A DNA stretch of 63,998 nucleotides, filler included, from Intoshia linei (taxonomy: Eukaryota > Animalia > Orthonectida), in NCBI GenBank assembly GCA_001642005.1. It is 7 parts of 7 records of this genome, joined end to end, with 100 filler letters (N's around TTAATTAATTAA, not from the genome) between each part and the next. Parts side by side here need not be neighbours in the genome. Positions count along the whole stretch, not along the records: positions 1 to 23,088 come from LWCA01000570.1; 6 more parts are not named here. One strand, given 5' to 3'. The position numbers and the translations under genes are program-made. Positions within the stretch are counted from its first letter, which is position 1. Every line of letters starts with the position of its first letter. Shown one piece after another: positions 1 through 63,998 of this stretch. Below the pieces are notes generated by a model. The model worked only from the letters and a program-made list of their open reading frames with translations, was not told the origin of the DNA and ran no database searches.

Positions 1-200
1 CATATATTCAAATAATTTTATACTTAAATTATAATGTATTGAGTGTTTAACATTTTTTATATAACTGTAAAATAATTTCCCGTTCATACATCATTGTGGT
101 TCAATTATAGGTATAAATAATTTTTTTTAAATTTAGTTTAACACTCTAAAATTTTTAAAATAATAATGTCAATGTAATGTCTTTATATATATATATTTAG

Positions 201-606
201 CTTTACCGCCAGGTAAATTATTTTTAAAGACTTAAAATAAACTTTAAATTTTAGTTCAACCTAGTAAACTATTTTAAACAATACACATAAAAATAATAAC
301 AATATTTGTACATAAATACATGTAAAAAATATTAAAATTATTTATAAATTTAGCTCTAGTGCCAAGTAAATTATTTTTGTTCCTTAAAATTGATAAAAAA
401 TAAAAACTAAATGTATTTTAAATTAGCGGCCCCACGTAAAAACATTAATATAAAAATTATCTCTAAAATGTAAAATAATGTATAATTTCTATATCTAGCC
501 GTACCTCCAAGTAATTATTTTAAAAAGTTTTCAATTGGTAAAAAATGAATATTTTTTTTATCAGATAATTAAAAATGTTAAATTATTTTAAAAGTAGCTC
601 CACCAC
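201..606 (+). CDS. Putative micro-exon gene segment encoding a Pro/Thr-rich peptide (six exons alternating 12 and 9 nt)
   Basis: TAG|exon|GTAA units at 201-212, 255-263, 354-365, 427-435, 499-510 and 598-606, separated by 42-90 nt AT-rich introns. Joined in phase 1 they read xLPPVQPTLVPTAPPVPPTPP with no stop. The exons are C-rich islands in near-pure AT sequence. Confidence 0.7.
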
Positions 607-811
607 GTAAAAATTTATTTACAGTGAACGATAGTACGTTCAGACTAGTGTTTCAATATCGGTAAATTATTACCCGTAATTATTTTCAGTTACCGTAAAT
701 TTGAAAAAAATTTGATTCTTATAATAAAACGTTTATTTTTTACTACGTTTTTGAGATATTGATGCAGTGTTAATGTTGAATTAAGTAAGAGTTAATTAAG
801 TCGTTCTACAC

Positions 812-1001
812 TAGTGTGTTCAATGTTTGTAAAATGTACTGAGTTATTTAATGAATACTTAGTTTTACTTTTACTGAGTTATTAGATTTTTTACAGTTTT
901 TATATTGTAAAACTAAGTACATAAAACTTACTGAATTTCTAAAAAAACTAAGTTGAATAGTGTTCAACTTAAATGTTTTAACTTTAATTTAGAACACACT
1001 A
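812..1001. mobile_element. hAT-type MITE
   Basis: TIRs TAGTGTGTTC / GAACACACTA; 8-bp TSD ttctacac / ttttacac (7/8 match). Confidence 0.6.
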
Positions 1002-1839
1002 TTTTACACTCGTTGAAAGTAATAATTAGATTTAACTAATATATCTAGTGTATTAAAATATTTTATATAAAAAACTCTGACGAAGCCAAGTTTTTAATTG
1101 TTTACGTTGTCAAAAATTTTTTATGATTTTACCTTTTTTATTTCAAGGTGAAAAAATAAAAAATATTTATCATTTCGACGACTCGAGACAATTTTGTGAC
1201 GTCAAATCAATGTTTATTTTTGATTCTGATCTATTGGTTAAACGTTAAATTAAAACGTAAACTCAAAATACCAAATAGAATTGATTTAAAAAAACTAACG
1301 TGGATCTATCTAATAAATAAATAAAGCTATCATATGTTTTTTAGCATATATATAATAATATATATCGATTTTGTCAAAGTAACCATCATTTCATATGCTA
1401 GCATATTTAGCATGCTAGAAATGACATCCATAAAAAAATATCATAGCAATAATAACTTATCTTTTTTTAATATTTGTCTCATCTCTGAATGCACTGTCGC
1501 GCACCGTTATACTAAACATTTTTAAATTTTAAAACTTAACAAAATATGTATATTATAGGTATACATTAAATGGATCACCTTTTAAAAAGTTGATCCGTTT
1601 TATCAATGTGCCACTACCCTTCTTTTTTTTTTTTTTTGGTCTTTTTTGCATCGTTTTTTTGGGAATGGAAATTGAAAATGTAGAAAATTTCTACTTATAA
1701 TACATTGCAATGTAGTACATGCTGTGGCAGGCAATAGTTATTCAAATGTGGCTTACAAGTTGCATAATTTTTAAATTGTGAAAAAAAAATTGTACATTTT
1801 TATCAATTCGTTTACATTATATTAATAAAATAATTTTAG

Positions 1840-3838
1840 ATCAATCGGTACAACAACCTGTTATGTCTAGTAATTTTTTTAAAATGTAAAGTTAAAATTA
1901 TTTCAATCAATCTATTTTATAAATTAAGATTGTCAACATTTCTGAAGTAAAACTTGAGTGAATATAATAGACTAAGCTCTAACCCAAATTTTTATTAATA
2001 TTATTTTATCTTTTGAAAGCGTTTTGGAAATCTATCATTCACAGAAAAAATATACTAATTGCCTAATTAATTTCATATATTAATACTAAAATAAATTAAT
2101 ACAATTTAATACAATGATCTTCAATTTAAGATTAAAATTAAACAATTAATTTGAAAAATTTATTAATACTCATAATTATAGTGTCACAAAATGGATATCA
2201 ACCGCAATATCAGCATCAAAGTATATTATATAATATATATTATAACTAGGTGATTGTTATGAACTACATACAAACAATCTAGCACTACCGAGGGCACATT
2301 TTTATTCTAAGAAAAAAATAAATATAAGAAATGCTACTGAGTTAAAAATCTGAGATAACTGCATTAAATGTAAATTTTTTTAAAATTCTAGGATTAAATT
2401 TTATTTTCATTTTATGAAAAGAGTATTTTGTGGTTTTGGCCCCTAATTTAGGGGCCCTAAGGTATTTTTTTTTAAATTTAAATTTATGACAATGTTCATG
2501 ATTTTAAAATCTGTATCAAATTGTATATTATTTTAAATTTTAGGACTCGTCTGATTTAAAACAAAAAAAAAGGAAAATAATTGAAGGGTTTTGACCTGTA
2601 AGATGTGTTTTTGAGATTGAAATTTATTTTACTTTCACCTCCGCAAAAAACTTTAATAGAAATGTAAAATTTTTTAAATTTTAAGACTATTATTTATTTA
2701 TTTATTGAAATAAACGATAACATAACATACATACAAAGAGTTTTATATAAGTTAGGATATACAGACATTATTCACTTAGCTTACTTCCGCTATAACAAAA
2801 AAATAAAAAATTTGCCAATTTTCTTAACCAACTCATGTTTAAGTTGACTTGAATATATATATTTCATAAACTGCAATAGTAGAAATGATATATTTTTTAA
2901 TTATAGATTAACAAATGATGCAACCTGGATATAGTCCAAATAAGTTATTTTAAATTAAAGTTTAATTTTAGATTATCAAGGAATTAATACAGACGTACTA
3001 GAAACTGAAAATTCAGAGACGAAAGGTTAGTTTTTATATATTAGAACTTTATCATAACTTTAGATAACGAGAATTGTAATTTAATTATCTTATATATCAA
3101 TATAAACTGTAATAGTTTTTTCCAACCTCTTTTTATGGTAAGCCCACTAACATTCTTAAAACATCCCTTAACTTCAAAAAATAATTTAGCAACAAATTAA
3201 ACTAATTATTCTTTATATTTTTTATTATTCTTTTTTTCAGTGAATTTTAATTGATTATCAAAAATAGGATACTAGTATAAATAAATACTAACTTAGTATA
3301 ATTATTACTCTTTGAATAAAAAATTTTCAAGTTCAAAATGCTAAAATATTTTTCTATAAGATATAAAAAGTCAGATTTTATAGGTCTAAAAAAAACTTGC
3401 CTAACTAATCATACATGATATAGTGCCAGGCGGCAACCAGTGATTCTTTGAGTAAATATGTAAATTATTTATTTTTTAAGTTTTAAATATTTTATACTAT
3501 AATTGACTCATTATAATCATTTTAATACTGAATTTTCAGACTCTGGATTTTATTTTGTTGAATATATTAGAACCTTTTCAACTCAGTTAAAACTGAAATG
3601 TATTATGTGTAAATTTTCAAAAACGGGGTCGTATAATTTTTTGGTATAAAAAAGTGACCCACGATATGCAAAAGGTTGCTGACCCCTGATATAGTGTATA
3701 ACTAATTTTTTTTGATTTTTTAGACAACGAAAATTTGAGTAAATATTATTTATATGTAGTTTAACTTTGAAAGGTACACGACCCTACATAAGAATTTTTG
3801 CCATTTCTGTAAATGATTTTCTATTTTTTTCGAATTAA
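1840..3838 (+). CDS. Putative micro-exon gene segment encoding a Gln/Asn/Glu-rich peptide
   Basis: AG/GT-bounded exons 1840-1869 (30 nt), 2182-2220 (39), 2972-3025 (54), 3064-3075 (12), 3724-3738 (15) and a terminal exon 3774-3838. Internal exons are all multiples of 3. The phase-1 join reads xQSVQQPVMSMSQNGYQPQYQHQNYQGINTDVLETENSETKDNENYNENLSTRPYIRIFAISVNDFLFFSN*. Confidence 0.55.
2246..2757 (-). mobile_element. Non-autonomous Helitron-like element, internally deleted copy
   Basis: On the minus strand it begins A|TCCTAACTTATATAAA and ends ...ACCTAG|T. Both ends match the copies at 27459-28262 and 50746-51916. Confidence 0.65.
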
Positions 3839-4959
3839 TAAATGTGGTGCCAAAACTGTAATCACAATTTTATTTATCAAAAATTAATGTTACATTTCGT
3901 GTATTCCTTCCCTCCCTACTACACTATATCTTACCATTTATACGGTTAAAATCTCTTAATCCACCTGTTTTTGAATATCCATTATTTTCATTTCTTCATA
4001 AATTTAACTGGTAAAGTACTAGGTAATAAATATAAATACATCATAAATTAAAAAATATAGTTAAATGTAGCATTTACAATTTTTAGATCTTAGTAGTATA
4101 AAATCTTTAAAAAAATATTTCTAAATTTGAAAAATAAAGGTAAATATTTAAATGTAAATCAAATAAATGAAATAATAAAATATATTTTTTTGATGAGAAT
4201 TTTAAAGATACATCCTTTTAAATTATTATAAACTGTTATTTCAACATCATGCAACATTTTCATAAAATCTCCCATATACATAATGTATATAATTAGTTAA
4301 TAAACATTAATGTAACAATATTTCTAGAAGTCAAACGTAAATATTTATATTTATGTTAACAAATAATATAACAATATACTCAAATCTGGTGATACTAATC
4401 CAGCGAATCTACTGTACATAACATATTTTTAATTAGTTAATTTTACATTATTAATTTACATTTTAAAAATATTATTGCATCATAATTAAGTGACTTATAT
4501 ACTTTTAATCTAGATACGATACCAAGTAATTATTCAAATTAAGTAAAAAAAGCTAATTTAAATGTAGATAAATATCTCTTAATCATTTTGCTTCCGGTAT
4601 CCATTGTTCTGTGTTTATTAATTTTCATATCAATTTTAATTTGTGTGATTCGAATAAAAAGAAAAAATCGACTTAGAAGAGTAAAACGTATATCACGAAA
4701 GATTTAATTAGCAAGTTAATAAAAATATTATATTTATTCTTTGATATTGAATGGTAAATTAAAATAAAGTACATTTTTTAATTACAAAATAAATACAATA
4801 TAAATTTGTATAATTTAATTTAAAATTGAAAATCACCAATCGGTAAACTACAATAAAAAGATTAACATATCTCAAATTAAAATAGATCAGTTTCCCAAGT
4901 TGTAATCCCAACGTGTTTCATTTTTATGTGGGCGATGAGATAATTTAAATTTGTTCAAA

Positions 4960-7900
4960 TTAAAAATTGGAAAACATTGATGTTAATAAAAATAATAAAT
5001 GTAAATATACTTCAAAATATTTGGTCAAATAAGGACATTCTTCAGGGCTCGGACCATCTCTATTTCCACTATAACAATCCGAAATTACCTATTTTAAACG
5101 AATATATAAGCATAGTTTAATGTATTAATATAGTGAGCATTTTTGATCGTGACAAGATATTGAAATCGACTCATAAACTTTTACATAAACTCCAAAAATT
5201 GCATAATAACGTAAAATACACAAAATTTAAATAAAAAAAATAAAAAATGTTACAAATTCCCAGATTATTGTTTCCTAAGATCAATTAATAATGTAATTAT
5301 TATTAAAAACGTCAGTTATTTCCATACAATAGATACTACCATTCTAAAAATTGTTACTAGTGTAGGTGACGCTGAAAAGTTTCCATTCCATGAAAAAAAA
5401 TTATACATTCCATAATGTCGCGATCAGAATGTAGACAAACCACTTGGTTGCATCACTCCTACTTTGAGAAACTACTGAGTTAATATATACCAAACACATG
5501 GAACAAGGAAATGCAGACATGCTATATTTGTAAAATTCTTTAGTTTTATAAACATGGATAAAATTGAATTTGTCATAATCACTTTCAATTTTTCCTTTTT
5601 TATGTCTTCGTCTAATTGTACCATCATGATATAGTCGATTCAACAACAAACTAACTTCTTGATCAAGAATTTTAACTTTAACTAGTTGTAACGCATTCAA
5701 ATATGTAGTAATTTCTTGTAAAGTGCACATAGACATTCGTTCTCGTTCTCTGGTGTTCTCTGTTTTTGACATGGATTGTATGTACTAAGATTGTATAAAT
5801 TAAATCGTAATAATTAAAAATACTTTTCTTTTAAAGTATGCTTCAACAGATTTTTGAGCAGCATCAACAAAATCTGTATCAATTTCTCCATTTGTATACC
5901 AGATGTTTCCTCTAACTTTCTCACATGGAACTACATCGTTCATAAAAAGCAATTCTTTACCAGTATCCTAAAATATAACATTATATTCAGAATATATTTG
6001 TATATTACAATGTTTCCAACATATTTAGGGTTTCACCTTAATAAAAAAAGGTCATTTATCAAACTTTACTGAAATTAATGTGACTTAAATAACTTAATTA
6101 GACGTGGGGCTTAACAATAATGTAATACAGGATAACTTCACATCACATATAAAGCAAATTTGAATAAATTCAAATAAAAGTCATACCTTCCAATTTAAAG
6201 CAATTAGATTACATATAAAACCTATGTAATTTGGTGTTTTTAAGGATTTGTTCCAGTTTTTTGAAAATTAAATTTAACATTTTAATTGACTAGGTTATTT
6301 CATACACAATCTAGACTCATTAATCTGAAAAAATCATACAAAGTAACTTCATAAAAATGCCAAATTTTGTACTATCTTGATACCTTTAAAAAAATGTTGA
6401 CAGTGTAGTTTTTGGTGTTTAATGTTCCCTATCATTTTACCATAGTTAATCCCCATTTGACGGATATTAATTTTAAAAGATTACAGCACAAGTAATGTAT
6501 TTTATAACATTATGATCAATAAGCTTTTTGATAGAGTTTTTAAATACTACAGTAAGAATACTTGTTTCTTTGCGAACATTTTTGTACAATATTCCTAAAA
6601 AATGGAATATAAATACAACCTATACATCGGTTAATAAAGTTTCAATTTTTTCACACAATAGTACCCTTACTATAAACAAAATGAGGGGTGAATCAACTAT
6701 CATACATATGTTTTTTAAATATGACGGTTACAAGTAGTACGAAATTTTGCAAGGATCACAAATAATATATAAACAACAAAAAAATTAACAGATAGTAAGT
6801 AAATATGTCCTACATCGAACACTTATTTTTAAGTACAATTGAATTCGTCCATTTCCATTTTCCAATCTCAAATAGATACATTAATCATTATAGCCTGTAA
6901 GGGTCGCATTCTTCTGTTCTTACCCTCCGCATCCGTCCACATTTTTCAACAACGGAATACACCAGAGTTCCCATAAAACTGGTAAAAAGTAATACAAAAT
7001 ACACATTTATTATTTACTTATACAGTAATACCTCACTTAACAAACGTTTTAACCTCTAACGTCTAAGCCTTAGCGAACTGTTAAATAATAAATATTCAAT
7101 AATCAACTCCAAAATTGTTTAAAAAAATTGATCTGATAATTATTCCAGGCTGTATAGTTTAAAAACTTCAACTCACAAATGTGACCATTTCCATTGTAAC
7201 ATTGTAACAAAAGATACATAAAAATTTCCAAGCATCCATTAAGAAATACAATCATACAGTCTTAATCAAAAATTTCATTTTTGATTATTTAAATTTTAAA
7301 AATCCATCTACACTTCAAATAAGTAGAGCTAGTCGGCAGAGCTAGCTAATGTTTTTACATAGTATATACTAATCAATCCATAATATAATTTATAAAAAAT
7401 ATGTTTACCTTGATCATTAGCATCACGAATAACATTGACTATATTTTGTTCGTTTATATCAAAATTACTATCTCTACAAATTTAAAAAATTAATTTTAGT
7501 CTATCCAATTTTTAGGAATAAAATGTTTCATATAAATTAAATTTTAAGATAATTTTATTAAAAGTTAGTTCTCTTTTGTCATATTTACTTATGTCTGTCA
7601 GGTCGTAAATTATTCAGTATCTAAAGCTTAGATTCTAAGCCTATAATTAAAAAAAATCGTATCTACATCTTTATGTCAAAAAACGTCTATTACAGTTTTT
7701 TCCGGGGTGAAAGTAAAATAAATTTTAACCTCTGAAACTCACACTTTACTAGTCAAAAACCCATATCTTTTTTTGAAAATCAAACGAGTTCGAAAATTAA
7801 AAAAAATTACATTCTGATACAGATTATAAAATTATAAATATTATTAATGAAAAAAATTCGGAAGGAATGAATTATATAGATTTTCACCCATATTTCTTTA

Positions 7901-9690
7901 TTGTAAATTTGTAGAGTGATATGTAGAGTGTAGACGTTCAATGCATATTTTTTTTGAAATTTTAGGATCAATATTTACATTTTCAATTTATCAAAATATT
8001 TGAAAAATAATGGTTAAAAATGTATTAAAATGTATTTTGCAACCGGAATACGTAGATTTCTGGTGTTAAAATTGTGTATTTATATCAACTGGAATAAGCT
8101 TTATCAGAATAATCTATTTTTTTTAATTTTCGGACTGTTAATTATTTCACATATTTTGTTTTACATGTTTACACGTTAATAAAATATTTCGGAAAAAAAT
8201 ATATGAATACTAAAGTGATTTGTTGACCGTGAAAGCTATGACACTTATTCAGATTGAAATTTTATGTGTGTGTTAACAGGATACAACTGTACCACCTCTA
8301 ATTTTTTGAAATTCTAGGGCTGTTTTCATTAAAAAAAGGGGTCATTTTGGGTTTTGGCTGTGAAGATATATTTTTTTAAATTCTCGAACTCGTTTGATTT
8401 TCAAAAAAATGACAATTGGGCTTTTTGACCCGTAAAATGTGAATTTGGGAAATTGAAATTTATTTTGCTAACACCCCAGGAAAAACAGTAATTGAAATGT
8501 AAACTTTATAAAATTCTAAGACTGGTAGTTATTGAAATAAACAATAATACACACAAACAAAGCATATTATATAAGTAAGGATATAGAAGTTTAATAACAT
8601 TGTAATGTAAATGTTTACCAAACATTTTTTACAGGTTAATAAATCTAGAATTCTATCACTTGTAAAATTTTGATTATATTAATATTTTTTTTAATTGCAG
8701 ACATCAAATATAATTTAACATAAACTCAGTTATGCATTTTTATATTATTTCAAATTTAAATCACACTCTGAGTTTCAAAGCAGGTAATATATTAGAACAT
8801 AGACGAACATAGTAAACATTATGTATTCAATATTATTTTAAAATTGAAAGTTTTTTAAATTTAAGTCATAAAAATAGATAAGGAAACGCCCGCATTTGGC
8901 AAAGTCAGCTGCTGTTTCTACGCAGTACATAACAGACAAGCTAGTAATAATAATTTAAATTTAAATCTAATCATAATTAAAACATACACTGGTGGCTTGT
9001 ACGCGTATAACAATTTTTTTCCTCGTTTTTTCAGTTCAATTTTTTTCTAAATTTAGTATGGATAAAATTAAATAACACCAACATAAAAAATGCATCAAAT
9101 ATAATTAAAAATACTAACCTCAGATAATAAAGTATTTAAAGCTTGTAGAATTTGTTCTTTACTAAAGTCAACAGTAGCCAAATTTATCTTTTTAATATCT
9201 ATTCCAAATTTGGATTTTCGACAAGCTGCAACAACTCTAGAATAATTAAAAAATAGGATATAAATATATATACAGTATTCTTTCCACAACTCCCCAACTC
9301 TATAACTCGCCATTAATTTAAAATATAAAGAAAAGTTTTAAAACCATTTGTCAAAATAAGTTATTTTGTATAAAATTTTACAATTTGTATTACAATTTAC
9401 ATTTTATTGCAATTTAACCTTTAATTTAAAGGTTTTATCTAGTGTTTCTATAGTTTTAAATTCTCTATCTCACCAACTATTTCTAAGTCCCAAATATGGT
9501 GAGTTATAGAGAGAATACTGTATAAAAATAATAGAAAAACATTTGCAAAAATGTTAATTTACATATTTTTTATATCGTAGTCATCCGATTTAAATCTTTT
9601 TGCATCAGGTTTAATTTTTTGGTCATCAAATAAATGTTTTTCAATAGTAGATCCAAAAATGTTGACAGTTTTTTGATCAACTGGGTCCAT
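4960..9690 (-). CDS. POLR3F: DNA-directed RNA polymerase III subunit RPC6 (C34/C39)
   Basis: Phase-consistent exons 9690-9563, 9236-9119, 9046-8988, 7473-7409, 6594-6485, 5967-5824, 5784-5491 and 5088-(5011 or 4960). Peptides DANDQGILYKNVRKET, RGNIWYTNGEIDTDFVD, LLNRLYHDG and the C-terminal Fe-S motif PCSMCLVISDC...PEECPYL match the RPC34 family. Confidence 0.9.
7690..8581. mobile_element. Helitron-like family fragments in a POLR3F intron
   Basis: Shares blocks (ttacagtttttccggg, cattgaacgtctacac, ttctaagactggtagttatt) with other copies. The minus-strand 5' end TCCTTACTTATATAA is at 8581. Confidence 0.6.
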
Positions 9691-10411
9691 ATTAAATGTT
9701 GTTTCTATGTTGAGTAGTTAATATGTTGCTGTAATGAAAGTATAATTTTACATTATCAATTTTCTTTATATTTAGGTCTATTTTTACATTTTTACGTTCA
9801 TTCAGTTTTCACAAGCATATATTAAACGTTCACTTAATTCTAGAAATTTAAATAAATACAATTCAGAATTAACTTTATTTTTACGAAAAAATAAAACACA
9901 ATTACATTTTGTATTTTGTGTTATTTTCTACTAAATATTTTATTTTATTCAAGTTCGGAACTCAAAATTATCCATGCTTTCGATTTGTAAACTTTGAAAT
10001 TAATTTATGAATTATATAGGTAAAGGATCCCCAATTATATTGCTGTTGAATGGTATTTTGAAATTTAAAAAAACTTAAGAAAAAAATCTCCATGTCAACA
10101 TATTGAGAATTTTATTGACTCATTTACTTGTAGTGATTTACTAGTAGTGAATAACTGAATAAATAATGTATTTGAACTATTTAGTGCAGTGCGTATGCAA
10201 TTCATTCTATGCAGTTGAAAAAACTGAAAGAGTTTAAGTATACGTATTAAAAACGTTTGGATTATGTTTATTTTTATCCAAATTAATATGCAATTTGGAT
10301 ATAATTAATTAATTAAATATAATCTTTTAAATTTCGGAGTCTAACCGAAAAATGAAATAAGTTGTAATAAACATCATTAGGAAATCATTAAATGAAAATT
10401 AGAAGTAAGAA

Positions 10412-13400
10412 ATGAAAAGATGTGTCGAGTTTTCGGCCAAAATTGACATTGAAGATGACAATGTACGAGTTTACAGTAAATATGGGATTATTAAATATGT
10501 GTCATATTCATTTGAAACAAAGTTAAACTATTTAATAGAATCGCATTATGTATATTTGTATAAATATATTTCTAAAAAAACTGTACAAGGCTTAATTTGT
10601 TGTGCAATAAATTTAAATTCGTTAAAAATTGTGATCTATCCAATCTTTAATAATAAATATTTACTTTTATTTTAATTGGAAAATAGGAACAGAAATGAAT
10701 TCTGCCTCTATAGATAAATCGAACAGAATAGATGGTATTATCCATTTACAGTGTAACAGTACATACATTTAGATTTGATTAATACTTTCCTAAATGACAC
10801 AAAATCTTACAAAAATAAAAATTCTAAAGTTATGAAGTCTATGAGTGACAATTTTTTTGATAATGTTAAATTTCAACCTAATCCACAGAAATCAAGTTTT
10901 GCACCCAATCCGTACTTCAAACCGAATATTAGCAACGATGTAATATTATTGAAAATATTAATACAACATGAATGGCCAAGTGTAATGATTTAACTCTTTC
11001 ACTGTCTGATGCAATTTTATATACTATCACCACACGTCTGTAATTTATGTTTTAATTTAAACTTTAATTATTTTTAAATTACCAATGAGAAAATGTATAA
11101 AAATAAAAGAATAGTTTTTCAAAATTATGTTGTATATATCATAGAATACACAAACGTGTAAAGTGAAATTGCTGTGTATAGTATAGAATACACAGACAGT
11201 GAAAGGGTGAAAGGTTTAGAGAGCGCACTCCTTAAACTGGTTCTAAGTTTTTTTTAGGAGACGTTACATATTTTTTGGTATATATCAAGTTTTTGCTAAT
11301 CATGTGCACAAAATGTGGTGGTATTGAGAGGTCTGACTGTATGTTTAAATGTATTCCATTAAACATTATGTACCCACTTCAAAATTAATTTTGTGTAAAG
11401 AGTTTAAAAAACAATTTAGTAATGCGATTTTTTTATTTTTTATAAAATTCTAAGACTTTTTTCATTTAAAAAAAGGGTAATTTGATGTTTTGACATGTAA
11501 TTTTTAATTGACAATTTTTAATATATTATCAACCAATATTTTTCAAATATTACGATTATAATAAAAATTGAAAATGTAAATATTGATCCTACAATTTCAA
11601 AAAAAATGTGCATTGAACGTCTACACATTTCTAACAAAGAAATATGGTGAAAATTTATATAATTTATTCCTTCGCAATTTTTAAATCTCAAATTCTCATT
11701 TCCAAACCATTTTGTTAAAAATTTAACATGTAAATTAAAATTAGAACAACGATTACTAAATTCTATTTTTAATTCTATTTATTACAATCCTTTGCAATAT
11801 TGGTTAAATTCACCTGAAATATGTTTATAAAATGCTGATTCCGTTAACTATTGATACATAATTGGTATTTTTAAGTATTTATTAAATTGGTACTGAATAT
11901 ATATTTTCACATTCAAAATGACAAAATAGGTTTTTATAATTTTATTTATTCTGGAATTTATGCTATTTATGACAATTTTTTAAAATTTGACTGTTTTTAC
12001 TATATTTTTCAATCAATTTTATGACGATGATTATAATCACGTTTGTTTTTATAACGATTAATTTAATAAACTTTTTTTTTATCATGATATTTTTTATCAC
12101 TATTCGTTTTTATCACGATTTTAATTAAACTGAAATTAAAAATAAAAAATTAATAGAAATAACAGAATTAAATAAATAATTTTGTGATATTACATTTTAA
12201 TAATAAATTAACTAATGGTAAATAGCAAAATAGTTAACATTTAAAGATAAAGCATGTATAGTTCTCATTATTTCTGTGTGATTCAACATTATTCTTTTTA
12301 TATGAAACTTTAATTTCATAATGCAATCTTTTGTAAGGCTATTCTCCAGCTATTGCCTTAATGTATATACCACGTTGGAACTCATGTTCTTCCTTGAGTT
12401 TTCCAATGAGCTTCCAGACAATAGGATGAATCAATTAAAATCAATCTTCCAATGAACAAAACCATAGACTCATATAAAATATCATTCTCTAATCCATTTA
12501 ATATTCCATCTCAAGTTTCGTGATTAATCCCCACTGGGGATGCCCAGCTTAAATTCTTGGCTTGAGCAATTTATTAAAACATAAATAAATGGAAAGTAGT
12601 CTAGCATAGCTAGAATACTGAAAATATCAATTAATAAACGTATATTTAAATCATTACATGATGATGTGTGACATGTTGATGAAAGATTTAATGCGATATT
12701 ATTAATTTTAATGATAATTTTGATAAAAACGACGTTTATTAAATTAATCGTGATAAAAACTAACATGATTATAATAATCGTGTTTAAAAATATGTGCACC
12801 GATATGATGGTCCACCTGAAACAAATTTGGGAACCACTCTGTAGTATTTGATACGAATTCAGATTTAATGTAAAAACACTTTAAGAGTGATAATATATTA
12901 TATAACTGATTGATGTAAATAAAGGTGACAATCACACTTTATTACACACTCCTTTAAAGGATTGATAATAGTGCATAGTAAGATTTTTAAGTTAGATTTT
13001 CAACGTGAATTTATTTTTTAGTTTAAATTTAAGTATAATAAAAAGTGCCCTTCGCAGAGCTAGGTCCTGTTTGTTCGTAGTACATAACGGACAACCTAGT
13101 ACTTCTATAATATTCTATATTATATGGTAGCACTATTTTAAATGATAATTTTTATTGAAAAATTTTCCAAAAATTGGGTGATAAAGTGCGTTTTTTTTTT
13201 GAACCAAACTTTTAAGAGTGGTTTTTAAGAATTTTTTTGTGAACCAAACTTTTAAGGGGGGTTTTTAGGTAGTTTTTTTTGAACTAAAATTTCAAGAGAA
13301 GTGAAAAATTTTATACCTACCAATTGAACGATAATTGATATCAATATAGAAACAGCATTACACTAACAAAACAAAGTAATTAAGCAGTGTATTTTAAACC

Positions 13401-16400
13401 AGATTAGGTTAAATAACAGCGTGCAAAATGAAGGAAGTTGTGTATTATTATAAGCCAAAATTAATTTACGTCACATTTCAGTCTGCAAAATGAATGAAAT
13501 TTACATTATTATAAGCCAAAATATATACTATACGAAAAGAAATTTGAGTTTATTTTATAAATTTTTAGATTTTGAATTTTTTGTATTTTTAGTATGATTT
13601 TATATTTTTATCGTTTTTAAACCCGTTTAAAAGTTTGGTTTAAAAATTATTTCCTAAAAACCCCCCTTGAAAATTTGGTTTAAAAAAAATCTTAAAAACC
13701 CCCTCTTAAAGTTTGGTTCAAAAAAAATTACTAAAACCCAAAATTAAACTAAAATATAAATGAAGTTTTACACATTCTACGACTTATCCATGAATTGTAT
13801 ACATTCTACGACTTGCCCATAGAATGTGTACATTTCACAGTTTTACACATTCTATACGACATATACAAAGTAAGTAAGCATCATTAATAGTATAATAATA
13901 AGATAATTATCAAATAAAGAAATGAAAACTGTAAATCTTAGCAGTTTAGTAATTGAATTTTAGACAAATAATTACACAATGCATTACAAGACCTATGAAA
14001 ATGAAATAAACCTTGCCCCAAACTATGCAAACTCAGAAGTAGGTAGTTTCATTAATTCTTCACAAACATACGATGTGTCAATGTATAGTAAAGAATATAT
14101 ACCCAAAAATGCGCAATCTAAATTAGATGAAAATTTTTACAGAAATTATAAAAAAGAAAAAATATTGTACAACGATTCTAATAGTATGCCACGAAATTGG
14201 AACGAACAAATGATTTATCCAAATAAATGCAATAATATATACGACGATACACTCATTTCAATGTATGGTTGTGACTATGATAATTTTGCGTCTGTTCCAA
14301 ATGGGATCGCTTTAGAAAACGTGCCAATGAATGATGTTTATCGTGATTCACAACCGACTAATTCTAAAAATTTTTACATGCAACAAAACTCTAATTTTCT
14401 TAAAAACACTGATAATAATGTGTCACCCATTTTTAGTGTAAATAATTCTCGAGATGACAGTTTCAATGTATATAACCGAAACGTAAATACGGATGAATCA
14501 ACCCACAAAGCTAATAGAATGAACAATAGTACAGATCAAAGTACTGGTAAAATGTCTGTTTTGAGCCCAATATATCATGAATATAAATATAAAAAGGGTA
14601 AGAGAACTAGCAATCATAATGTCATTGAAAAAAGATATCGCATGAGTATCAACGATAAAATAATGGAATTGAAACAAATATTAACATCTGAATCTGAATT
14701 GCGGGTCTCTAAGGCTATGATTCTAAAATTGGCAATTGCAAGAATTAAACACTTGCAAAGTATAAACCGAGAACTAAATTTGGAAAATAAAAAATTAAAA
14801 CAGGCAATTTATTGCAATGGATATGTCACACCTGCTTTGAATACTGATGATTTTCAAACTAATATGGCGGGAAACGGGCATAGTGAAAATGCTCCGTTCG
14901 GTTTAAATTTGAAGGAGAGTACTGAACATGTCACATGCAATTATCCAGATTCTTCACCAATTATGCGCTCCAAGGCGAAACAAAAGATCAATATTACGCA
15001 CCCGAGAACGAATGTGTATGCATTTATACTGCTGTGTGCACTATTTTCCTTTAATCCTTGTTCAGTGATATCAAGTACATTTTCTTGGTATCCAATATTT
15101 GGAAAAATGGAAACAAAGTCAATCCAAACACGCACAAATGTTCCTAGTCGTGTTTTATTTTCTGTTAATAATAATCCCAGTATAGATGAATCGATAATGG
15201 TAGTTAATTCTTCTGCTTTCAGTGTATTTTATATCGTATTTTTTTGGGGTTTTGGATGGATGATCAATTTTGTCATTATGATGATTTTATTTAAGTTTTT
15301 TTTTTTTTTACCACGTCAAAAACTATTATCTGAAAAAGATTCATCGACAACTGAAAAATTGAAAAAAAGCGGACCTGCCTGGGAAAAAGAAGAATGGGAT
15401 CAATTGCACAAGGATTTTGATTTACTTTCAAAAAAACTAGAATTTGGTCACCTGGAAAGCATTTCAAATATTAAGAAAAAGTTTAATCAAAAAAATGAAC
15501 AAGAATATGAATCTTGTAATACAAATACTGCTGATGAAAATTCTAAAATTCGCAATAAAACACTTCAAAGCATTATGGCACACTTCGAACAATATGATAC
15601 AATAAAATTTGTCGAAAACATTGGCTTTTTAAAAATTTCCTTTGCTCTTTTTATTCAAATAATTTTTTACATTTTCAATTTTTTTCTCAATCCCTACATA
15701 ATGATGAATCGGGTATTCACTACTCCCGATTATTTGAAGATTGCTTATTTATATGATCGTATGTTGCAAATTTGTTTCCACGAAATTTGTACCACTGAAC
15801 CCAAAAAACGCCGTAAACACTTGAATATTTTAAGCTTGTATTTCGCTTTTTCTTCTTTGAATGCTGTGAAAAACGTAAAAACAAAAAATTATTTGGATCA
15901 AAAAATTGCAATTTACTTTAATGCTTCTATTATTTGTCGACTAGTTTGTCCTGACTGGATAAAGAAAATTATGCATCGTTATTTTTGTAGGCGTGCCATG
16001 CGGTTATATTACAAGTTAAATAAACCGCACGATACATTTCATTGGCTGAAACATCCATTGGGAAACAAATTTTTTTTTTCAGATGAAGGCAAACATGCAT
16101 TGAGCAACTCATTCAAATGGCACGACTTTAACTTGTCTCGCCAACAGTTCACATTTGACCCATTGATTAAATTCAAACAACATTTTGTATGCTGGCTTTT
16201 CAATAATGCATTAATTAACTCACCAAAAAATTTGGAATATCCTACTACAACCAATTTTCCTAGACCCGAAGACACAATGACTCCATTGATGTATCTAGGG
16301 AATATTAAAAATGTTTGCAGTCGAAGGGACGATTATGAAATTGTAGAGTTTTGGTGGTGTTCTTATATTGAATTGTCTGCGAGGTGGCCTTTTTGCAACA

Positions 16401-18259
16401 ATGAAAAAATGAAAAGAATGACTTACAGTTACAAATATATACAAAAATCTACTGGAAATGAAAATTTCTTACCTTTAATGAATGTTTCTATTCTGTTATA
16501 TTTCTCTGGACAAATTGTTATTAATTTCGACAATGCCAATTTAAATCATTTACAAGATTGTATTCATTCAATAAGGGAACAATTTTATATTATTGTCACA
16601 AAATTTTTTAATTTTTCTGATACGTGCAATATCATCCTGTTTAAATTTTTCGATTGGTTGATAATTTGTAAGTTCAAAGCTTTAAGTTATTATCAAGATC
16701 ACAACGAGGTATATGCCATTTCTGTGGCCAAGAATATTGAAAAAGATATTGCCGTTATGTCAACTATATGTCTCCGTTTACACCATTCCATTAAATCTGA
16801 TTTAGAAACCAAAGTATTATAATTATTTCATTTAATTATATTTTTATAGATCAAACTTCACAAAACAATGCTTCTGATTTTAAAAAGAGTTAATCTAGTC
16901 ATTTTATTGGATCAGGTTAAATGAGTTGATAAATTTGAGAAACAAAAAATTGGTATTTATTATATTCATATTTTAATATATAAAATATGTACATTGTACA
17001 ATAGGTACTAGTAGGGTTTTTATGATTCTTGATTCTATCCATTGTTTAACTTTTTTTTAGTCTCACACCGCTCAAGTAAAAAAATTTTTCCCTATCATAA
17101 AAAAATTTACTCTAGCATCACCAATTAAATTAGAATGGTAGTCCTGTCATTATATGGAGCTCGTCATAGGACTTTAGTCTTTGAAGATCTAAGACCTTGG
17201 ATTGCATAGTTTTATTCATATTATGATATTATTAAATTTATTTGAAAAATATGCGTCCCTTGTACCACTTTAGAGATCCCTAATTTGAATGTAATAAATA
17301 GTGTGGACCATTTTCTGTGCTGTAACATGGGCGCAATAAATTATACCAACGGAGTGATAATGGGTTTAGAACATGGGTGTCAATTATGCGACCCACGGGA
17401 CATTTACATCCCTAGTGGTGGACTGTGCGAGCCGTGATATAATATACATTTTTATTTTTATAGCAATTTTTTACTTAATATTACCATTTTTATTGTTTCT
17501 TATTTTATTTTATGAATTAAAATTATTATAAATTAATTAAAACTGTTAGTTTTAACATAATTTTTTAGTAAAGATATTTTTTGTGTATCCCGTAGAATAA
17601 TTTTTTTTGCACATTTGACCCCGAAGCAATTTGAGTCTGACACCCCTGGTTTAGAGTTTTAACTTTAGACTCTAGAGCAGTGATTCCCAATTGGGTCCTT
17701 GGACTCCTAGGTCAGTGATGGCAAAAATATGACACACGTGTCACTAGTACCACGCACTCGGACTCTGCCTGACACGCTGGTAAAAAGCTTATTTGAAATT
17801 TTTAATATGTTGTGGAAAAATTAAATCAAAAGTGTGTAATAATAGAAAAGTATATCTAAAATTATTTATCATTTAAAAAAGAACACGCAACTAGAAAAGA
17901 AAACAGCAAAATTTTTCTATAACACGCTAACTAAAATTTCTTGCCATTACTGCCCTTGAGGAGTAAACTTTTGATATTCAAATTTTTTCTATGGATCAAG
18001 TGAAATAGACTGTATCACCATAATTTTAACTAAAATGAAAAAAATACCATTGCACTCCAATGTAATTTTGAATACTATTATATATATACTTACATACATT
18101 CATTTTCTATTATTTGATATATATACATGTATTATTTTAGCTCAAAATTGTATACAGGTTTCTTTTTTGTTTCAATATTCACAACGTCAACAAGATTCAA
18201 ACATATCTTATTTTTCATCATTGAAACAAACAGTATCCTCCATTCTCAAAGTCAAATAA
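10412..18259 (+). CDS. SREBF: Sterol regulatory element-binding protein (membrane-bound bHLH-Zip transcription factor)
   Basis: bHLH HNVIEKRYRMSINDKI carries the SREBP-diagnostic Tyr. TM1 has the NP motif (ALFSFNP), followed by luminal RVLF (S1P-type site), TM2 and the C-terminal regulatory domain. Exons: (10412-10475 tentative), 10687/10695-10734, 10773-10939, 13964-16813, 16850-16924 (TGA) or to 16952, and possibly 18141-18259. Confidence 0.9.
10994..11207. mobile_element. piggyBac-like MITE
   Basis: TTAA|CTCTTTCACTGTCTG ... CAGACAGTGAAAGGG|TGAA: terminal inverted repeats with a degenerate TTAA target. Confidence 0.6.
11500..13099 (+). mobile_element. Helitron-like family copy, interrupted by the MULE, with an intact 3' end
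   Basis: Colinear with 27150-28262; ends ctgtttgttcgtagtacataacggacaacCTAG|T. Confidence 0.6.
12024..12782 (-). mobile_element. Non-autonomous Mutator-like element with a transposase remnant
   Basis: About 65-bp imperfect inverted repeats at 12024-12090 and 12712-12782. The internal minus-strand peptide HPIVWKLIGKLKEEHEFQRGIYIKAIAGE* resembles MULE transposase C-termini. Confidence 0.6.
13171..13745. mobile_element. Foldback-type element with inverted arrays of ~40-bp subterminal repeats
   Basis: The left arm has three tttttgaaccaaacttttaagrgggg-type units. The right arm has their reverse complements (ccccctcttaaagtttggttcaaaaa). Confidence 0.6.
17372..17648. mobile_element. hAT (Charlie/Buster-like) MITE; related copy at 57348-57660
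   Basis: TIRs CATGGGTGTCA / TGACACCCCTG; TSD gtttagaa / gtttagag. Confidence 0.7.
17713..17952. mobile_element. hAT MITE with CAGTGATGGCAA termini
   Basis: CAGTGATGGCAA ... TTGCCATTACTG; same terminus as the element at 60719-61303. Confidence 0.55.
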
Positions 18260-18821
18260 TAAAATATATAATGTATGCATTGTATTTTATTGTTTAAATA
18301 TATTATATCTAATTTTGAAATATTTTAATAATTTGAATTTTTATTAATAGACACATTAGACACCAAAATATCTTATGTGACATTTTTAAATTGACAGTCA
18401 AAAAAATTGAGCTAAAAACAAATTTAAAAAAATAAACTATATAACTAAACATGGAGTACAATATTATAAAGTCGGTACCACATTTAAAATCTCAAACGCC
18501 AATTTACGTTAAAATAAAGTTCAGTTTTAAGTTTGTAATATATAGTATATATATAGAAAACTTTAAATGGTCAGGCTAACTTCACCGTATGGAGTTAACC
18601 GAAAATATTTTACAATAGTTATTATTTTAATAATACTACAATTTTAAGCCCTAAGGATATTTTTTCTAAATACCCATGAGACACCTTAGTGTACATTGTA
18701 CACGACGATATTGCTGAACAAATTATTTACATTATTAGTTCACATGATTAATTTACACATTATAATACAAATAGTGTATATTAGTAAATAAATTAATGAA
18801 ATACTTTATATTACATGTAAA

Positions 18822-19519
18822 ATGAGTTTTTCAATTTATTCAAAAAAGATTTTTTTGTTAATATTACTGATGGGGTATGTTAATGTAAATTCAATGCAGC
18901 ATGTACAAGAATATAGCGATTATTTTAATTATAAAATATGTGGAATATCTTATAAAAATATACACAAAAATATGATGAAGTTGGATACAAATGAGATAGA
19001 GAAAATTCATCAAAATTATATACTTGATAATGTAGAATTGATCATCTATGGAAGGGTATTATTGCCTCCAATATTCAATCTAATTTAATTTCCTATTGAA
19101 TCATTAATGAAATTGATATTGTATGATAGTTTTAGTAATGACTACTTTTATACGATAAGAGCTTACACATTACTTATCGATATATTGTTTTTTTGGTTTA
19201 TTATACCATTAGTATTTTATGTAGATGACAGAGTTCATGCAGGGTTCTATCAAACTGAATATTTTTCTAAATGGGACACTATGGAAAAAAATTTAAATAT
19301 AGTATAATAATGTGCACATGTATGTATGGCATCTCGGAACTAATGTGCCATAATTGTCCATTTTACAAAAAAATGTTAATTTTAACAATTATTGGAGTTA
19401 ATGATATTATTCAAACAATTTGTGATGAATTCAGTGTTCATTATATCTATAAAGATCATCATATATACAGTAATTTATCACGTGGACAGCATTTGATATC
19501 ACATTGTTCCAGAATCTAA
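18822..19519 (+). pseudogene. Decayed intronless ORF with a signal-peptide-like N-terminus, family unknown
   Basis: Three consecutive ORFs: 18822-19088 and 19107-19307 in the same frame across one stop, and 19271-19519 frameshifted. The N-terminus KKIFLLILLMGYVNVNS is hydrophobic. Confidence 0.35.
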
Positions 19520-20534
19520 AGTCTCCAGTAGCTGTTTTAGTTTGTTTGTACGTTATAAATAAACTAATTTATTTATTTTAACCAAATACTGGATAATATT
19601 TTTTAATGTTGAAGTCGTTAAATTTGTAAAATTTATTTTTTTGGCCCTCATTCGCCATGTGTTTATACCAGCCTGTTCAATATCATAAATTCAAACCAAC
19701 AATTAGATCCAAACCTAGCGTACTTCGAACTCCTCTTATCTTTAATTTTGTAAAATGGTGGCTTGTTATTTCAAATTGACCATTTAAAAAAATTATTTAC
19801 AATTTAGTGAAAAGGGTTCTTCATTTTCATTGGTTTATATGAGAACATCAATTTATGATCAATATGAAATCTGTATTTTCGAAGTGTACACTGTACAGTT
19901 GTTTTTTGTTGAAATAGAATTTAATTCCAACAATTGAAAAGAATGTGTATTTTAATTATAATTGGTAGAAAATTAAATTTAAATTAATTTATTGAGAATT
20001 TTGCATCTTAAAATTTTTTTTATCAAATTACAATATTTATGAGATTGTTTTACGGTGTCATTAGTATAATAATTAAATAGTTAGTATGAAAAAATTTTTT
20101 TAGGATAAATTTTAGATTAAAAATCTAAAAATTAGCATATAATATTCTCTTAATAACTCGCTAATTCTGTATTTCGCCAAATGATTATTACTTAAATGAA
20201 TAAGACAAGTCTTATAGGGGCAATGGAAAATTAATAATAAAAATAATACTAAACAAAAAAGGGGTCGACGTAGTTTATAAATCTATAATTTTAACTAAAT
20301 CGTTGATGTACAATTGGGTGTCACATTTTTTTGAAAATTTTAGAATTCGATGGGCAATTAGCACTAAAACTATGTATTTTTAAAATAGAAAAACTAATTC
20401 CCAATCAAAAACATTTAACGTTATCTATTAGAGTTGTGTTTGTCATTTTAAATGTCACATTAAAAATATTATTGAGAAATTAAAACTGAACTTTATTTTA
20501 ACGTAAATTGGCGGTTGAACTTTTAAACGTGGTA

Positions 20535-20855
20535 CAGTCGGACCTCGGATTGGGCACCATTTTTTGAAAAGTGCCTCAAAATCAAAAGTTTTAGTAAGTT
20601 ATCTAATTTTTCATTGAATATTCAAACTATTGCAATATATTATGATGTTATATTTGTCATTTTGACATTTGACATATTATATCAATATATCTCTATAGGA
20701 ACTATACTTATATATTTTATATTTACAACATTTTTGCCCAAAAAGCGGGGTTAATTTCACATATATTGCTATGGCATCGATCTAAATACTATAAAATTAA
20801 CATAATTCTGAAAAAGTGCCCCAAAAACCGAGTATGCCCCAAAGCTGAGTCACTG
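20535..20855. mobile_element. pogo/Tigger-like MITE inserted at TA
   Basis: TA|CAGT...ACTG|TA. It splits a repeat whose uninterrupted inverse (tcggTAccac) is at about 18472. Confidence 0.7.
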
Positions 20856-21388
20856 TACCGACTTTATAATATTGTTCTCCATGTTTAGTTATTTTTTAAA
20901 TTTTTTTCTAGCTCAATTTTTTTGGAATATATTAACGATTTAATTTATCGAATTCTGGCTACTTTATTTACATTATTTAAATTTGTTTCAATTTGAATTT
21001 CAAAGTGAAATTTGAATGAGTGAAAAGTTAATTTACGTTATTTTGGTAGCAAATACTTTATTTTAGTAGCTCATACTTTATTTTTGTAGTAAATACTTTA
21101 TTTTACAGTGGATGTCACCTACATGGCTTATGTGAATAAAAGCTTCAAAACGGAGTTAAATCAAAATTTAAGAAATAGATAAATGTAGAAAACATTTCAT
21201 TCATCACAGCGCAAATATTTTAAATTCGAAATAATTAACGCATAACAACAAATACTAATAATTAAAAATAAAAATAACTAAAACCAATTAAATCAAAGCA
21301 AAATATAACTCGTTTCGAGATTGCTTGCTATTAAAAGTTATAAAAATTAGTTATAAGTTATAATATAGTTATTAGTTATAAATTTTAG

Positions 21389-22208
21389 CGGATTGTAAAT
21401 TATATTGCACATTAATTAATATTGACAGAAACTTTGTTTATTTTTATTAAAATTTTAAAATCTGTATATTTGTAAATGGTATCATTAATTTCAGGTAGTA
21501 ATTTATTATCAATATATGCAATATTTATATAGCTTACAATAAATTTTATTAATATTTATTATATAATTATAGAAGGTAAAAACTATTTTTATTTCTATTA
21601 AAATATTATTATTTAAATTTACATCATTAGGACGTAAACTTTATAAATTATAATTGTACATGTGACTTTTAATTTTATATATTTTATATTGATGCATTAT
21701 ATAATTATAATACATTATTACAATTTAGAAGGTAATAAAATGTATTAAATATGTTTTAAAATTTACAAATAATTGTATAAAAAATAATTTTCATTTATTA
21801 ACAGAGCGTAATTTTTAATTATTAAATTTCTATAATTAGTATACAATATATTTAAATATTAATTAGCAAGTAAAATATACAATATTTGTAGTAATTTTGT
21901 CAGCAATTGACTAATATACATAAAACTAAAATTAATTTCCTTATAACAAATAATTTTGATATAATATTAATGATTTTAAAATAGTTATAATTATTCTTAC
22001 AACTATTAGTAAATGTCAGTTTTAATCATTATAAATATATTAGACTGTAAAATTTAAAATATTTTTATATCGATCAATGTTAATAGTGGTCTATTAATAT
22101 GTCATTTTATAGTAGGTATATATAAATAAAAAAAATATAGATGTAATCTGAAACGTTGATAACAAATATTTTCTTTTTTTAGAAAGTAATATTAATATAA
22201 TATAGTGA
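21389..22208 (+). other. Array of candidate 3-nt micro-exons plus one 6-nt exon
   Basis: YAG|NNN|GTA at 21495, 21573, 21631, 21729, 21805, 21867, 22044, 22113, 22183 and 22206, plus YAG|CGGATT|GTAAAT at 21389. The phase-1 join is xDCKGQEPNLEM, stop-free. Confidence 0.6.
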
Positions 22209-23088
22209 GTAAGTTGTTAGTTGCAAAAGGTTGCTGAACCTTTAATTAGCGATTAATTAATCGTAACGGAATTTTTTTATAAAAATATACAAAAAATCTT
22301 TTTTACAATAAAATTTTCCATCTTAGTTATCATTGACATATTATATAAACAAAAAAAGCATTTAATGAAAAATCTTCATGTCTGTCATGAAGTCTATGCC
22401 AGTTAACACACTTCATCTTATCCCATTTAATCGTTGAAATTTGCGGATACAGTAGAAGCCGTTTATAGTAGGATCAGAGCAGTTTTGATCTTAGAATTTA
22501 GAATTGATGACTATAACCGACTTTATCATCTCTAATAATCGAATGAAATTTCATACATTTTGATCTACATGTACGTGAATTCTTCTTTTTGATCACTGCA
22601 AGCGACTTTTATTGTAGAATTATATTTTAAATACATTTGAAGTAATTTAAAAAAATACCATAGCTACATATCAAAAAAAGTAATATTTTTATTTTAACTC
22701 ATAAGTAAATAACCAGCCCGTTAACCTTATTATGTTTTTTAATGAGGTAATCCTTTATATTATAGTGCATTATAATTATTTTTAGAATTAGAAAAACAAT
22801 TACACTATATAAATTTGTTTTATTTAATTGTTAAACCAAATAAATAATTTAATTACAGGAATGTATGTGAATATCTAAAAATTTAATATTTAATAAATTT
22901 TTTGATTTTCAACATTTAGATAGCTAAAAAAATAATTTTTTAGTAAATTAATAGTTTAATCTAGTAATGAGTAGTACGAGATCAATTTTGGTGTAAATTT
23001 AAAAAATTCATGTTTTGCGTTCAGATACGATTGAATTTATACATATTTATTGAATACAAAATGCAGAAAATATATTATATCAAGTGTC

Positions 23089-23188
23089 NNNNNNNNNNNN
23101 NNNNNNNNNNNNNNNNNNNNNNNNNNNNNNNNTTAATTAATTAANNNNNNNNNNNNNNNNNNNNNNNNNNNNNNNNNNNNNNNNNNNN
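23089..23188. other. Artificial contig linker N-TTAATTAATTAA-N (also 37022-37121, 44275-44374, 49551-49650, 52344-52443, 62858-62957)
   Basis: Identical 100-nt spacer each time, with stop codons in all six frames. Confidence 0.95.
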
Positions 23189-23580
23189 CAAAAATAAAAA
23201 TAAACGTGCAGAACTATAACAATGATAGGATTTATATTAAAATGATATTAGCACCGATTACGTGAATAACAAAGAGAAGTTCATATTTTTGTCTCTCTAT
23301 AGTGTTAATCTAAATACGCACTATTTTAGATGCGCATTTGAATTAGAATTAATTATTTGTTGGATTAATGTTTTAATGCTTAACAATGCATTTTCTAAAT
23401 GAATGAAAATTCAGCTTTCTATATTTTCTCTATATTATAATCTAATGTTCAAATAACAAAAGATATAACTATATTTACTATTTTTTTACATAAGACTTAT
23501 GATAAATTATCATTGATAAGTACATTTTTACATAGAAAATTAGTACGAATTTAAATTAAATGGAATTTAACAATCAAATA

Positions 23581-23763
23581 TTAATTAAATTTGTTTATAG
23601 TTTTTGAACATATATTTTTAAATTTAATAGTTAATTTACTAACATTAATTAATGTCGAAAATGATGTTTCACAAGGTTCAATGGTCATTATTATACCGTT
23701 TGATTCAACAAAATATGAAAATAGTTCTGACATTTCTTGTAAAATTTCAAGTGATGATATCAT
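23581..23763 (-). pseudogene. Possible hAT C-terminal dimerisation-domain remnant
   Basis: IIMTIEPCETSFSTL resembles the hATC motif (S)CERSFSxL. Confidence 0.3.
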
Positions 23764-25119
23764 TTTAATATTCTACATTTTTAAAAGTTTTATAAATTCA
23801 AATATATTCAAAATTGGTATTACATTTATTAATATTTATTTAAAATTTAAAAATGTATTTAAATTTATTAACACGACAACAGATTATTAAAATGTTCAAT
23901 AAACTAACTGAAAAATCATAAAATCAAAACTTCAAGCATCAAGAAGCGGGGGTTTTTGTTGATGAAAATTAAAAACATTAATATCATTCTGCAGCAAATT
24001 AAGCGGCGCTCATTTCCTATATATGTCATTTGTCATATTAAAAAAATGGAATAGCCCTAGTGGGCATATAACAATGACTATAAACATTTTAGAAGTTATT
24101 GGCCAAATACACTATTTGGAAATAATTGCAAGGCAATTTTTCTTTGGGTTTGGTAAAAGTAGATTACTCGCATTATATAAGGGCTCTCATACTCAATTTG
24201 CTTGGCGGGTCAAATGTGAAAAAAATTATTACGCGGACATTGAAACCATTATAAAACCAACAGTTTTAATTAATTAATAATATGAAATAAAAAACAATAA
24301 TAATGGAATAAGTGTATATAAATTTTAATATGTAAAATTGTAATCATGAATAAATAAATGGTGAAAAATATATAACAAACTAAAAAATTCATGAGAAACA
24401 AAAAAATCATCACTAATCGTCTTATCACTCCTGCTATATATCAGTGGTTATCAACCTTTTTTTAGAATAATCCGTAAGTCAATAATTCATGCGTATTTTT
24501 TTAAATCGCCTCCTCCATAATTAATAAAAAAATTACACATTTTTAGATCTATAAACATCTTTTGAGAGGTTAATTACGTTAATAGTAAAAAATTATTTTT
24601 GAAATTGTGTTATGAATTATTATAGAAAAATCACGACTCCCCTACAATTGAGAACCACTGATATTATATCAAAAATTTTAACTTAAATTAACTTTAACTT
24701 AATTTAAATCCCAACACTAATACCATTGCGTTTTAAATTTATTAAAAAAATGTGTATATTAAAAACATGTTGAATGAAACTGGTATCCCATTGGCAAGGT
24801 ATTATTAAAAACATCAAGTTATTATAATGATATATTATATATAAATCTAAATTTTAGATTATGTTGCAGAAAAAATTCAAAAATGTTCGTTAGTCAGATC
24901 GGAAGCAGAACTCTATTGAGAACCATGTTAGAGAGTTATCATCACTAACGATACAAAATGGATAATTTCACTTGATTAAATTAAATACACTATTAAACCT
25001 TTGTCCATGGAGTTGCGACATTGAAAAATTTAAAACATTGCCTAATCATTGAAATTGATAAGTTTCCACGTGTTCTGCCTTAATATTAACTTAGCTTTAT
25101 TGATTTAAATTTTAAAATA

Positions 25120-28100
25120 ATGAATATATTACCTCAATTTTATTTAAGAAACGTTAAAAAATTTTCTTGTAAATTATCAAACCATAAAAACACTTTTCAA
25201 ATCACAAAACGATATTTCACTAGAAATAGAAGCAATGGTCAAAATTATTTTTATACAAAATTTGCCAAACAAGTTTCTTTTTTCGTATTGGTATTTTATT
25301 TTATTTTATTTTAAAAATTATTACATTTTGAAACCCGTGGCCTGATTCCGTTTCTCTACGAGGGCTGGTTACTTCTGGTCAGTATATTTTCATCATGTAA
25401 ATCATTTAATTGAATTTTATTTTTTTGTATCAGTATTGATTGTAAACCGTTAATGTCCATATGTAATGCTTAATATATCGGACATTGGAGAGTGTATCAT
25501 CTTGGAGGTCGTGAATCATTAGTAATGATGTACGGCAGTGATTTTCAAAATCGGGTGTGGGGCAATGTTTGAAATATTTGTATTGTTTATCATTATTTAT
25601 CATTTTATTATTCGTTAGACTGGTGGATCAAGTTTCTATTTGGCAGACTATATTAAAAGACGTTTCAAAAACCACCCTACTTATAGAACATGGTCAATAG
25701 TTGATACTGCAATAATGATTGTTGCTGCAAATATTGCCGTATTTATGTTTTGGCGCTTACCTCAATTTACAGCTCTAATGCATAACTATTTTGTTATTTC
25801 TCCAAGTATTTAATTCCTTTGATAGATTCATAGTAAAATTAAAATAAAACAAGTGGTAGTCACTAGACACCTTGTCGGTTGACCTCGAATGATAACTTCG
25901 TTTGTATTCATATGTAGGATGATGCGGATCACGCATATCCGCAGTCGCATATTTCCTACATCAGAAATTATAGTCAAACTGCAAATTGCTAATTGAAATC
26001 CCAATTTCCCAATTAAAAAAGAAAAAATGTATAAAATAAAAATTGTGGGTGAATGATGCTCATAAAAATGAACCACATATTCCTATTTTAACTGAGTTTT
26101 ATTTATAAAATCTAATATTTTATTTTTTAACAAAAAAAAATTGTTTATCAATAGTTAATTAACCTTGTTTAAAGTACATTGTAGTTATTTCTGTTTTTAT
26201 TTACATTAAATGTAAATTTAATTTGTAGCTAGCAGAATATCTTCAATATTATGTGTAGCCTTTAGTCACAAATCATTAATTGTAATTTTTATAAATGTAT
26301 CGTATTTATGATATTTAGCATCTATCAATTAATATGTATGTGATGATGTCATTTAATACTGCTCTTGCTTACATGTTTGACAAATGTGAATATCTTTCAT
26401 TTTATATGTCAGCCGGTAATTTTTTTATTCCATAAAGATTAATAATCGCATGCTACAGAGTGTTTCAGTGCACCATTGCAGTAGTTCTCAAAAAAAATAT
26501 TGCGGGCCCAGTTTTTTTTGTTTAAAAATATTAGTTCATTAAATTTAAATAATTAGAAATTAGTTATTGATATTTATATAGAGCCGAGGCCCTCATCGGT
26601 TTAGATACTTGAATGAATTGTTCGTACATATATTGTAATATGAGGCCTAACATTTTACAAATTGACCATTTAAGAATAAATGTACAGTTCTATGTCTAAG
26701 ACATAGAACTTGAATATCCCATAAAGTGTTAAAAATACTCCTAGTAAAACACTACAAAATTTTGGTCCCAAAATTGTCTTTAAAATCTTTAAAAATTGGT
26801 TAAAAAAGGCCCAAAACCAATGATTATGTCGCTCTAAAAAACATAGTTTAAATGAATGTCGCTCAAGTGAATGTTTGCCGTTTTTGGTCGTTTATATCAG
26901 ACATTTTCAACCCTTTTTCTCTGTGGACCGTACGATGGTCTTGAAAAAACCTGTTAACACACAAAAATTTCAATCTGAATAAATGAAGCCTTCACGGTCA
27001 AAAAATCATTTTAGTATTCATATATTTTTTTTCGAAATATTTTATTACAATAAAAATATGAAATAATTAACGGTCCGTAAATTAAAAAAAAAGATTAACA
27101 AAATTTGAACTTCAGAAATCTACGCATTCTCAGTGAAAAATAATTTTTAATATATGATTAACCAATATTTTTCAAATATTTCGATTAAAATTAAAATTGA
27201 AAATGTAAATATTGATCCTACAATTTCAAAAAAAAATTTGCATTGAACGTCTACACATTTCTAATAAAGAAATATGGGTGAAAATTTATATAATTCATTC
27301 CTTCGCAATTTTTCAATCTTAAATTCTCATTTTCAAATCATTTTGTTTAAAATTTAAATTAAAACTACAACAACAAATTACTAAAAGCAATACAACTTTG
27401 TTATTATTATTTTTATATTTATTAAAATTCTTGCAATATTGGTAAAATTTACCTGAAATCCTAACTTATATAAAATGCGACGCTATTTTTGTTTGTGTGT
27501 CTGTGTGTTACTTTTTTGAAATAACTAGCAACTTTTAGAATTTTTTAAAGACCACATTTCAATTACAGTTTTTTCCGGGGCGTATAATAAGATAAATTTC
27601 AACCTCCCAATTTCACATCTTAAGGGTCAAAAACCCCTGTTGTCCCTCTTTTTGAAAATTAAACGAATTGAAGAATTTAAAAAAATATCAACGAAACTGA
27701 AACAACTTGGTTAATATCATTTTTATATTTATTACAATCCTTTGAAATTTTGGTAAAATTCGACTAAAATATGTTTATAAAGTTCGATTCGGTTAAATAT
27801 TGATATATAATTGGTAATTTAAAGTATTTATTAAATTGGTTCTGAATATATATCATCACATTGAAAATGACAAAATAGGTTTTTATAATTTTATTTTGCT
27901 GGAATTTATGCTATTTATGATAATTTTTAGGATTGGACTGTTTGTACTTTATTTTTAATATTATACACATTTTGTCTAGTAAATTAAAAAAATGGGATGA
28001 CAATTGTTTTTAAAATTCTTTACGCAAATGTTAACAAAACAAAATTAAGATGGAATAATTCAATTTAAAGTAAAAAGTAATGTGGTATATTTCGGTTCCA

Positions 28101-31100
28101 CCTATAACAAGTTTGAGAACCACTCCTTTAAAGGGTTGATAATAGTGAATAGTAGGATTTTTAAGTTAGATTTTCAACGTGAATTTATTTTTGAGTATAA
28201 TAAAAAATGACCCTCGACAGATCTAGGTGCTGTTTGTACGTATTACATAACAGTCAACCTAGTTATGGTATATTGTGCATGTTAATATATGTGTTATATA
28301 ACTAGGGCAAATTTTTCACGGCAACCCTGCAAATAATATAATATATTTTATAGTCTACATACAGAGTTTATAATGACTCACGAATACATGTAAAATTGAT
28401 GTGTAAATATTTTTATCAAAATAATTATATAAATAGGAATGTTTGCATCTTTGGGAAGTATATTGGTTAGGCATTTAAAAGGAATTCGTACACCTTCTAT
28501 TGGAGCGGTAAATTTTTTTATATGAAAATACAATGTAGAATCTACATTATAGATAAAGATATCAATAATATAATATGGTTAAACTATATTCGTATATTTT
28601 TTCGTTATTTAGGTCTCTTTTCTTTTTTTTTAATTGTTATAACTAATTTTTAATAACTATGATTGATATGATATGCAAATGGGAATTACGTAATTCTTTA
28701 AATTTAATAATTATATTTATAAAAATAAATTTTTCTTTACTTAGTTGATGACAGATTATATTTTAAATGACAATTATATTTAACTATTTAATACGAGATT
28801 GAAAGTTTCAATTTGAAACTAATCCGTATAATTTCAATGATTAATCTATACTTTATATTGATAACCAATATAGATTGATATGATACTTTAATTAGACATA
28901 TTCGGTTTTATTTTAGTGAGTAAATTGATTACATGAATCAATGAATTGTAGTGTCTTAACTCTAAACTTAGCTACTTATAATACACATTGTCTATCAATC
29001 TTTGTAATGTATATAGTCACTAAACACTCATTTTATAAACACGCATATTTATTACCCTATGGGCATCTCTTAAACTTTTTTAATAACTTCCTTCTCAGAA
29101 CACGTTTTAGAGTATGTTAAACATTTTGCAGTAGTTTTGAAGAATGTTTTCCAGTTAAATTATCTAATTTGGTCATCATAAATCTAAATCCTGATTATAA
29201 ACCAATGAGAGTGTGACAATTTGATTTATTTTGATTCAAAACAATAATTTAAATAAATTGTATTATCTTGACTGTAGAATGAAAAATTTAATTTAAAAAT
29301 TAATGAAAAGAATTACACGACAGATTTTTAGAAACACGATTCTATAATGTGAATTTTGGCAAAATTTTGTTGGCATGTTTGCCAAGAATTTATAAAACTC
29401 TGTTGCATTAGGTACCCCTAATAAATCATTAAAAATTTTGGGACCATCACGAAGAAAAAGCATTTACAGTAGTGTTTTCAATTCAATTATTGATGTCGGT
29501 CACCTTTTTGAAATTTTTAGCTACACTTAATTTAAGTACACTTTATAGCTGTATAATATACAGTGTATATACTTTGTAGCAGTAGCGGATCTAGGTGGGG
29601 TGTAGTGTCGGCCTCCCCCTGACATCACAAATGTGCCCTTAAAATATTTTAATTTGTGTATTAAACCTTATAATAATTCTTTCGCCCCCTGGCTGAAAAT
29701 CGTAGATCCGACACTGTTTTGTAACTCACTAAAAAATGTGAAAGTATTTATTTAAAATTTTGATGGATTTTGTGTTGTAAGTTTTATACTGAATATTTTT
29801 TCTTGTTCCATTTTATTCCAATTTGCAAAGCCCAACAATAAATCATTAAAAATAATTCACTGAAAAAAAAATTAAAAAATTTTACTACTCACACTTTTTC
29901 CATTATGGACCACTTTTCAACAAAAAAATAGCTTTAATTTTAACACTTATTAAGCGTAATTAAGAAGATTATTTATTTTAGACATACTTATGGCGAACTA
30001 GCAGTGCCGAACCTTCGTCTTCGAAGGGCTCGACTAAATTTTTGTAAAAAAGGAGCATCAATTTACGAAATTGAGCATTAAAAAAATTCTTGAATATTAT
30101 AATTAATTTGTGTGTTAAATTTAAAATGTCAACTTAATAGCCTTAGAGAGGTGACTAGGGTTATATGAAAATACATTTGGTTTTCGAATTTTTTTAAATG
30201 GCCAATTTTTCATTTTAGGGGTGGCCACTAGTTTGCTAGATTTGGCTCTGGTAACTATTATCGAACTAAGTTAAATCGTAACAGATTAAATTTAAATTTA
30301 ACTCACGTGAAAATTATTCACGTTATTCAGTAAAAATTCATTTCATTTTGATAAAATGATGTTTACGTTCACTAATAATAATAAACAATGTATGATCGAT
30401 AATGAATAATAGTCTAATTTTATTTTATTATTAAAAAAAGGTTTCTTAATTTCATGTGGTCCATGTGGACGACTTTGGGAACCATTATATTATAATGTTA
30501 TGTAATGATATTGTAATAATAATGTTATTAACTAATATATCTATAGAAGTTTAAACATATGATTATAATTATTCATTTTTTATGAGACATCTTAATGTAC
30601 AATGCACATTATTATGATGTATGTTTGTCGAGTTGTAATTACCTTAAACTTTGGGAATAAATATATTTTGATGAATACTTTGGTAAATTTTTAAGGGGAA
30701 ATTATTATTCAAGTTTTAATGTATTTGAATTATTTATATATATATTTAAATGATCTTTTATTATACATGATATATTGTTAATTTAGTCTGGAGCAGTGGT
30801 AGCTATATTGGCATATGTGTGTTTCTCTGATGTTATCCAAAGTCGACTCAGTATTATGGGACTTAATTTAATTATTCCCCACTCGTTAGACTCAAAACAG
30901 GTAATTATAAAAAGATTATAAAGTAAAGGTGTATAGGCAATTCTCGCACTTGTTATATTTGATACAGTTGGACTCTTTATTAAACAAAGTAAAATTGATC
31001 ATGCAGCGCATTTGAGTGGTGTCCTATTCGCTTTGTATGTTTTTTTAAAAACAACCCATGCTTCATTTGGTTAATTGTTTTTAGATTGTACAAATGGTTA

Positions 31101-31112
31101 TTGGGAAAATAA
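25120..31112 (+). CDS. PARL: Mitochondrial rhomboid protease PARL
   Basis: Phase-consistent exons 25120-25290, 25619-25805, 26229-26281, 26319-26415, 28437-28507, 30787-30900, 30937-31034 and 31085-31112. Basic presequence; motifs IVAANIAVFMFWR, FSHKSLIHLSINMYV, catalytic SIGASGA and DHAAHLSG. Confidence 0.93.
27459..28262 (+). mobile_element. Non-autonomous Helitron-like element with both termini (in a PARL intron)
   Basis: A|TCCTAACTTATATAAAA followed by a (GT)-microsatellite at the 5' end; 3' hairpin ctgtttgta-cgtat-tacataacag then CTAG|T; no TSD. Confidence 0.75.
29580..29716. mobile_element. hAT-like MITE (CAGTRGCGGATCTAG family); second copy 62096-62254 in the opposite orientation
   Basis: Inverted termini; TSDs ctttgtag / ttttgtaa and ctaatcac / ctagtcac. 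Confidence 0.65.
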
Positions 31113-31385
31113 ATGGAACATTTTGTTAATTTTTCAAATAAATGTAAATTAGTTTTGTTTGTTTACTATTGAAAATGATTTTTCTAAATTTGAGGTACGA
31201 TAATTAATGTACATTAGAATTTGGTGATAACTTAAACGTTTAGTGTGATTTTTAATCAATAGTATCGAATATACTTCTTACAACATTTGGGAATAAAATT
31301 AGACAGCATTTATAGGAAATTTAAAATTAGTTTACATTGTTTTTCTCTGAATTGAATTGACCTGTTTATCCATTAATGTAATGTA

Positions 31386-34300
31386 ATGAAAACACCAAAT
31401 AATTCAATAAACGCTAATATGGCTTCAGATTGTGACGCAATAAAATCTACCAATGGGAAACTTTTTTTAGTAAATAATTCTAGAGGAAATTGTACCGTAG
31501 CTGACTTATCAATAGACGCAACAAAGCGAGTTTTATATTTAAAACGCAAGTCTGGTCTTTTCAGACAACGAAAAACTACACCTATCGGACTTGACACTAT
31601 AACAAATGTTAGTAAGGGATATAATTCTGATATTTTTGCGAAAGTTGCAGCAAAAAACTTGCAGCTTCCAAAAGGAGAAAATTGTTGTTTCAGTATAAAG
31701 TACGGCAACAAATTTAAATCTTTTGATTTTGTTGCAGATTCAGAAAAATCCAGAGACATGTGGATTGATGCTTTTAATAGTCAGGGACATATGACGAAAC
31801 AAGAAGAATGGTTAATAAAGGAATTTTCAAAAGCCGATAAAAACCAAGACGGGCAATTGACTATCAAGGAAATTACCAAACTTTTAAACAACATTCAAAT
31901 CAACATTTCATCTGATTTAATATTGAAAGTTTTCAATAGGTGTAATATCGACCTTAGTACCGATGAAAACGATAAACAAGTTTTAAATTGTAAAGAGTTT
32001 TATACCTTTTTTGAAGAAATTAGTGATTGTGAAGAACTGAGTTCAATTTTCATGCGATACTCTGAAAAACATTTGGATGTAGATATATGGAATTCACGTA
32101 CATTGAAAAGATTTTTAGAAAAGGAAAATAAAATTATTCTGTCAATTGAAGAATGTGCTAAAATTATTCTAGACACAGAAAAATGTCCAAATTTTCAAGA
32201 TTTATGCCACCTTTCGTTGACTGCTTTTCTAAATTTGTTGCATCACAGTGTACTTAATGCTTATGACGCCAAATGTACAGAAAGGGTGTATCAAGACATG
32301 TCTTTACCTTTAAACAATTATTTTATTTCCTCGTCTCATAATACCTATCTGACGAGTGATCAATTGACGAGTGCCAGTTCAATGGAGACTTATGCAAAGT
32401 CTTTGAATAATGGATGTCGATGTGTTGAATTAGACGTTTGGGATGGCAAAAATGGTCCCATCATTAAGCATGGAAATACTTTCACTACCAGAATTGATCT
32501 CAAACCCACACTCACAATTATTAAACAAAATGCTTTTATATGTTCTCCATACCCAGTCATTCTTTCCATTGAAAATCATTTATCTATATCTCAGCAAGCC
32601 ACTATGACAAACACCTTAATTGAAATTTTGGGTGATGCTATTTATACCGATTTTTCTGCTGACGGGCCATTACCTTCTCCAAATTCTTTATTACACAAAT
32701 TTATCATAAAATGCAAAAAATTAAAGTCTATTGAGGATGACAGTGTAAGCGAAGAAGACGAAAATGACACTGGAAAGCCTCACGTTAAATTGAAAATGCA
32801 CATCGGACTCAGTAATCTTGTTGGTATTTGTCAAAGTGTATCATTTAAAGGCTTTGACTATGCTAAAACCAATTATAATGCTAATCAAATGTCTTCGTTG
32901 GGCGAAAAAACTTTTGACAATCTCATCAATAAATACGGAAACTATTTGCTTTGTGTGCATAATAATGACTTCCTTACTAGAACTTATCCATCAGGTTCTC
33001 GCATTGGTTCCAGTAATTATAATCCTTGTAATATGTGGAATTCTGGATGTCAAATAGGTAATATAACAATTTTTATTATTACTTTTAATTATACCCTATT
33101 TCTGTTCTAAACCAGGGGTTCCCAACATGGCCATATGGAACAAGTGGTGTTAAAATTTGTAAAATACATGTATACAAATACATTGTATCATTCTATTAAT
33201 GTAAAAAAATCTTACTCATGCATTAACTTTTCCAGATTGCTGACAGATTAAAAAATTATTCAAGTCAATGACTCGATGATCATTAATATTATGTGATATC
33301 CAATTTTTTCAGATAATTGACATTCCATAATAAATTTTAAACAATTGATTTTGACTATTCAAAAATCTATAAAAATATTCTCCAGAGTATTATTTTATTA
33401 AATGACATTAATAATTTATTTATATTTTTAATTTGTTAGTTATGACGTTTTTATGTCATTACTGTTTATTTATGAAATATTTTTGTTTGTTTATAACAGG
33501 ATTCACCAAATTATTGCCTTATTTTGAATTTAGACCACGTTAAATTTTTTTTAAATTACTGAATATATCTATCAGAGATTTAAAAGTGTTATATTAATAA
33601 ATTCATCTATGCTACGTGAAATTAAAAACTTGTTAAATAAAGAATGGTAAATAAATAGTTAAATTCAATTATATGTAAAATTTTTATGATGATTGATAAA
33701 ATATTTTAGTTGCTCTAAACTGGCAAAAAAACGATACATATATGAATATTTACACTGATTACTTTGAAAATAATGGTAAATGTGGATATATTTTGAAACC
33801 AAACCATATACGACATATAAAAGAAAATACAGAGTTGTCTTGCCGTTTGAAATTAGAACTCTCTGTTACTGTAATTTTTTAATGAGTAAAATGGAGAGTT
33901 CATTCTAGTCTTGTGATTGGTGAACCTAGGTGTTAGGATCCTTGCAATGAATTATAAAAAAATAAAATAATTGTACTTTTAACAGTCCGGTTGTGACTCT
34001 TTAATACTTTTTATATAGAGTCTATATTATGTACTTAGATTTACGATTAAATGTTTTTATATTCGAAATGAAGTTGATAATAAAATAGTAATGTAAAGTA
34101 GTGATTTTTCAACTTTTTTGTATAGCGAACCCTTAATGGTTAATACCAATAAAACGAACTTAAATTTTTTACCATTCATTTATGTTAAATTTAACGTCTA
34201 CTACGTTTTATTTACATTTATTTAATATTACAATTTTTGTGATACAATACAATTTGTATTACATTTTTTCCAATAAATTTTTAGGAAATAATTTAATATA

Positions 34301-35523
34301 ATAGATAATAAGTGGTCACTATATTCCTGCAAACGAGAAAAAGGATGTTGTGGATCCATACGTTAAAGTAGCTATATATGGTGATGACACAGACCACAAA
34401 ACATACACCACGAAAGTAGTAAAGAATAATGGTTTTTTGATTTATTAGTCTAAAATTATAAAATTTAATTTAGGTCTTCGACCAATATGGAAAGAAACCG
34501 TTGTATACAGTATAAACAATTTAGAAAATGCAATTATTTCGTTTCAAGTATACGATTTCGAAAATTATAAATCTGACAAAGTAGTTCTTCAAAGATGTAT
34601 TCCTATTTCGTGCCTTGGTGAAGGTTTCATTTTATTATAATTTAAATGTCCGACCGATAATCTGGGCCGTGGAAAGCTAACAGTGGCCCGGCAGATGAAA
34701 ATTATAGACCCTATACAGAAGCGAAACTACTAAACTCTAGGTCACCCGAAAATGAAAAATATGTTACTGTGAATTGAAGTAATGTACTGTTGGTTTACTG
34801 TTCATTTAAATTTATCTGAAGTTAAATTATAATGAAAGACATAGTAACTATCGGATTTATGCATTTTATTATTATATATGTAAATATAACAAGTTTGAAT
34901 ATATTCGTTAATAAATATTAATAAATTCAAATGTTTCATATTTACTAAATACAAATTGATGTCAATTTTAAGTAATAAATACATTATCTTAAAATATATA
35001 TAATGTATATAAAATATTTTATGGCCCCCTATAATTTTCTGTGACCCCCAAATAGAAAATTTTTTCCATGCCCCTTGATGTTTCCCTTGACTTCTTGGGG
35101 ACACAGGCCCCCTGTTGGGAAACCCTATATTATATTATCATAATTATATACAATATTATAGCCCTTTGCTCACAAATTAGTTATGATATTTAATAATCAA
35201 ATTTTTTAAAATACTTAATTTGGAAAAATATTTCGTTGACGTGTCTAGGTACGGCTCCGTATATAAAGATTATAATTTTTTTTTATAAACCCAAACGATG
35301 TGGGCCACCATACGAAACATTTTTCTAGCAATTACCTTTTAATTTGGAAGAATAGACCCGTCATATGGCTCTCCACAATCCTACCGATCATATCGGAAAT
35401 AATTGAATTAATTAATTGAAATATTTAGGCTATCGCATGGTTCAATTAAAATCAAATTCATTCAACCTAAAAGAACTTAGTAATCTCATCATTCAAGTAA
35501 CGAAAACAATGAATAAACTGTAA
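31386..35523 (+). CDS. PLCD: Phosphoinositide phospholipase C, delta-like (PH-EF-X-Y-C2)
   Basis: Exons 31386-33057, 33710-33870, 34305-34431, 34474-34623 and 35429-35523. EF-hand DKNQDGQLTIKE; X box YFISSSHNTYL, GCRCVELDVWDG, PYPVILSIENH; Y box RTYPSGSRIGSSNYNP, VALNWQ, NGKCGYILKP; C2 DPYVKV, GYRMVQL. No C-terminal extension. Confidence 0.92.
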
Positions 35524-35849
35524 AAAACAATAAACAGTACATACAGTACGTTAAATTTATTAGTCTGTAATATATGAGATCTATTTTCTATGATATATAA
35601 ACTGGGTTGATGTAAGACCGTGGAGAGCTAGCAGTAGGCCCCATTTAAAAGTTTTTAACAAAATGGAACACCTATACATGGCTTAAGCGATCGTTTATTA
35701 TCTAAAAATTAAAAATATATTTGGTAATATGTTTTCTAAATTTAATCATAAAATTTTTTCGAAAACTTTTTTAGGTTAGATAGATTCTATTATTAAATTT
35801 ACATTTAACATTTGTTTAAGCAGAAGTATTTCATCATTAATAGTAGTTG

Positions 35850-36285
35850 AAACATGACTGGAGTAATTCAATTGAAATTGAGTACATTTTTCAATTAGAT
35901 GATTATCAGTGATAATTTATCACTATATTGTTTAAATTACCATAATACATCGAATAATTGACAAATTTGATCTAATGCCTTATCAGTGCATTTTAGAATT
36001 AAAATAACAGTCTATCTCATTAATGAAGTATTTTAAGCCAAATAACAGTCATAAGTACACATTCAAAAGTTTCCAAATAATGTTTTATTTTACTAACATC
36101 TGATTTATAGTCAACTCTCAAATGATCAAATTCGCTCAGTTCTGCAACAGCTTTCCTAACATTACTAAAATTTCGAGCAATTAGTCTAACACAGTCAATT
36201 CTTGCCGACCATCTTGTTTTTGACATTTTATTAAGGTTAACAGGTATATGTTTTTTTATGATTTTCCATCTTTGTGGACTTAATT
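35850..36285 (-). pseudogene. hAT transposase fragment (ZMYM1-like)
   Basis: SPQRWKIIK...SKTRWSARIDCV...FECVLMTVIWLKIL, followed by stop codons. Confidence 0.75.
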
Positions 36286-37122
36286 AAAAACAGAAAGTAC
36301 GAGTACGTACGATATATAATATCAATAAACTAGGTTGACTGTTATGTACTACGTACAAACAGTACCTAGATCTGCCGAGGACGGACTTTTTTAATGATAC
36401 CCCAAAATAATGGAGCAATGATTTCGCATTAACCCTTACGAGACAATAACACGTATATATACAAAAAATGAATATGAAAAAATGTTAACTGTTTGCAAAC
36501 AAAAATAAGGCGGTACAGGTATCAATTGTGAACAAATCATTACTGATGAAATATGAGTACAAAATTAATTTTATTACCAACGTTTACATAGTGTCAACAA
36601 TAAAATATTACTTTATGAAGAGATATTTCAGTTTTTGCGCATTAAATAAAATTTTTTCATCTTTACCCTTATTAAATTTATAAATTGTATATTTTTAATA
36701 TAATTAAAATGTACATGATGCTAAAATTAATTTTTAGATATATAACGAGAATTGACATCAATTTAAGTACTGTTATTTTAAATTTGTTTTATTAGTATTA
36801 ATGTATTAAATTTAAAAAAACCTTGGGTTGTGCCTTTAAAGTTTTTAACAAATTATAGCTCATCGTAACGTTTATGTAATATTTTTTTGAACTTTTTGAA
36901 CTTTTTATTTGAAACACAAAAAAAATTTTTATTTTTTTTTTTTAATTATTTTTATAATAAAATAATGAACTCTAAATTTACATAAATATTTATTAACAAT
37001 TAATGTAAATAATTAATTCGCNNNNNNNNNNNNNNNNNNNNNNNNNNNNNNNNNNNNNNNNNNNNTTAATTAATTAANNNNNNNNNNNNNNNNNNNNNNN
37101 NNNNNNNNNNNNNNNNNNNNNA

Positions 37123-37287
37123 TGTACATGTCAATACTACATGAAAAAATTTAATTGCCTCCATATTGTAGCGATTTCCCTTTTACTAAATTTGACTACC
37201 GAAGATGAGGCAAAATCAATTTTATTGGGTCAGGAAAAAAAGCGTGGTAGACCTAAAAAGGCCAAACAAGCGTTTATAATTCAGTAA
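37123..37287 (+). mobile_element. C-terminus of a SWIM zinc-finger (MULE-type) transposase, cut by the gap
   Basis: CTCQYYMKKFNCLH (CxC-x8-CxH SWIM) and AT-hook-like KKRGRPKK, then a stop. Confidence 0.7.
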
Positions 37288-38095
37288 ATCTTTGTAAATA
37301 AATATTTTTATTTGGTATACTATTTTCTTCGTAATTTTAAAAATAGTCTAAATAAATAACTTCAATTAATTAATTATGAAAATAATGAATACGTTTGATT
37401 TTGTTAAACTAAGCTTTAATTATACTGATGTTTTCTTCATAATTTGAAAAATATAAAAAATACCGAATTTAGATGTTTAATTTTAACGGAAAATGGTAAT
37501 ATGCTATATTTTCCTGTAATATTCATTATCTAAATTAAATATTCTTCTGTAATATTGTTTATTCTCCGGTAATATGCTATTTTTTTCTATGGTAAATAAT
37601 ATTATCGTCATTTTTAAATTAGAAATTAATTTAATAATTATTAAGAAATTTAACACTCGAAAATATTAAATATTTCATTTTTTTAATATTTTTATAATTT
37701 GTAAAAAATATTTCGGGCTTTGCCCTTATCAACCTCGGAGAGTCGCCACTGATTATTTACCAATATTTTTCTAATATTTCGATTAAAATATAAATTGAAA
37801 ATGTAAATATTGATTTTAAAATTTCAAAAAAATATACATTGAACGTCTAAACATTTTAAATAAAGAAATATGGATGAAAATGTATATAATTCATTGCTTC
37901 GGGTTTTTTTTCATTGCTACGCATTTTTCACCATGAATTAAATAATTAAATGCAGATGTTTAACAATTATTTCGTTATTAGAATGTGCCTACTACAATCA
38001 TAATAATTTTATCAAAGTATAATGAACCTCGGTTAATGAATTTCTGAATTGAAAAAACTAAAATCTCAGCTGCACATTTTTCATTTTAAATTCAA

Positions 38096-39805
38096 ATGGA
38101 CGTAAATTTATCCAGTAAAATAACATATATTGCACAAAAGCAATTACAACATACCAGAAGATATCAAATTTTAATATATGTGCTTATTGCTGTATTTGAT
38201 TGCTTTTGTTCAAATGCACACATGAATACAATGGTTTTCGTAGGGTATACTCCTAAACATCGATGTGCTGTAAACACTAATGATACCCGTTATTATTCCA
38301 AGCATTATAATAAAACTTATGAAACAAATTATGACTTGGATTATAAATGTTCCATTATTAATGATAATTTGAAATCTTCCGAATGTAAATATGGTCATGT
38401 ATACGATAAAACACCTATAGAAACATCTATTGTAACGGAATGGAATTTAATCTGCAAATACAATATATTACCAGAAGTTTCCCAAGCACTGTTCAATTTT
38501 GGTATAATGAGTGGCGCCATTATGTTTGGATTTCTAGCTGATAGATATGGTAGGAAGAAAATTTACGTTTCATGTATTATAATTCAAGCTTTGATTGGTG
38601 CGTGTGCGTCTTTTGTACAAAGATATTGGGAGTATATTTTTTTACGAATGTTTGTTGGGGCTTGCGAACAAGGGGTAATATTAAATTTTTTATATCAGTC
38701 ATGATTTCAGAGAGTTGGTTACTCAGTTAGTATGACGCCACACGAGAAATTAAAAATATTAGTCTGGACAAAGAAGCAGAAAGTTTCTTATAGCTGGAGA
38801 AAAAATTTCTTAAAATTTAAATTATTTGGCATTACTAAGTATCAGACCAATTTGGGACAATAAGTTAATTTTTTTTAAAAAGTTGCTCACACTTTGACAA
38901 CTCAAAATTATCATTTCAGTAACCTACAAATTTACTGAATAGTACTGATTTACATTGCCCTACATTTTTAAAACTCTTCTATATGAACATTTAGGTAAAC
39001 ATAATAGGATTTACTCTCGCTATAGAATTGTTTATGGAAAAAGAAAGAGCAATCTTTGCAACTTCCTACAGCTTGTTTTGGTCTTTAGGTGGTGTTTATT
39101 TTGCATTATTAGCATATCTGTTAAGAAACTGGCGTGTATTGCAATTCTTTATATCCATTCCTTGGATTTTTTCCATCGTTTTGTTATGGATATTACCGGA
39201 ATCTTTAATTTGGTTGATTTCAAAAAATAGATTCAAGGAAGCTGACAAAATTCTAATCTTTGCAACTCGTTTATACCCAAATTACTCACTTGAAAAAAAT
39301 TACCTTTCAAATTTCGCAGAGATGGAACAAAATCGTGCTGGTCCGTCAAGTATAGAAAACGGTAAACCTGATATTAAAGCTAAAAAAAGTTCCAATATTT
39401 ATGACTTATTTAAAACTCCAAATATGCGTAAAGTCAGCATTTGCGTTTCTTTGTTATGGTTTTTTAACATGTCTACTTATTTTGGCTGGTCATACCATAC
39501 TCCAAATCTCAATGGAAATGTCTATCTCAATTATTTTATTCATCAAGTAATTGAAGCACTTTCTTTTTTTATGACAATGCTTCTAATTATCCAATACGGA
39601 AGAATCAAGATTCTCATAATTTTTCAAATTATTGCAGGTCTTTCATGTATTATTGGCGTCTTTATACCCAAATATTTATTCAGTTACAATATGCGATGGT
39701 TACAACTTTTATTTGTCATTATTTCAAAAATGGGATTTAGTGCCACGGCAGAAATTATTTACATATATACTCCGGAAATATTCCCAACATGTCTCAGAAC
39801 TACAG
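38096..39805 (+). CDS. SLC22 / organic cation transporter-like MFS protein, copy 1 (3' exons not found)
   Basis: Exons 38096-38674 and 38995-39805. Motifs SIVTEWNLIC, GFLADRYGRK, LPESLIWL, YTPEIFPTCLRTTG. Confidence 0.85.
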
Positions 39806-40189
39806 GTAAAAATACCATTTTAATGATACGGATCATCATTGTTAATAATATTGTTTATACAATTAATGCTTATTTACTCACAGTTATATTTGCTTGGTAC
39901 TTGTTCAGAATGAAATATTTTTATCAATATATTTTCATTTTAAATTAAAGTGATTTTCGTGTGAATGAAATTTTAACTTCATTTTTCAATAAAATATGAT
40001 ATATGCCATAATGGTGGGACCATTTAACATTTTTGGTCATATTTTTAAACTAACTTGGAAACGGGATAATAAGCTCATCTTTTCTAATTAATATTTGAAT
40101 AATTAATACTTTAAATTACTAATTATGTATTAATAATTAACGGAATCAGCATTTTATAAAAATATTTCATGTGAATTTTACCAATATTG

Positions 40190-41073
40190 CATAGGATTGT
40201 AATAAATATAAAAATGATAATAACAAAGTTGTATTACTTTTAGTAGTCGTTGTTGTTTTAATTTAAATTTCATTCGAAATGTTTGGAAAATGAGAATTTC
40301 AAATTTAAAAATTGCATAGCAATATAAAAAATTCCAAGGGAATCTATTATATAAATTTTCACCCATATTTCTTTATTAGAAATGTGTAGACGTTCAATGC
40401 ACATTTTTTTGAAATTGTAGATTTACACTTTCAATTTTTATTTTAATCGACAAATTTGAAAAATATTGGTTGATAATATATTAAATATTATTCTTCACCG
40501 GGAATGGATAGATTTTCGGGGTTGAAATTTTGTATTTATCAGAATAATTTTTTTTTTTAATTATTGGACGGTTAATTATTTCACATTTTATGTTTTAATA
40601 AAATATTTCGAATAAAAATATATGAATACTTAAATGCTTTTTTGAACGTGAAGTCGTCACTTATTCGGATTGAAATTTTCTTTGTGTGTTAAAAGGATAC
40701 AACTGTACCACCTGTAAATTTTTTTAAATTCTAGGGCTGTTTTCATTAAAAAAAGAAGGGTAATTTGTGGTTTTGGCCCTAAAGATATAATTTTTTTAAA
40801 TTTAAATTTATGATAATGTTTATGATTTTAAAATCCGTATCACGTATATATTTTTTTAAATTCTTCAAAACGTTTGATTTTCAAAAAGAGGGACAACAGA
40901 GGTTTTTGATCCGTAAGATGTGAAATTGGAAGCTTGAAATTTACCTTATTATATGTCCCGGAAAAAACTGTAATTGAAATGTGGACTTTATAAAATTCTA
41001 AGACTGGTAGTTATTTCAATAAACGATAACACACAGACAGACAAACAAACAAAGCATATTATATAAGTAAGGA
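40190..41073 (-). mobile_element. Helitron-like family copy (5' part)
   Basis: Minus-strand 5' end TCCTTACTTATATAA plus a GTTT/GTCT microsatellite; colinear with 7900-8581. Confidence 0.65.
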
Positions 41074-42156
41074 TGAAATTGTAAATACCTGTTGTAATTT
41101 CGTAATGTGAGGAAATATATTCAGTATCTGCGGTCGTTTTCATTTTAAATTTTTTTATTTAAAAACTTGGAAATATTTTGTGTTAGAATGTAAATATGCG
41201 TTTTTAATGGTGGAATATCAATTTTTGAGAATGAAATGTAAGATATGGTATCAGTTTTTCAAAACACTCAGAATGCGTATATAAAAAATCCCTGGATTTA
41301 ATCTATTCGTGTATGGTAAACTGATAGCGCAACAAACACATAAACAAATAGACACATTTAGTTGTATATATAGTAAGGATTTGTTCTTTAAATGAAATGT
41401 AACGAATTGGTATATAAGGAATCGTAACAGCCGAACAACTCATGGCAACCTAGAAATGAAAAATATGCCTCTAAGAAATTTTTTCACTATGCATAGTATC
41501 ATATACTCCTAACGACCTCTCTAATGATCTTCAATTGATATTTTAAATTTAACACACAAAATAGTTAGGTCATTCAAAAATTTTTTTAATGCTCAATTTG
41601 TAAAAATGAGTTCCGAAGAGGGGTGTCGGGTATGGTATGTTCTGCATTGAAAGGTAACATGTCAAAGATTCCTCCTAAATTTAAAAAAACTGCATACATG
41701 TATGAACTTGGGATTCCCAAGTTTATCTGATGAAACAGTATACAATGAATATCATCTTGTCGTCGGTCCTAATTCACAATCAGGCATCATATGCAATGCT
41801 GATTCACAGTTATATTATTTAGTATTTTTTTGAAAATAAACTCACTGCAGTGCACTGTCATTATTGTAAACCTCAAGCTTGAAAAATTATTGCAATGCAT
41901 CTTAAAACTAACAATTTTTTTTAATTTTAGCATGTACATATTAAATTTCAAATTTGTTGAGCATGTTTTTTGAAAATTAGATATAGTCATAAATCTCATG
42001 CAAATTAATACACATGTTAAAATTCCGTACTTGTTTTAAAGTATGAAATAATTAAACTCAATGTGGATAAAATTTTATTGAACTAGGGTTAATTAATTAA
42101 TTATTAAAATTGAGAATATGAAAATTTCATCTGTTCATTTTTCATTTTAAATTAAA

Positions 42157-44090
42157 ATGTCGGAAAATTTATCGGCTAAAATAACATTTATTGCACAAAA
42201 ACAATTACAACATACTAGAAGATATCAGATATTGATATTTGTAATTATCGGTATATATGATTGTCTACCTTCAAATTCACACATGAACGAAATTACTTTT
42301 GTAGGATTCACACCTAAGCACCGATGTGCCATAAATTTAAACGACACTAGTTACTATTCAGTTTATTATAATGAAACGTATGCCAAAAATTCTACGTTGA
42401 ATTATAAATGTTCAATTATTAATGAAAATTTTACCTTATCCGAATGTAAATATGGATATGTATACGAAAAAGAACCTATAAAAACTTCAATTACAACAGA
42501 GTGGGATTTAGTATGCAGACACAATATTTTACCTGAAGTTTCTCAGGCAATTTTTAACGTTGGCGTAATGATTGGTGCAATTACATTTGGATTTTTAGCT
42601 GATAAATATGGCAGGAGACGGGTTTTCATTTCCTGTATTATTGCACAATCTTTTATTGGTACTTGTGTATCTTTTGTTACAAAATATTGGCAATTTGTCG
42701 TTCTGAGAGTATTTGTAGGATGCTTGGAACAGGGAGTAATAATTTTCTTTAATTATTAATCTTAATTACATTGATAATTATCAAAGTTTTAAATCTTATT
42801 GTAATGTATTCTTTAGATAAACATCATCGGATTTATTTTGGCAGTTGAATTATTTATGGCAAAAGAACGAACCTTTTTTGCATCCTCTTATGCTCAATTT
42901 TGGGCTATAGGAGGAATGTATTTATCGCTATTATCTTACGTGTTCAGAGATTGGCGGCTATTGCAATTGGCAATTTCTTGTCCGTGGATTTCTGCTATTA
43001 TTTTAATTTGGATATTACCAGAATCGCTAATATGGTTAGTTTCCAAAAATAAACTCAAAGAAGCAGATAAAGTTTTGCAAGTATCTGTCCGTTTATATCG
43101 TAATTATTCACTGGAAAAAAACTATTTACAACATTTTCAACATAATGAATCTACTCGTTCAAACTGTTCAGTTGATAATAATTTGGTCAAGACTAAAGAA
43201 TGTGGTCAAAACATTTTTCATCTCTTCAAAACTCGGAATATTCGAAAGATTACCATTTGTGTTTGTGTAATATGGTTTTTCAATGTTGTTACATATTATG
43301 GTTGGTCGTTTCACACTCCAAACCTTTATGGAAATGTATATCTCAATTTTTTTATTAGTCATGTAGTTGAAGCTATTTCCTATTTTCTCACAATGATACT
43401 AATTTCTCGATTTGGAAGAATAAAAATATTAGTAATTTTTCATATTGTCGCCGGTGTTACTTGCATAGTTGGCGTTTTTATACCTGAAACCATGTACAAT
43501 TTCGATCTTCAATGGTTACAAATCGTATTTATTATGATTGCAAAATTGGGGTTCAGCATTACTGGAGCAATTATTTACATGTATGGCCCAGAAATATTTC
43601 CAACCTGTCTTAGAACTACTGGTAATTCTTTAAGGATATATGGGTATATAAGGATACATTTAGTTTGTAACATTATGAGCGGTAAGTTTGTTTTTATGAA
43701 TCAAGAAATCCTTACTTATATAAAAATTAAATTTTTGCATGTTTGTGTCACCATTTATTGAAAAAAATGATAGTCTCAGAAATTAAAAATTGAAATGTTA
43801 CAAATTATAATTATAGATTAGTTTTTATCAACTCAAAAGTCTAATAAAATTCAATCTAAGAAATTTGCATCTTGACGGTCAAAAATGCTATTGATATTTT
43901 TTTATTTATATTAGCCATTATTTTGAAAGATAAAAAAATTTTAAAACTAAAAAAAATATACGACAATATTCCATGAGGCGCTTTTTACAAAAATTAAATT
44001 TGCACAATATAGGTAACGGGTCAGCTTGATTTTTAATAAATTGGAAGCATATTGCGTCCATTCAGCTACTAATTTAAATAAAAATATACG
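42157..44090 (+). CDS. SLC22 / organic cation transporter-like MFS protein, copy 2 (third exon degenerate; possible pseudogene)
   Basis: Exons 42157-42735 and 42817-43621 have the same intron positions as copy 1. The remnant at 44013-44090 reads GNGSA*...IGSILRPFSY*. Confidence 0.8.
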
Positions 44091-44688
44091 TAACACAATA
44101 CACAACTAGGTCTGGAAATCGATATAAATTTTAAAAAAAATTTATAACAGTAAATCCTTACTTATATTAAGTAATTTAGTTAAAAATGTATGTATGTTTG
44201 TTTGTCTGTCTGTTCAAGTTTATTTAATATATTAGGTCGTTTCATAAGTAATGTCGTTTTTTTAACAAAATTAANNNNNNNNNNNNNNNNNNNNNNNNNN
44301 NNNNNNNNNNNNNNNNNNTTAATTAATTAANNNNNNNNNNNNNNNNNNNNNNNNNNNNNNNNNNNNNNNNNNNNATAATAATTATATATATATTATATAT
44401 ATAATAATATAATTAATAAAATCCGCATCAGCGTATATATTTTTTTAAATTCTCAAACTCGTTTTATTTTCCAAAAAAGGACAATTGGTGTTTTTGACCC
44501 GTAAAATGTGAGTTTGGGAGGTTGAAATTTATCTTATTATCACTACCGGAAAAAACTGTAATTGAAATGTGATCTTTAAAAAATTCTAAGAGTGCTAGTT
44601 ATTTCAAAAAAGTAACACACACACACAGACACACAAACAAAAATCGCGTCGCATTTTATATAAGTTAGGATATTAAGTTAGAAATTAC

Positions 44689-47600
44689 ATTTTTAGTGCA
44701 CGGATATCTAAACAAATTAATATATCCCTTCGCGTCCCCAACTGTACACAATTCACTATTCGTATTACAAACAGTGAATTGAGTTTCTTTAGCTCGCTTG
44801 CTCGTCCAAATACCTAAATAAAAAAGACGACTAGAAAAATATTTCTCAATTATAAGTACATAATACTTATCAACACAATTAAGCAACAATAATATTTTAC
44901 CATAAACGGAATAGTTCAATAAAGAATCATTAGTATTCCAAATTATATTTCGCAGTAGTTTATGATAATTTTGTTTGATTTCAATTTTTTTAGCAAGCGA
45001 CCCTATTAAACCTGTTTAAATTTAAATTTTCGAAATTAAAATTAGCTGTTAGAAAATATTAATTATTTTCATGTCAACAATAAGAGGTTTTGGGTAAATC
45101 ACAAAGTAAAAGTATTACAGTAAAATGACTCCATATTGGTTGATATAGAATTTATTATATAGCCATATTCGTCATGTGGTGTCTCTGACCATCGCAAACT
45201 AGCGATGCGTGAAGAGTGTCCCTAAAAATATATACTACACATATGTACATAAATCAATTTTACTTGAAATTCAACATCATATGTACATTTTGGGTAGAAA
45301 TCACGAAATGTTATACAAATTACAAATAACCTTGTGAATTCGTCTGATAATGCTAGTACAATGTTTTCATTTCCTAAATGGTTAGTATCACTATAAATAA
45401 AACAATGACTCAAATTATAATTTTATCCAAAAAATTCTTGTGTAAATTTAAGTTATATCCGTAAAATAAATTTTATCCATAGTATAAATTCTTACTGTCC
45501 AAATCAAAATCATTGCCAGACATTAACATTATATTGTTTTGTGATATGTCAATTTCCAGCATTGGTATCATCATATTTTCATTGTCAACATCAAACTTAA
45601 ACAGCGATATTTTCCCTGAATAAGAAATTATGATAGTACTAATTTTCTGAACAATGTAAAAACATGTAATGCAAATGTTCTAAACAGTTTTTTATATTTA
45701 TAAATACAATTATAATAATAATAATATAAAAGTAATTATATAATATTTAAATGTGTTAATATTATTATTATAACGATAATTAGTTTAACGCATAAATAAT
45801 GCATATTATGCAGTGCATAATCATTATATTGATTTGTCTGTCATCGTTTCATTAATATAATAATTTTTATTTTAATAATTGGTATCCGATAATAATTTTT
45901 TCGTTATAAACAATACCTTAAATACGTGAGACCAAAATACTTGATGAAATCCAATGTCGTATAATCTTACAAATCCATCATAACCAGATACACACATGTA
46001 TTGTTTTTCAAGTAATGTTACCCAGTTTATACAACTAATTTCGTCACTGTGGCCCTAAAAAAAATAATTAATTCCTTTTTGATTTTGAATGATTATGCAA
46101 ATTGAAAATATTATAATATTTTTTATATTTATAAATATAAAGTTTAGATTATAATTCAGTGTTTCGCAATTTTTTTTATGCAAGCCACTGAAAATATTTT
46201 TTACTGTACCACATTAAATTTTGTTTTGGTAAAATTATTACCCGTAACAACAAGTAATTCAACTTCAAATCATTTAGATCAGGGTAAGGCAATTTCACAT
46301 ATAAGACCAAATTTCAATAATTTGAAATTGATAGGTGGAACAATCAAATTAAAACACATATGGCTAATAGCCATTGGCTATACAATGGCTATATCCTAAC
46401 TTATATAATGTGCTACGCGATTTTTGTTTGTGTGTGTCTGTGTGTGTTACGCTTTATTTAAATAACTACCCGTCTTAGAATTTTATAAAGCTCACATTTC
46501 AATTACAGTTTTTTCCGAGACTTATAATAAGATAAATTCTAACCTCCCAATTTTCCATCTTACGGCTCAAAGACCACCATTGTCCATCTTTTTGAAAAAT
46601 AAACAAATTGGAGAATTTAAAAAAATATATACGCTGATATGGATTTTAAAATCATAAACATTATCATAATTTTAAATGCTGATGCGGATTTTAAAATCAT
46701 AAACATTATCATAAATTTAAATTTAAAAAAATACACTGATGCGGATTTTAAAATCATAAACATTATCATAAATTTAAATTTAAAAAAATTATATTTTCAG
46801 GGCTAAAAGAATGTGGATTTTGTCAATATTTTAAAAGATTGGTGAGCCGAGGAAAGATTTTGGTTTTCAGGTCTAAAAATTTTAGTAAAATTAAATAAAT
46901 TGGTGAGTAATTTCTTAGTATCAATCTCTGTCAATATTTTTCAATCAAAAATATCGAAAATCTGGACAACCTATATAATTTTAATGTTTTAATGTCACGA
47001 AAAGTGAATATAAATAGGAAAACAAAAATATAAACCATTGTGACAACATTTGATAAAGAACAGCCATTTAAAGGACATCTTATGACTTGTGGATCAAACT
47101 GCAACAAAAATATGGAACCGTCAACGGTGCCAACAATTAAATATCTACTTGATGTGTTTAAGACTCTTATCGCTGTTTCCGTATCTGGTAACTAAATTTA
47201 AAATAAAAAGAAACAATAATCTTACATGGAATTTAGAATTTAATGGCATATTTTTTGATATTGAATAACAATGAACTACTCCATCTCTACCTATACTTCA
47301 TGATTAAATATATTTTTTACTTGGATTAATCAAGTTTATCCATTAACAAGTATAGTTTATGTTGTTTAAAACATAATTAGATTAATTACAATTATCTATT
47401 AAAATAATAAAATATTACCACCTGAAAATAGATTCTTGTTTGAAACCGTCAAAGCCAAAATTGAACCCTATTTACAAATAATATATACAAAATTTATTAA
47501 TTATTGTCGTGTCGGCATACAACGACCATCGTGAGACGATGACTTTTTAAAATTATATCAAAAATTTAATTCTCTCTCCTCTCTCTTTCATACACTCTCT

Positions 47601-49019
47601 GCTTCTCTCTACAAACCGATCTCATCATCTAAGCAATTTTTTATTTTTTTTATTCTTTACATGGAACTGTTTAATCTCATTCAAAACTAAAAAGGATGTT
47701 AGGGATAATTTTATCATCCTTTAAAAGATTTTAAAGTATTTTCTATTACCAAATTCAATGGTTCTTCTCTATAATCTTAATTACGGGACACTAGCACAGT
47801 GCAACATTTTTGAAACATTGCAATGAATAGAACAATTTATAGTCTATTTTGTAGCTGCCAATATTGCGCTAACGGTGACATTTTTCATTATATCTGATTC
47901 GTTCAAAATCCTAATATATAAGGATTATAACGTAGCATATTTTACCACATTTATAGTAAAGTTATTTTCACTGCCTTCTTATAACTTGATTTTTACCCTT
48001 CCAATTATTTCAATTATTTTTTTCTAATTATCTTGCTTAAAATTTTTTATTGATATTTTTATTGATATATTATTGATAAAATGTGTTTATTGGATACTTC
48101 GGTTAAATATACTGTAAAGAAAAATCAAAAAAATAGATAAAATTTTAGAAATTAGGGGTGAGGATGCAGCGTTTTTTTTATAAATATTGATTTTTTTAAA
48201 AAATAAAAGAATAAAGTGGAGTGAAGCAAGACTTTTTCATATACTTTTTTATGTACTATATAATAACTGGAAAGTGCCGATTTTAGTATATATTAAAATA
48301 TATCATAGTCCGATCCAGATTTTTCTTAAGTAAACTTTAGAAGAAACTATTTTTTTGGAATCAAAATTACAAATTATAAATAAACATTTTAATCATGATA
48401 GATGGGTATTTTTCGAGAATGGTGCTTCTAAAAAGTTCATATTACTTTTTTTCATTAAAATGTATTTAAAACGTAATTAACTGAATTTCATTATGACACA
48501 CTCAAATTTTCACAGTGAAAATAAATTTTAGAATTTTTATATTTGACTAATATTACAAAAACCCCTTGTTATGGAAAAAACGCCCTGTGAAATTTAAATA
48601 TTATATTTTTTTACTTCAAATTTGGTATATGTCTTAGTGGGTCGTACATTAATCGTATTTATGTTTAAAATAAAATCATTGGTGGAAATTAAGAAAAAGC
48701 GGAAAAAGTGTACGAAAACCTTAAAAAGGAAAACCGCTTAATGTTTTTATGGTGAATTTTTCTAAAAATATATTTTTTAGGGGTTTTTAAGTACCCTATT
48801 CAGCGTGTTATAGGCTATTTTAAACAACAAATCAATTTTTGTAAAAAACGAACAGCCCTCATACATATATATATATAAATTTACCTTATGAGCGTGTTTC
48901 TTAATATTTATCATTTTGTAATTGTGGTCCCAAATATAAATTGTTCCGTTAGAATCACCCGTTATAACTGATCGGTACAATACAACTACAGAGCATGTAT
49001 AAAGTGCTTTCAGGTGAGT
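44689..49019 (-). CDS. Echinoderm microtubule-associated protein-like (EML) WD40 protein, partial, bounded by gaps
   Basis: At least nine exons: VITGDSNGTIYIW..HAHK, GSILAL..LFSGGRDG, LIVGTVDGSI, GHSDEI..SGYDGFVRLYD, GHSSRIASLRWS, YGIW, VGDAKGYINLFRYPC. The motifs are in the order of the EML TAPE domain. Confidence 0.8.
46394..46810 (+). mobile_element. Helitron-like family 5' fragment ending in three tandem ~45-58-bp repeats
   Basis: A|TCCTAACTTATATAA start; gctgatgcggattttaaaatcataaacattatcataa occurs three times. Confidence 0.65.
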
Positions 49020-49650
49020 CTAATATATTTATATTAGACTATGCGATATATTATTTACGTATTAATGATATATACTTTATGAATATTAATATATTACATT
49101 CATATACATGTAATTATAATTAAAAAAAATTATTTTTCGAACAAATTTATTACGAAATAGTTTTTTTCAAATAAAAATAATCTCATTAACCGGAATTTAT
49201 GAAATTTTTTATAATTGTAAAATTATTTCAACATTTGTGCATATATAAATCAGTGATTCTCAACCTTTTTCACCGCAGCGCCCTAGCAGCGTCATAAAAA
49301 TAATCTACCGACTTTAATATATTTTTGTTAATATATCATATATTATTATTTACATGTAATTTATTATTATTAAAATTTATTATTACGTTAAAATATAAAT
49401 ATACATTTATAATAAAATATAAAATTTGGTTTAACATCAAAATGGACACTACGCTTACGTTAAAAATTACAGTATATTATACAACTAATTATAAATTAAA
49501 AGTATAATAAAAATTTATAAAAAATAAAATAATAAATTTTTAACAGTTGGNNNNNNNNNNNNNNNNNNNNNNNNNNNNNNNNNNNNNNNNNNNNTTAATT
49601 AATTAANNNNNNNNNNNNNNNNNNNNNNNNNNNNNNNNNNNNNNNNNNNN

Positions 49651-50438
49651 AAATTTCAGAAAAATATACAGAAATTCAGAAACAGGTAAATATATAATAA
49701 GAATGATTGAATTTTATTAGTTTGTTTCATGGAAAAATAAATATATAATAGATCTGGTGCCTATAATATTCCAAAACGTTTTTAAGAATTTGTAGAGATG
49801 AAAAATTTGACAACTATTTATCTAATATGACAATAAATAATAAGCGTTTAATAATTTTTTACTGATCGATCACAAGAAATATGATTTGTTCCATTTATTA
49901 TGGTACGTAAATAATATATTTATATTAGATGACATTATTAACATCAAAATATAACATGTTAAAAATGGAAAAAGAAAATGTTGACAACAAACTAAATTTA
50001 AGAGAAAATAATAGCTATACAAATCAAGAAAAAATGAAAGCAGAGGTATTACTATAAAATATATAATTATAACTTATAACTTATAAGCACATAAAAACTA
50101 TCAATGTAAATTCATAATTATAAAATCCTACTACTCGTTTTTATTAAATATTACAACAAATTAAAATTTCCCGAAATTTTGTCCAAATTGGTAAGTAATA
50201 AAAATTTTCACATTCAGTACTTATATAAAATTGAACGTGTGTCTACCGTTTAATGAAAAAATTAATCTTAGAATCTAAAAAATTTCTACACAAAAATGTA
50301 TAAAGAGACACGGTATGTATTTTAATGGATATTATATATTTAAAAAAAGTTTCTAATGCGTTTATTTAGCTGGATGCATGCTATTCGAAAATTGATTACG
50401 TTACTCAAAATTGCAATGAACTGGACAAAAAGCTATAT
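49651..50438 (+). CDS. Partial gene for a coiled-coil protein (three phase-0 exons)
   Basis: Exons ..49685, 49929-50045 and 50370-50438: ISEKYTEIQKQ|MTLLTSKYNMLKMEKENVDNKLNLRENNSYTNQEKMKAE|LDACYSKIDYVTQNCNELDKKLY. Confidence 0.5.
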
Positions 50439-50745
50439 GTATAATTTTGGTATTTTGTAATAATAATTGGAATAACATAATTCATAATTAAATAATAAAT
50501 TCATAATATAAAAAATTCTTTAATATTTTTTATTTACAATTTTATTTGATAAATCTTCTTTTTTGATATATTAGAATATTTTATTTTGATTTTTGTTGGA
50601 GATAAACTTGTCACATTTTGGAATCACAGGCATAAATGTCAATTAGACCAGATGGGGAGATCCTTTATGTCATTATTTTTATTTTATCAATTAAATTTAA
50701 ATATTCCGATAACTCTGAATGTGTTAGAATCTTTTTATATTGGTA

Positions 50746-51916
50746 CTAAGTTGACTGTTATGTACTACGTACACACAGCACCTAGCTTAGCCGAAGGCAC
50801 ATTTTTATTCTATTAAAAAAATAAATTCACGTTGAAAATTTAACTAAAAAATTCTACTATTCACTATTATATATCCTTTAAATAAATGGTTTCCAAACTT
50901 GTTTCAGGTGGAACCGTCATATATTACTTTTTACTTTAAAGTAAATTATTTCATCTTAATTTTGTTTTGTTAACATTTGCGTAAAGAATTTTAAACANNN
51001 NNCTAGCTCAGCCGAAGGCACATTTTTATTCTACTAAAAAAATAAATTCACGTGGAAAATTTAACTAAAAAATCCTACTATTCACTATTATCCATTTTTT
51101 AAATAAGTGGTTTCCAAACTTGTTTCAGGTGGAACCGTCATATATTACTTTTTACTTTAAAGTGAATTATTTCATTTTAATTTTGTTTTGTTAACATTTG
51201 CGTAAAGAATTTTAAACACAATTGTTATCCCATTTTTTTAATTTATTAAACAGAATGTGTGTATACAATATTAAAAATAAAGTAGAAACATTCCAATCCT
51301 ACAAATTGTTATAAATAGCATAAATTTCAAAATTAATAAAATTATAAAAACCTATTTTGTCATTTTCCATTTGATAATATATATTCAGATTGAAATTTTT
51401 TGTGAGTGTTAACAGGATAAAACTGTACCATCCGTAAAATTTTTAAATTATGAGGCTGTTTTCATTAAAAAAAAAAGGGTAATTTAGGGTTTTGGCCTGA
51501 ATATCTATTTTTTTAAATTTAAATTTATGATAATATTTATGATTTTAAAATCCGTATCAGAGTATATATTTTTAATTATGGGGCTGTTTTCATTAAAAAA
51601 AAAAGGGTAATTTGTGGTTTTGGCCTGAATATCTATTTTTTTAAATTTAAATTTATGATAATATTTATGATTTTAAAATCCGTATCAGAGTATATATTTT
51701 TTAATATTCTCGAACTCGATTTTCAAAAAAAAGGACAATTGGGTTTTTTGACCCGTAAGATGTAAATTTGGGAGGTTGAAATTTATTTTGCTAACAACCG
51801 GACAAAACTGTAATTGAAGTATAGACTTTAGGAAATTCTAAGACTGGTAGTTATTGAAATAAACAGTAACCCACACACACAAACAAATATTGCATATCAT
51901 ATTATATAAGTAAGGA
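50746..51916 (-). mobile_element. Non-autonomous Helitron-like element, near full length
   Basis: Both termini present on the minus strand; internal ~128-bp tandem duplication at about 51455-51700. Confidence 0.7.
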
Positions 51917-53656
51917 TAATTCTTGATATAATGAATTTTTGTTAACGGAATTTTTGGTTAGTCAAAATTTTTAAATTCTGTTAAATACGGCTTAGATCAG
52001 TGATTCCTGTTAAAAATATGTAGGTATTTACCAACGAGTAGGTAATTTGATATTTTTCATGGGTAATCGCAAAATTTGTTCTAAAAATTAGAAATTTGAT
52101 TATTATTTTGCGTCACATAATATAGCGTAGTAACGTATTAAATATAATTTTACCCATTGAATTTTTCGGGTCAAAAACACAATTTCCCCTTTATTTTATT
52201 ATTTTATAATATTATTTTTTTAAAAAATACATATGGCTTATTCTAAAACCCTGACCATCCAAAATGCAGTAAAACAATATAGTGGGTATTATCAAAATAA
52301 GTACTATAATATGGGTAATGTAGTAAAAAAGGTTGGGAAACACNNNNNNNNNNNNNNNNNNNNNNNNNNNNNNNNNNNNNNNNNNNNTTAATTAATTAAN
52401 NNNNNNNNNNNNNNNNNNNNNNNNNNNNNNNNNNNNNNNNNNNAAATACTCTAGTGATGGATTTTTTTCGTTGCCCCAAAATTTATCTGTGGACCCCCAA
52501 ACATTTACTGTACCACTGACCACTAAAGGGTCAACATGGACCCCTTGAGAACCACTGATCTATCGCATAGGATTTTACAATATCACAATATGTATTGGTA
52601 TTATCCATCAATCGCAAGAATACGTGCGATGGGTCATCAGCGTTAAATTGACATTTTAAATTTAATACACAAAATAGTTATGATATTCAAAGAATATATT
52701 TTTTAATACTCAATTTGGAAAATTGATGGCCAATTTTACAAAATTTCGTTGAGCGCTCCTATTCGGGTGTATGATTGTGGTACTATGCGTCACATAGTAT
52801 TTGGTATAAAATATGTTGATAAAGTGTTAGTCAATATTGTCCCTTTGGATTTAGTTACTATCCCATTGTTTGTAAATACATTTTTATCATCATTCGATGT
52901 GAATTTTAACTATAGTGAAATAGTTTAATACAGCGGTATAGAGTCGCTGAAAATTGTATATACAATTGCTGTATTACAACATTATATTATTGCGTGCTAC
53001 TTGGTAATTCTATTCACTCGATCAATTTTTTTAGTAATAAAGCAAATAAAATGTCCAACAGCCTTAATACCTTCCTGGGAGCGTGTGATAGGCGCATAAT
53101 TTTATATTTTGTCATCATTGTCCTATTCCCAACTTAGGCGTTACTAGTCAACTTATTGTGATCATAGAACCATACACCAATTACACCATACATTTATAGT
53201 TTGAATTTAAGCAACATATTAAATTTAGCAATGACTGCACTCTATTAAGAGCAATAGGTAAAAGGTTATGAGATCATTATACATTAAAAGTTCATACACA
53301 TAGTGATTAAAAAAAGCTAGATTCTATAATGTTACAATCCTACAAGTAATAAAATGCGTATTCTGATGAATATAGCCAATATACTTGATTAGAATTGGAG
53401 CTGTACATTCTCAGTACAATATGAATTTAGAATACCAATATTAAAATTGCATCTACAACATAGATCATACATTTCTAGAGTAGAATATAATTAAAAATAG
53501 TACGTGTGAATTGTCCTGAATATAGTTTATCGTATTTTTTAATTTTGTATATTTAAAAACCAATTTAATATAAAATGAAATTACATTTATATAGGGCACT
53601 TATGGTGATATATTCTAAATTTATTTAACTAACATAAACCTTCAAACACGTGTAAA

Positions 53657-56600
53657 ATGGATTATTTAAAAAGATGCAAGTTGATAGAACAGTTGGATGC
53701 TAATATACATGAAAAAAATAAAAATGTAGCACTACGCTTTACCAATGGAAATTTTAATACTTATGATTTGAGTTATAGTGAATTATCTGTAAAAATCAAT
53801 GAGGTAATATTAAAGGTTGACAAGTCATATCTATCTAGTTGAAACTTTTATTAAAAGAAAAACTTGAATGTGATGAAAACAAATTGGGTATAATGGTCTT
53901 TGCTGATGATGAAATTTGTTTACCCATGTGCATATTATCGTAATTGAACATATTTTTTGGATAAATTACATTTTAGGCTAATCTACTTACAAATACCTTA
54001 CTACTATGTAGATAAGCCCAATATTAAATTTTCCTTCAGTGTGTGTATGAAGTTGGACATTAAATTTTATTTACTCAATGAAATACATTCCAAGGTCATT
54101 ATTAGCTAAAATGATTCCGTATTATGGCAGTAGTTAATGCATATGTGCTTTAAACTCATAATACCACCCTCATCCTCATTATTATGATTATATTTTATAA
54201 TTTTAGATTTTTGAAAGACAATTATTTCTTTTTGGAATTAATATTGTAGAAAAGTATCAATTGACTAGTTTCAAATTATACAATTTAATTATTTATAAAT
54301 TGGATTTTAATAATGTAAATTTGGTCGTTGAAAAGGATTTTTCTCTTAAAGAAATTGAAAATGATTCCAAATCAATCATGTTCCATGTTACAACTTCGGG
54401 TAGCACTGGAAACCCCAAAATTGTTTCTGTTACTTATAATAGTATTGTACCCAATATATCCAATTTTATGTAATTTTTTATGTAAAAATTTTGAATTAAT
54501 AATCGTTTGTATTGATAGTAAAACGACTAGTGTTTAAATTTGCGATTTGTGCTGTCTAGTGTTTCAACTTTACCGAATAAAATTTTTACTACCTGTAAAT
54601 TACCGGTAATTACTTTTTAAAGGATATCTTAAATCAGGAATTCTCAGCCCTTTTTCACTCTGAACCCTACGATGATATTAAAAAAACCTGTGAATCCAAA
54701 AAATAATATAAATTACATCATTTACTTATATAAAATTTTATGTGTGTGTATTATTGTTTATTTATAAAAACCCCACTTGATAATACAGCTTTTCAAGAGT
54801 GATGCAGCATCGCAAAGTTATTCAAGGTAAAAAACCCAATTTCACCTTATTTTAAAAATAAAACCAACCCTACAAGTAAAAAAAACACATTTCCTCTGAA
54901 TCGTTTGAAAATCATTAATTTTAAATGTACTTAATGATTCGTAATCATTCATTAAATTTTAAAAAAAGGCAATTTGTGGTTTTGGTCGTGAAAATGCACT
55001 TTTTTGAAGTTTGCATTTATTATAATGTTTATGATTTTAAAAACTATCCCAGAATTTATGTTTTATAAGATTTTAGGATATGTTTCATTTTTTAAACATA
55101 GGGTTATTTGTGGTTTTTACCATGACATATAACACACACACATTAAATGTTATATAAGTGATGAATATATAATTATTGTTTTTACGTTTATATGGAGAAT
55201 TTAATATATTCACTTTAATTTAGTGGTAATAGAAATAAGATATTCAATTAGATGGCTTTAATTAGAAATAATTACTATCGTTGCAGAAATATCATTTTTC
55301 ACTTTTTTATTTCTCCAAATAAATTTTCATGGACCCTAAAAAAATGCTGTGGACCGGTTGAGAATGGCTGGCGTAGATCATCTTTAAATAGAATAAACTA
55401 TAATAAACAATATAATTGCTTGTACGATGAAGAATTGATAGGGAATACATAAAAACAATTTCACATGCAATTTTTCATTATAAATACACTATAAAAATTG
55501 TTACCAATAGATCAGAATTAAAAATAAACATTGATGTCACTTCAAAAATTTGTCTGAATTGTTGAAATGATAAACTTTTTTTATTTTTTTTTTTGAAATT
55601 AAAAATGAAATGAATTAAATTTCAATGCAAGTTAGAATAGCTTCTACAACCAAACATTAAAAGCACAAACCTTTTCAGTCTTTCAGAAGTAAAATAGGAT
55701 TTTTAAAAAACATATTCATTAAAAAGTATTAGAAGACAATCTTGAGCGTCTTTTTGTAAGAAAATATCAAGTAGCTGAAAACGCCCCTTCACCTCGTTTA
55801 CCAATTGCTTCAAAAAATTTAAAATCTTTATCTATGTCGACATTAGATGATAAAATTATAAATGTGAAAATAGATGAAGTGTATATTTACAATATTGAAT
55901 CAGTTCAGAATGAAACTCTCAGAAACTATGTAATATGAATATTTTTAAAATTACCGGTAATAATGTACCGATATTGAAACACTAGTTTTGTCGATATCAG
56001 CTTTATTTTGTTGATTCGTTATAGTTCTAATACAGGGGTGCACAACCTTTTTACCAATTCAGCCATAATGCTACTTTTCTCATTGATACTACGGCCGCAC
56101 AAAATTTACTTCGACATTGAGAAATTTTACTCTGGATCTAAATTTTAGGTCTAATAAAATAGTTTTCTTTAAATTTTAATATTAGCAAGTTTTAATTAAT
56201 AATTTTCAATTAAAATTAATCCTTAATTCACTTATATAAATTAACACCATATTTGTCATTTATCTGAATCGGAATAAATAACAATAGTAGGATTAATGCA
56301 GTGCTTCTCATGGGAGTTATTGGTCACCCCAAGGGGTGAATACGAAAATTTAGATGATTTTAGGCGAATCTACAATTTTCAACATATTTCATTAAACCAA
56401 CAGAGAAAAAACCAAAATTTTACCAACCCTTAACGAAGAAATTCCTTTTTACCAATATTTTTTTTATAAATCCATTTTTACCATAGTTTTAGAATAAAAA
56501 CTACCCTATTTGATTCCAAAAGAAAAAACCAAATTTTACCAACCCTTAAGGAAAAAAATCGCTTTTACCAATATTTTTATGAAAAATCCCATTTTAATAA

Positions 56601-59600
56601 ATTTTTAGATCAATAATTCTTCTGACTGATTCCATAAGAAAAAACCTGATTTTAAAAAAATTTGAAAAATCTCCTTTTACTAACATTTTTTTGAAAAAAC
56701 ATTAATCATTAATTTTTTGGTAAATAATTAATAATAATTGGACAACGGAAAAAAGTTCTATTAAAAATCGATTTGTTGATAAATGAGAGTGGAAGATATA
56801 AAAAAAATAGCAATGACTGCCTTGATTTTGTGTGCTGTTCGCTAAAATTTGAGAAACTGGGGCAAAGTCAAGAATGTAACTTTTTGATTAAAATATTTTA
56901 AATAGACCTTGAATAAAATCTCATGTTAACTTTTCAATTTGAAGTAAAATGATATATTGCATTATGATGAGATGTATTGCCCACGGCTGCACGTTGTGCA
57001 CCACTGTTCTAATACATCCAATATTATCTGATTGACACTATAATGAATACAATATTTTAATAATTTATATTAGAGAATTATACAAATTAACAGTCGACGA
57101 TGAATTGATTATGATATGTCCCATGACATTTGACGCTTCTATTGTTCAAGTTCTAGTAATGCTTATTGTCGGAGGAAGAATTAATTATATAGAGCGTGAT
57201 AAATTTTTGGAATACAAGTTTTTATATGAAACCATTTTTGAAAAATGCTATACCACAATATTCCAGGTTAATATAATTATAATGTATACTATTATCTATT
57301 TAATAAATATTAATAAACTTACTTATAATACAAAGCTTCTAAATTTAAGGGGTGTCAATTATGCGGCCCGCGGGTCATTTAAGGCACCCAATTATGGAAT
57401 GTGCTGCGGAAATTATGACCCGCATTATAACAAAATTTTTTACCCATATTTTTTTTTAGATATTTTTGATAGATTTTTTATTCCTGATTCCAATTTCAGC
57501 ATTAGTTATGCTCTTATTTCATTATTGTTTCTTATTTAATTTTATTAATTTATTAAAACTGTAGTTTAATAATGATTTGAGTAAAGATATTTTTTTGCAG
57601 CCGCGCAATAATTTTTTTTTCACATTTGGCCCGTCAAGCAAATTAAGTCTGACACCCCTGTTATAAATACATTATTAGACTTTTAAAACGATGCAATTTT
57701 ATACTGAACCAACATTTGGTTACCAACTATACAACTGTAGTTTACTTCAAATTTATGTACGCTGGGGGGGTTTCACACTTTGGAAATCATTAGAAATTAT
57801 ACTAAATTTAGTATAAAATTTGTGATTTTCTATAAAAATCAACGAAAAATGGTTCGAAAAATATTTTCATGAAACCATTTTCCCACCACATAATAACACT
57901 AAATATATTTGAACCTAAATTTCTCCTTTAGGTAGACTCTTAAAATTACTAATATATACTACAGTGATATCTCGTTCTTGTCATGTTCGATTACTTCAAT
58001 TTTAGTTTATTTGGAGTTAATCGTAAATCCAAAATTACATATATATCATTGCAAAAAATATTTTTGGCTTAAAATTGTTTCTTAATAAACTAAAATTTAA
58101 GTAATCGAACATGACGAGAACAAGATATCACTGTATATACAAAATTTAATCATGCAAAAAATTTTCAGCTAAATATAATTTTGAAGCGGACAAGTCATTT
58201 ATAATTTTCTCATATAAATGTTTTATAAAAATTAATTTAATAATAAATTATTCAATAATTTATAATCCAAAATTAATATTGAATAATTAATAATTATGAA
58301 TTAGTAGGGTTGAGAATTTTAGAAACAATGGAAAATTATTCACACTAATATTAATTTATATCCAAACTGGTATGGCTATTTACATTATACTTACATATTA
58401 TATATAAACCTATGCATATTTTCTTTCAAATATCAATTATTATAAAAATTTTTATAATTATTGATATAGTGCAGAAAAAGATAGTGACAGAGGACGTTAG
58501 CAACATTTGAGAAGATTATTTGAGAAGTTAAAGAAATCCAGTTTTATCAACGTTGTAAGTAAATATAACTTCATAGAAATTCTTTATGCTTAAGGCTTAA
58601 GATTAAATGTATCAAATAAAATTAACAATCTTTTTTAGCTAAAATATATATTGGTGACCCTTTGTTTGAAAAAGGCTGATGTAAATTACAGTGAACCATA
58701 AAAATGTATAATATTATATGCTCTTTAGATTTCTCCATCTTTGTTAAAGAATTTAATTGATTATTTCAATGAAAATGTGAAATGTGAAGAAAAACAGTAC
58801 ATGATTCCTGAAAATGGAATAATTCGAAATATTGGTATAGGTGGGGAAAAGTTTCCTTCTTGTGATTTAATGAAAGGCGTTATTCATCCAAATAATCAAT
58901 GTTGTCAATTTTTCAATTTATATGGATTAACCGAAGTTTCTGCGTGGGCTTCTTCCAAAAAAATTATTGACATGTTTAATATTTATATTTATAACGAATA
59001 TTCATTTTAATTTAGTCGAAATTATGAAAAAGTTGATTTGGGTGATCTTTTTTATGAAACGAAATTCTGTTTGGAAGAACAAAATGATAATTGTTATAAA
59101 TTGATTATAGGTAATATGTTATCATTTTGTTTGGGGCAATTCGTGCAATGGGTAAATTAACCCGGTTATACAGGTCATGCATGACAAGTTTCGTTTAATA
59201 TTTAATGATAATGTACAATGTAAGATGTACTAAGTACATTTTACTTATAAGGTGACGTTATTACCTATTTGTTAACTTTTATATTGTTTTTGTTATTCTA
59301 CCAAAATGAGTTTTATTTACTATAATTGTTAATAATATTTAGACAGTGAACGAAAATGTTACATCAACGGTAAACGTGCACCAAGTTTGTTTGATACTGG
59401 AGATATAGTTCAACGAGATGGCGATAAAATATACTTTGTATCTAGAGATAATCAATTAATTAAAATACACACTAAAAAATTCAACTTAAATCAAATTGAA
59501 GAGGTTATTTTTCATTTTCTCAGAGGTTCTAACTCATTTATTCTGGTTTTCACGAAATTTATTTTGAAGTTTATTTATCGTTTTTGGGTTAATTATGAAG

Positions 59601-61634
59601 ACTAAAAACCCAAATTAAATGAGCTAGACCTGAATTTAAAATAAAAAAATGTAATAAAAAAAGTGCTAAACCCATTAATGACAAAAGATTCATAGAAACA
59701 AACCAAAACAGATACACATAATCTGCGCCGAACCTGGCAAGCTCGATACCAAATCAAACGATAAAATGTATAATGGGCCCTATAAAAACTCCGAAACGAC
59801 TCGTAGTGTCATATAACCCTTAGTCACCTCTCTGAAGCTAAGAACATCCTTACTTATCAAATGAAACTGAATTAATGCTAAATTATTTTTTTAATATGTA
59901 TAAAAATAATTTCAGGGTTTTGTAACTATGAAAAGGTAAACTTTGACAAAGTTTGTCAGGCAAACACTATTTTATGGTTATTAGTTAAACCGTTACGAAA
60001 AAAAACAGGATAACCTTAATTATAAAATAAGATTTCCTGGTATTAAATAAATCAACCAATACATGGCAACCTTCAATTTTACTATTAAAATCATCTTTAT
60101 TAGCAAATGTTATATTCATATTTTCATAATAAACAACAGTATAATTCAGAGTTGACAGAAAATTGCTCCACGGAGCAGTTCTATTATATTGACTCCAATT
60201 TCATAAGTTTTATGTGTATCAGCTCCGTTTCAAATAATTTTTTAAGAAAGATACGCTATGACCGTTTAAATCACGAGAATTAATTTTTGCCTTTTCCAGT
60301 ACATTTAATTTTTTCCAAGTGGCTTTATCAAGATTATATTATTATAAATATTACTACATACATCTATATTAATAATCAAAATTATTTACCTATTTAAATT
60401 TAAATATAAATATAAATTATATAACTTATAATTTATAAGTAACTTTTTCCAAAAAATAATCCATGTTTAGTTTGTTGTTTAATGTTATTTTAAATTACTG
60501 GTCAAATATATCCCACGAACAAAAAAGTATTCGAATGTTTCTTAAGTATTTTATAGTTTTTTCCAGCATTGTAGATATGTACTTTTGCCAAAATTTGTAT
60601 TTTAAATGTAACTTGGAATAAGCTAAAATTGAAGTAATATTTTTTCTCGTCAAACTAGTTTATTGACTTATTTAATCGTTAATTAGTATTATTAGTAGTA
60701 TTATTAATTAATTTATATCAGTGATGGCAAAGTATGTGTTTGCGTGTAAAAAATATACACTTGAAAAAATATATAAGTTCACTTCAAATAAAAAATATTA
60801 CTAAAATTAGTGAGATCAGAAATTGAAGTAATAGAACGAAATAGACTTACAAAATCATTTGAAGATGTTACCTACTTTGACTAATCAAATATGTTATTAG
60901 AAGTTTGGAATTCTATGCCTGAAACAATTAATAGTCTGAAATGTCTAGCTAAATCTATATTAACTATATTTTTATCTACATATTCTTGTGAATCGTTATT
61001 TTTCACATTGAATAATGTCAAAAATCATAAAAGGATTAGACTTCGCGATGAAAATAGTTTGGCTTGTGTAGCGTTAAAATCAACAAGTTATGAACCTCCC
61101 ATTGGAAAAACTTGCAGCTCAATTTTTTAAATCTAAATAAATGTAAAAATTATTTTTTTAACTTATTTTCCATTATCAAGTTGTTCGACTTAATTGACGG
61201 TTTTGATTGACCTAATATTTTTTTAATAAAAACACACTAGAAAAAAATTTCTTTAAATAACATTAAATTTAACACACCTAGTTTTAGTTGGCTGACATCA
61301 CTGCTATACATTATATTGGTATCATTATGCTTGCAATGTAATGTTTATTATATCAAAAATATTATTTTGCAATAAAACTTACCTTGCATATAACTAAATT
61401 TAAATTATAATTATAAAGAATTATTATAAATTTATACATTACAGACAATACACAACATACTCAATATACACAATGTGGTTGTATTCCACAATCAAACTAT
61501 TGTAGCTTTCATTGAAACATGCGAACAAGTTATCAATACAAATGTTCTCAACAATAATATGAAATTTTATCTACCAGATTATATGATTCCTAAAAAATAT
61601 ATTTTTCTGGATAAATTTCCTTTGAATAATAACG
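53657..61634 (+). CDS. AASDH: Beta-alanine-activating enzyme AASDH/ACSF4 (NRPS-like), adenylation domain; 3' part not in this contig
   Basis: Exons 53657-53803, 53839-53939, 53977-54094, 54207-54469, 57074-57266, 58729-58973, 59016-59110, 59343-59503 and 61445-61634. Motifs TTSGSTGNPKIVSV..SIVPNI, PMTFDASIV, GGEKFPS, FNLYGLTEVSAWA, DTGD, LPDYMIP..FPLNNNG. Confidence 0.88.
54557..55984. mobile_element. Non-autonomous hAT element carrying nested insertions
   Basis: TIRs TAGTGTTTCAA / TTGAAACACTA with subterminal ttaccggtaa; TSD gtgctgtc / gttttgtc. The same terminus also occurs at 646. Confidence 0.6.
56033..57006. mobile_element. hAT MITE with a perfect 8-bp TSD, containing a nested element with ~120-bp tandem repeats
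   Basis: TTCTAATA|CAGGGGTGCACAAC ... GTTGTGCACCACTG|TTCTAATA. Confidence 0.85.
57962..58133. mobile_element. pogo/Tigger-like palindromic MITE; second copy at 62575-62746
   Basis: TA|CAGTGATATCT...AGATATCACTG|TA with ~50-bp TIRs. Confidence 0.85.
60719..61303 (+). mobile_element. Deleted hAT (Buster/EPM2AIP1-like) element retaining the dimerisation-domain ORF
   Basis: TIRs CAGTGATGGCA / TGACATCACTG; ORF 60891-61130 WNSMPE..LKCLAKSILTIFLSTYSCESLF..KNHKRIRL. Confidence 0.75.
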
Positions 61635-62957
61635 GTAATAACATATATTACTATTAATGTAATTATTCTCTCAATAGTAGTTTTTATTTTATTAAAACGA
61701 TTATAATACAGTATAATATATAGTTCATGTAATATATTATGCATGTTTAAATATTTAACGTTTAATATTTCTTAATTATTAGAGCATAGTAGCCATTGCT
61801 ATCCATTTTTCACTACCGTAATTGATTGCCATTGTAAATTTTTTACATTCTGTAATGAATTTTGAAAATATTTCAGAAAATTCATTTCGAAAACTATCCA
61901 AAATGTGAGAAAAAAGCTATAATTAATTAATTAATTATTAATTAAAATTTTGATGGAAGATATTTTATGTTCTGTGAATAATTTTTATCAAAAAGTTAAA
62001 ACGTGTATCTTTACGATAAAAAGGTTAGACATATAAAAAAAACTACATTACATGAAATTAATATAGATAACATGATATATAAGGTGACTAATCACCAGTG
62101 GCGAATCTAGGATTTTCAGCCAAGGGGCCAAATAATTATTAAACACACAAACGCATATAATTTATATATGTTTTTTCTAGTTTTCATTTTACTAAATTTT
62201 TCAATAATGATAATTCAAATACTGCCCCCTGCACCCCACCTAGATCCGCTACTGCTAGTCACTAATGTATTTGTCTTCCAAATGACTAATTTATTATTAG
62301 AAATTTTGAAATATAATTTAATTTAATTAAAAACTAACATGTACAATAGGGTGTCACATTTTATAAAAACTTTTTAGCTTGTGATAAACCTGTCAGTTAG
62401 AAAATGTGTATTTTTTAAAAAAAACTATCTGATGATTAATTTTGAGAATGCTCAATTAACGAAATTGCGGTAATCAATTAAGTAATTAATAAAACATAGA
62501 ATAATAAATTATTGCATATTGGTAGATTTAATACTTTTAGATTTGTTATTAATTAGTAATTGATAAGCTTAATACAGTGATATCTCGATATAGTCACGTT
62601 CAATTACTTAAATTTTCGTTTATTTATAAACAATTTTAAGCCAAAAATATTTTTTGCAATCATAGATATGTAATTTTGGCTTTACATTTAACTGTAAATA
62701 AACTAAAATTGAAATAATCGAACGTGACTATATCGAGTTATCACTGTATATTAATTAGTCGTATATAATTAATTCTGCCTTGATTAAGGATGATTCTATT
62801 AAGGATTAAGGATGATTCTATTCTATGCCATTTACAAATGTATCCAAACATAATACANNNNNNNNNNNNNNNNNNNNNNNNNNNNNNNNNNNNNNNNNNN
62901 NTTAATTAATTAANNNNNNNNNNNNNNNNNNNNNNNNNNNNNNNNNNNNNNNNNNNN

Positions 62958-63998
62958 TAATAAAGATACAAACGATTGACCCAAAGATCAAGGCATTGTT
63001 CAAGAAATTTAAAGCTGTCAGCGTCACACCACACCACATAAAGAAAGGGTGTTTATTTATAGATAAACTTGATGACCTGTTCGAATGTGCAAAGATGGAC
63101 CAGTCCAAAGCGCTTGGTGAAGATCTATGTTTTAAAGGCACAACGAAAAGGATTCGGGTCGATGGGTAGCTGCTCCACCCTTCCACACAAATACGAAAAT
63201 ACATTCGAAGAAACAAAGCTACTGGACAAGTGCCGGCAAAGCAAATATGTTAAGTTGCAGGCGGGATGCTACTCTATGGATGATTTCATTTGCGATTCTA
63301 GCCTTATTGACTCGTATCAAGAGATCGAAATAAATGAAAAGTGGAGCGAATTTGAGAATCTGTGACTCTCAGAATGTATCAAACAGAGCAGCAGCATCAT
63401 TCCTGGACGTATCCTATGAAACTATTCGCAGGAGAAGGAAACACCAAAAATTTCATGACTATGCTTACGTACAGAAAGAAGTGGAAAAAATGATGTCCGT
63501 TGTAGTTAATGGAAATGATGAAAATTAAAAGATCGCGTAATTGGTATATGTTATGATACAACAGCTTCTAACACTGGAAGCATGCGAGGAAGTGTCCATT
63601 ATCTCAATACATTTATGAAGCAAGACCTAGTACTCCTCCCGTGCCGTTATCACATATTAGAGTTGATATTGAGGTCTGTATTAATTGAAGTATTTTGTAC
63701 GTCCCCAACACCGAATATAACAGGTTATGCTTTCATCAAGAAAGTTTCTGAAACCTACAAGGAAAATAGTAAAACGTTTTATGGTCCACATGAAGTCCCA
63801 CAAATTGAGGCTGATGTAATTGATTCTTGGCATGCCAGATCAACAATTTTATCAAGAGCCAAAAACCTGCGCGACGGTTATAAAGAATGTTGTGACCTCT
63901 TATTAACTGTGATATTTGGTGGTCCAATAACCCTTAGAAAACCTGGAGCGGTATCGAAAGCTCGATGGATGTCAAGTATTTTGTACTCTACGAAATCA
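62958..63998 (+). pseudogene. Degenerate hAT-superfamily (hATm-like) transposase
   Basis: Frameshifted pieces FIDKLDDLFE, VSNRAAASFL, ICYDTTASNTG..LLPCRYHILELIL, RKPGAVSKARWMSSILY. Confidence 0.7.

Follow-up and report, generated by a model that had tools for sequence, protein, structure and literature searches.

Six short C-rich islands near the start of a contig of the orthonectid Intoshia linei raise the question of whether they are the exons of a gene built like the micro-exon genes (MEGs) of schistosomes. The contig makes up positions 1 to 23,088 of the window, the 63,998-nt stretch of DNA (filler included) that was analyzed. The original prediction had read the islands as a Pro-rich micro-exon gene. 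We conclude from the sequence that they are probably genuinely spliced coding micro-exons. The symmetric, Pro-rich micro-exons of that prediction were upheld. Its scope of a whole gene was not, as the six appear to be only part of a larger gene, which continues beyond the end of the contig.

The six islands (E1 to E6) lie on the plus strand, with TAG immediately before each of them and GTAA immediately after. E1 (201-212) is 12 nt long and reads CTTTACCGCCAG. It is followed by E2 (255-263; 9 nt, TTCAACCTA), E3 (354-365; 12 nt, CTCTAGTGCCAA), and E4 (427-435; 9 nt, CGGCCCCAC). E5 (499-510) contains 12 nt with the sequence CCGTACCTCCAA, and E6 (598-606) contains 9 nt with the sequence CTCCACCAC. 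All six C-rich islands were present where they had been predicted, with the alternating lengths of 12 and 9 nt and the TAG and GTAA edges. Their GC content was 0.44 to 0.89, and that of the spacers between them was 0.10 to 0.14. The five spacers are 42, 90, 61, 63, and 87 nt long. E1 is preceded by 200 nt of contig sequence. A minus-strand reading of the array was rejected; its edges become TTAC and CTA, which are not splice signals. E6 is preceded by a tandem acceptor, AG-TAG (593-606), with the upstream AG at 595, 3 nt away. This is a NAGNAG-type alternative site. If it were used, it would add 3 in-frame bases (a 12-nt variant) and give I-A-P-P instead of T-P-P.

The same contig carries an annotated gene that could be compared with the array. 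The open reading frame (ORF) at 13979-16822 (947 codons) is 100% identical to the hypothetical protein A3Q56_04466 [Intoshia linei]. The SL1 leader of nematodes was not found, and a nematode origin was rejected. The full protein (1,067 aa) was mapped to the window. Its introns have the donors GTAAAT, GTAATA, and GTATTA and the acceptor TAG, and they include one of 37 nt and one of 3 kb. A second gene, on contig C1938, has introns of about 40 nt with GTAA and TAG ends. The median intron of I. linei is 57 bp (PMC6543705). On the signals and sizes of the annotated introns and on the published median, the array signals and spacer sizes therefore follow the normal intron grammar of the species.

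A3Q56_04466 is an SREBP-like bHLH-zip gene at 10412-16921 (plus strand), with the 947-codon ORF as its main exon. A3Q56_03607, on another contig, is a 64%-identical paralogue, and I. linei therefore has two SREBP-like genes. The 3-kb intron lies in the first half of A3Q56_04466 (10940-13963) and is full of tandem and inverted repeats. It contains tandem repeats of 38 to 40 nt (TTTTTTTTTGAACCAAACTTTTAAGAGGGGTTTTTAAGAA) that are arrayed at 13192-13298 and at 13630-13748, in reverse complement and about 400 nt apart. Together these two arrays form a large inverted-repeat structure within the intron.

The islands are highly non-random and far beyond chance in their arrangement. The I. linei assembly that was searched contained 41.6 Mb in 3,520 contigs. 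Genome-wide, the pattern TAG-N8-CCAN-GTAA had 44 matches and TAG-N5-CCAN-GTAA had 45. Reversed-pattern controls were commoner, with 70 and 98 matches. The array contig is the only place where the approximately 89 pattern matches cluster. In a control scan of 267 kb of other I. linei sequence, 248 isolated micro-exon candidates were found, 39% of them with a length divisible by three. This control contained no cluster of at least three candidates; the array has five or six in 410 nt. The other exact match of the 12-nt exon consensus, on C1938, lies within an ordinary exon of an unrelated gene and was set aside as chance.

The array is also distinct from the dispersed repeats of the genome. A DNA search with 150-700 returned other genomic copies that match from position 644 onward only. 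These belong to a MITE-like dispersed repeat of about 600 nt (644-1242) that has at least 17 copies. It is inserted 38 nt downstream of E6, and it excludes the array. The original prediction had named a satellite or a transposon subterminal repeat as the finding that would speak against it. The searches did not bear this out, and the array was absent from all copies of the 644-1242 element that were found. An Rfam search of 1-5400 gave no match. A multigene family, as in the MEGs, was not borne out either; the array locus was single-copy in the genome search.

One reading frame of the joined islands resembles coding sequence. Offset 0 of joined E1 to E6 contains a stop and has a third-position A+T of 0.19. 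Offset 1 (FTASSTY...) has a third-position A+T of 0.30. Offset 2, which corresponds to phase-1 introns, gives LPPVQPTLVPTAPPVPPTPP. It is open, has a third-position A+T of 0.75, and has the best codon log-likelihood. For comparison, the third-position A+T of the 947-codon ORF on the same contig is 0.72. The predicted phase-1 join thus gives LPPVQPTLVPTAPPVPPTPP as claimed, and it is the sole frame that is both open and consistent with the codon bias of the genome. It is rich in Pro, Thr, and Val, with TAPP- and PTPP-type motifs. When micro-exons from three contigs (described below) were pooled, third-position A+T was 36/46 in phase 1 versus 8/49 and 21/46 in the other frames (P ~1e-5). All 14 of the 14 robust micro-exons on these contigs have lengths in multiples of 3, compared with 34 to 39% in controls. 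Every exon is a multiple of 3 and every intron is in phase 1, and any subset of exons could therefore be skipped in frame.

The array appears to have grown by duplication. Segments 148-404 and 301-549 are 64.5% similar to each other over 268 nt. In the unit alignment, conservation was highest in the 12-nt exons and in the approximately 15 nt that flank them on either side. Both results support a three-fold 12-plus-9 arrangement and sustain the claim that a two-exon unit was duplicated in tandem. These paralogous units do not allow purifying selection on the coding sequence to be demonstrated, because the exon flanks are approximately as conserved as the exons.

Related modules are present on other contigs. 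Positions 1-76 form an intronic block that is 95% identical to C753:572-497, on the minus strand of C753. From this overlap, the gene would therefore continue past the contig edge, split by the assembly. C753 (1-868) is 868 nt long, and its first and last 36 nt are identical. This suggests that it may be a collapsed tandem repeat with an 832-nt unit, or a circle. Its minus strand contains micro-exons of 9, 6, 6, and 15 nt between TAG and GTAA, whose phase-1 reading is IQPPVPPRQQQ. C2646:44088-44256 (plus strand) contains a 92% copy of a stretch of the C753 unit. The copy keeps the TAG and GTAA around a 6-nt exon, in which CCA has changed to CAA (Pro to Gln). C487 (1,214 nt) carries micro-exons of 6, 15, 12, and 15 nt on its minus strand, and these give QQGPVLQPSPQPHNQ in phase 1. 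The micro-exons of C753 and C487 are P/Q/V-rich in the phase of the array. Two of the C487 candidates are discounted. The first, of 6 nt (CGAACT), is in a high-copy repeat, and the one of 12 nt (AACCCGTTCAAT) has weak sites and would make TAA with the next exon.

The 5' end of the gene would lie upstream of the contig edge. The original prediction had proposed to look in this direction for a signal-peptide exon, and a start exon of this kind was not seen in 1-200, C753, or C487. The product would nevertheless carry a signal peptide. At 106-115, TATAG and GTATAA, which resemble an acceptor and a donor, stand side by side with nothing between them, roughly at the position of the 6-nt exon CTCCAG of C753. 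A micro-exon may have been lost here precisely, although the alignment is poor in this part. The most economical reading of these contigs would be that the assembly has shattered one gene, or one tight cluster, made up of duplicated modules that each consist of an intron and a micro-exon.

Downstream of the array, a seventh micro-exon was found. E12 (4514-4525, plus strand) is 12 nt long and reads ATACGATACCAA between TAG and GTAA, and it shares strand and phase with the array. It is the sole further match of the 12-nt pattern on the array contig; about 0.01 chance matches are expected on one strand of a 23-kb contig, as estimated from the genome-wide count. Its flanks (ATCTAG and CCAAGTAATTATT) match those of E5. 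Its sequence and flanks clearly mark it as a sister exon of E1, E3, and E5.

E12 is followed, after a 42-nt intron, by a putative terminal exon (E13; 4568-4707, plus strand). It begins after TGTAG with a phase-1 entry, encodes KYLLIILLPVSIVLCLLIFISILICVIRIKRKNRLRRVKRISRKI, and has a stop at 4705-4707. It encodes a 25-residue hydrophobic helix with a Kyte-Doolittle 19-residue maximum of 3.17. The helix precedes a basic tail, RIKRKNRLRRVKR, in which 9 of the next 13 residues are K or R. Among 4,630 control TAG sites, none led into a phase-1 ORF that is open and encodes a transmembrane helix followed by a basic tail. An AATAAA at 4718-4723, 11 nt past the stop, is a possible poly(A) signal that is weak in AT-rich DNA. 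The micro-exons may join this transmembrane exon in one mRNA; we regard the link as plausible and hold it less firmly than the splicing of E1 to E6. The original prediction pointed to the secreted products of schistosome MEGs. The putative terminal exon codes for a transmembrane helix, so the product looks membrane-anchored rather than like a small secreted peptide.

A search of the terminal exon against 1.84 billion representative proteins gave no match, and the gene is therefore unannotated, unexpressed, or unsampled. Pfam returned only insignificant matches, to transmembrane regions. A paralogue of the terminal exon was not found in the I. linei genome. The expectation that standard annotation would miss the locus proved right, and no annotated product was found for it. 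Such a gene would mark a blind spot of both annotation and assembly. It would be invisible to ORF-based calling and shattered over small contigs by its own internal repeats. Beyond this 3' end, at 5404-5967 on the minus strand, exon-like ORF pieces of another gene converge on the micro-exon gene. The best coding score in that region belongs to a 123-aa ORF at 5401-5772.

The gap between E6 and E12 is 3.9 kb, far above the species median intron. About 1.65 kb of it consists of five repeat insertions from dispersed families (644-1242, 2218-2331, 2348-2761, 3181-3416, and 3431-3717). The element at 3431-3717 (about 250 to 290 nt) had about 3,500 first-look candidates genome-wide, and that at 2218-2331 had >1000. 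Both are very abundant families of short nonautonomous elements for a 41.6-Mb genome.

Intermediate exons may lie in the remainder of the gap. In the nonrepeat DNA between E6 and the terminal exon, 5 of 10 acceptor candidates had a length in multiples of three and an open phase 1, compared with 19% in controls. This gives modest statistical support. A 30-nt candidate at 1840-1869 (plus strand) is bounded by TAG and GTAA and is open in phase 1 (..QSVQQPVMS), with no repeat among the matches listed. A 54-nt candidate at 2972-3025 (plus strand) is bounded by TAG and GTTAGT, is open in phase 1, and is unique in the genome. A candidate micro-exon of 15 nt at 3724-3738 (plus strand), also with TAG and GTAA and an open phase 1, lies just past the high-copy repeat 3431-3717. 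The candidate at 4328-4336 (plus strand) is a multiple of three and is open in phase 1. Three others were rejected or left in doubt. A 69-nt candidate (3541-3609) fits in phase and was rejected because it lies within the very high-copy repeat 3431-3717. A 39-nt candidate (2182-2220; SQNGYQPQYQHQ) is doubtful, with its donor at the edge of the >1000-copy repeat 2218-2331. The 28-nt island at 3424-3451 was rejected because its phase-1 reading is interrupted by a stop and it adjoins the repeat 3431-3717.

Three other explanations of the locus were weighed. The array may be a decaying relic, that is, a former micro-exon gene or part of one that is now a dead, transposon-riddled locus and has lost correct splicing or translation. 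The five repeat insertions within 4 kb downstream of the array would fit such decay, as would the possible lost exon at 106-115, where the alignment is poor. The locus is single-copy, its terminal exon has no detectable paralogue, and that exon has no match in representative proteins. However, the splice signals of E1 to E6, E12, and E13 are all intact, their phase-1 frame is open, and the codon-bias signature is preserved. The transposons are in introns and not in exons, and long, repeat-laden introns also occur in the annotated gene on the same contig. We consider a relic unlikely. The islands could instead be noncoding. They would then be protein-binding sites, or the conserved cores of a satellite or of a tandem repeat with few copies, and their splice-like edges would be coincidental. 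Their units are indeed tandem duplicates with flanks conserved as well as the cores, and C753 has identical 36-nt ends, as in a collapsed tandem repeat. Yet the robust islands on three contigs are without exception multiples of three (controls, 34 to 39%). All islands are bounded by the acceptor and donor motifs of the genome itself, on one strand only, and they share one open frame with the correct third-position bias. There was no Rfam match, and no copies of the array are scattered through the genome. A noncoding repeat is very improbable on this evidence.

The remaining alternative accepts the micro-exons and divides the locus into two genes. The array gene would end soon after 606, and E12 and the transmembrane exon would belong to another, small gene starting within 1243-4513. 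Its end could be a read-through into 607-662, where a stop is reached at 660-662, or one of the candidate exons. That stop, however, sits within an inserted repeat. The 3.9-kb gap is about the mean gene spacing expected in a 41.6-Mb genome. A start for the second gene could be the ATG at 1334. The hydrophobic ORF that it opens can reach a phase-1 end at a weak GTTATA donor, but this ORF is noise of the kind typical of AT-rich DNA, and its donor is poor. E12 is also a clear sister exon of E1, E3, and E5 and shares their strand and phase, which argues against a division. We think two genes improbable, slightly more so than a relic.

The reading that we prefer is that E1 to E6 are symmetric phase-1 micro-exons, constitutively or alternatively spliced, of a single-copy I. 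linei gene. We hold this to be probable. The gene would be made of tandemly duplicated intron-plus-micro-exon modules. It would start upstream of the contig edge, with related modules on C2646, C753, and perhaps C487, and run on the plus strand through transposon-bloated introns. It would end with the 12-nt sister exon at 4514-4525 and the terminal exon at 4568-4707, which would anchor the product in the membrane and give it a short, basic tail on the cytoplasmic side. The product of E1 to E6 would be an extended extracellular stalk rich in Pro, Thr, Val, and Gln that is probably O-glycosylated.

This predicted product can be compared with two kinds of known proteins. A Pro/Thr-rich segment, a single transmembrane helix, and a basic tail form a layout that is matched by the array and the putative terminal exon. 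Mucin-like type I membrane glycoproteins and the array gene would share a P/T-rich segment and a 25-residue helix that is followed by RIKRKNRLRRVKR. Unlike in those glycoproteins, the stalk would be encoded in micro-exons and not in one large repeat exon, and there is no family assignment. Fast skeletal troponin T is a conserved animal gene with a 5' cluster of alternative micro-exon cassettes. By analogy, both genes would have adjacent frame-preserving exons (about 12 to 18 nt in troponin T) that are freely combined and vary a disordered segment. Troponin T is conserved and well annotated and has acidic segments, whereas the array gene is an orphan, is P/T/Q-rich, and has recent tandem modules.

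The closest comparison is with the schistosome MEGs. Micro-exon genes are regarded as a peculiarity of flatworms (schistosomes and their relatives) that is tied to life in the host. Orthonectids are highly reduced parasites that are placed with annelids. Tandem internal exons of 6 to 36 bp with lengths in multiples of three characterize MEGs. Such exons were found in the window (12, 9, 12, 9, 12, 9, and 12 nt), on C753 (9, 6, 6, and 15 nt), and on C487 (6, 15, 12, and 15 nt). The conventional 3' exon of the MEG layout is also present at the array locus (4568-4707, putative). In schistosome MEGs, about 80% of the coding region is in symmetric exons of 6 to 36 bp, and the products are secreted or membrane anchored (PMC5825161). 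The visible part of the array gene, with its 5' end off the contig, contains 75 to 129 nt in micro-exons versus 137 coding nt in the terminal exon. MEG-11, MEG-14, and MEG-32.1 are membrane anchored and heavily O-glycosylated (PMC5825161). The tandem exons of MEGs have lengths in multiples of three, which are thought to permit variation by alternative splicing (PMC3961193).

Schistosoma MEGs and the array are alike in their tandem short exons in multiples of three, their duplication-born length patterns, and their in-frame skippability. Both would encode a low-complexity, probably O-glycosylated product that is predicted to be surface exposed with a membrane anchor, and both belong to endoparasites. 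Unlike the MEGs, the array is in an orthonectid and not in Platyhelminthes, it is single-copy, and the introns within it are 42 to 90 nt long. The organism is not a flatworm, and the likeness is therefore a resemblance of architecture and not a shown homology; homology at the sequence level is not expected. Of the predicted MEG likeness, exon size and symmetry hold and a membrane anchor is plausible, at the level of architecture. The locus works like a MEG on paper, and we do not file it in any MEG family.

A literature search retrieved no paper linking orthonectids with micro-exon genes. If true, a MEG-type architecture in an orthonectid would be the first case outside flatworms, as far as this search shows. 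More speculatively, orthonectids may have independently evolved a MEG-like, mucin-like surface protein with dozens of micro-exons over C2646, C753, C487, and C1321 (the array contig), whose combinatorial skipping would produce variant surface proteins. We offer this broader reading tentatively and consider it rather doubtful. The array gene would suggest that symmetric micro-exons have been recruited convergently to build exposed low-complexity proteins, and possibly to vary them. If that is so, protein variation by micro-exons would be a solution shared by unrelated endoparasites, schistosomes and orthonectids, at the host interface.

Follow-up and report, generated by a model that had tools for sequence, protein, structure and literature searches.

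Organization of the contig

The window analysed is a 63,998-nt stretch of the Intoshia linei genome, filler included, and its positions 1-23088 are contig LWCA01000570.1, to which all features described below belong. The contig has a GC content of 18-31% per kb. The 41.6-Mb genome is very AT-rich, and its AT content, its size and the size of its introns are compatible with a reduced parasite. Three arrays of very short candidate exons lie on the plus strand of the contig, the first two at 201-4707 and the third at 21389-22208, with two conventional genes between them.

The exons of Rpc34/POLR3F (5596-5934, minus strand; PF05158, 40.4 bits) are separated by a 39-nt, phase-0 intron (5785-5823), read from the sequence, whose GTA..TAG signals are the same as those of the introns in the micro-exon arrays. 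An SREBP-like bHLH protein is encoded on the plus strand by a single 947-aa ORF (13979-16822; HLH, E 4e-12). The sequence-only reading had named both of these genes, together with PARL, as flanking genes with exons of mixed phase. POLR3F and the SREBP-like gene are present, but no rhomboid/PARL match was found anywhere on contig 1-23088.

Gene A, a candidate membrane protein gene

Arrays 1 and 2 most likely belong to one gene (gene A; 201-4707, plus strand). The three arrays described initially consist of real sites, but they are most likely two genes rather than three separate units, because arrays 1 and 2 have a terminal exon in common. Gene A includes 13 phase-1 micro-exons, which measure 9-54 nt and without exception have a length divisible by 3. 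With the terminal exon it has at least 14 exons, and its 5' end lies beyond the start of the contig.

Array 1 is composed of six islands that are richer in GC (33-89%, with 50-89% in five) than the introns around them, which have approximately 15-20% GC; each island has an AG on its left and GTAA on its right. Eight intervals of 6-15 nt with YAG/GTAA flanks and at least 50% GC were counted on the plus strand, compared with 0.85 in shuffles of the whole contig; six of the eight fall within positions 1-700, where they correspond to five separate exons and one overlapping alternative. The phase-1 exons of array 1 form three copies of a module of one 12-nt and one 9-nt exon. The first copy combines 201-212 (AG/GTAA, 58% GC, acceptor/donor scores 7.5/8.5) with 255-263 (8.2/6.9), through which the frame stays open. 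The second consists of the islands at 354-365 (AG/GTAA) and 427-435 (AG/GTAA, 89% GC), and the third of 499-510, an AG/GTAA-flanked repeat of the module, and the AG/GTAA island at 598-606. Exon 354-365 and its flanks are 85% identical to 186-225, and tandem duplication is supported for this 12 + 9-nt module only. Once joined, the three tandem modules would encode a proline-rich repeat of 7 residues.

After the module repeats, the predicted protein would become Gln-rich and then acidic, the latter through Asn/Glu-rich micro-exons, all on the plus strand. The 30-nt exon at 1840-1869 (phase 1; acceptor/donor scores 8.5/8.6) is Gln/Pro-rich, and the 39-nt exon at 2182-2220 (7.4/6.8), open in phase 1, is Gln-rich. 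Phase 1 is also the sole open phase of the 54-nt exon at 2972-3025, which has stops in phases 0 and 2. Four further phase-1 micro-exons follow: 3064-3075 (12 nt), which would encode Asn-Glu-Asn and is similar to the 15-nt exon at 3724-3738 (6.4/8.6); the less certain 9-nt exon at 4328-4336 (4.8/8.2); and the 12-nt exon at 4514-4525 (6.7/7.1). The sequence near 2907-2943 also looks like an exon but was discarded, as it has a phase-1 TAA after its sole acceptor and no in-frame GT donor.

The last exon is of conventional type (4568-4707, plus strand, with the stop codon at 4705-4707). Only its phase-1 frame is open, and this frame would encode a membrane helix, with a Kyte-Doolittle maximum of 3.17 over 19 residues, and a basic tail. 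An AATAAA at 4718-4723 on the same strand, starting 11 nt 3' of the stop, is the likely polyadenylation signal. In agreement with the earlier remark that the arrays lack recognizable homology, the terminal exon belongs to no Pfam family and has 0 matches among 1.84e9 representative proteins; it is therefore absent from the annotation- and transcript-derived entries of that library. Judged from its sequence, the gene A product is predicted to be a single-pass membrane protein whose outer part is of low complexity. Because of the C-terminal helix and basic tail it would be anchored rather than freely secreted, and a small secreted peptide does not fit a gene that ends in a predicted membrane anchor.

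Gene B, a candidate gene of 3-nt exons

Array 3 contains ten or eleven plus-strand exons, each of 3 nt except one of 6 nt, with YAG/NNN/GTA flanks and introns of 55-174 nt. The 6-nt micro-exon of this candidate gene (gene B) is at 21389-21394 (acceptor/donor scores 8.0/8.8). It is followed by 3-nt exons at 21495-21497 (CAG/GTA/GTAA), 21573-21575 (TAG/AAG/GTAA), 21631-21633 (TAG/GAC/GTAA), 21729-21731 (TAG/AAG/GTAA), 21805-21807 (CAG/AGC/GTAA), 21867-21869 (TAG/CAA/GTAA), 22044-22046 (TAG/ACT/GTAA) and 22183-22185 (TAG/AAA/GTAA). Another 3-nt exon, at 22113-22115, has a GTAT donor (5.9/6.1); with it included, the sole phase-1 stop of the gene B chain is gone and the chain is open. The 3-nt interval at 22206-22208 is doubtful as an exon, as the preceding intron would be just 20 nt. 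Gene B extends from 21389 to at least 22185, and neither its 5' nor its 3' end was found. Each of its codons would be formed by the last base of one 3-nt exon and the first two bases of the next.

Nine strict YAGNNNGTAA sites are clustered on the plus strand within 21492-22212 (Poisson P = 2.5e-16), and on both strands of the contig together there are 14, against 4.95 ± 2.2 in shuffles. Counts of short YAG..GTAA intervals on the plus and minus strands were 13 and 1 for 3 nt, 8 and 1 for 9 nt, and 6 and 2 for 12 nt, and lengths that are multiples of 3 make up 43 of 86 such intervals on the plus strand and 15 of 42 on the minus strand. Chance in AT-rich DNA was excluded as a source of the arrays by the shuffles, the strand asymmetry and reversed-pattern controls. 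The grammar that the arrays had been said to share (plus strand, multiple-of-3 lengths, phase 1, short AT-rich introns) was confirmed by this bias in strand and length and by the open-frame tests described below.

Same-strand arrays elsewhere in the genome

Across the 41.6-Mb genome, 54 matches to the triple 3-nt-exon pattern were counted where the control gave 4; for the double pattern the counts were 257 and 96, respectively. The single motif TAGNNNGTAA was not enriched genome-wide (5982 versus 10138 in the control). A motif that is simply common throughout the genome was ruled out on these grounds, the signal being limited to certain loci.

In a 154-kb sample of array loci, most of them picked for matching the triple pattern, AG-N3-GT was present 672 times in sense and 206 times in antisense orientation, and the other AG-to-GT spacings from 0 to 12 numbered 193-311 each. 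When exons were filtered by splice score, the sense/antisense counts were 207/4 for 3 nt, 13/2 for 6 nt, 5/2 for 9 nt and 11/3 for 15 nt, and among exons shorter than 22 nt, those with a length not divisible by 3 showed no excess in these loci. Individual contigs had sense/antisense sites of 59/0 and 42/1. The sites keep to one strand over 10-40 kb and fill contigs of up to 41 kb. Gene B would be one of about 25-60 loci with same-strand runs of 3-nt exons.

The sequence around the sites is intron-like, with G dropping to 3-5% upstream of the AG. Spacing from site to site peaks at 70-100 nt, and the median intron is 82 nt. Introns are mostly about 40-130 nt long, with 14% GC and GTA[A/T]..YAG ends, and account for over 95% of the array loci; their lengths show no excess of multiples of 3 (89/85/64). 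Searches at the DNA level for paralogues of arrays 1 and 3 found none, all matches being to dispersed repeats.

Reading frame across exon junctions

Junction codons between neighbouring 3-nt exons were compared in the three phases. In phase 1, stops were present at 1 of 245 junctions, compared with 11.8 ± 2.7 after shuffling, and none of 5000 shuffles reached a count as low as that observed; the same junctions gave 17 and 19 stops in phases 0 and 2. Strong exons of 6-21 nt gave a similar picture. All 35 were open in phase 1, compared with 26 and 27 when read in the two other phases, which bears out genome-wide the phase-1 preference that had been put forward for testing. One phase, phase 1, is shared by all arrays. 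With stops excluded, the codon usage of the phase-1 junctions was the closest to that of the SREBP ORF (z = 2.25). Hydrophobicity autocorrelation along the exon chains was not significant.

Junctions that would arise by skipping behaved differently from those between neighbours. Pairs of exons at lags 2-4 had stops in 15 of 250 cases (6/136, 5/72 and 4/42 by lag), which is the chance rate (Fisher P 4e-4 versus neighbours). Selection for an open phase 1 acts between neighbours only, and this restriction is the signature of constitutive, ordered splicing. We infer that the exons are joined by RNA splicing, and the junction counts suggest that every exon is used.

A non-coding origin has these frame data against it. 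The arrays might be clusters of splice sites in host transcripts of small RNAs, decayed relics or products of chance, or the spacers might be removed at the DNA level, as dicyemids, which are also simplified parasites, have been reported to undergo DNA rearrangement and amplification. The lack of homology and of conventional exons would suit such readings, as would loci that are more than 95% intron. Stop avoidance specific to one phase and to neighbours, and a phase 1 left open by every one of the 35 strong exons, would be unexpected in non-coding RNA, however, chance is ruled out, and the exon boundaries are the same as those of the spliceosomal Rpc34 intron. We consider a non-coding origin, or removal of the spacers from the DNA, very improbable. 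Structured introns, as in host genes of mirtrons or snoRNAs, were rejected separately, as the folding of 120 introns gave a mean z of -0.17 and a median of 0.02.

Both gene A and gene B probably belong to a class of micro-exon genes missing from the annotation, the exons of which would be joined by ordinary intron-defined splicing. Short GTA[A/T]..YAG introns would be excised one after another, leaving joined exons with multiple-of-3 lengths throughout, every one of them between phase-1 introns. At array loci like gene B, the joined 3-nt exons would yield mostly hydrophobic residues. The sequence data support the suggestion that the annotation lacks micro-exon genes in which symmetrical exons, all in phase 1, alternate with short introns rich in AT. 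We lean, by somewhat better than an even chance, towards a gene class in single-codon pieces, with dozens to more than 100 consecutive 3-nt exons spliced constitutively into mostly hydrophobic proteins, with the qualification that exon chains beyond the high-confidence runs include uncertain exons. Several points count against the splicing explanation: the terminal exon of gene A is unmatched in the protein library, the single motif is not enriched genome-wide, spliceosomes on adjacent introns would clash unless splicing were strictly ordered, and one stop persists among the 245 neighbouring junctions. We also know of no prior description of runs of consecutive 3-nt exons, and a literature search found no report on orthonectid micro-exons or 3-nt exon arrays.

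Comparison with schistosome micro-exon genes

The micro-exon genes (MEGs) of schistosomes consist of 10-20 exons, most of them 15 nt long within a range of 6-81 nt, with introns of 0.1-5 kb. Their products carry an N-terminal signal peptide, encoded by a conventional 5' exon, and are small, secreted and variable through exon skipping; expression is in glands or tegument, where parasite and host meet. Like MEGs, the I. linei genes are strings of very short, symmetrical exons of multiple-of-3 length, lack protein homology, occur in the genome of a parasite and are difficult to annotate automatically. Most of their coding sequence is in such micro-exons, and the exons of gene A (9-54 nt) are within the MEG size range. 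They differ from MEGs in their introns, mostly of 40-130 nt, in the predominance of 3-nt exons outside gene A and in arrays that extend over 10-40 kb with dozens to more than 100 exons; in addition, junction statistics point to the use of every exon, and the gene A product is predicted to be membrane-anchored.

It had been proposed that these arrays constitute a MEG-like system of protein variation. In such a system, micro-exons would be included or skipped combinatorially, so that the proteins secreted or displayed at the surface towards the host would exist in many variants. Symmetrical phase-1 exons allow any exon to be skipped without a frameshift, the low-complexity outer part and membrane anchor of gene A would suit a surface protein, the genome resembles that of a reduced parasite, and gene A exons are of MEG-like size. 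The resemblance in gene architecture is real, but variation was not supported. In the 3-nt arrays, stops are avoided between neighbours only, and junctions created by skipping have them at the chance rate; this indirect test has little power for gene A alone. Within gene A, a splice from exon 3064-3075 straight to 4328-4336 would create a TAG, and no signal peptide was seen in either gene over the parts covered, which do not reach the 5' ends. The arrays are also much larger than MEGs, with dozens or more than 100 exons rather than 10-20, and have no paralogous family at the DNA level. Variation of this kind is unlikely in our estimation.

Minimal exons and long spacers

Single microexons of 3-27 nt, which usually keep the frame, are known from animals, including insects, and from plants, for example in neuronal transcripts, and can be spliced even at 3 nt. 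These are isolated and often regulated, and the exons next to them are of normal size and lie across long introns; in the arrays, by contrast, 3-nt exons are consecutive by the dozen and the introns between them short. The recursive splice sites (ratchet points) of Drosophila are zero-length AG/GT sites that leave nothing in the mRNA. The array sites resemble them in that an acceptor adjoins a donor inside a long spacer, permitting stepwise removal, but acceptor and donor are always 3 nt apart, and open-frame selection acts on the bases that are kept. Zero spacing was found 268 times in sense and 255 times in antisense orientation, compared with the 672 and 206 counted at spacing 3.

The exons might instead serve as stepping stones. 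If the spliceosome is adapted to introns of about 60-100 nt, in-frame 3-nt passengers would divide long spacers into pieces short enough for it, and the residues added to conventional genes would be tolerated rather than selected. Such a role would explain why only 3 nt, the shortest length that keeps the frame, is strongly enriched, why adjacent introns are unrelated and adjacent exons are not duplicates, and why the coding signal is mostly stop avoidance, with only modest codon usage beyond that (z 2.25); dispersed repeats in and next to arrays would also fit. Against it, arrays occupy contigs (up to 41 kb) from end to end without a Pfam-recognized conventional exon on the array strand: of the 191 ORFs there that reach 48 aa or more, the 100 with the highest GC content were searched, and one hAT fragment was the sole hit. 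Recursive sites that leave no residue are not enriched, and all arrays have one phase in common, both of which count against the stepping-stone role. We regard it as distinctly unlikely.

Introners, which are families of related sequences with target-site duplications, also came into consideration, since intron gain by transposable elements would likewise concentrate many introns of similar size in particular genes. Neighbouring introns in the arrays were no more alike than random pairs, and neighbouring 3-nt exons were identical in 5 cases versus 7.9 expected. With neither intron likeness nor an excess of exon identity, the idea that the 3-nt arrays arose by tandem duplication has no support.

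If the splicing of these micro-exon genes is confirmed, they would represent the most extreme exon fragmentation known to us in any nuclear genome, and a natural system for studying minimal exon size and the ordered removal of introns 3 nt apart. The spliceosome would have to handle minimal exons in long succession. Micro-exon gene architecture would exist outside flatworms, and its use in I. linei appears constitutive and not for variation; the architecture would therefore be separable from variation, the function it has been given in schistosomes. Genes built of single-codon exons would be invisible to current gene finders, and apparent gene loss could therefore partly reflect hidden genes. 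Gene catalogues and claims of gene loss for the I. linei genome would then need micro-exon-aware re-annotation.

Dispersed repeats are located within and beside the arrays. One of them, at 21010-21345 just 5' of array 3 (no strand assigned), has at least 12 copies on other contigs at 89-96% identity, and it is probably either intronic or a marker of the edge of gene B.

Contig composition and conventional genes

Contig C1321 (LWCA01000570.1) measures 23,088 nt and was taken whole from an assembly of 41.6 Mb in 3,520 contigs; its GC content is 18-31% per kb. Introns of Intoshia linei have been reported to have a median length of 57 bp (PMC6543705). A sequence-only reading had placed POLR3F, SREBP and PARL beside the micro-exon arrays. 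The first two were recovered as conventional genes lying between the arrays: Rpc34/POLR3F on the minus strand (5596-5934; PF05158 match), with a 39-nt phase-0 intron at 5785-5823 that ends GTAT..TTAG, and an SREBP-like bHLH protein on the plus strand (13979-16822), encoded by one uninterrupted ORF of 947 aa. PARL was not, as no rhomboid or PARL match was found on C1321. Just before the SREBP-like ORF, the segments 13192-13271 and 13619-13736 are built of short tandem units, each about 40 nt long, and are inverted relative to each other.

Arrays 1 and 2 as a probable single gene

Short intervals running from YAG to GTAA on C1321 showed strong strand and length biases, with lengths of 3, 9 and 12 nt occurring 13, 8 and 6 times on the plus strand versus 1, 1 and 2 times on the minus strand. 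Eight plus-strand intervals with these flanks had at least 50% GC, six of the eight at positions 1-700; whole-contig shuffles gave 0.85. Array 1 comprises six GC-rich plus-strand islands (201-212, 255-263, 354-365, 427-435, 499-510 and 598-606; 33-89% GC, five at 50-89%). Acceptor as well as donor scores are good for every island, and the surrounding introns have about 15-20% GC. By these biases and scores, the array pattern originally described holds. As array 1 exons alternate between 12 and 9 nt, and the 12-nt exons with their flanks reach 85% mutual identity, array 1 is a predicted two-exon module in three tandem copies, which would encode a seven-residue proline-rich repeat.

Array 2 has seven plus-strand exons with strong sites (1840-1869, 2182-2220, 2972-3025, 3064-3075, 3724-3738, 4328-4336 and 4514-4525). 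All are open in phase 1, and for 2972-3025 this is the sole open frame. An exon-like stretch at 2907-2943 was rejected, having a phase-1 stop and no in-frame donor. A 140-nt terminal exon (4568-4707, plus strand) is open in the phase-1 frame only. It specifies a helix of strong hydrophobicity (Kyte-Doolittle mean over 19 residues, 3.17), followed by a tail rich in Lys and Arg and by a stop codon; AATAAA begins 11 nt downstream of that stop. The predicted chain of 14 exons contains no internal stop and yields 123 residues, in the order proline-rich repeats, Gln-rich segment, acidic Asn/Glu-rich segment, membrane helix and basic tail. Arrays 1 and 2, earlier counted among three separate arrays, are therefore probably one gene (gene A) ending in this exon, and array 3 remains distinct. 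The 5' start of gene A lies beyond the contig edge. A search of 1.84 billion representative proteins gave no relative for its terminal exon, which also matched no Pfam family.

The long introns of gene A, of up to 1,233 nt, hold dispersed repeats. Within the 1,233-nt intron, a repeat end at 645-700 has at least 16 copies on other contigs at 78-100% identity. Another repeat is present in two copies, 71% identical, of which one lies in a gene A intron (3667-3721) and the other directly after array 3 (22222-22276).

Array 3

Array 3 (21389-22208, plus strand) is of a different and more extreme design than arrays 1 and 2. An exon of 6 nt is accompanied by ten candidates that each measure exactly 3 nt, all with YAG and GTA[A/T] flanks and spaced 55-174 nt apart; nine strict sites fall on one strand within 721 nt (Poisson P = 2.5e-16). 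The phase-1 chain is open only when the 3-nt exon at 22113-22115, which has a GTAT donor, is included, and this exon divides a would-be intron of 136 nt (22047-22182) into 66 and 67 nt. The candidate at the end of the chain, 22206-22208, is doubtful, as it would leave an intron of just 20 nt in front of it. No paralogue of array 3 was found at the DNA level.

Dispersed repeats bound array 3. The repeat at 21010-21345, about 250-290 nt long, has at least 12 copies on other contigs at 89-96% identity, pointing to recent activity of a non-autonomous element. Inverted repeat arms at 18426-18540 and 20470-20907 (88-89% complementary) enclose about 2 kb. Between them lies an ORF (18822-19088) with an N-terminus resembling a signal peptide and no Pfam family; it may be transposon cargo, a separate gene, or the array 3 gene's 5' exon.

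Three-nucleotide exons elsewhere in the genome

Triple 3-nt exons spaced 45-95 nt apart occurred 54 times, on about 24 contigs, versus 4 times in the reversed control, and the two-exon pattern 257 versus 96 times. The single motif was not enriched genome-wide (5982 versus 10138 in the control), and the 3-nt-exon signal is thus a feature of particular loci. We sampled 154 kb of array loci from 14 contigs, most of them picked for matching the triple pattern, and in this sample AG-N3-GT occurred 672 times on one strand versus 206 on the other, with 193-311 for other spacings of 0-12. After splice-score filtering, sense and antisense counts were 207 and 4 for 3-nt exons, 13 and 2 for 6 nt, 11 and 3 for 15 nt, and 5 and 2 for 9 nt; lengths under 22 nt and not divisible by 3 showed no excess. 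Sites stay on one strand across whole contigs (for example, 59 versus 0 in 20 kb), at a density per kb of 3.0 sense, 0.31 antisense, about 0.56 elsewhere and 10.8 in array 3. Their flanks are intron-like, with G down to 3-5% before AG; site-to-site spacing peaks at 70-100 nt, and array introns have a median of 82 nt and 14% GC.

Several other readings were considered. Neighbouring introns resembled each other no more than random pairs did, and adjacent exons were not duplicates, giving no indication of recent tandem duplication or transposon-borne introns. Introns folded no better than shuffles, which argues against small-RNA host genes, and zero-length recursive sites were not enriched in the array loci. 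When the 100 array-strand ORFs with the highest GC (minimum length 48 aa) were compared with Pfam, the sole match was a hAT transposase fragment; the arrays are thus not obviously embedded in conventional genes.

The 3-nt arrays lie mostly on the forward contig strand (double pattern, 179 forward and 78 reverse versus 55 and 41 in the control; triple pattern by contig, 19 and 5, two-sided P 0.007). Contig orientation should be arbitrary, and the bias may reflect the way the assembly was oriented. A short MITE-like element, present on C1321 as direct and inverted copies (2400-2760, 7696-8030, 8280-8590 and 11400-11700), also occurs in array locus L014 (about 1700-2230), which places the array loci and C1321 in one genome. 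In another array locus, L012:450-1100 (G000:C2698:30450-31100), exons of 6, 9 and 15 nt appear on the array strand where the 3-nt array thins, with acidic Asn/Asp/Glu-rich phase-1 readings like those of the juxtamembrane micro-exons of gene A.

Coding selection and exon use

Phase-1 codons joining neighbouring 3-nt exons, each built from the final base of one exon and the initial two of its neighbour, included one stop in 245, versus 11.8 +/- 2.7 with partners shuffled, and none of 5,000 shuffles was as low; the other two frames at the same junctions gave 17 and 19 stops. Since some 80 nt of DNA separate the two parts of a junction codon, nothing but selection acting on the joined RNA can link them. 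A second, independent test agreed: all 35 strong-site exons of 6-21 nt were open in phase 1, versus 26 and 27 for the remaining two phases (P ~1e-4). Phase-1 codons also best matched the SREBP ORF in codon usage, even without stops (z 2.25), and Ile, Leu, Val, Phe and Ala are abundant among the residues that the 3-nt arrays encode in phase 1. On these statistics, the micro-exons appear clearly to be selected as coding sequence in phase 1, and the arrays are likely to be spliced, translated micro-exon genes.

The sequence-only reading had proposed a protein-variation system like the micro-exon genes (MEGs) of schistosomes, in which skipping of micro-exons would generate variants. Its architectural part stands, the exons being symmetrical and multiples of 3 in length. 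Free skipping would mean stop avoidance at non-neighbour junctions as well, but in the 3-nt arrays stops there were at or above expectation (6/136 at lag 2, 5/72 at lag 3 and 4/42 at lag 4; Fisher P 4e-4 against lag 1), which points to constitutive use and makes variation by skipping improbable. Because this control is internal to each locus, compositional differences from one locus to another are excluded as the cause; it is also independent of how the loci were picked. On the most economical reading, all exons would be used, one after another.

We found no paper on orthonectid micro-exon genes or on runs of 3-nt exons. By their architecture, the arrays may be placed with micro-exon genes as a variant, outside the MEG families. 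They share with schistosome MEGs symmetrical micro-exons with lengths in multiples of 3 and an apparent lack of homology. They differ in their short introns, their array size, the dominance of 3-nt exons, the predicted membrane anchor of the gene A product, and stop frequencies at junctions that speak against skipping.

What the first reader, a model, noticed from the sequence alone, without database searches (positions are those of the whole stretch)
21389..22208. Array of about ten single-codon-length (3-nt) micro-exon candidates in apparently featureless AT DNA
Seen in sequence: YAG|NNN|GTA recurs at 21495 (GTA), 21573 (AAG), 21631 (GAC), 21729 (AAG), 21805 (AGC), 21867 (CAA), 22044 (ACT), 22113 (TAG), 22183 (AAA) and 22206 (TGA), preceded by a 6-nt unit at 21389. 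Spacers are mostly 55-100 nt and intron-like. G is scarce here, so a rough hand estimate from base composition gives well under one such motif by chance in 800 bp. Phase 0 would hit TAG and TGA, but phase 1 (the phase of the other micro-exon arrays here) gives the open peptide xDCKGQEPNLEM. Inference: this is a gene built one codon-length exon at a time. Because each phase-1 3-nt exon spans two codons, skipping one both deletes a residue and can recode its neighbour, which would be a combinatorial diversification device. No start exon was identified, and the last spacer (20 nt) may be too short to splice.
Basis: partly seen in the sequence, partly recalled or inferred. Interest (0 to 1): 0.92.

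Follow-up and report, generated by a model that had tools for sequence, protein, structure and literature searches.

The report
Run of three-base coding micro-exons
An 820-base AT-rich stretch holds eleven tiny units flanked by normal splice signals. It belongs to a class I estimate at 20-30 loci in this small animal genome. Sequence statistics say neighbouring 3-base units are spliced together and translated one codon at a time, but no spliced transcript was seen.

Summary
Ten YAG-NNN-GTA units and one 6-nt unit lie on the + strand at the stated places, against 0.35 expected from dinucleotide shuffles. N4 and N5 spacings and the minus strand give none.

It is not a repeat, a TE or a known RNA. 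The same motif at 40-140 nt spacing fills about 18 other strand-specific loci; the two largest hold 73 and 76 strict units. Of all spacings from 0 to 30, only 3 nt, and weakly 6 nt, exceed background.

Within-locus shuffles expect 8.7 (P about 2e-4). Skip-one and skip-two junctions show stops at the random rate. Base composition at unit positions 1, 2 and 3 matches codon positions 2, 3 and 1 of a real ORF in the window. The splice signals match those of HSP70 introns.

So the class is most likely real tandem 3-nt coding exons, an extreme form of micro-exon gene.

This copy has weaker support:
- No start exon was found.
- TEs lie upstream.
- One haplotype lacks four units.
- Probably RNA-derived contigs run unspliced through its 3' end.

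The proposed exon-skipping diversification leaves no detectable signature.

The parts
21300..21345 (.). 3' end of a dispersed repeat (TE) that stops 40 nt before the first unit. More TE material lies upstream, at 20306-20992 with a nested insertion of about 320 nt, and at 21105-21240.
   Evidence: the first 46 nt of the query match at least 12 other contigs at 93-98%. BLAST against other loci; joints at 20532/20856 and high-depth divergent contigs.
21389..21394 (+). 6-nt unit CGGATT, with acceptor ttag at 21385-21388 and donor gtaaat at 21395.
21495..21497 (+). 3-nt unit GTA (cag|GTA|gtaa). It could also be read as a zero-length AG|GT site.
21573..21575 (+). 3-nt unit AAG.
21631..21633 (+). 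3-nt unit GAC.
21729..21731 (+). 3-nt unit AAG.
21805..21807 (+). 3-nt unit AGC.
21839..22191 (.). 353-nt segment that the other haplotype replaces with 14 nt. It carries the units CAA, ACT, TAG and AAA. Without it, a 59-nt GT..AG intron joins AGC to TGA.
   Evidence: joint 21838>22192 with 14 letters between, seen in runs X1 and X2; the X1 contig shares its variants with haplotig C2015.
21867..21869 (+). 3-nt unit CAA.
22044..22046 (+). 3-nt unit ACT, preceded by the longest spacer (174 nt).
22113..22115 (+). 3-nt unit TAG.
22183..22185 (+). 3-nt unit AAA. It lies only 20 nt before the next unit, so the two are probably alternatives rather than both used.
   Evidence: the minimum array intron is 41 nt.
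22206..22208 (+). 3-nt unit TGA, followed by gtaagt. It is the only one of the last five units present in both haplotypes.
22250..22260 (+). Candidate terminal coding piece, low confidence. A 41-nt intron (22209-22249) ends in ttaattag. The carried A then reads A|CG ATT AAT TAA.
   Evidence: Against: the X1 contig runs colinear through this acceptor.
22192..22813 (.). Stretch covered by contigs of all three runs at depths like those of the neighbouring SREBP-like mRNA. No ORF of 50 aa or more; strand unknown.
   Evidence: table 8 (records 8, 16, 23). (ORF scan).
19373..19469 (+). Only phase-compatible candidate first exon, very low confidence. It has an ATG, a hydrophobic start, and a GTAA donor after codon position 1. 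It would need a 1919-nt intron that holds the TEs.
   Evidence: Against: zero depth in X1-X3, no paralogue, no protein hit.

Best explanation
The stretch is a small member of a class of micro-exon genes in this AT-rich animal genome. In that class nearly every internal exon is exactly 3 nt long.

Each spacer of about 40-140 nt is an ordinary intron with the genome's usual signals, gtaa(a/t) at the start and ttag at the end. I infer that it is recognised by intron definition. Removing the introns in turn leaves one 3-nt exon per intron. All introns are phase 1, so each exon supplies codon positions 2 and 3 plus position 1 of the next codon.

Shown: the motif array, its strand specificity, the exclusive 3-nt length, the class-wide lack of stops across adjacent junctions, the codon-like composition, and the match to bona fide intron signals.

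Inferred: that the units are actually spliced and translated, and that arrays grow and shrink by gain or loss of whole exon-plus-intron modules, which always keeps the frame.

For this copy the joined frame reads (x)DCKGQEPNLE, then M or V, and possibly TIN-stop. Its 5' end is unknown.
For: (1) The window holds 10 units against 0.35 expected, on one strand only, with N4 and N5 at zero.

(2) Class. A three-unit pattern finds 12 places against 0-1 for the control. A two-unit pattern finds 21 against 4. In 98.7 kb of such loci, YAG-N3-GTA(A/T) occurs 298 times. Other spacings from 0 to 30 occur 12-34 times, except k=6 at 40. TAG-N3-GTAA occurs 208 times against a background of 3.7.

(3) Coding signature. 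There are 0 stops in 179 adjacent junction codons in the position-2 frame. Global shuffles expect 10.5 and within-locus shuffles 8.7 (P about 2e-4). The other frames show 21 of 266 and 13 of 180. Skip-one and skip-two junctions are at the random rate, which serves as an internal control.

(4) Unit positions 1, 2 and 3 have the base frequencies of codon positions 2, 3 and 1 of the 947-aa ORF in the window.

(5) HSP70 introns, and a 79-nt intron skipped by a run contig (18062-18140), use the same gtaa..ttag signals.

(6) Module turnover. A 218-nt tandem duplication of one exon plus intron sits in C1593 at 99.6% identity. In the window, a haplotype indel removes four units and leaves a clean 59-nt intron.

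(7) The array is not a repeat, a structured RNA or a snoRNA or mirtron host.
Against: No spliced transcript was seen. The only reads tool call gave contigs that run colinear (unspliced) through TGA and its flanking introns. Depth over the array is low (X1: 1.6-4.7), and the run type is not on record.

No start exon, signal peptide or firm terminal exon was found here or in other arrays. Openness over about 11 codons in this copy alone is not significant (about 0.55 by chance). Its peptide is hydrophilic, whereas the class is rich in Ala, Leu, Ile and Phe.

TEs abut the 5' end, and one haplotype lacks four units, so this copy may be decaying. Across gaps over 250 nt, stops are near the random rate, so the gene limits are unknown. 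One codon per 80-300 nt is a strange economy.
Confidence: 0.65

Rival explanations
1. The class is real, but this copy is a truncated or decaying fragment. A former micro-exon gene was cut off from its 5' exons by TE insertions and now drifts.
For: TE sequence ends 40 nt upstream, and more TEs fill 20306-21345. No start exon was found. Four of eleven units are absent from the other haplotype. The 20-nt last spacer is too short. The peptide composition is unlike the class. Contigs are unspliced at the 3' end.
Against: All eleven units keep consensus AG and GT in DNA with about 15% G+C, where G is quickly lost. The class frame is the only open one. The haplotype deletion leaves a well-formed 59-nt intron and keeps the frame, as module loss in a live gene would.
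Confidence: 0.2
2. The arrays are spliced but not translated. They would be non-coding or UTR segments whose purpose lies in the splicing itself or in the excised introns, for example delay of expression, intron-derived RNAs or NMD control.
For: The coding yield is extremely low. No large exons, start exon or terminal exon were identified.
Against: Stop avoidance is specific to one frame and to adjacent junctions, and the composition is codon-like. Introns show no excess structure (mean z 0.1), no C/D boxes and no Rfam match.
Confidence: 0.08
3. The arrays would serve as a device for combinatorial protein variation through skipping of single 3-nt exons, which deletes one residue and recodes its neighbour.
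For: All exons are symmetric and in the same phase, so any skip keeps the frame. Schistosome micro-exon genes are reported to vary in this way (10.1101/2023.06.21.545858; PMC10399815). AAA and TGA, 20 nt apart, look mutually exclusive.
Against: Skip-one and skip-two junctions carry stops at exactly the random rate (5 of 94 and 3 of 53, against 4.6 and 2.6 expected), while adjacent junctions have none. There is no isoform evidence.
Confidence: 0.1
4. The pattern is chance, a compositional artefact, a decayed tandem repeat or a TE.
For: The DNA is AT-rich and low in complexity, and TEs lie nearby.
Against: Shuffles give 0.35 against 10 observed. N4, N5 and the minus strand give zero. There is no tandem period. 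The array is single-copy and the spacers are unrelated to one another.
Confidence: 0.01

Closest known systems
Schistosome micro-exon genes (MEGs)
   Same: The coding region is built from tandem symmetric micro-exons whose lengths are multiples of 3, and exons as short as 3 bp are reported (10.1101/2023.06.21.545858). The products are hydrophobic (PMC10399815). The genes evolve fast and have no recognisable homologues.
   Different: MEG exons range from 3 to 81 bp, with long introns of up to 5 kb. Here about 94% of the excess units are exactly 3 nt, and the introns are 40-140 nt. No signal-peptide first exon was found, and there is no evidence of isoform variation.
Aphid bicycle genes and the megacycle gene
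   Same: Both have many micro-exons. Almost all internal exons start at codon position 2 (PMC9168663), the same phase as here. Both form paralogue clusters, and megacycle has more than 100 micro-exons.
   Different: Bicycle genes have 5-25 micro-exons separated by long introns and encode paired CYC motifs (10.1101/2020.10.28.359562). Here there is no Cys among 179 junction codons, the introns are short, and the exons are 3 nt.
Isolated 3-nt exons in conserved genes (Drosophila hth, human RPS24, MAP4K5)
   Same: They show that a spliceosome can include a 3-nt exon (PMC7392893, PMC11162997, PMC8632122).
   Different: Those are single exons inside otherwise ordinary genes, not runs of up to 13-15 closely spaced units (73-76 per locus).
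Recursive splice sites (ratchet points)
   Same: A 3' splice site is juxtaposed with a 5' splice site inside long non-coding stretches, and removal is presumably stepwise from 5' to 3' (from general knowledge).
   Different: Ratchet points have zero nt between AG and GT and leave nothing in the mRNA. Here k=0 is at background and k=3 is the enriched spacing.
Introner elements (TE-derived intron families)
   Same: Many introns are packed into particular genes.
   Different: Introners are similar in sequence to one another. The spacers here share no detectable similarity, and only unrelated TEs in the long gaps match elsewhere.

Membership tests
Micro-exon genes in the broad sense | Tandem run of very short exons whose lengths are all multiples of 3 and which share one phase | tested here: met
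   Only k=3 (298) and k=6 (40) exceed the background of 12-34. One frame is stop-free across adjacent junctions.
Micro-exon genes in the broad sense | The exons are spliced into an mRNA | tested here: inconclusive
   A single read-laying run gave only colinear contigs and low depth over the array. Contigs cannot show 3-nt exons.
Schistosome MEG family | First exon with a signal peptide, and a larger last exon | tested here: inconclusive
   Scans upstream and downstream of 27 clusters gave no consistent candidate.
Schistosome MEG family | Long introns, up to kilobases, between micro-exons | tested here: not met
   Median spacer is 82 nt, range 41-140. Longer gaps hold TEs.
Schistosome MEG family | Protein variation by alternative splicing of micro-exons | tested here: inconclusive
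   No isoform data are available. Skip junctions are not protected from stops.
Schistosome MEG family | Sequence homology to known MEG proteins | not testable with these tools
   The peptide pieces are 5-14 aa long.
Aphid bicycle genes | Internal exons start at codon position 2 | tested here: met
   PMC9168663.
Aphid bicycle genes | Paired CYC (Cys-Tyr-Cys) motifs | tested here: not met
   No Cys among 179 junction codons of the class. The window copy has one Cys.
Recursive splice sites | AG immediately followed by GT (zero-length exon) | tested here: not met
   k=0 is at background (20 in 98.7 kb, against 298 for k=3).
Introner elements | Introns form a family of similar sequences with TE hallmarks | tested here: not met
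   All-against-all BLAST and genome searches match only TEs in the gaps, not the spacers.
snoRNA or mirtron host gene | Introns carry structured small RNAs | tested here: not met
   For 130 introns the mean fold z is 0.1, only 3% fall below -2, and none has a C plus D box pair. There is no Rfam hit above gathering score.

The most novel reading that the evidence does not exclude
An animal genome holds a class of genes, which I estimate at 20-30 loci and about 500 exons, whose coding sequence is written almost entirely in consecutive 3-nt exons. Each exon is followed by an intron of about 80 nt, with at least 73-76 strict units in single loci. These genes evolve by adding or losing single exon-plus-intron modules. 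If so, the spliceosome of this organism routinely processes long runs of exons that consist only of the exonic halves of two splice sites.
Probability: 0.6. Interest if true: 0.9.

Novelty: new variant of a known kind. Interest (0 to 1): 0.8.

Why it matters
If the class is real, it is the extreme limit of split genes: one codon's worth of sequence per exon, dozens of times in a row.

- **Exon recognition.** It would test models of exon recognition. There is no room for exonic enhancers or for a junction complex, and the same three bases serve both splice sites.
- **Annotation.** It would show that gene finders and spliced aligners are blind to a whole gene class.
- **Evolution.** It would give a natural system in which proteins change by in-frame gain and loss of single-codon modules.
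- **Comparison with other micro-exon genes.** It would add another case beside schistosome MEGs and aphid bicycle genes, sharing the phase reported for bicycle genes. That makes the question of why such genes arise directly comparable across phyla.

For this window the practical result is more modest. The array is a genuine, non-random member of the class, but possibly a damaged one.

Tried and rejected
**Explanations tested and rejected**
- Tandem repeat: TRF shows no unit-length period.
- TE or paralogue: the array is single-copy, and only the flanks match repeats.
- A 90.6% match between two array loci turned out to be a TE, so it gave no conservation test.
- Known RNA families: none.
- Mirtron or snoRNA host: no structure excess and no box motifs.
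- tRNA or SINE cores in the GC-rich gap islands: none found by ARAGORN.
- Recursive zero-length sites: at background.

**Searches that found nothing**
- Larger in-frame exons in the gaths between clusters: no consistent candidate. One 165-nt candidate is the start of a separate ORF, followed by what may be a transposase-like stretch (not searched).
- Start exon: the only phase-compatible candidate is 19373-19469. It has no read depth, no paralogue and no database relative.
- Continuation beyond the contig end through C286: no further units.
- Pfam on neighbouring ORFs: nothing useful.
- The look-up of encoding contigs on the 947-aa ORF: not on record.
- A 30-letter loose end was looked for in the window and loci only, and was absent.

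- The runs found are of unrecorded type and are held as contigs, which cannot reveal 3-nt exons.
- The joined (spliced) string was not sent to any search tool. Junction codons were only counted inside scripts.
- The organism is not established. Assembly size (41.6 Mb in 3520 contigs), 24% G+C and short introns made me think of the orthonectid Intoshia linei. That idea comes from memory and from the intron length in PMC6543705, and it was not tested.

Full report
**1. The observation**

A 6-nt unit lies at 21389. Ten 3-nt units lie at 21495, 21573, 21631, 21729, 21805, 21867, 22044, 22113, 22183 and 22206. Each is preceded by YAG, mostly ttag, and followed by GTA(A/T).

Counting YAG-Nk-GTA for every k on both strands gives 10 sites for k=3 within 21300-22300 on the + strand. 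It gives one for k=2 and none for k=4 or 5. On the minus strand k=3 gives none.

Across 5000 dinucleotide-preserving shuffles of the 830-nt region the mean is 0.35 sites and the maximum 4. The region has 73 G residues. The 22 splice-site G residues of the eleven units make up nearly a third of them.

Tandem Repeats Finder reports no period that matches the units. A search of the whole assembly finds no second copy of the array.

**2. Context**

The window is a whole contig, C1321, of a 41.6-Mb assembly in 3520 contigs. G+C is about 24% overall and 18% at the array.

A 947-aa ORF with a bHLH domain, of SREBP type, lies at 13979-16822 on the same strand. The organism is therefore most likely an animal.

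Between that gene and the array lie two orphan ORFs and a block of transposable elements. A repeat at 20306-20992 carries a nested insertion. Another repeat lies at 21105-21240. A further dispersed repeat ends at 21345, just 40 nt before the first unit.

Contig C2015 is a 94-95% haplotig of 22235-23088. Contig C286 overlaps the last 54 nt exactly but carries no further units.

**3. The array belongs to a class**

A pattern of three units spaced 45-75 nt apart finds 12 places in the genome, against 0 and 1 for the reversed control. A two-unit pattern finds 21 places against 4.

I fetched 233 kb around these hits. About 18 locus-strands carry 8-39 strict units each, always on one strand.

In 98.7 kb of the densest loci, YAG-N3-GTA(A/T) occurs 298 times. 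Other spacings from 0 to 30 occur 12-34 times, except k=6 at 40. TAG-N3-GTAA occurs 208 times against a background of 3.7. So the excess units are almost all exactly 3 nt, a few are 6 nt, and none has a length that is not a multiple of three.

The largest arrays are C1697 387-17721, with 73 strict units, and C2698 5155-40569, with 76.

Genome-wide, TTAG-N3-GTAA occurs 2404 times and TTAG-N4-GTAA 2220 times. Of the excess of about 184, about 132 lie in the DNA I fetched. I therefore estimate that the class is confined to some 20-30 loci, about half a percent of the genome.

The arrays are single-copy and the spacers are unrelated to one another. Gaps longer than about 250 nt mostly hold TEs.

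**4. Are the units joined and translated?**

This was tested on sequence alone. I took 179 pairs of neighbouring strict units separated by 35-140 nt. For each pair I formed the junction codons in each frame, inside scripts only.

- In the frame where a unit supplies codon positions 2 and 3 plus position 1 of the next codon, there are no stops in 179 codons.
- Shuffling unit order across all loci predicts 10.5 +/- 2.8 stops.
- Shuffling within each locus predicts 8.7 +/- 2.5, with P about 2e-4.
- The other two frames show 21 of 266 and 13 of 180 stops, as expected by chance.

As an internal control I formed the codons that would arise if one or two units were skipped. These carry 5 of 94 and 3 of 53 stops, exactly the random rate. 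The deficit therefore belongs to physically adjacent units only. Composition cannot explain that. Joining in an mRNA that must stay open does.

Independently, the base frequencies at unit positions 1, 2 and 3 match those at codon positions 2, 3 and 1 of the 947-aa ORF. This includes the low G at codon position 2, the T-rich third position and the G-rich first position.

The implied residues are rich in Leu, Ile, Ala and Phe. Ala stands at 12% despite a genome G+C of 24%. There is no Cys or Trp.

**5. Splice signals**

Introns inferred between exon matches in two HSP70 genes begin gtaa(g/t) and end in ttag, and are 35-40 nt long. One run contig skips exactly 18062-18140 in the window, a 79-nt gtaa..ttag interval.

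The array spacers use the same signals. They are longer, with a median of 82 nt and a minimum of 41.

They show no excess secondary structure, no box motifs and no Rfam match.

**6. Read evidence**

One run search and one read-laying run were allowed. Three runs of unrecorded type from one study hold 22-38% of the sampled words. The spliced contig just mentioned, and zero depth over 18900-19700, suggest that they are cDNA. This is an inference.

Depth over the array is low (X1: 1.6-4.7). Over 22192-22813 it is 27.7, 9.7 and 6.7 in the three runs, similar to the SREBP-like mRNA.

A 666-nt X1 contig runs colinear from 22813 back to 22192. It then carries 14 other letters and resumes at 21838 down to 21808. 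An X2 contig shows the same joint.

This contig shares its variants with haplotig C2015 (22347 A>G, a 5-nt deletion at 22492, 22680 G>A and 22694 T>C). The joint is therefore a haplotype difference and not a splice.

In that haplotype 353 nt holding the units CAA, ACT, TAG and AAA are replaced by 14 nt. The result is a well-formed 59-nt gt..ag intron between AGC and TGA. Four codons are lost in frame.

The contigs are unspliced at TGA and at my candidate terminal acceptor (22249/22250). This counts against efficient splicing there. However, contigs drop short or rare paths and cannot display 3-nt exons. Transcription is thus likely, and splicing is untested.

**7. This copy in particular**

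In the class frame the joined units read (x)DCKGQEPNLE. Then comes M if both AAA and TGA are used. That is unlikely, because only 20 nt separate them. If one of the two is used, the reading is E or V.

A 41-nt intron to 22250 would add TIN and a stop. This is a guess.

No ATG-bearing exon in the right phase was found, apart from a weak candidate at 19373-19469. That candidate has no depth, no paralogue and no database relative.

Openness over about 11 codons has a chance probability near 0.55. The evidence that this copy is functional therefore rests on its intact signals and its class membership. A truncated or decaying member remains a serious possibility.

**8. Mechanism and evolution (inferred)**

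Short introns with strong intronic signals are probably recognised by intron definition and removed in turn. Each removal appends 3 nt to the growing 5' exon.

Every module of one exon plus one intron adds exactly one codon's length in one phase. Duplication or deletion of modules therefore never breaks the frame.

Both events are seen. A 218-nt tandem duplication of one module lies in C1593 at 99.6% identity. The four-unit indel lies in the window.

It has no support from the skip-junction test.

**9. Comparison with what is known**

Schistosome micro-exon genes have symmetric exons of 3-81 bp and long introns (10.1101/2023.06.21.545858).

Aphid bicycle genes have 5-25 micro-exons with long introns. 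Nearly all their internal exons start at codon position 2. The megacycle gene has over 100 micro-exons (10.1101/2020.10.28.359562; PMC9168663).

Single 3-nt exons are documented in hth, RPS24 and MAP4K5 (PMC7392893, PMC11162997, PMC8632122).

Searches of the held library for runs of 3-nt exons, and for micro-exons in orthonectids, found nothing.

The present class shares the symmetric, single-phase micro-exon architecture. It differs in its almost exclusive 3-nt exon length, its short introns, and its lack of Cys motifs or a recognisable signal-peptide exon. I file it as a new variant of the micro-exon gene kind.

**10. Verdict**

It is strong for "real codon-length exons" at the level of the class. 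It is unproven for this copy, and unsupported for diversification by skipping.
- Confidence that the window array is, or recently was, a spliced and translated member of the class is about 0.65, with a further 0.2 for a decayed member.
- Interest is 0.8.

Noticed in passing
window 198-660 (+): A second micro-exon array of a different type. Six GC-rich units of 12, 9, 12, 9, 12 and 9 nt have ttag/gtaa flanks and spacers of 45-90 nt. In the same phase they read as a proline-rich peptide (LPPVQPTLVPTAPPVPPTPP). The array runs off the contig start.
   Followed up: partly
window 3061-4525 (+): Scattered further candidates of 9-15 nt with the same flanks, at 3064, 3724, 4328 and 4514. They may form a third micro-exon gene.
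   Followed up: no
window 13979-16822 (+), 17881-18253: A 947-aa single-ORF bHLH protein of SREBP type. Run contigs suggest 3' exons at 17881-18061 and from 18141 on, separated by a 79-nt gtaa..ttag intron.
   Followed up: partly
window 13192-13298 and 13630-13748: Two tandem arrays of 38-40-nt units. Their consensus units look like reverse complements of each other. They flank about 330 nt just upstream of the SREBP-like ORF.
   Followed up: no
window 22235-23088 vs G000:C2015; window 23035-23088 vs G000:C286: The assembly keeps an uncollapsed second haplotype (C2015, 94-95% identity, with 3-, 5- and 22-nt indels). A 54-nt exact overlap joins this contig to C286.
   Followed up: yes
window 22784-22900: An X1 contig joins 179 nt of unrelated GC-richer sequence to the window at about the acceptor 22785/22786. 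Depth rises to 76 here. The joined sequence is not in the window or in any fetched locus. It may be a repeat copy or an exon of a gene assembled elsewhere.
   Followed up: partly
L007 4913-5359 (G000:C1593 7912-8358): A 218-nt tandem duplication at 99.6% identity duplicates one 3-nt exon (CGA) together with its intron. This is direct evidence that arrays grow module by module.
   Followed up: partly
L005 9491-10000 (G000:C1017 about 19490-20000): An ATG-started ORF of about 78 aa lies right after the end of an array. It is followed by a stretch that may be transposase-like (not searched). This is probably a TE gene and not part of the array.
   Followed up: no
genome-wide pattern hits: Array hits are strongly biased to the forward strand of their contigs (12 to 0 and 17 to 4). 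I have no explanation. It could be a tool effect or an orientation bias of the assembly.
   Followed up: no
window 18822-19088 and 19271-19519 (+): Two orphan ORFs of 88 and 82 aa. The first has a signal-peptide-like start. They have no Pfam match and no depth in the three runs. The second has no paralogue.
   Followed up: partly
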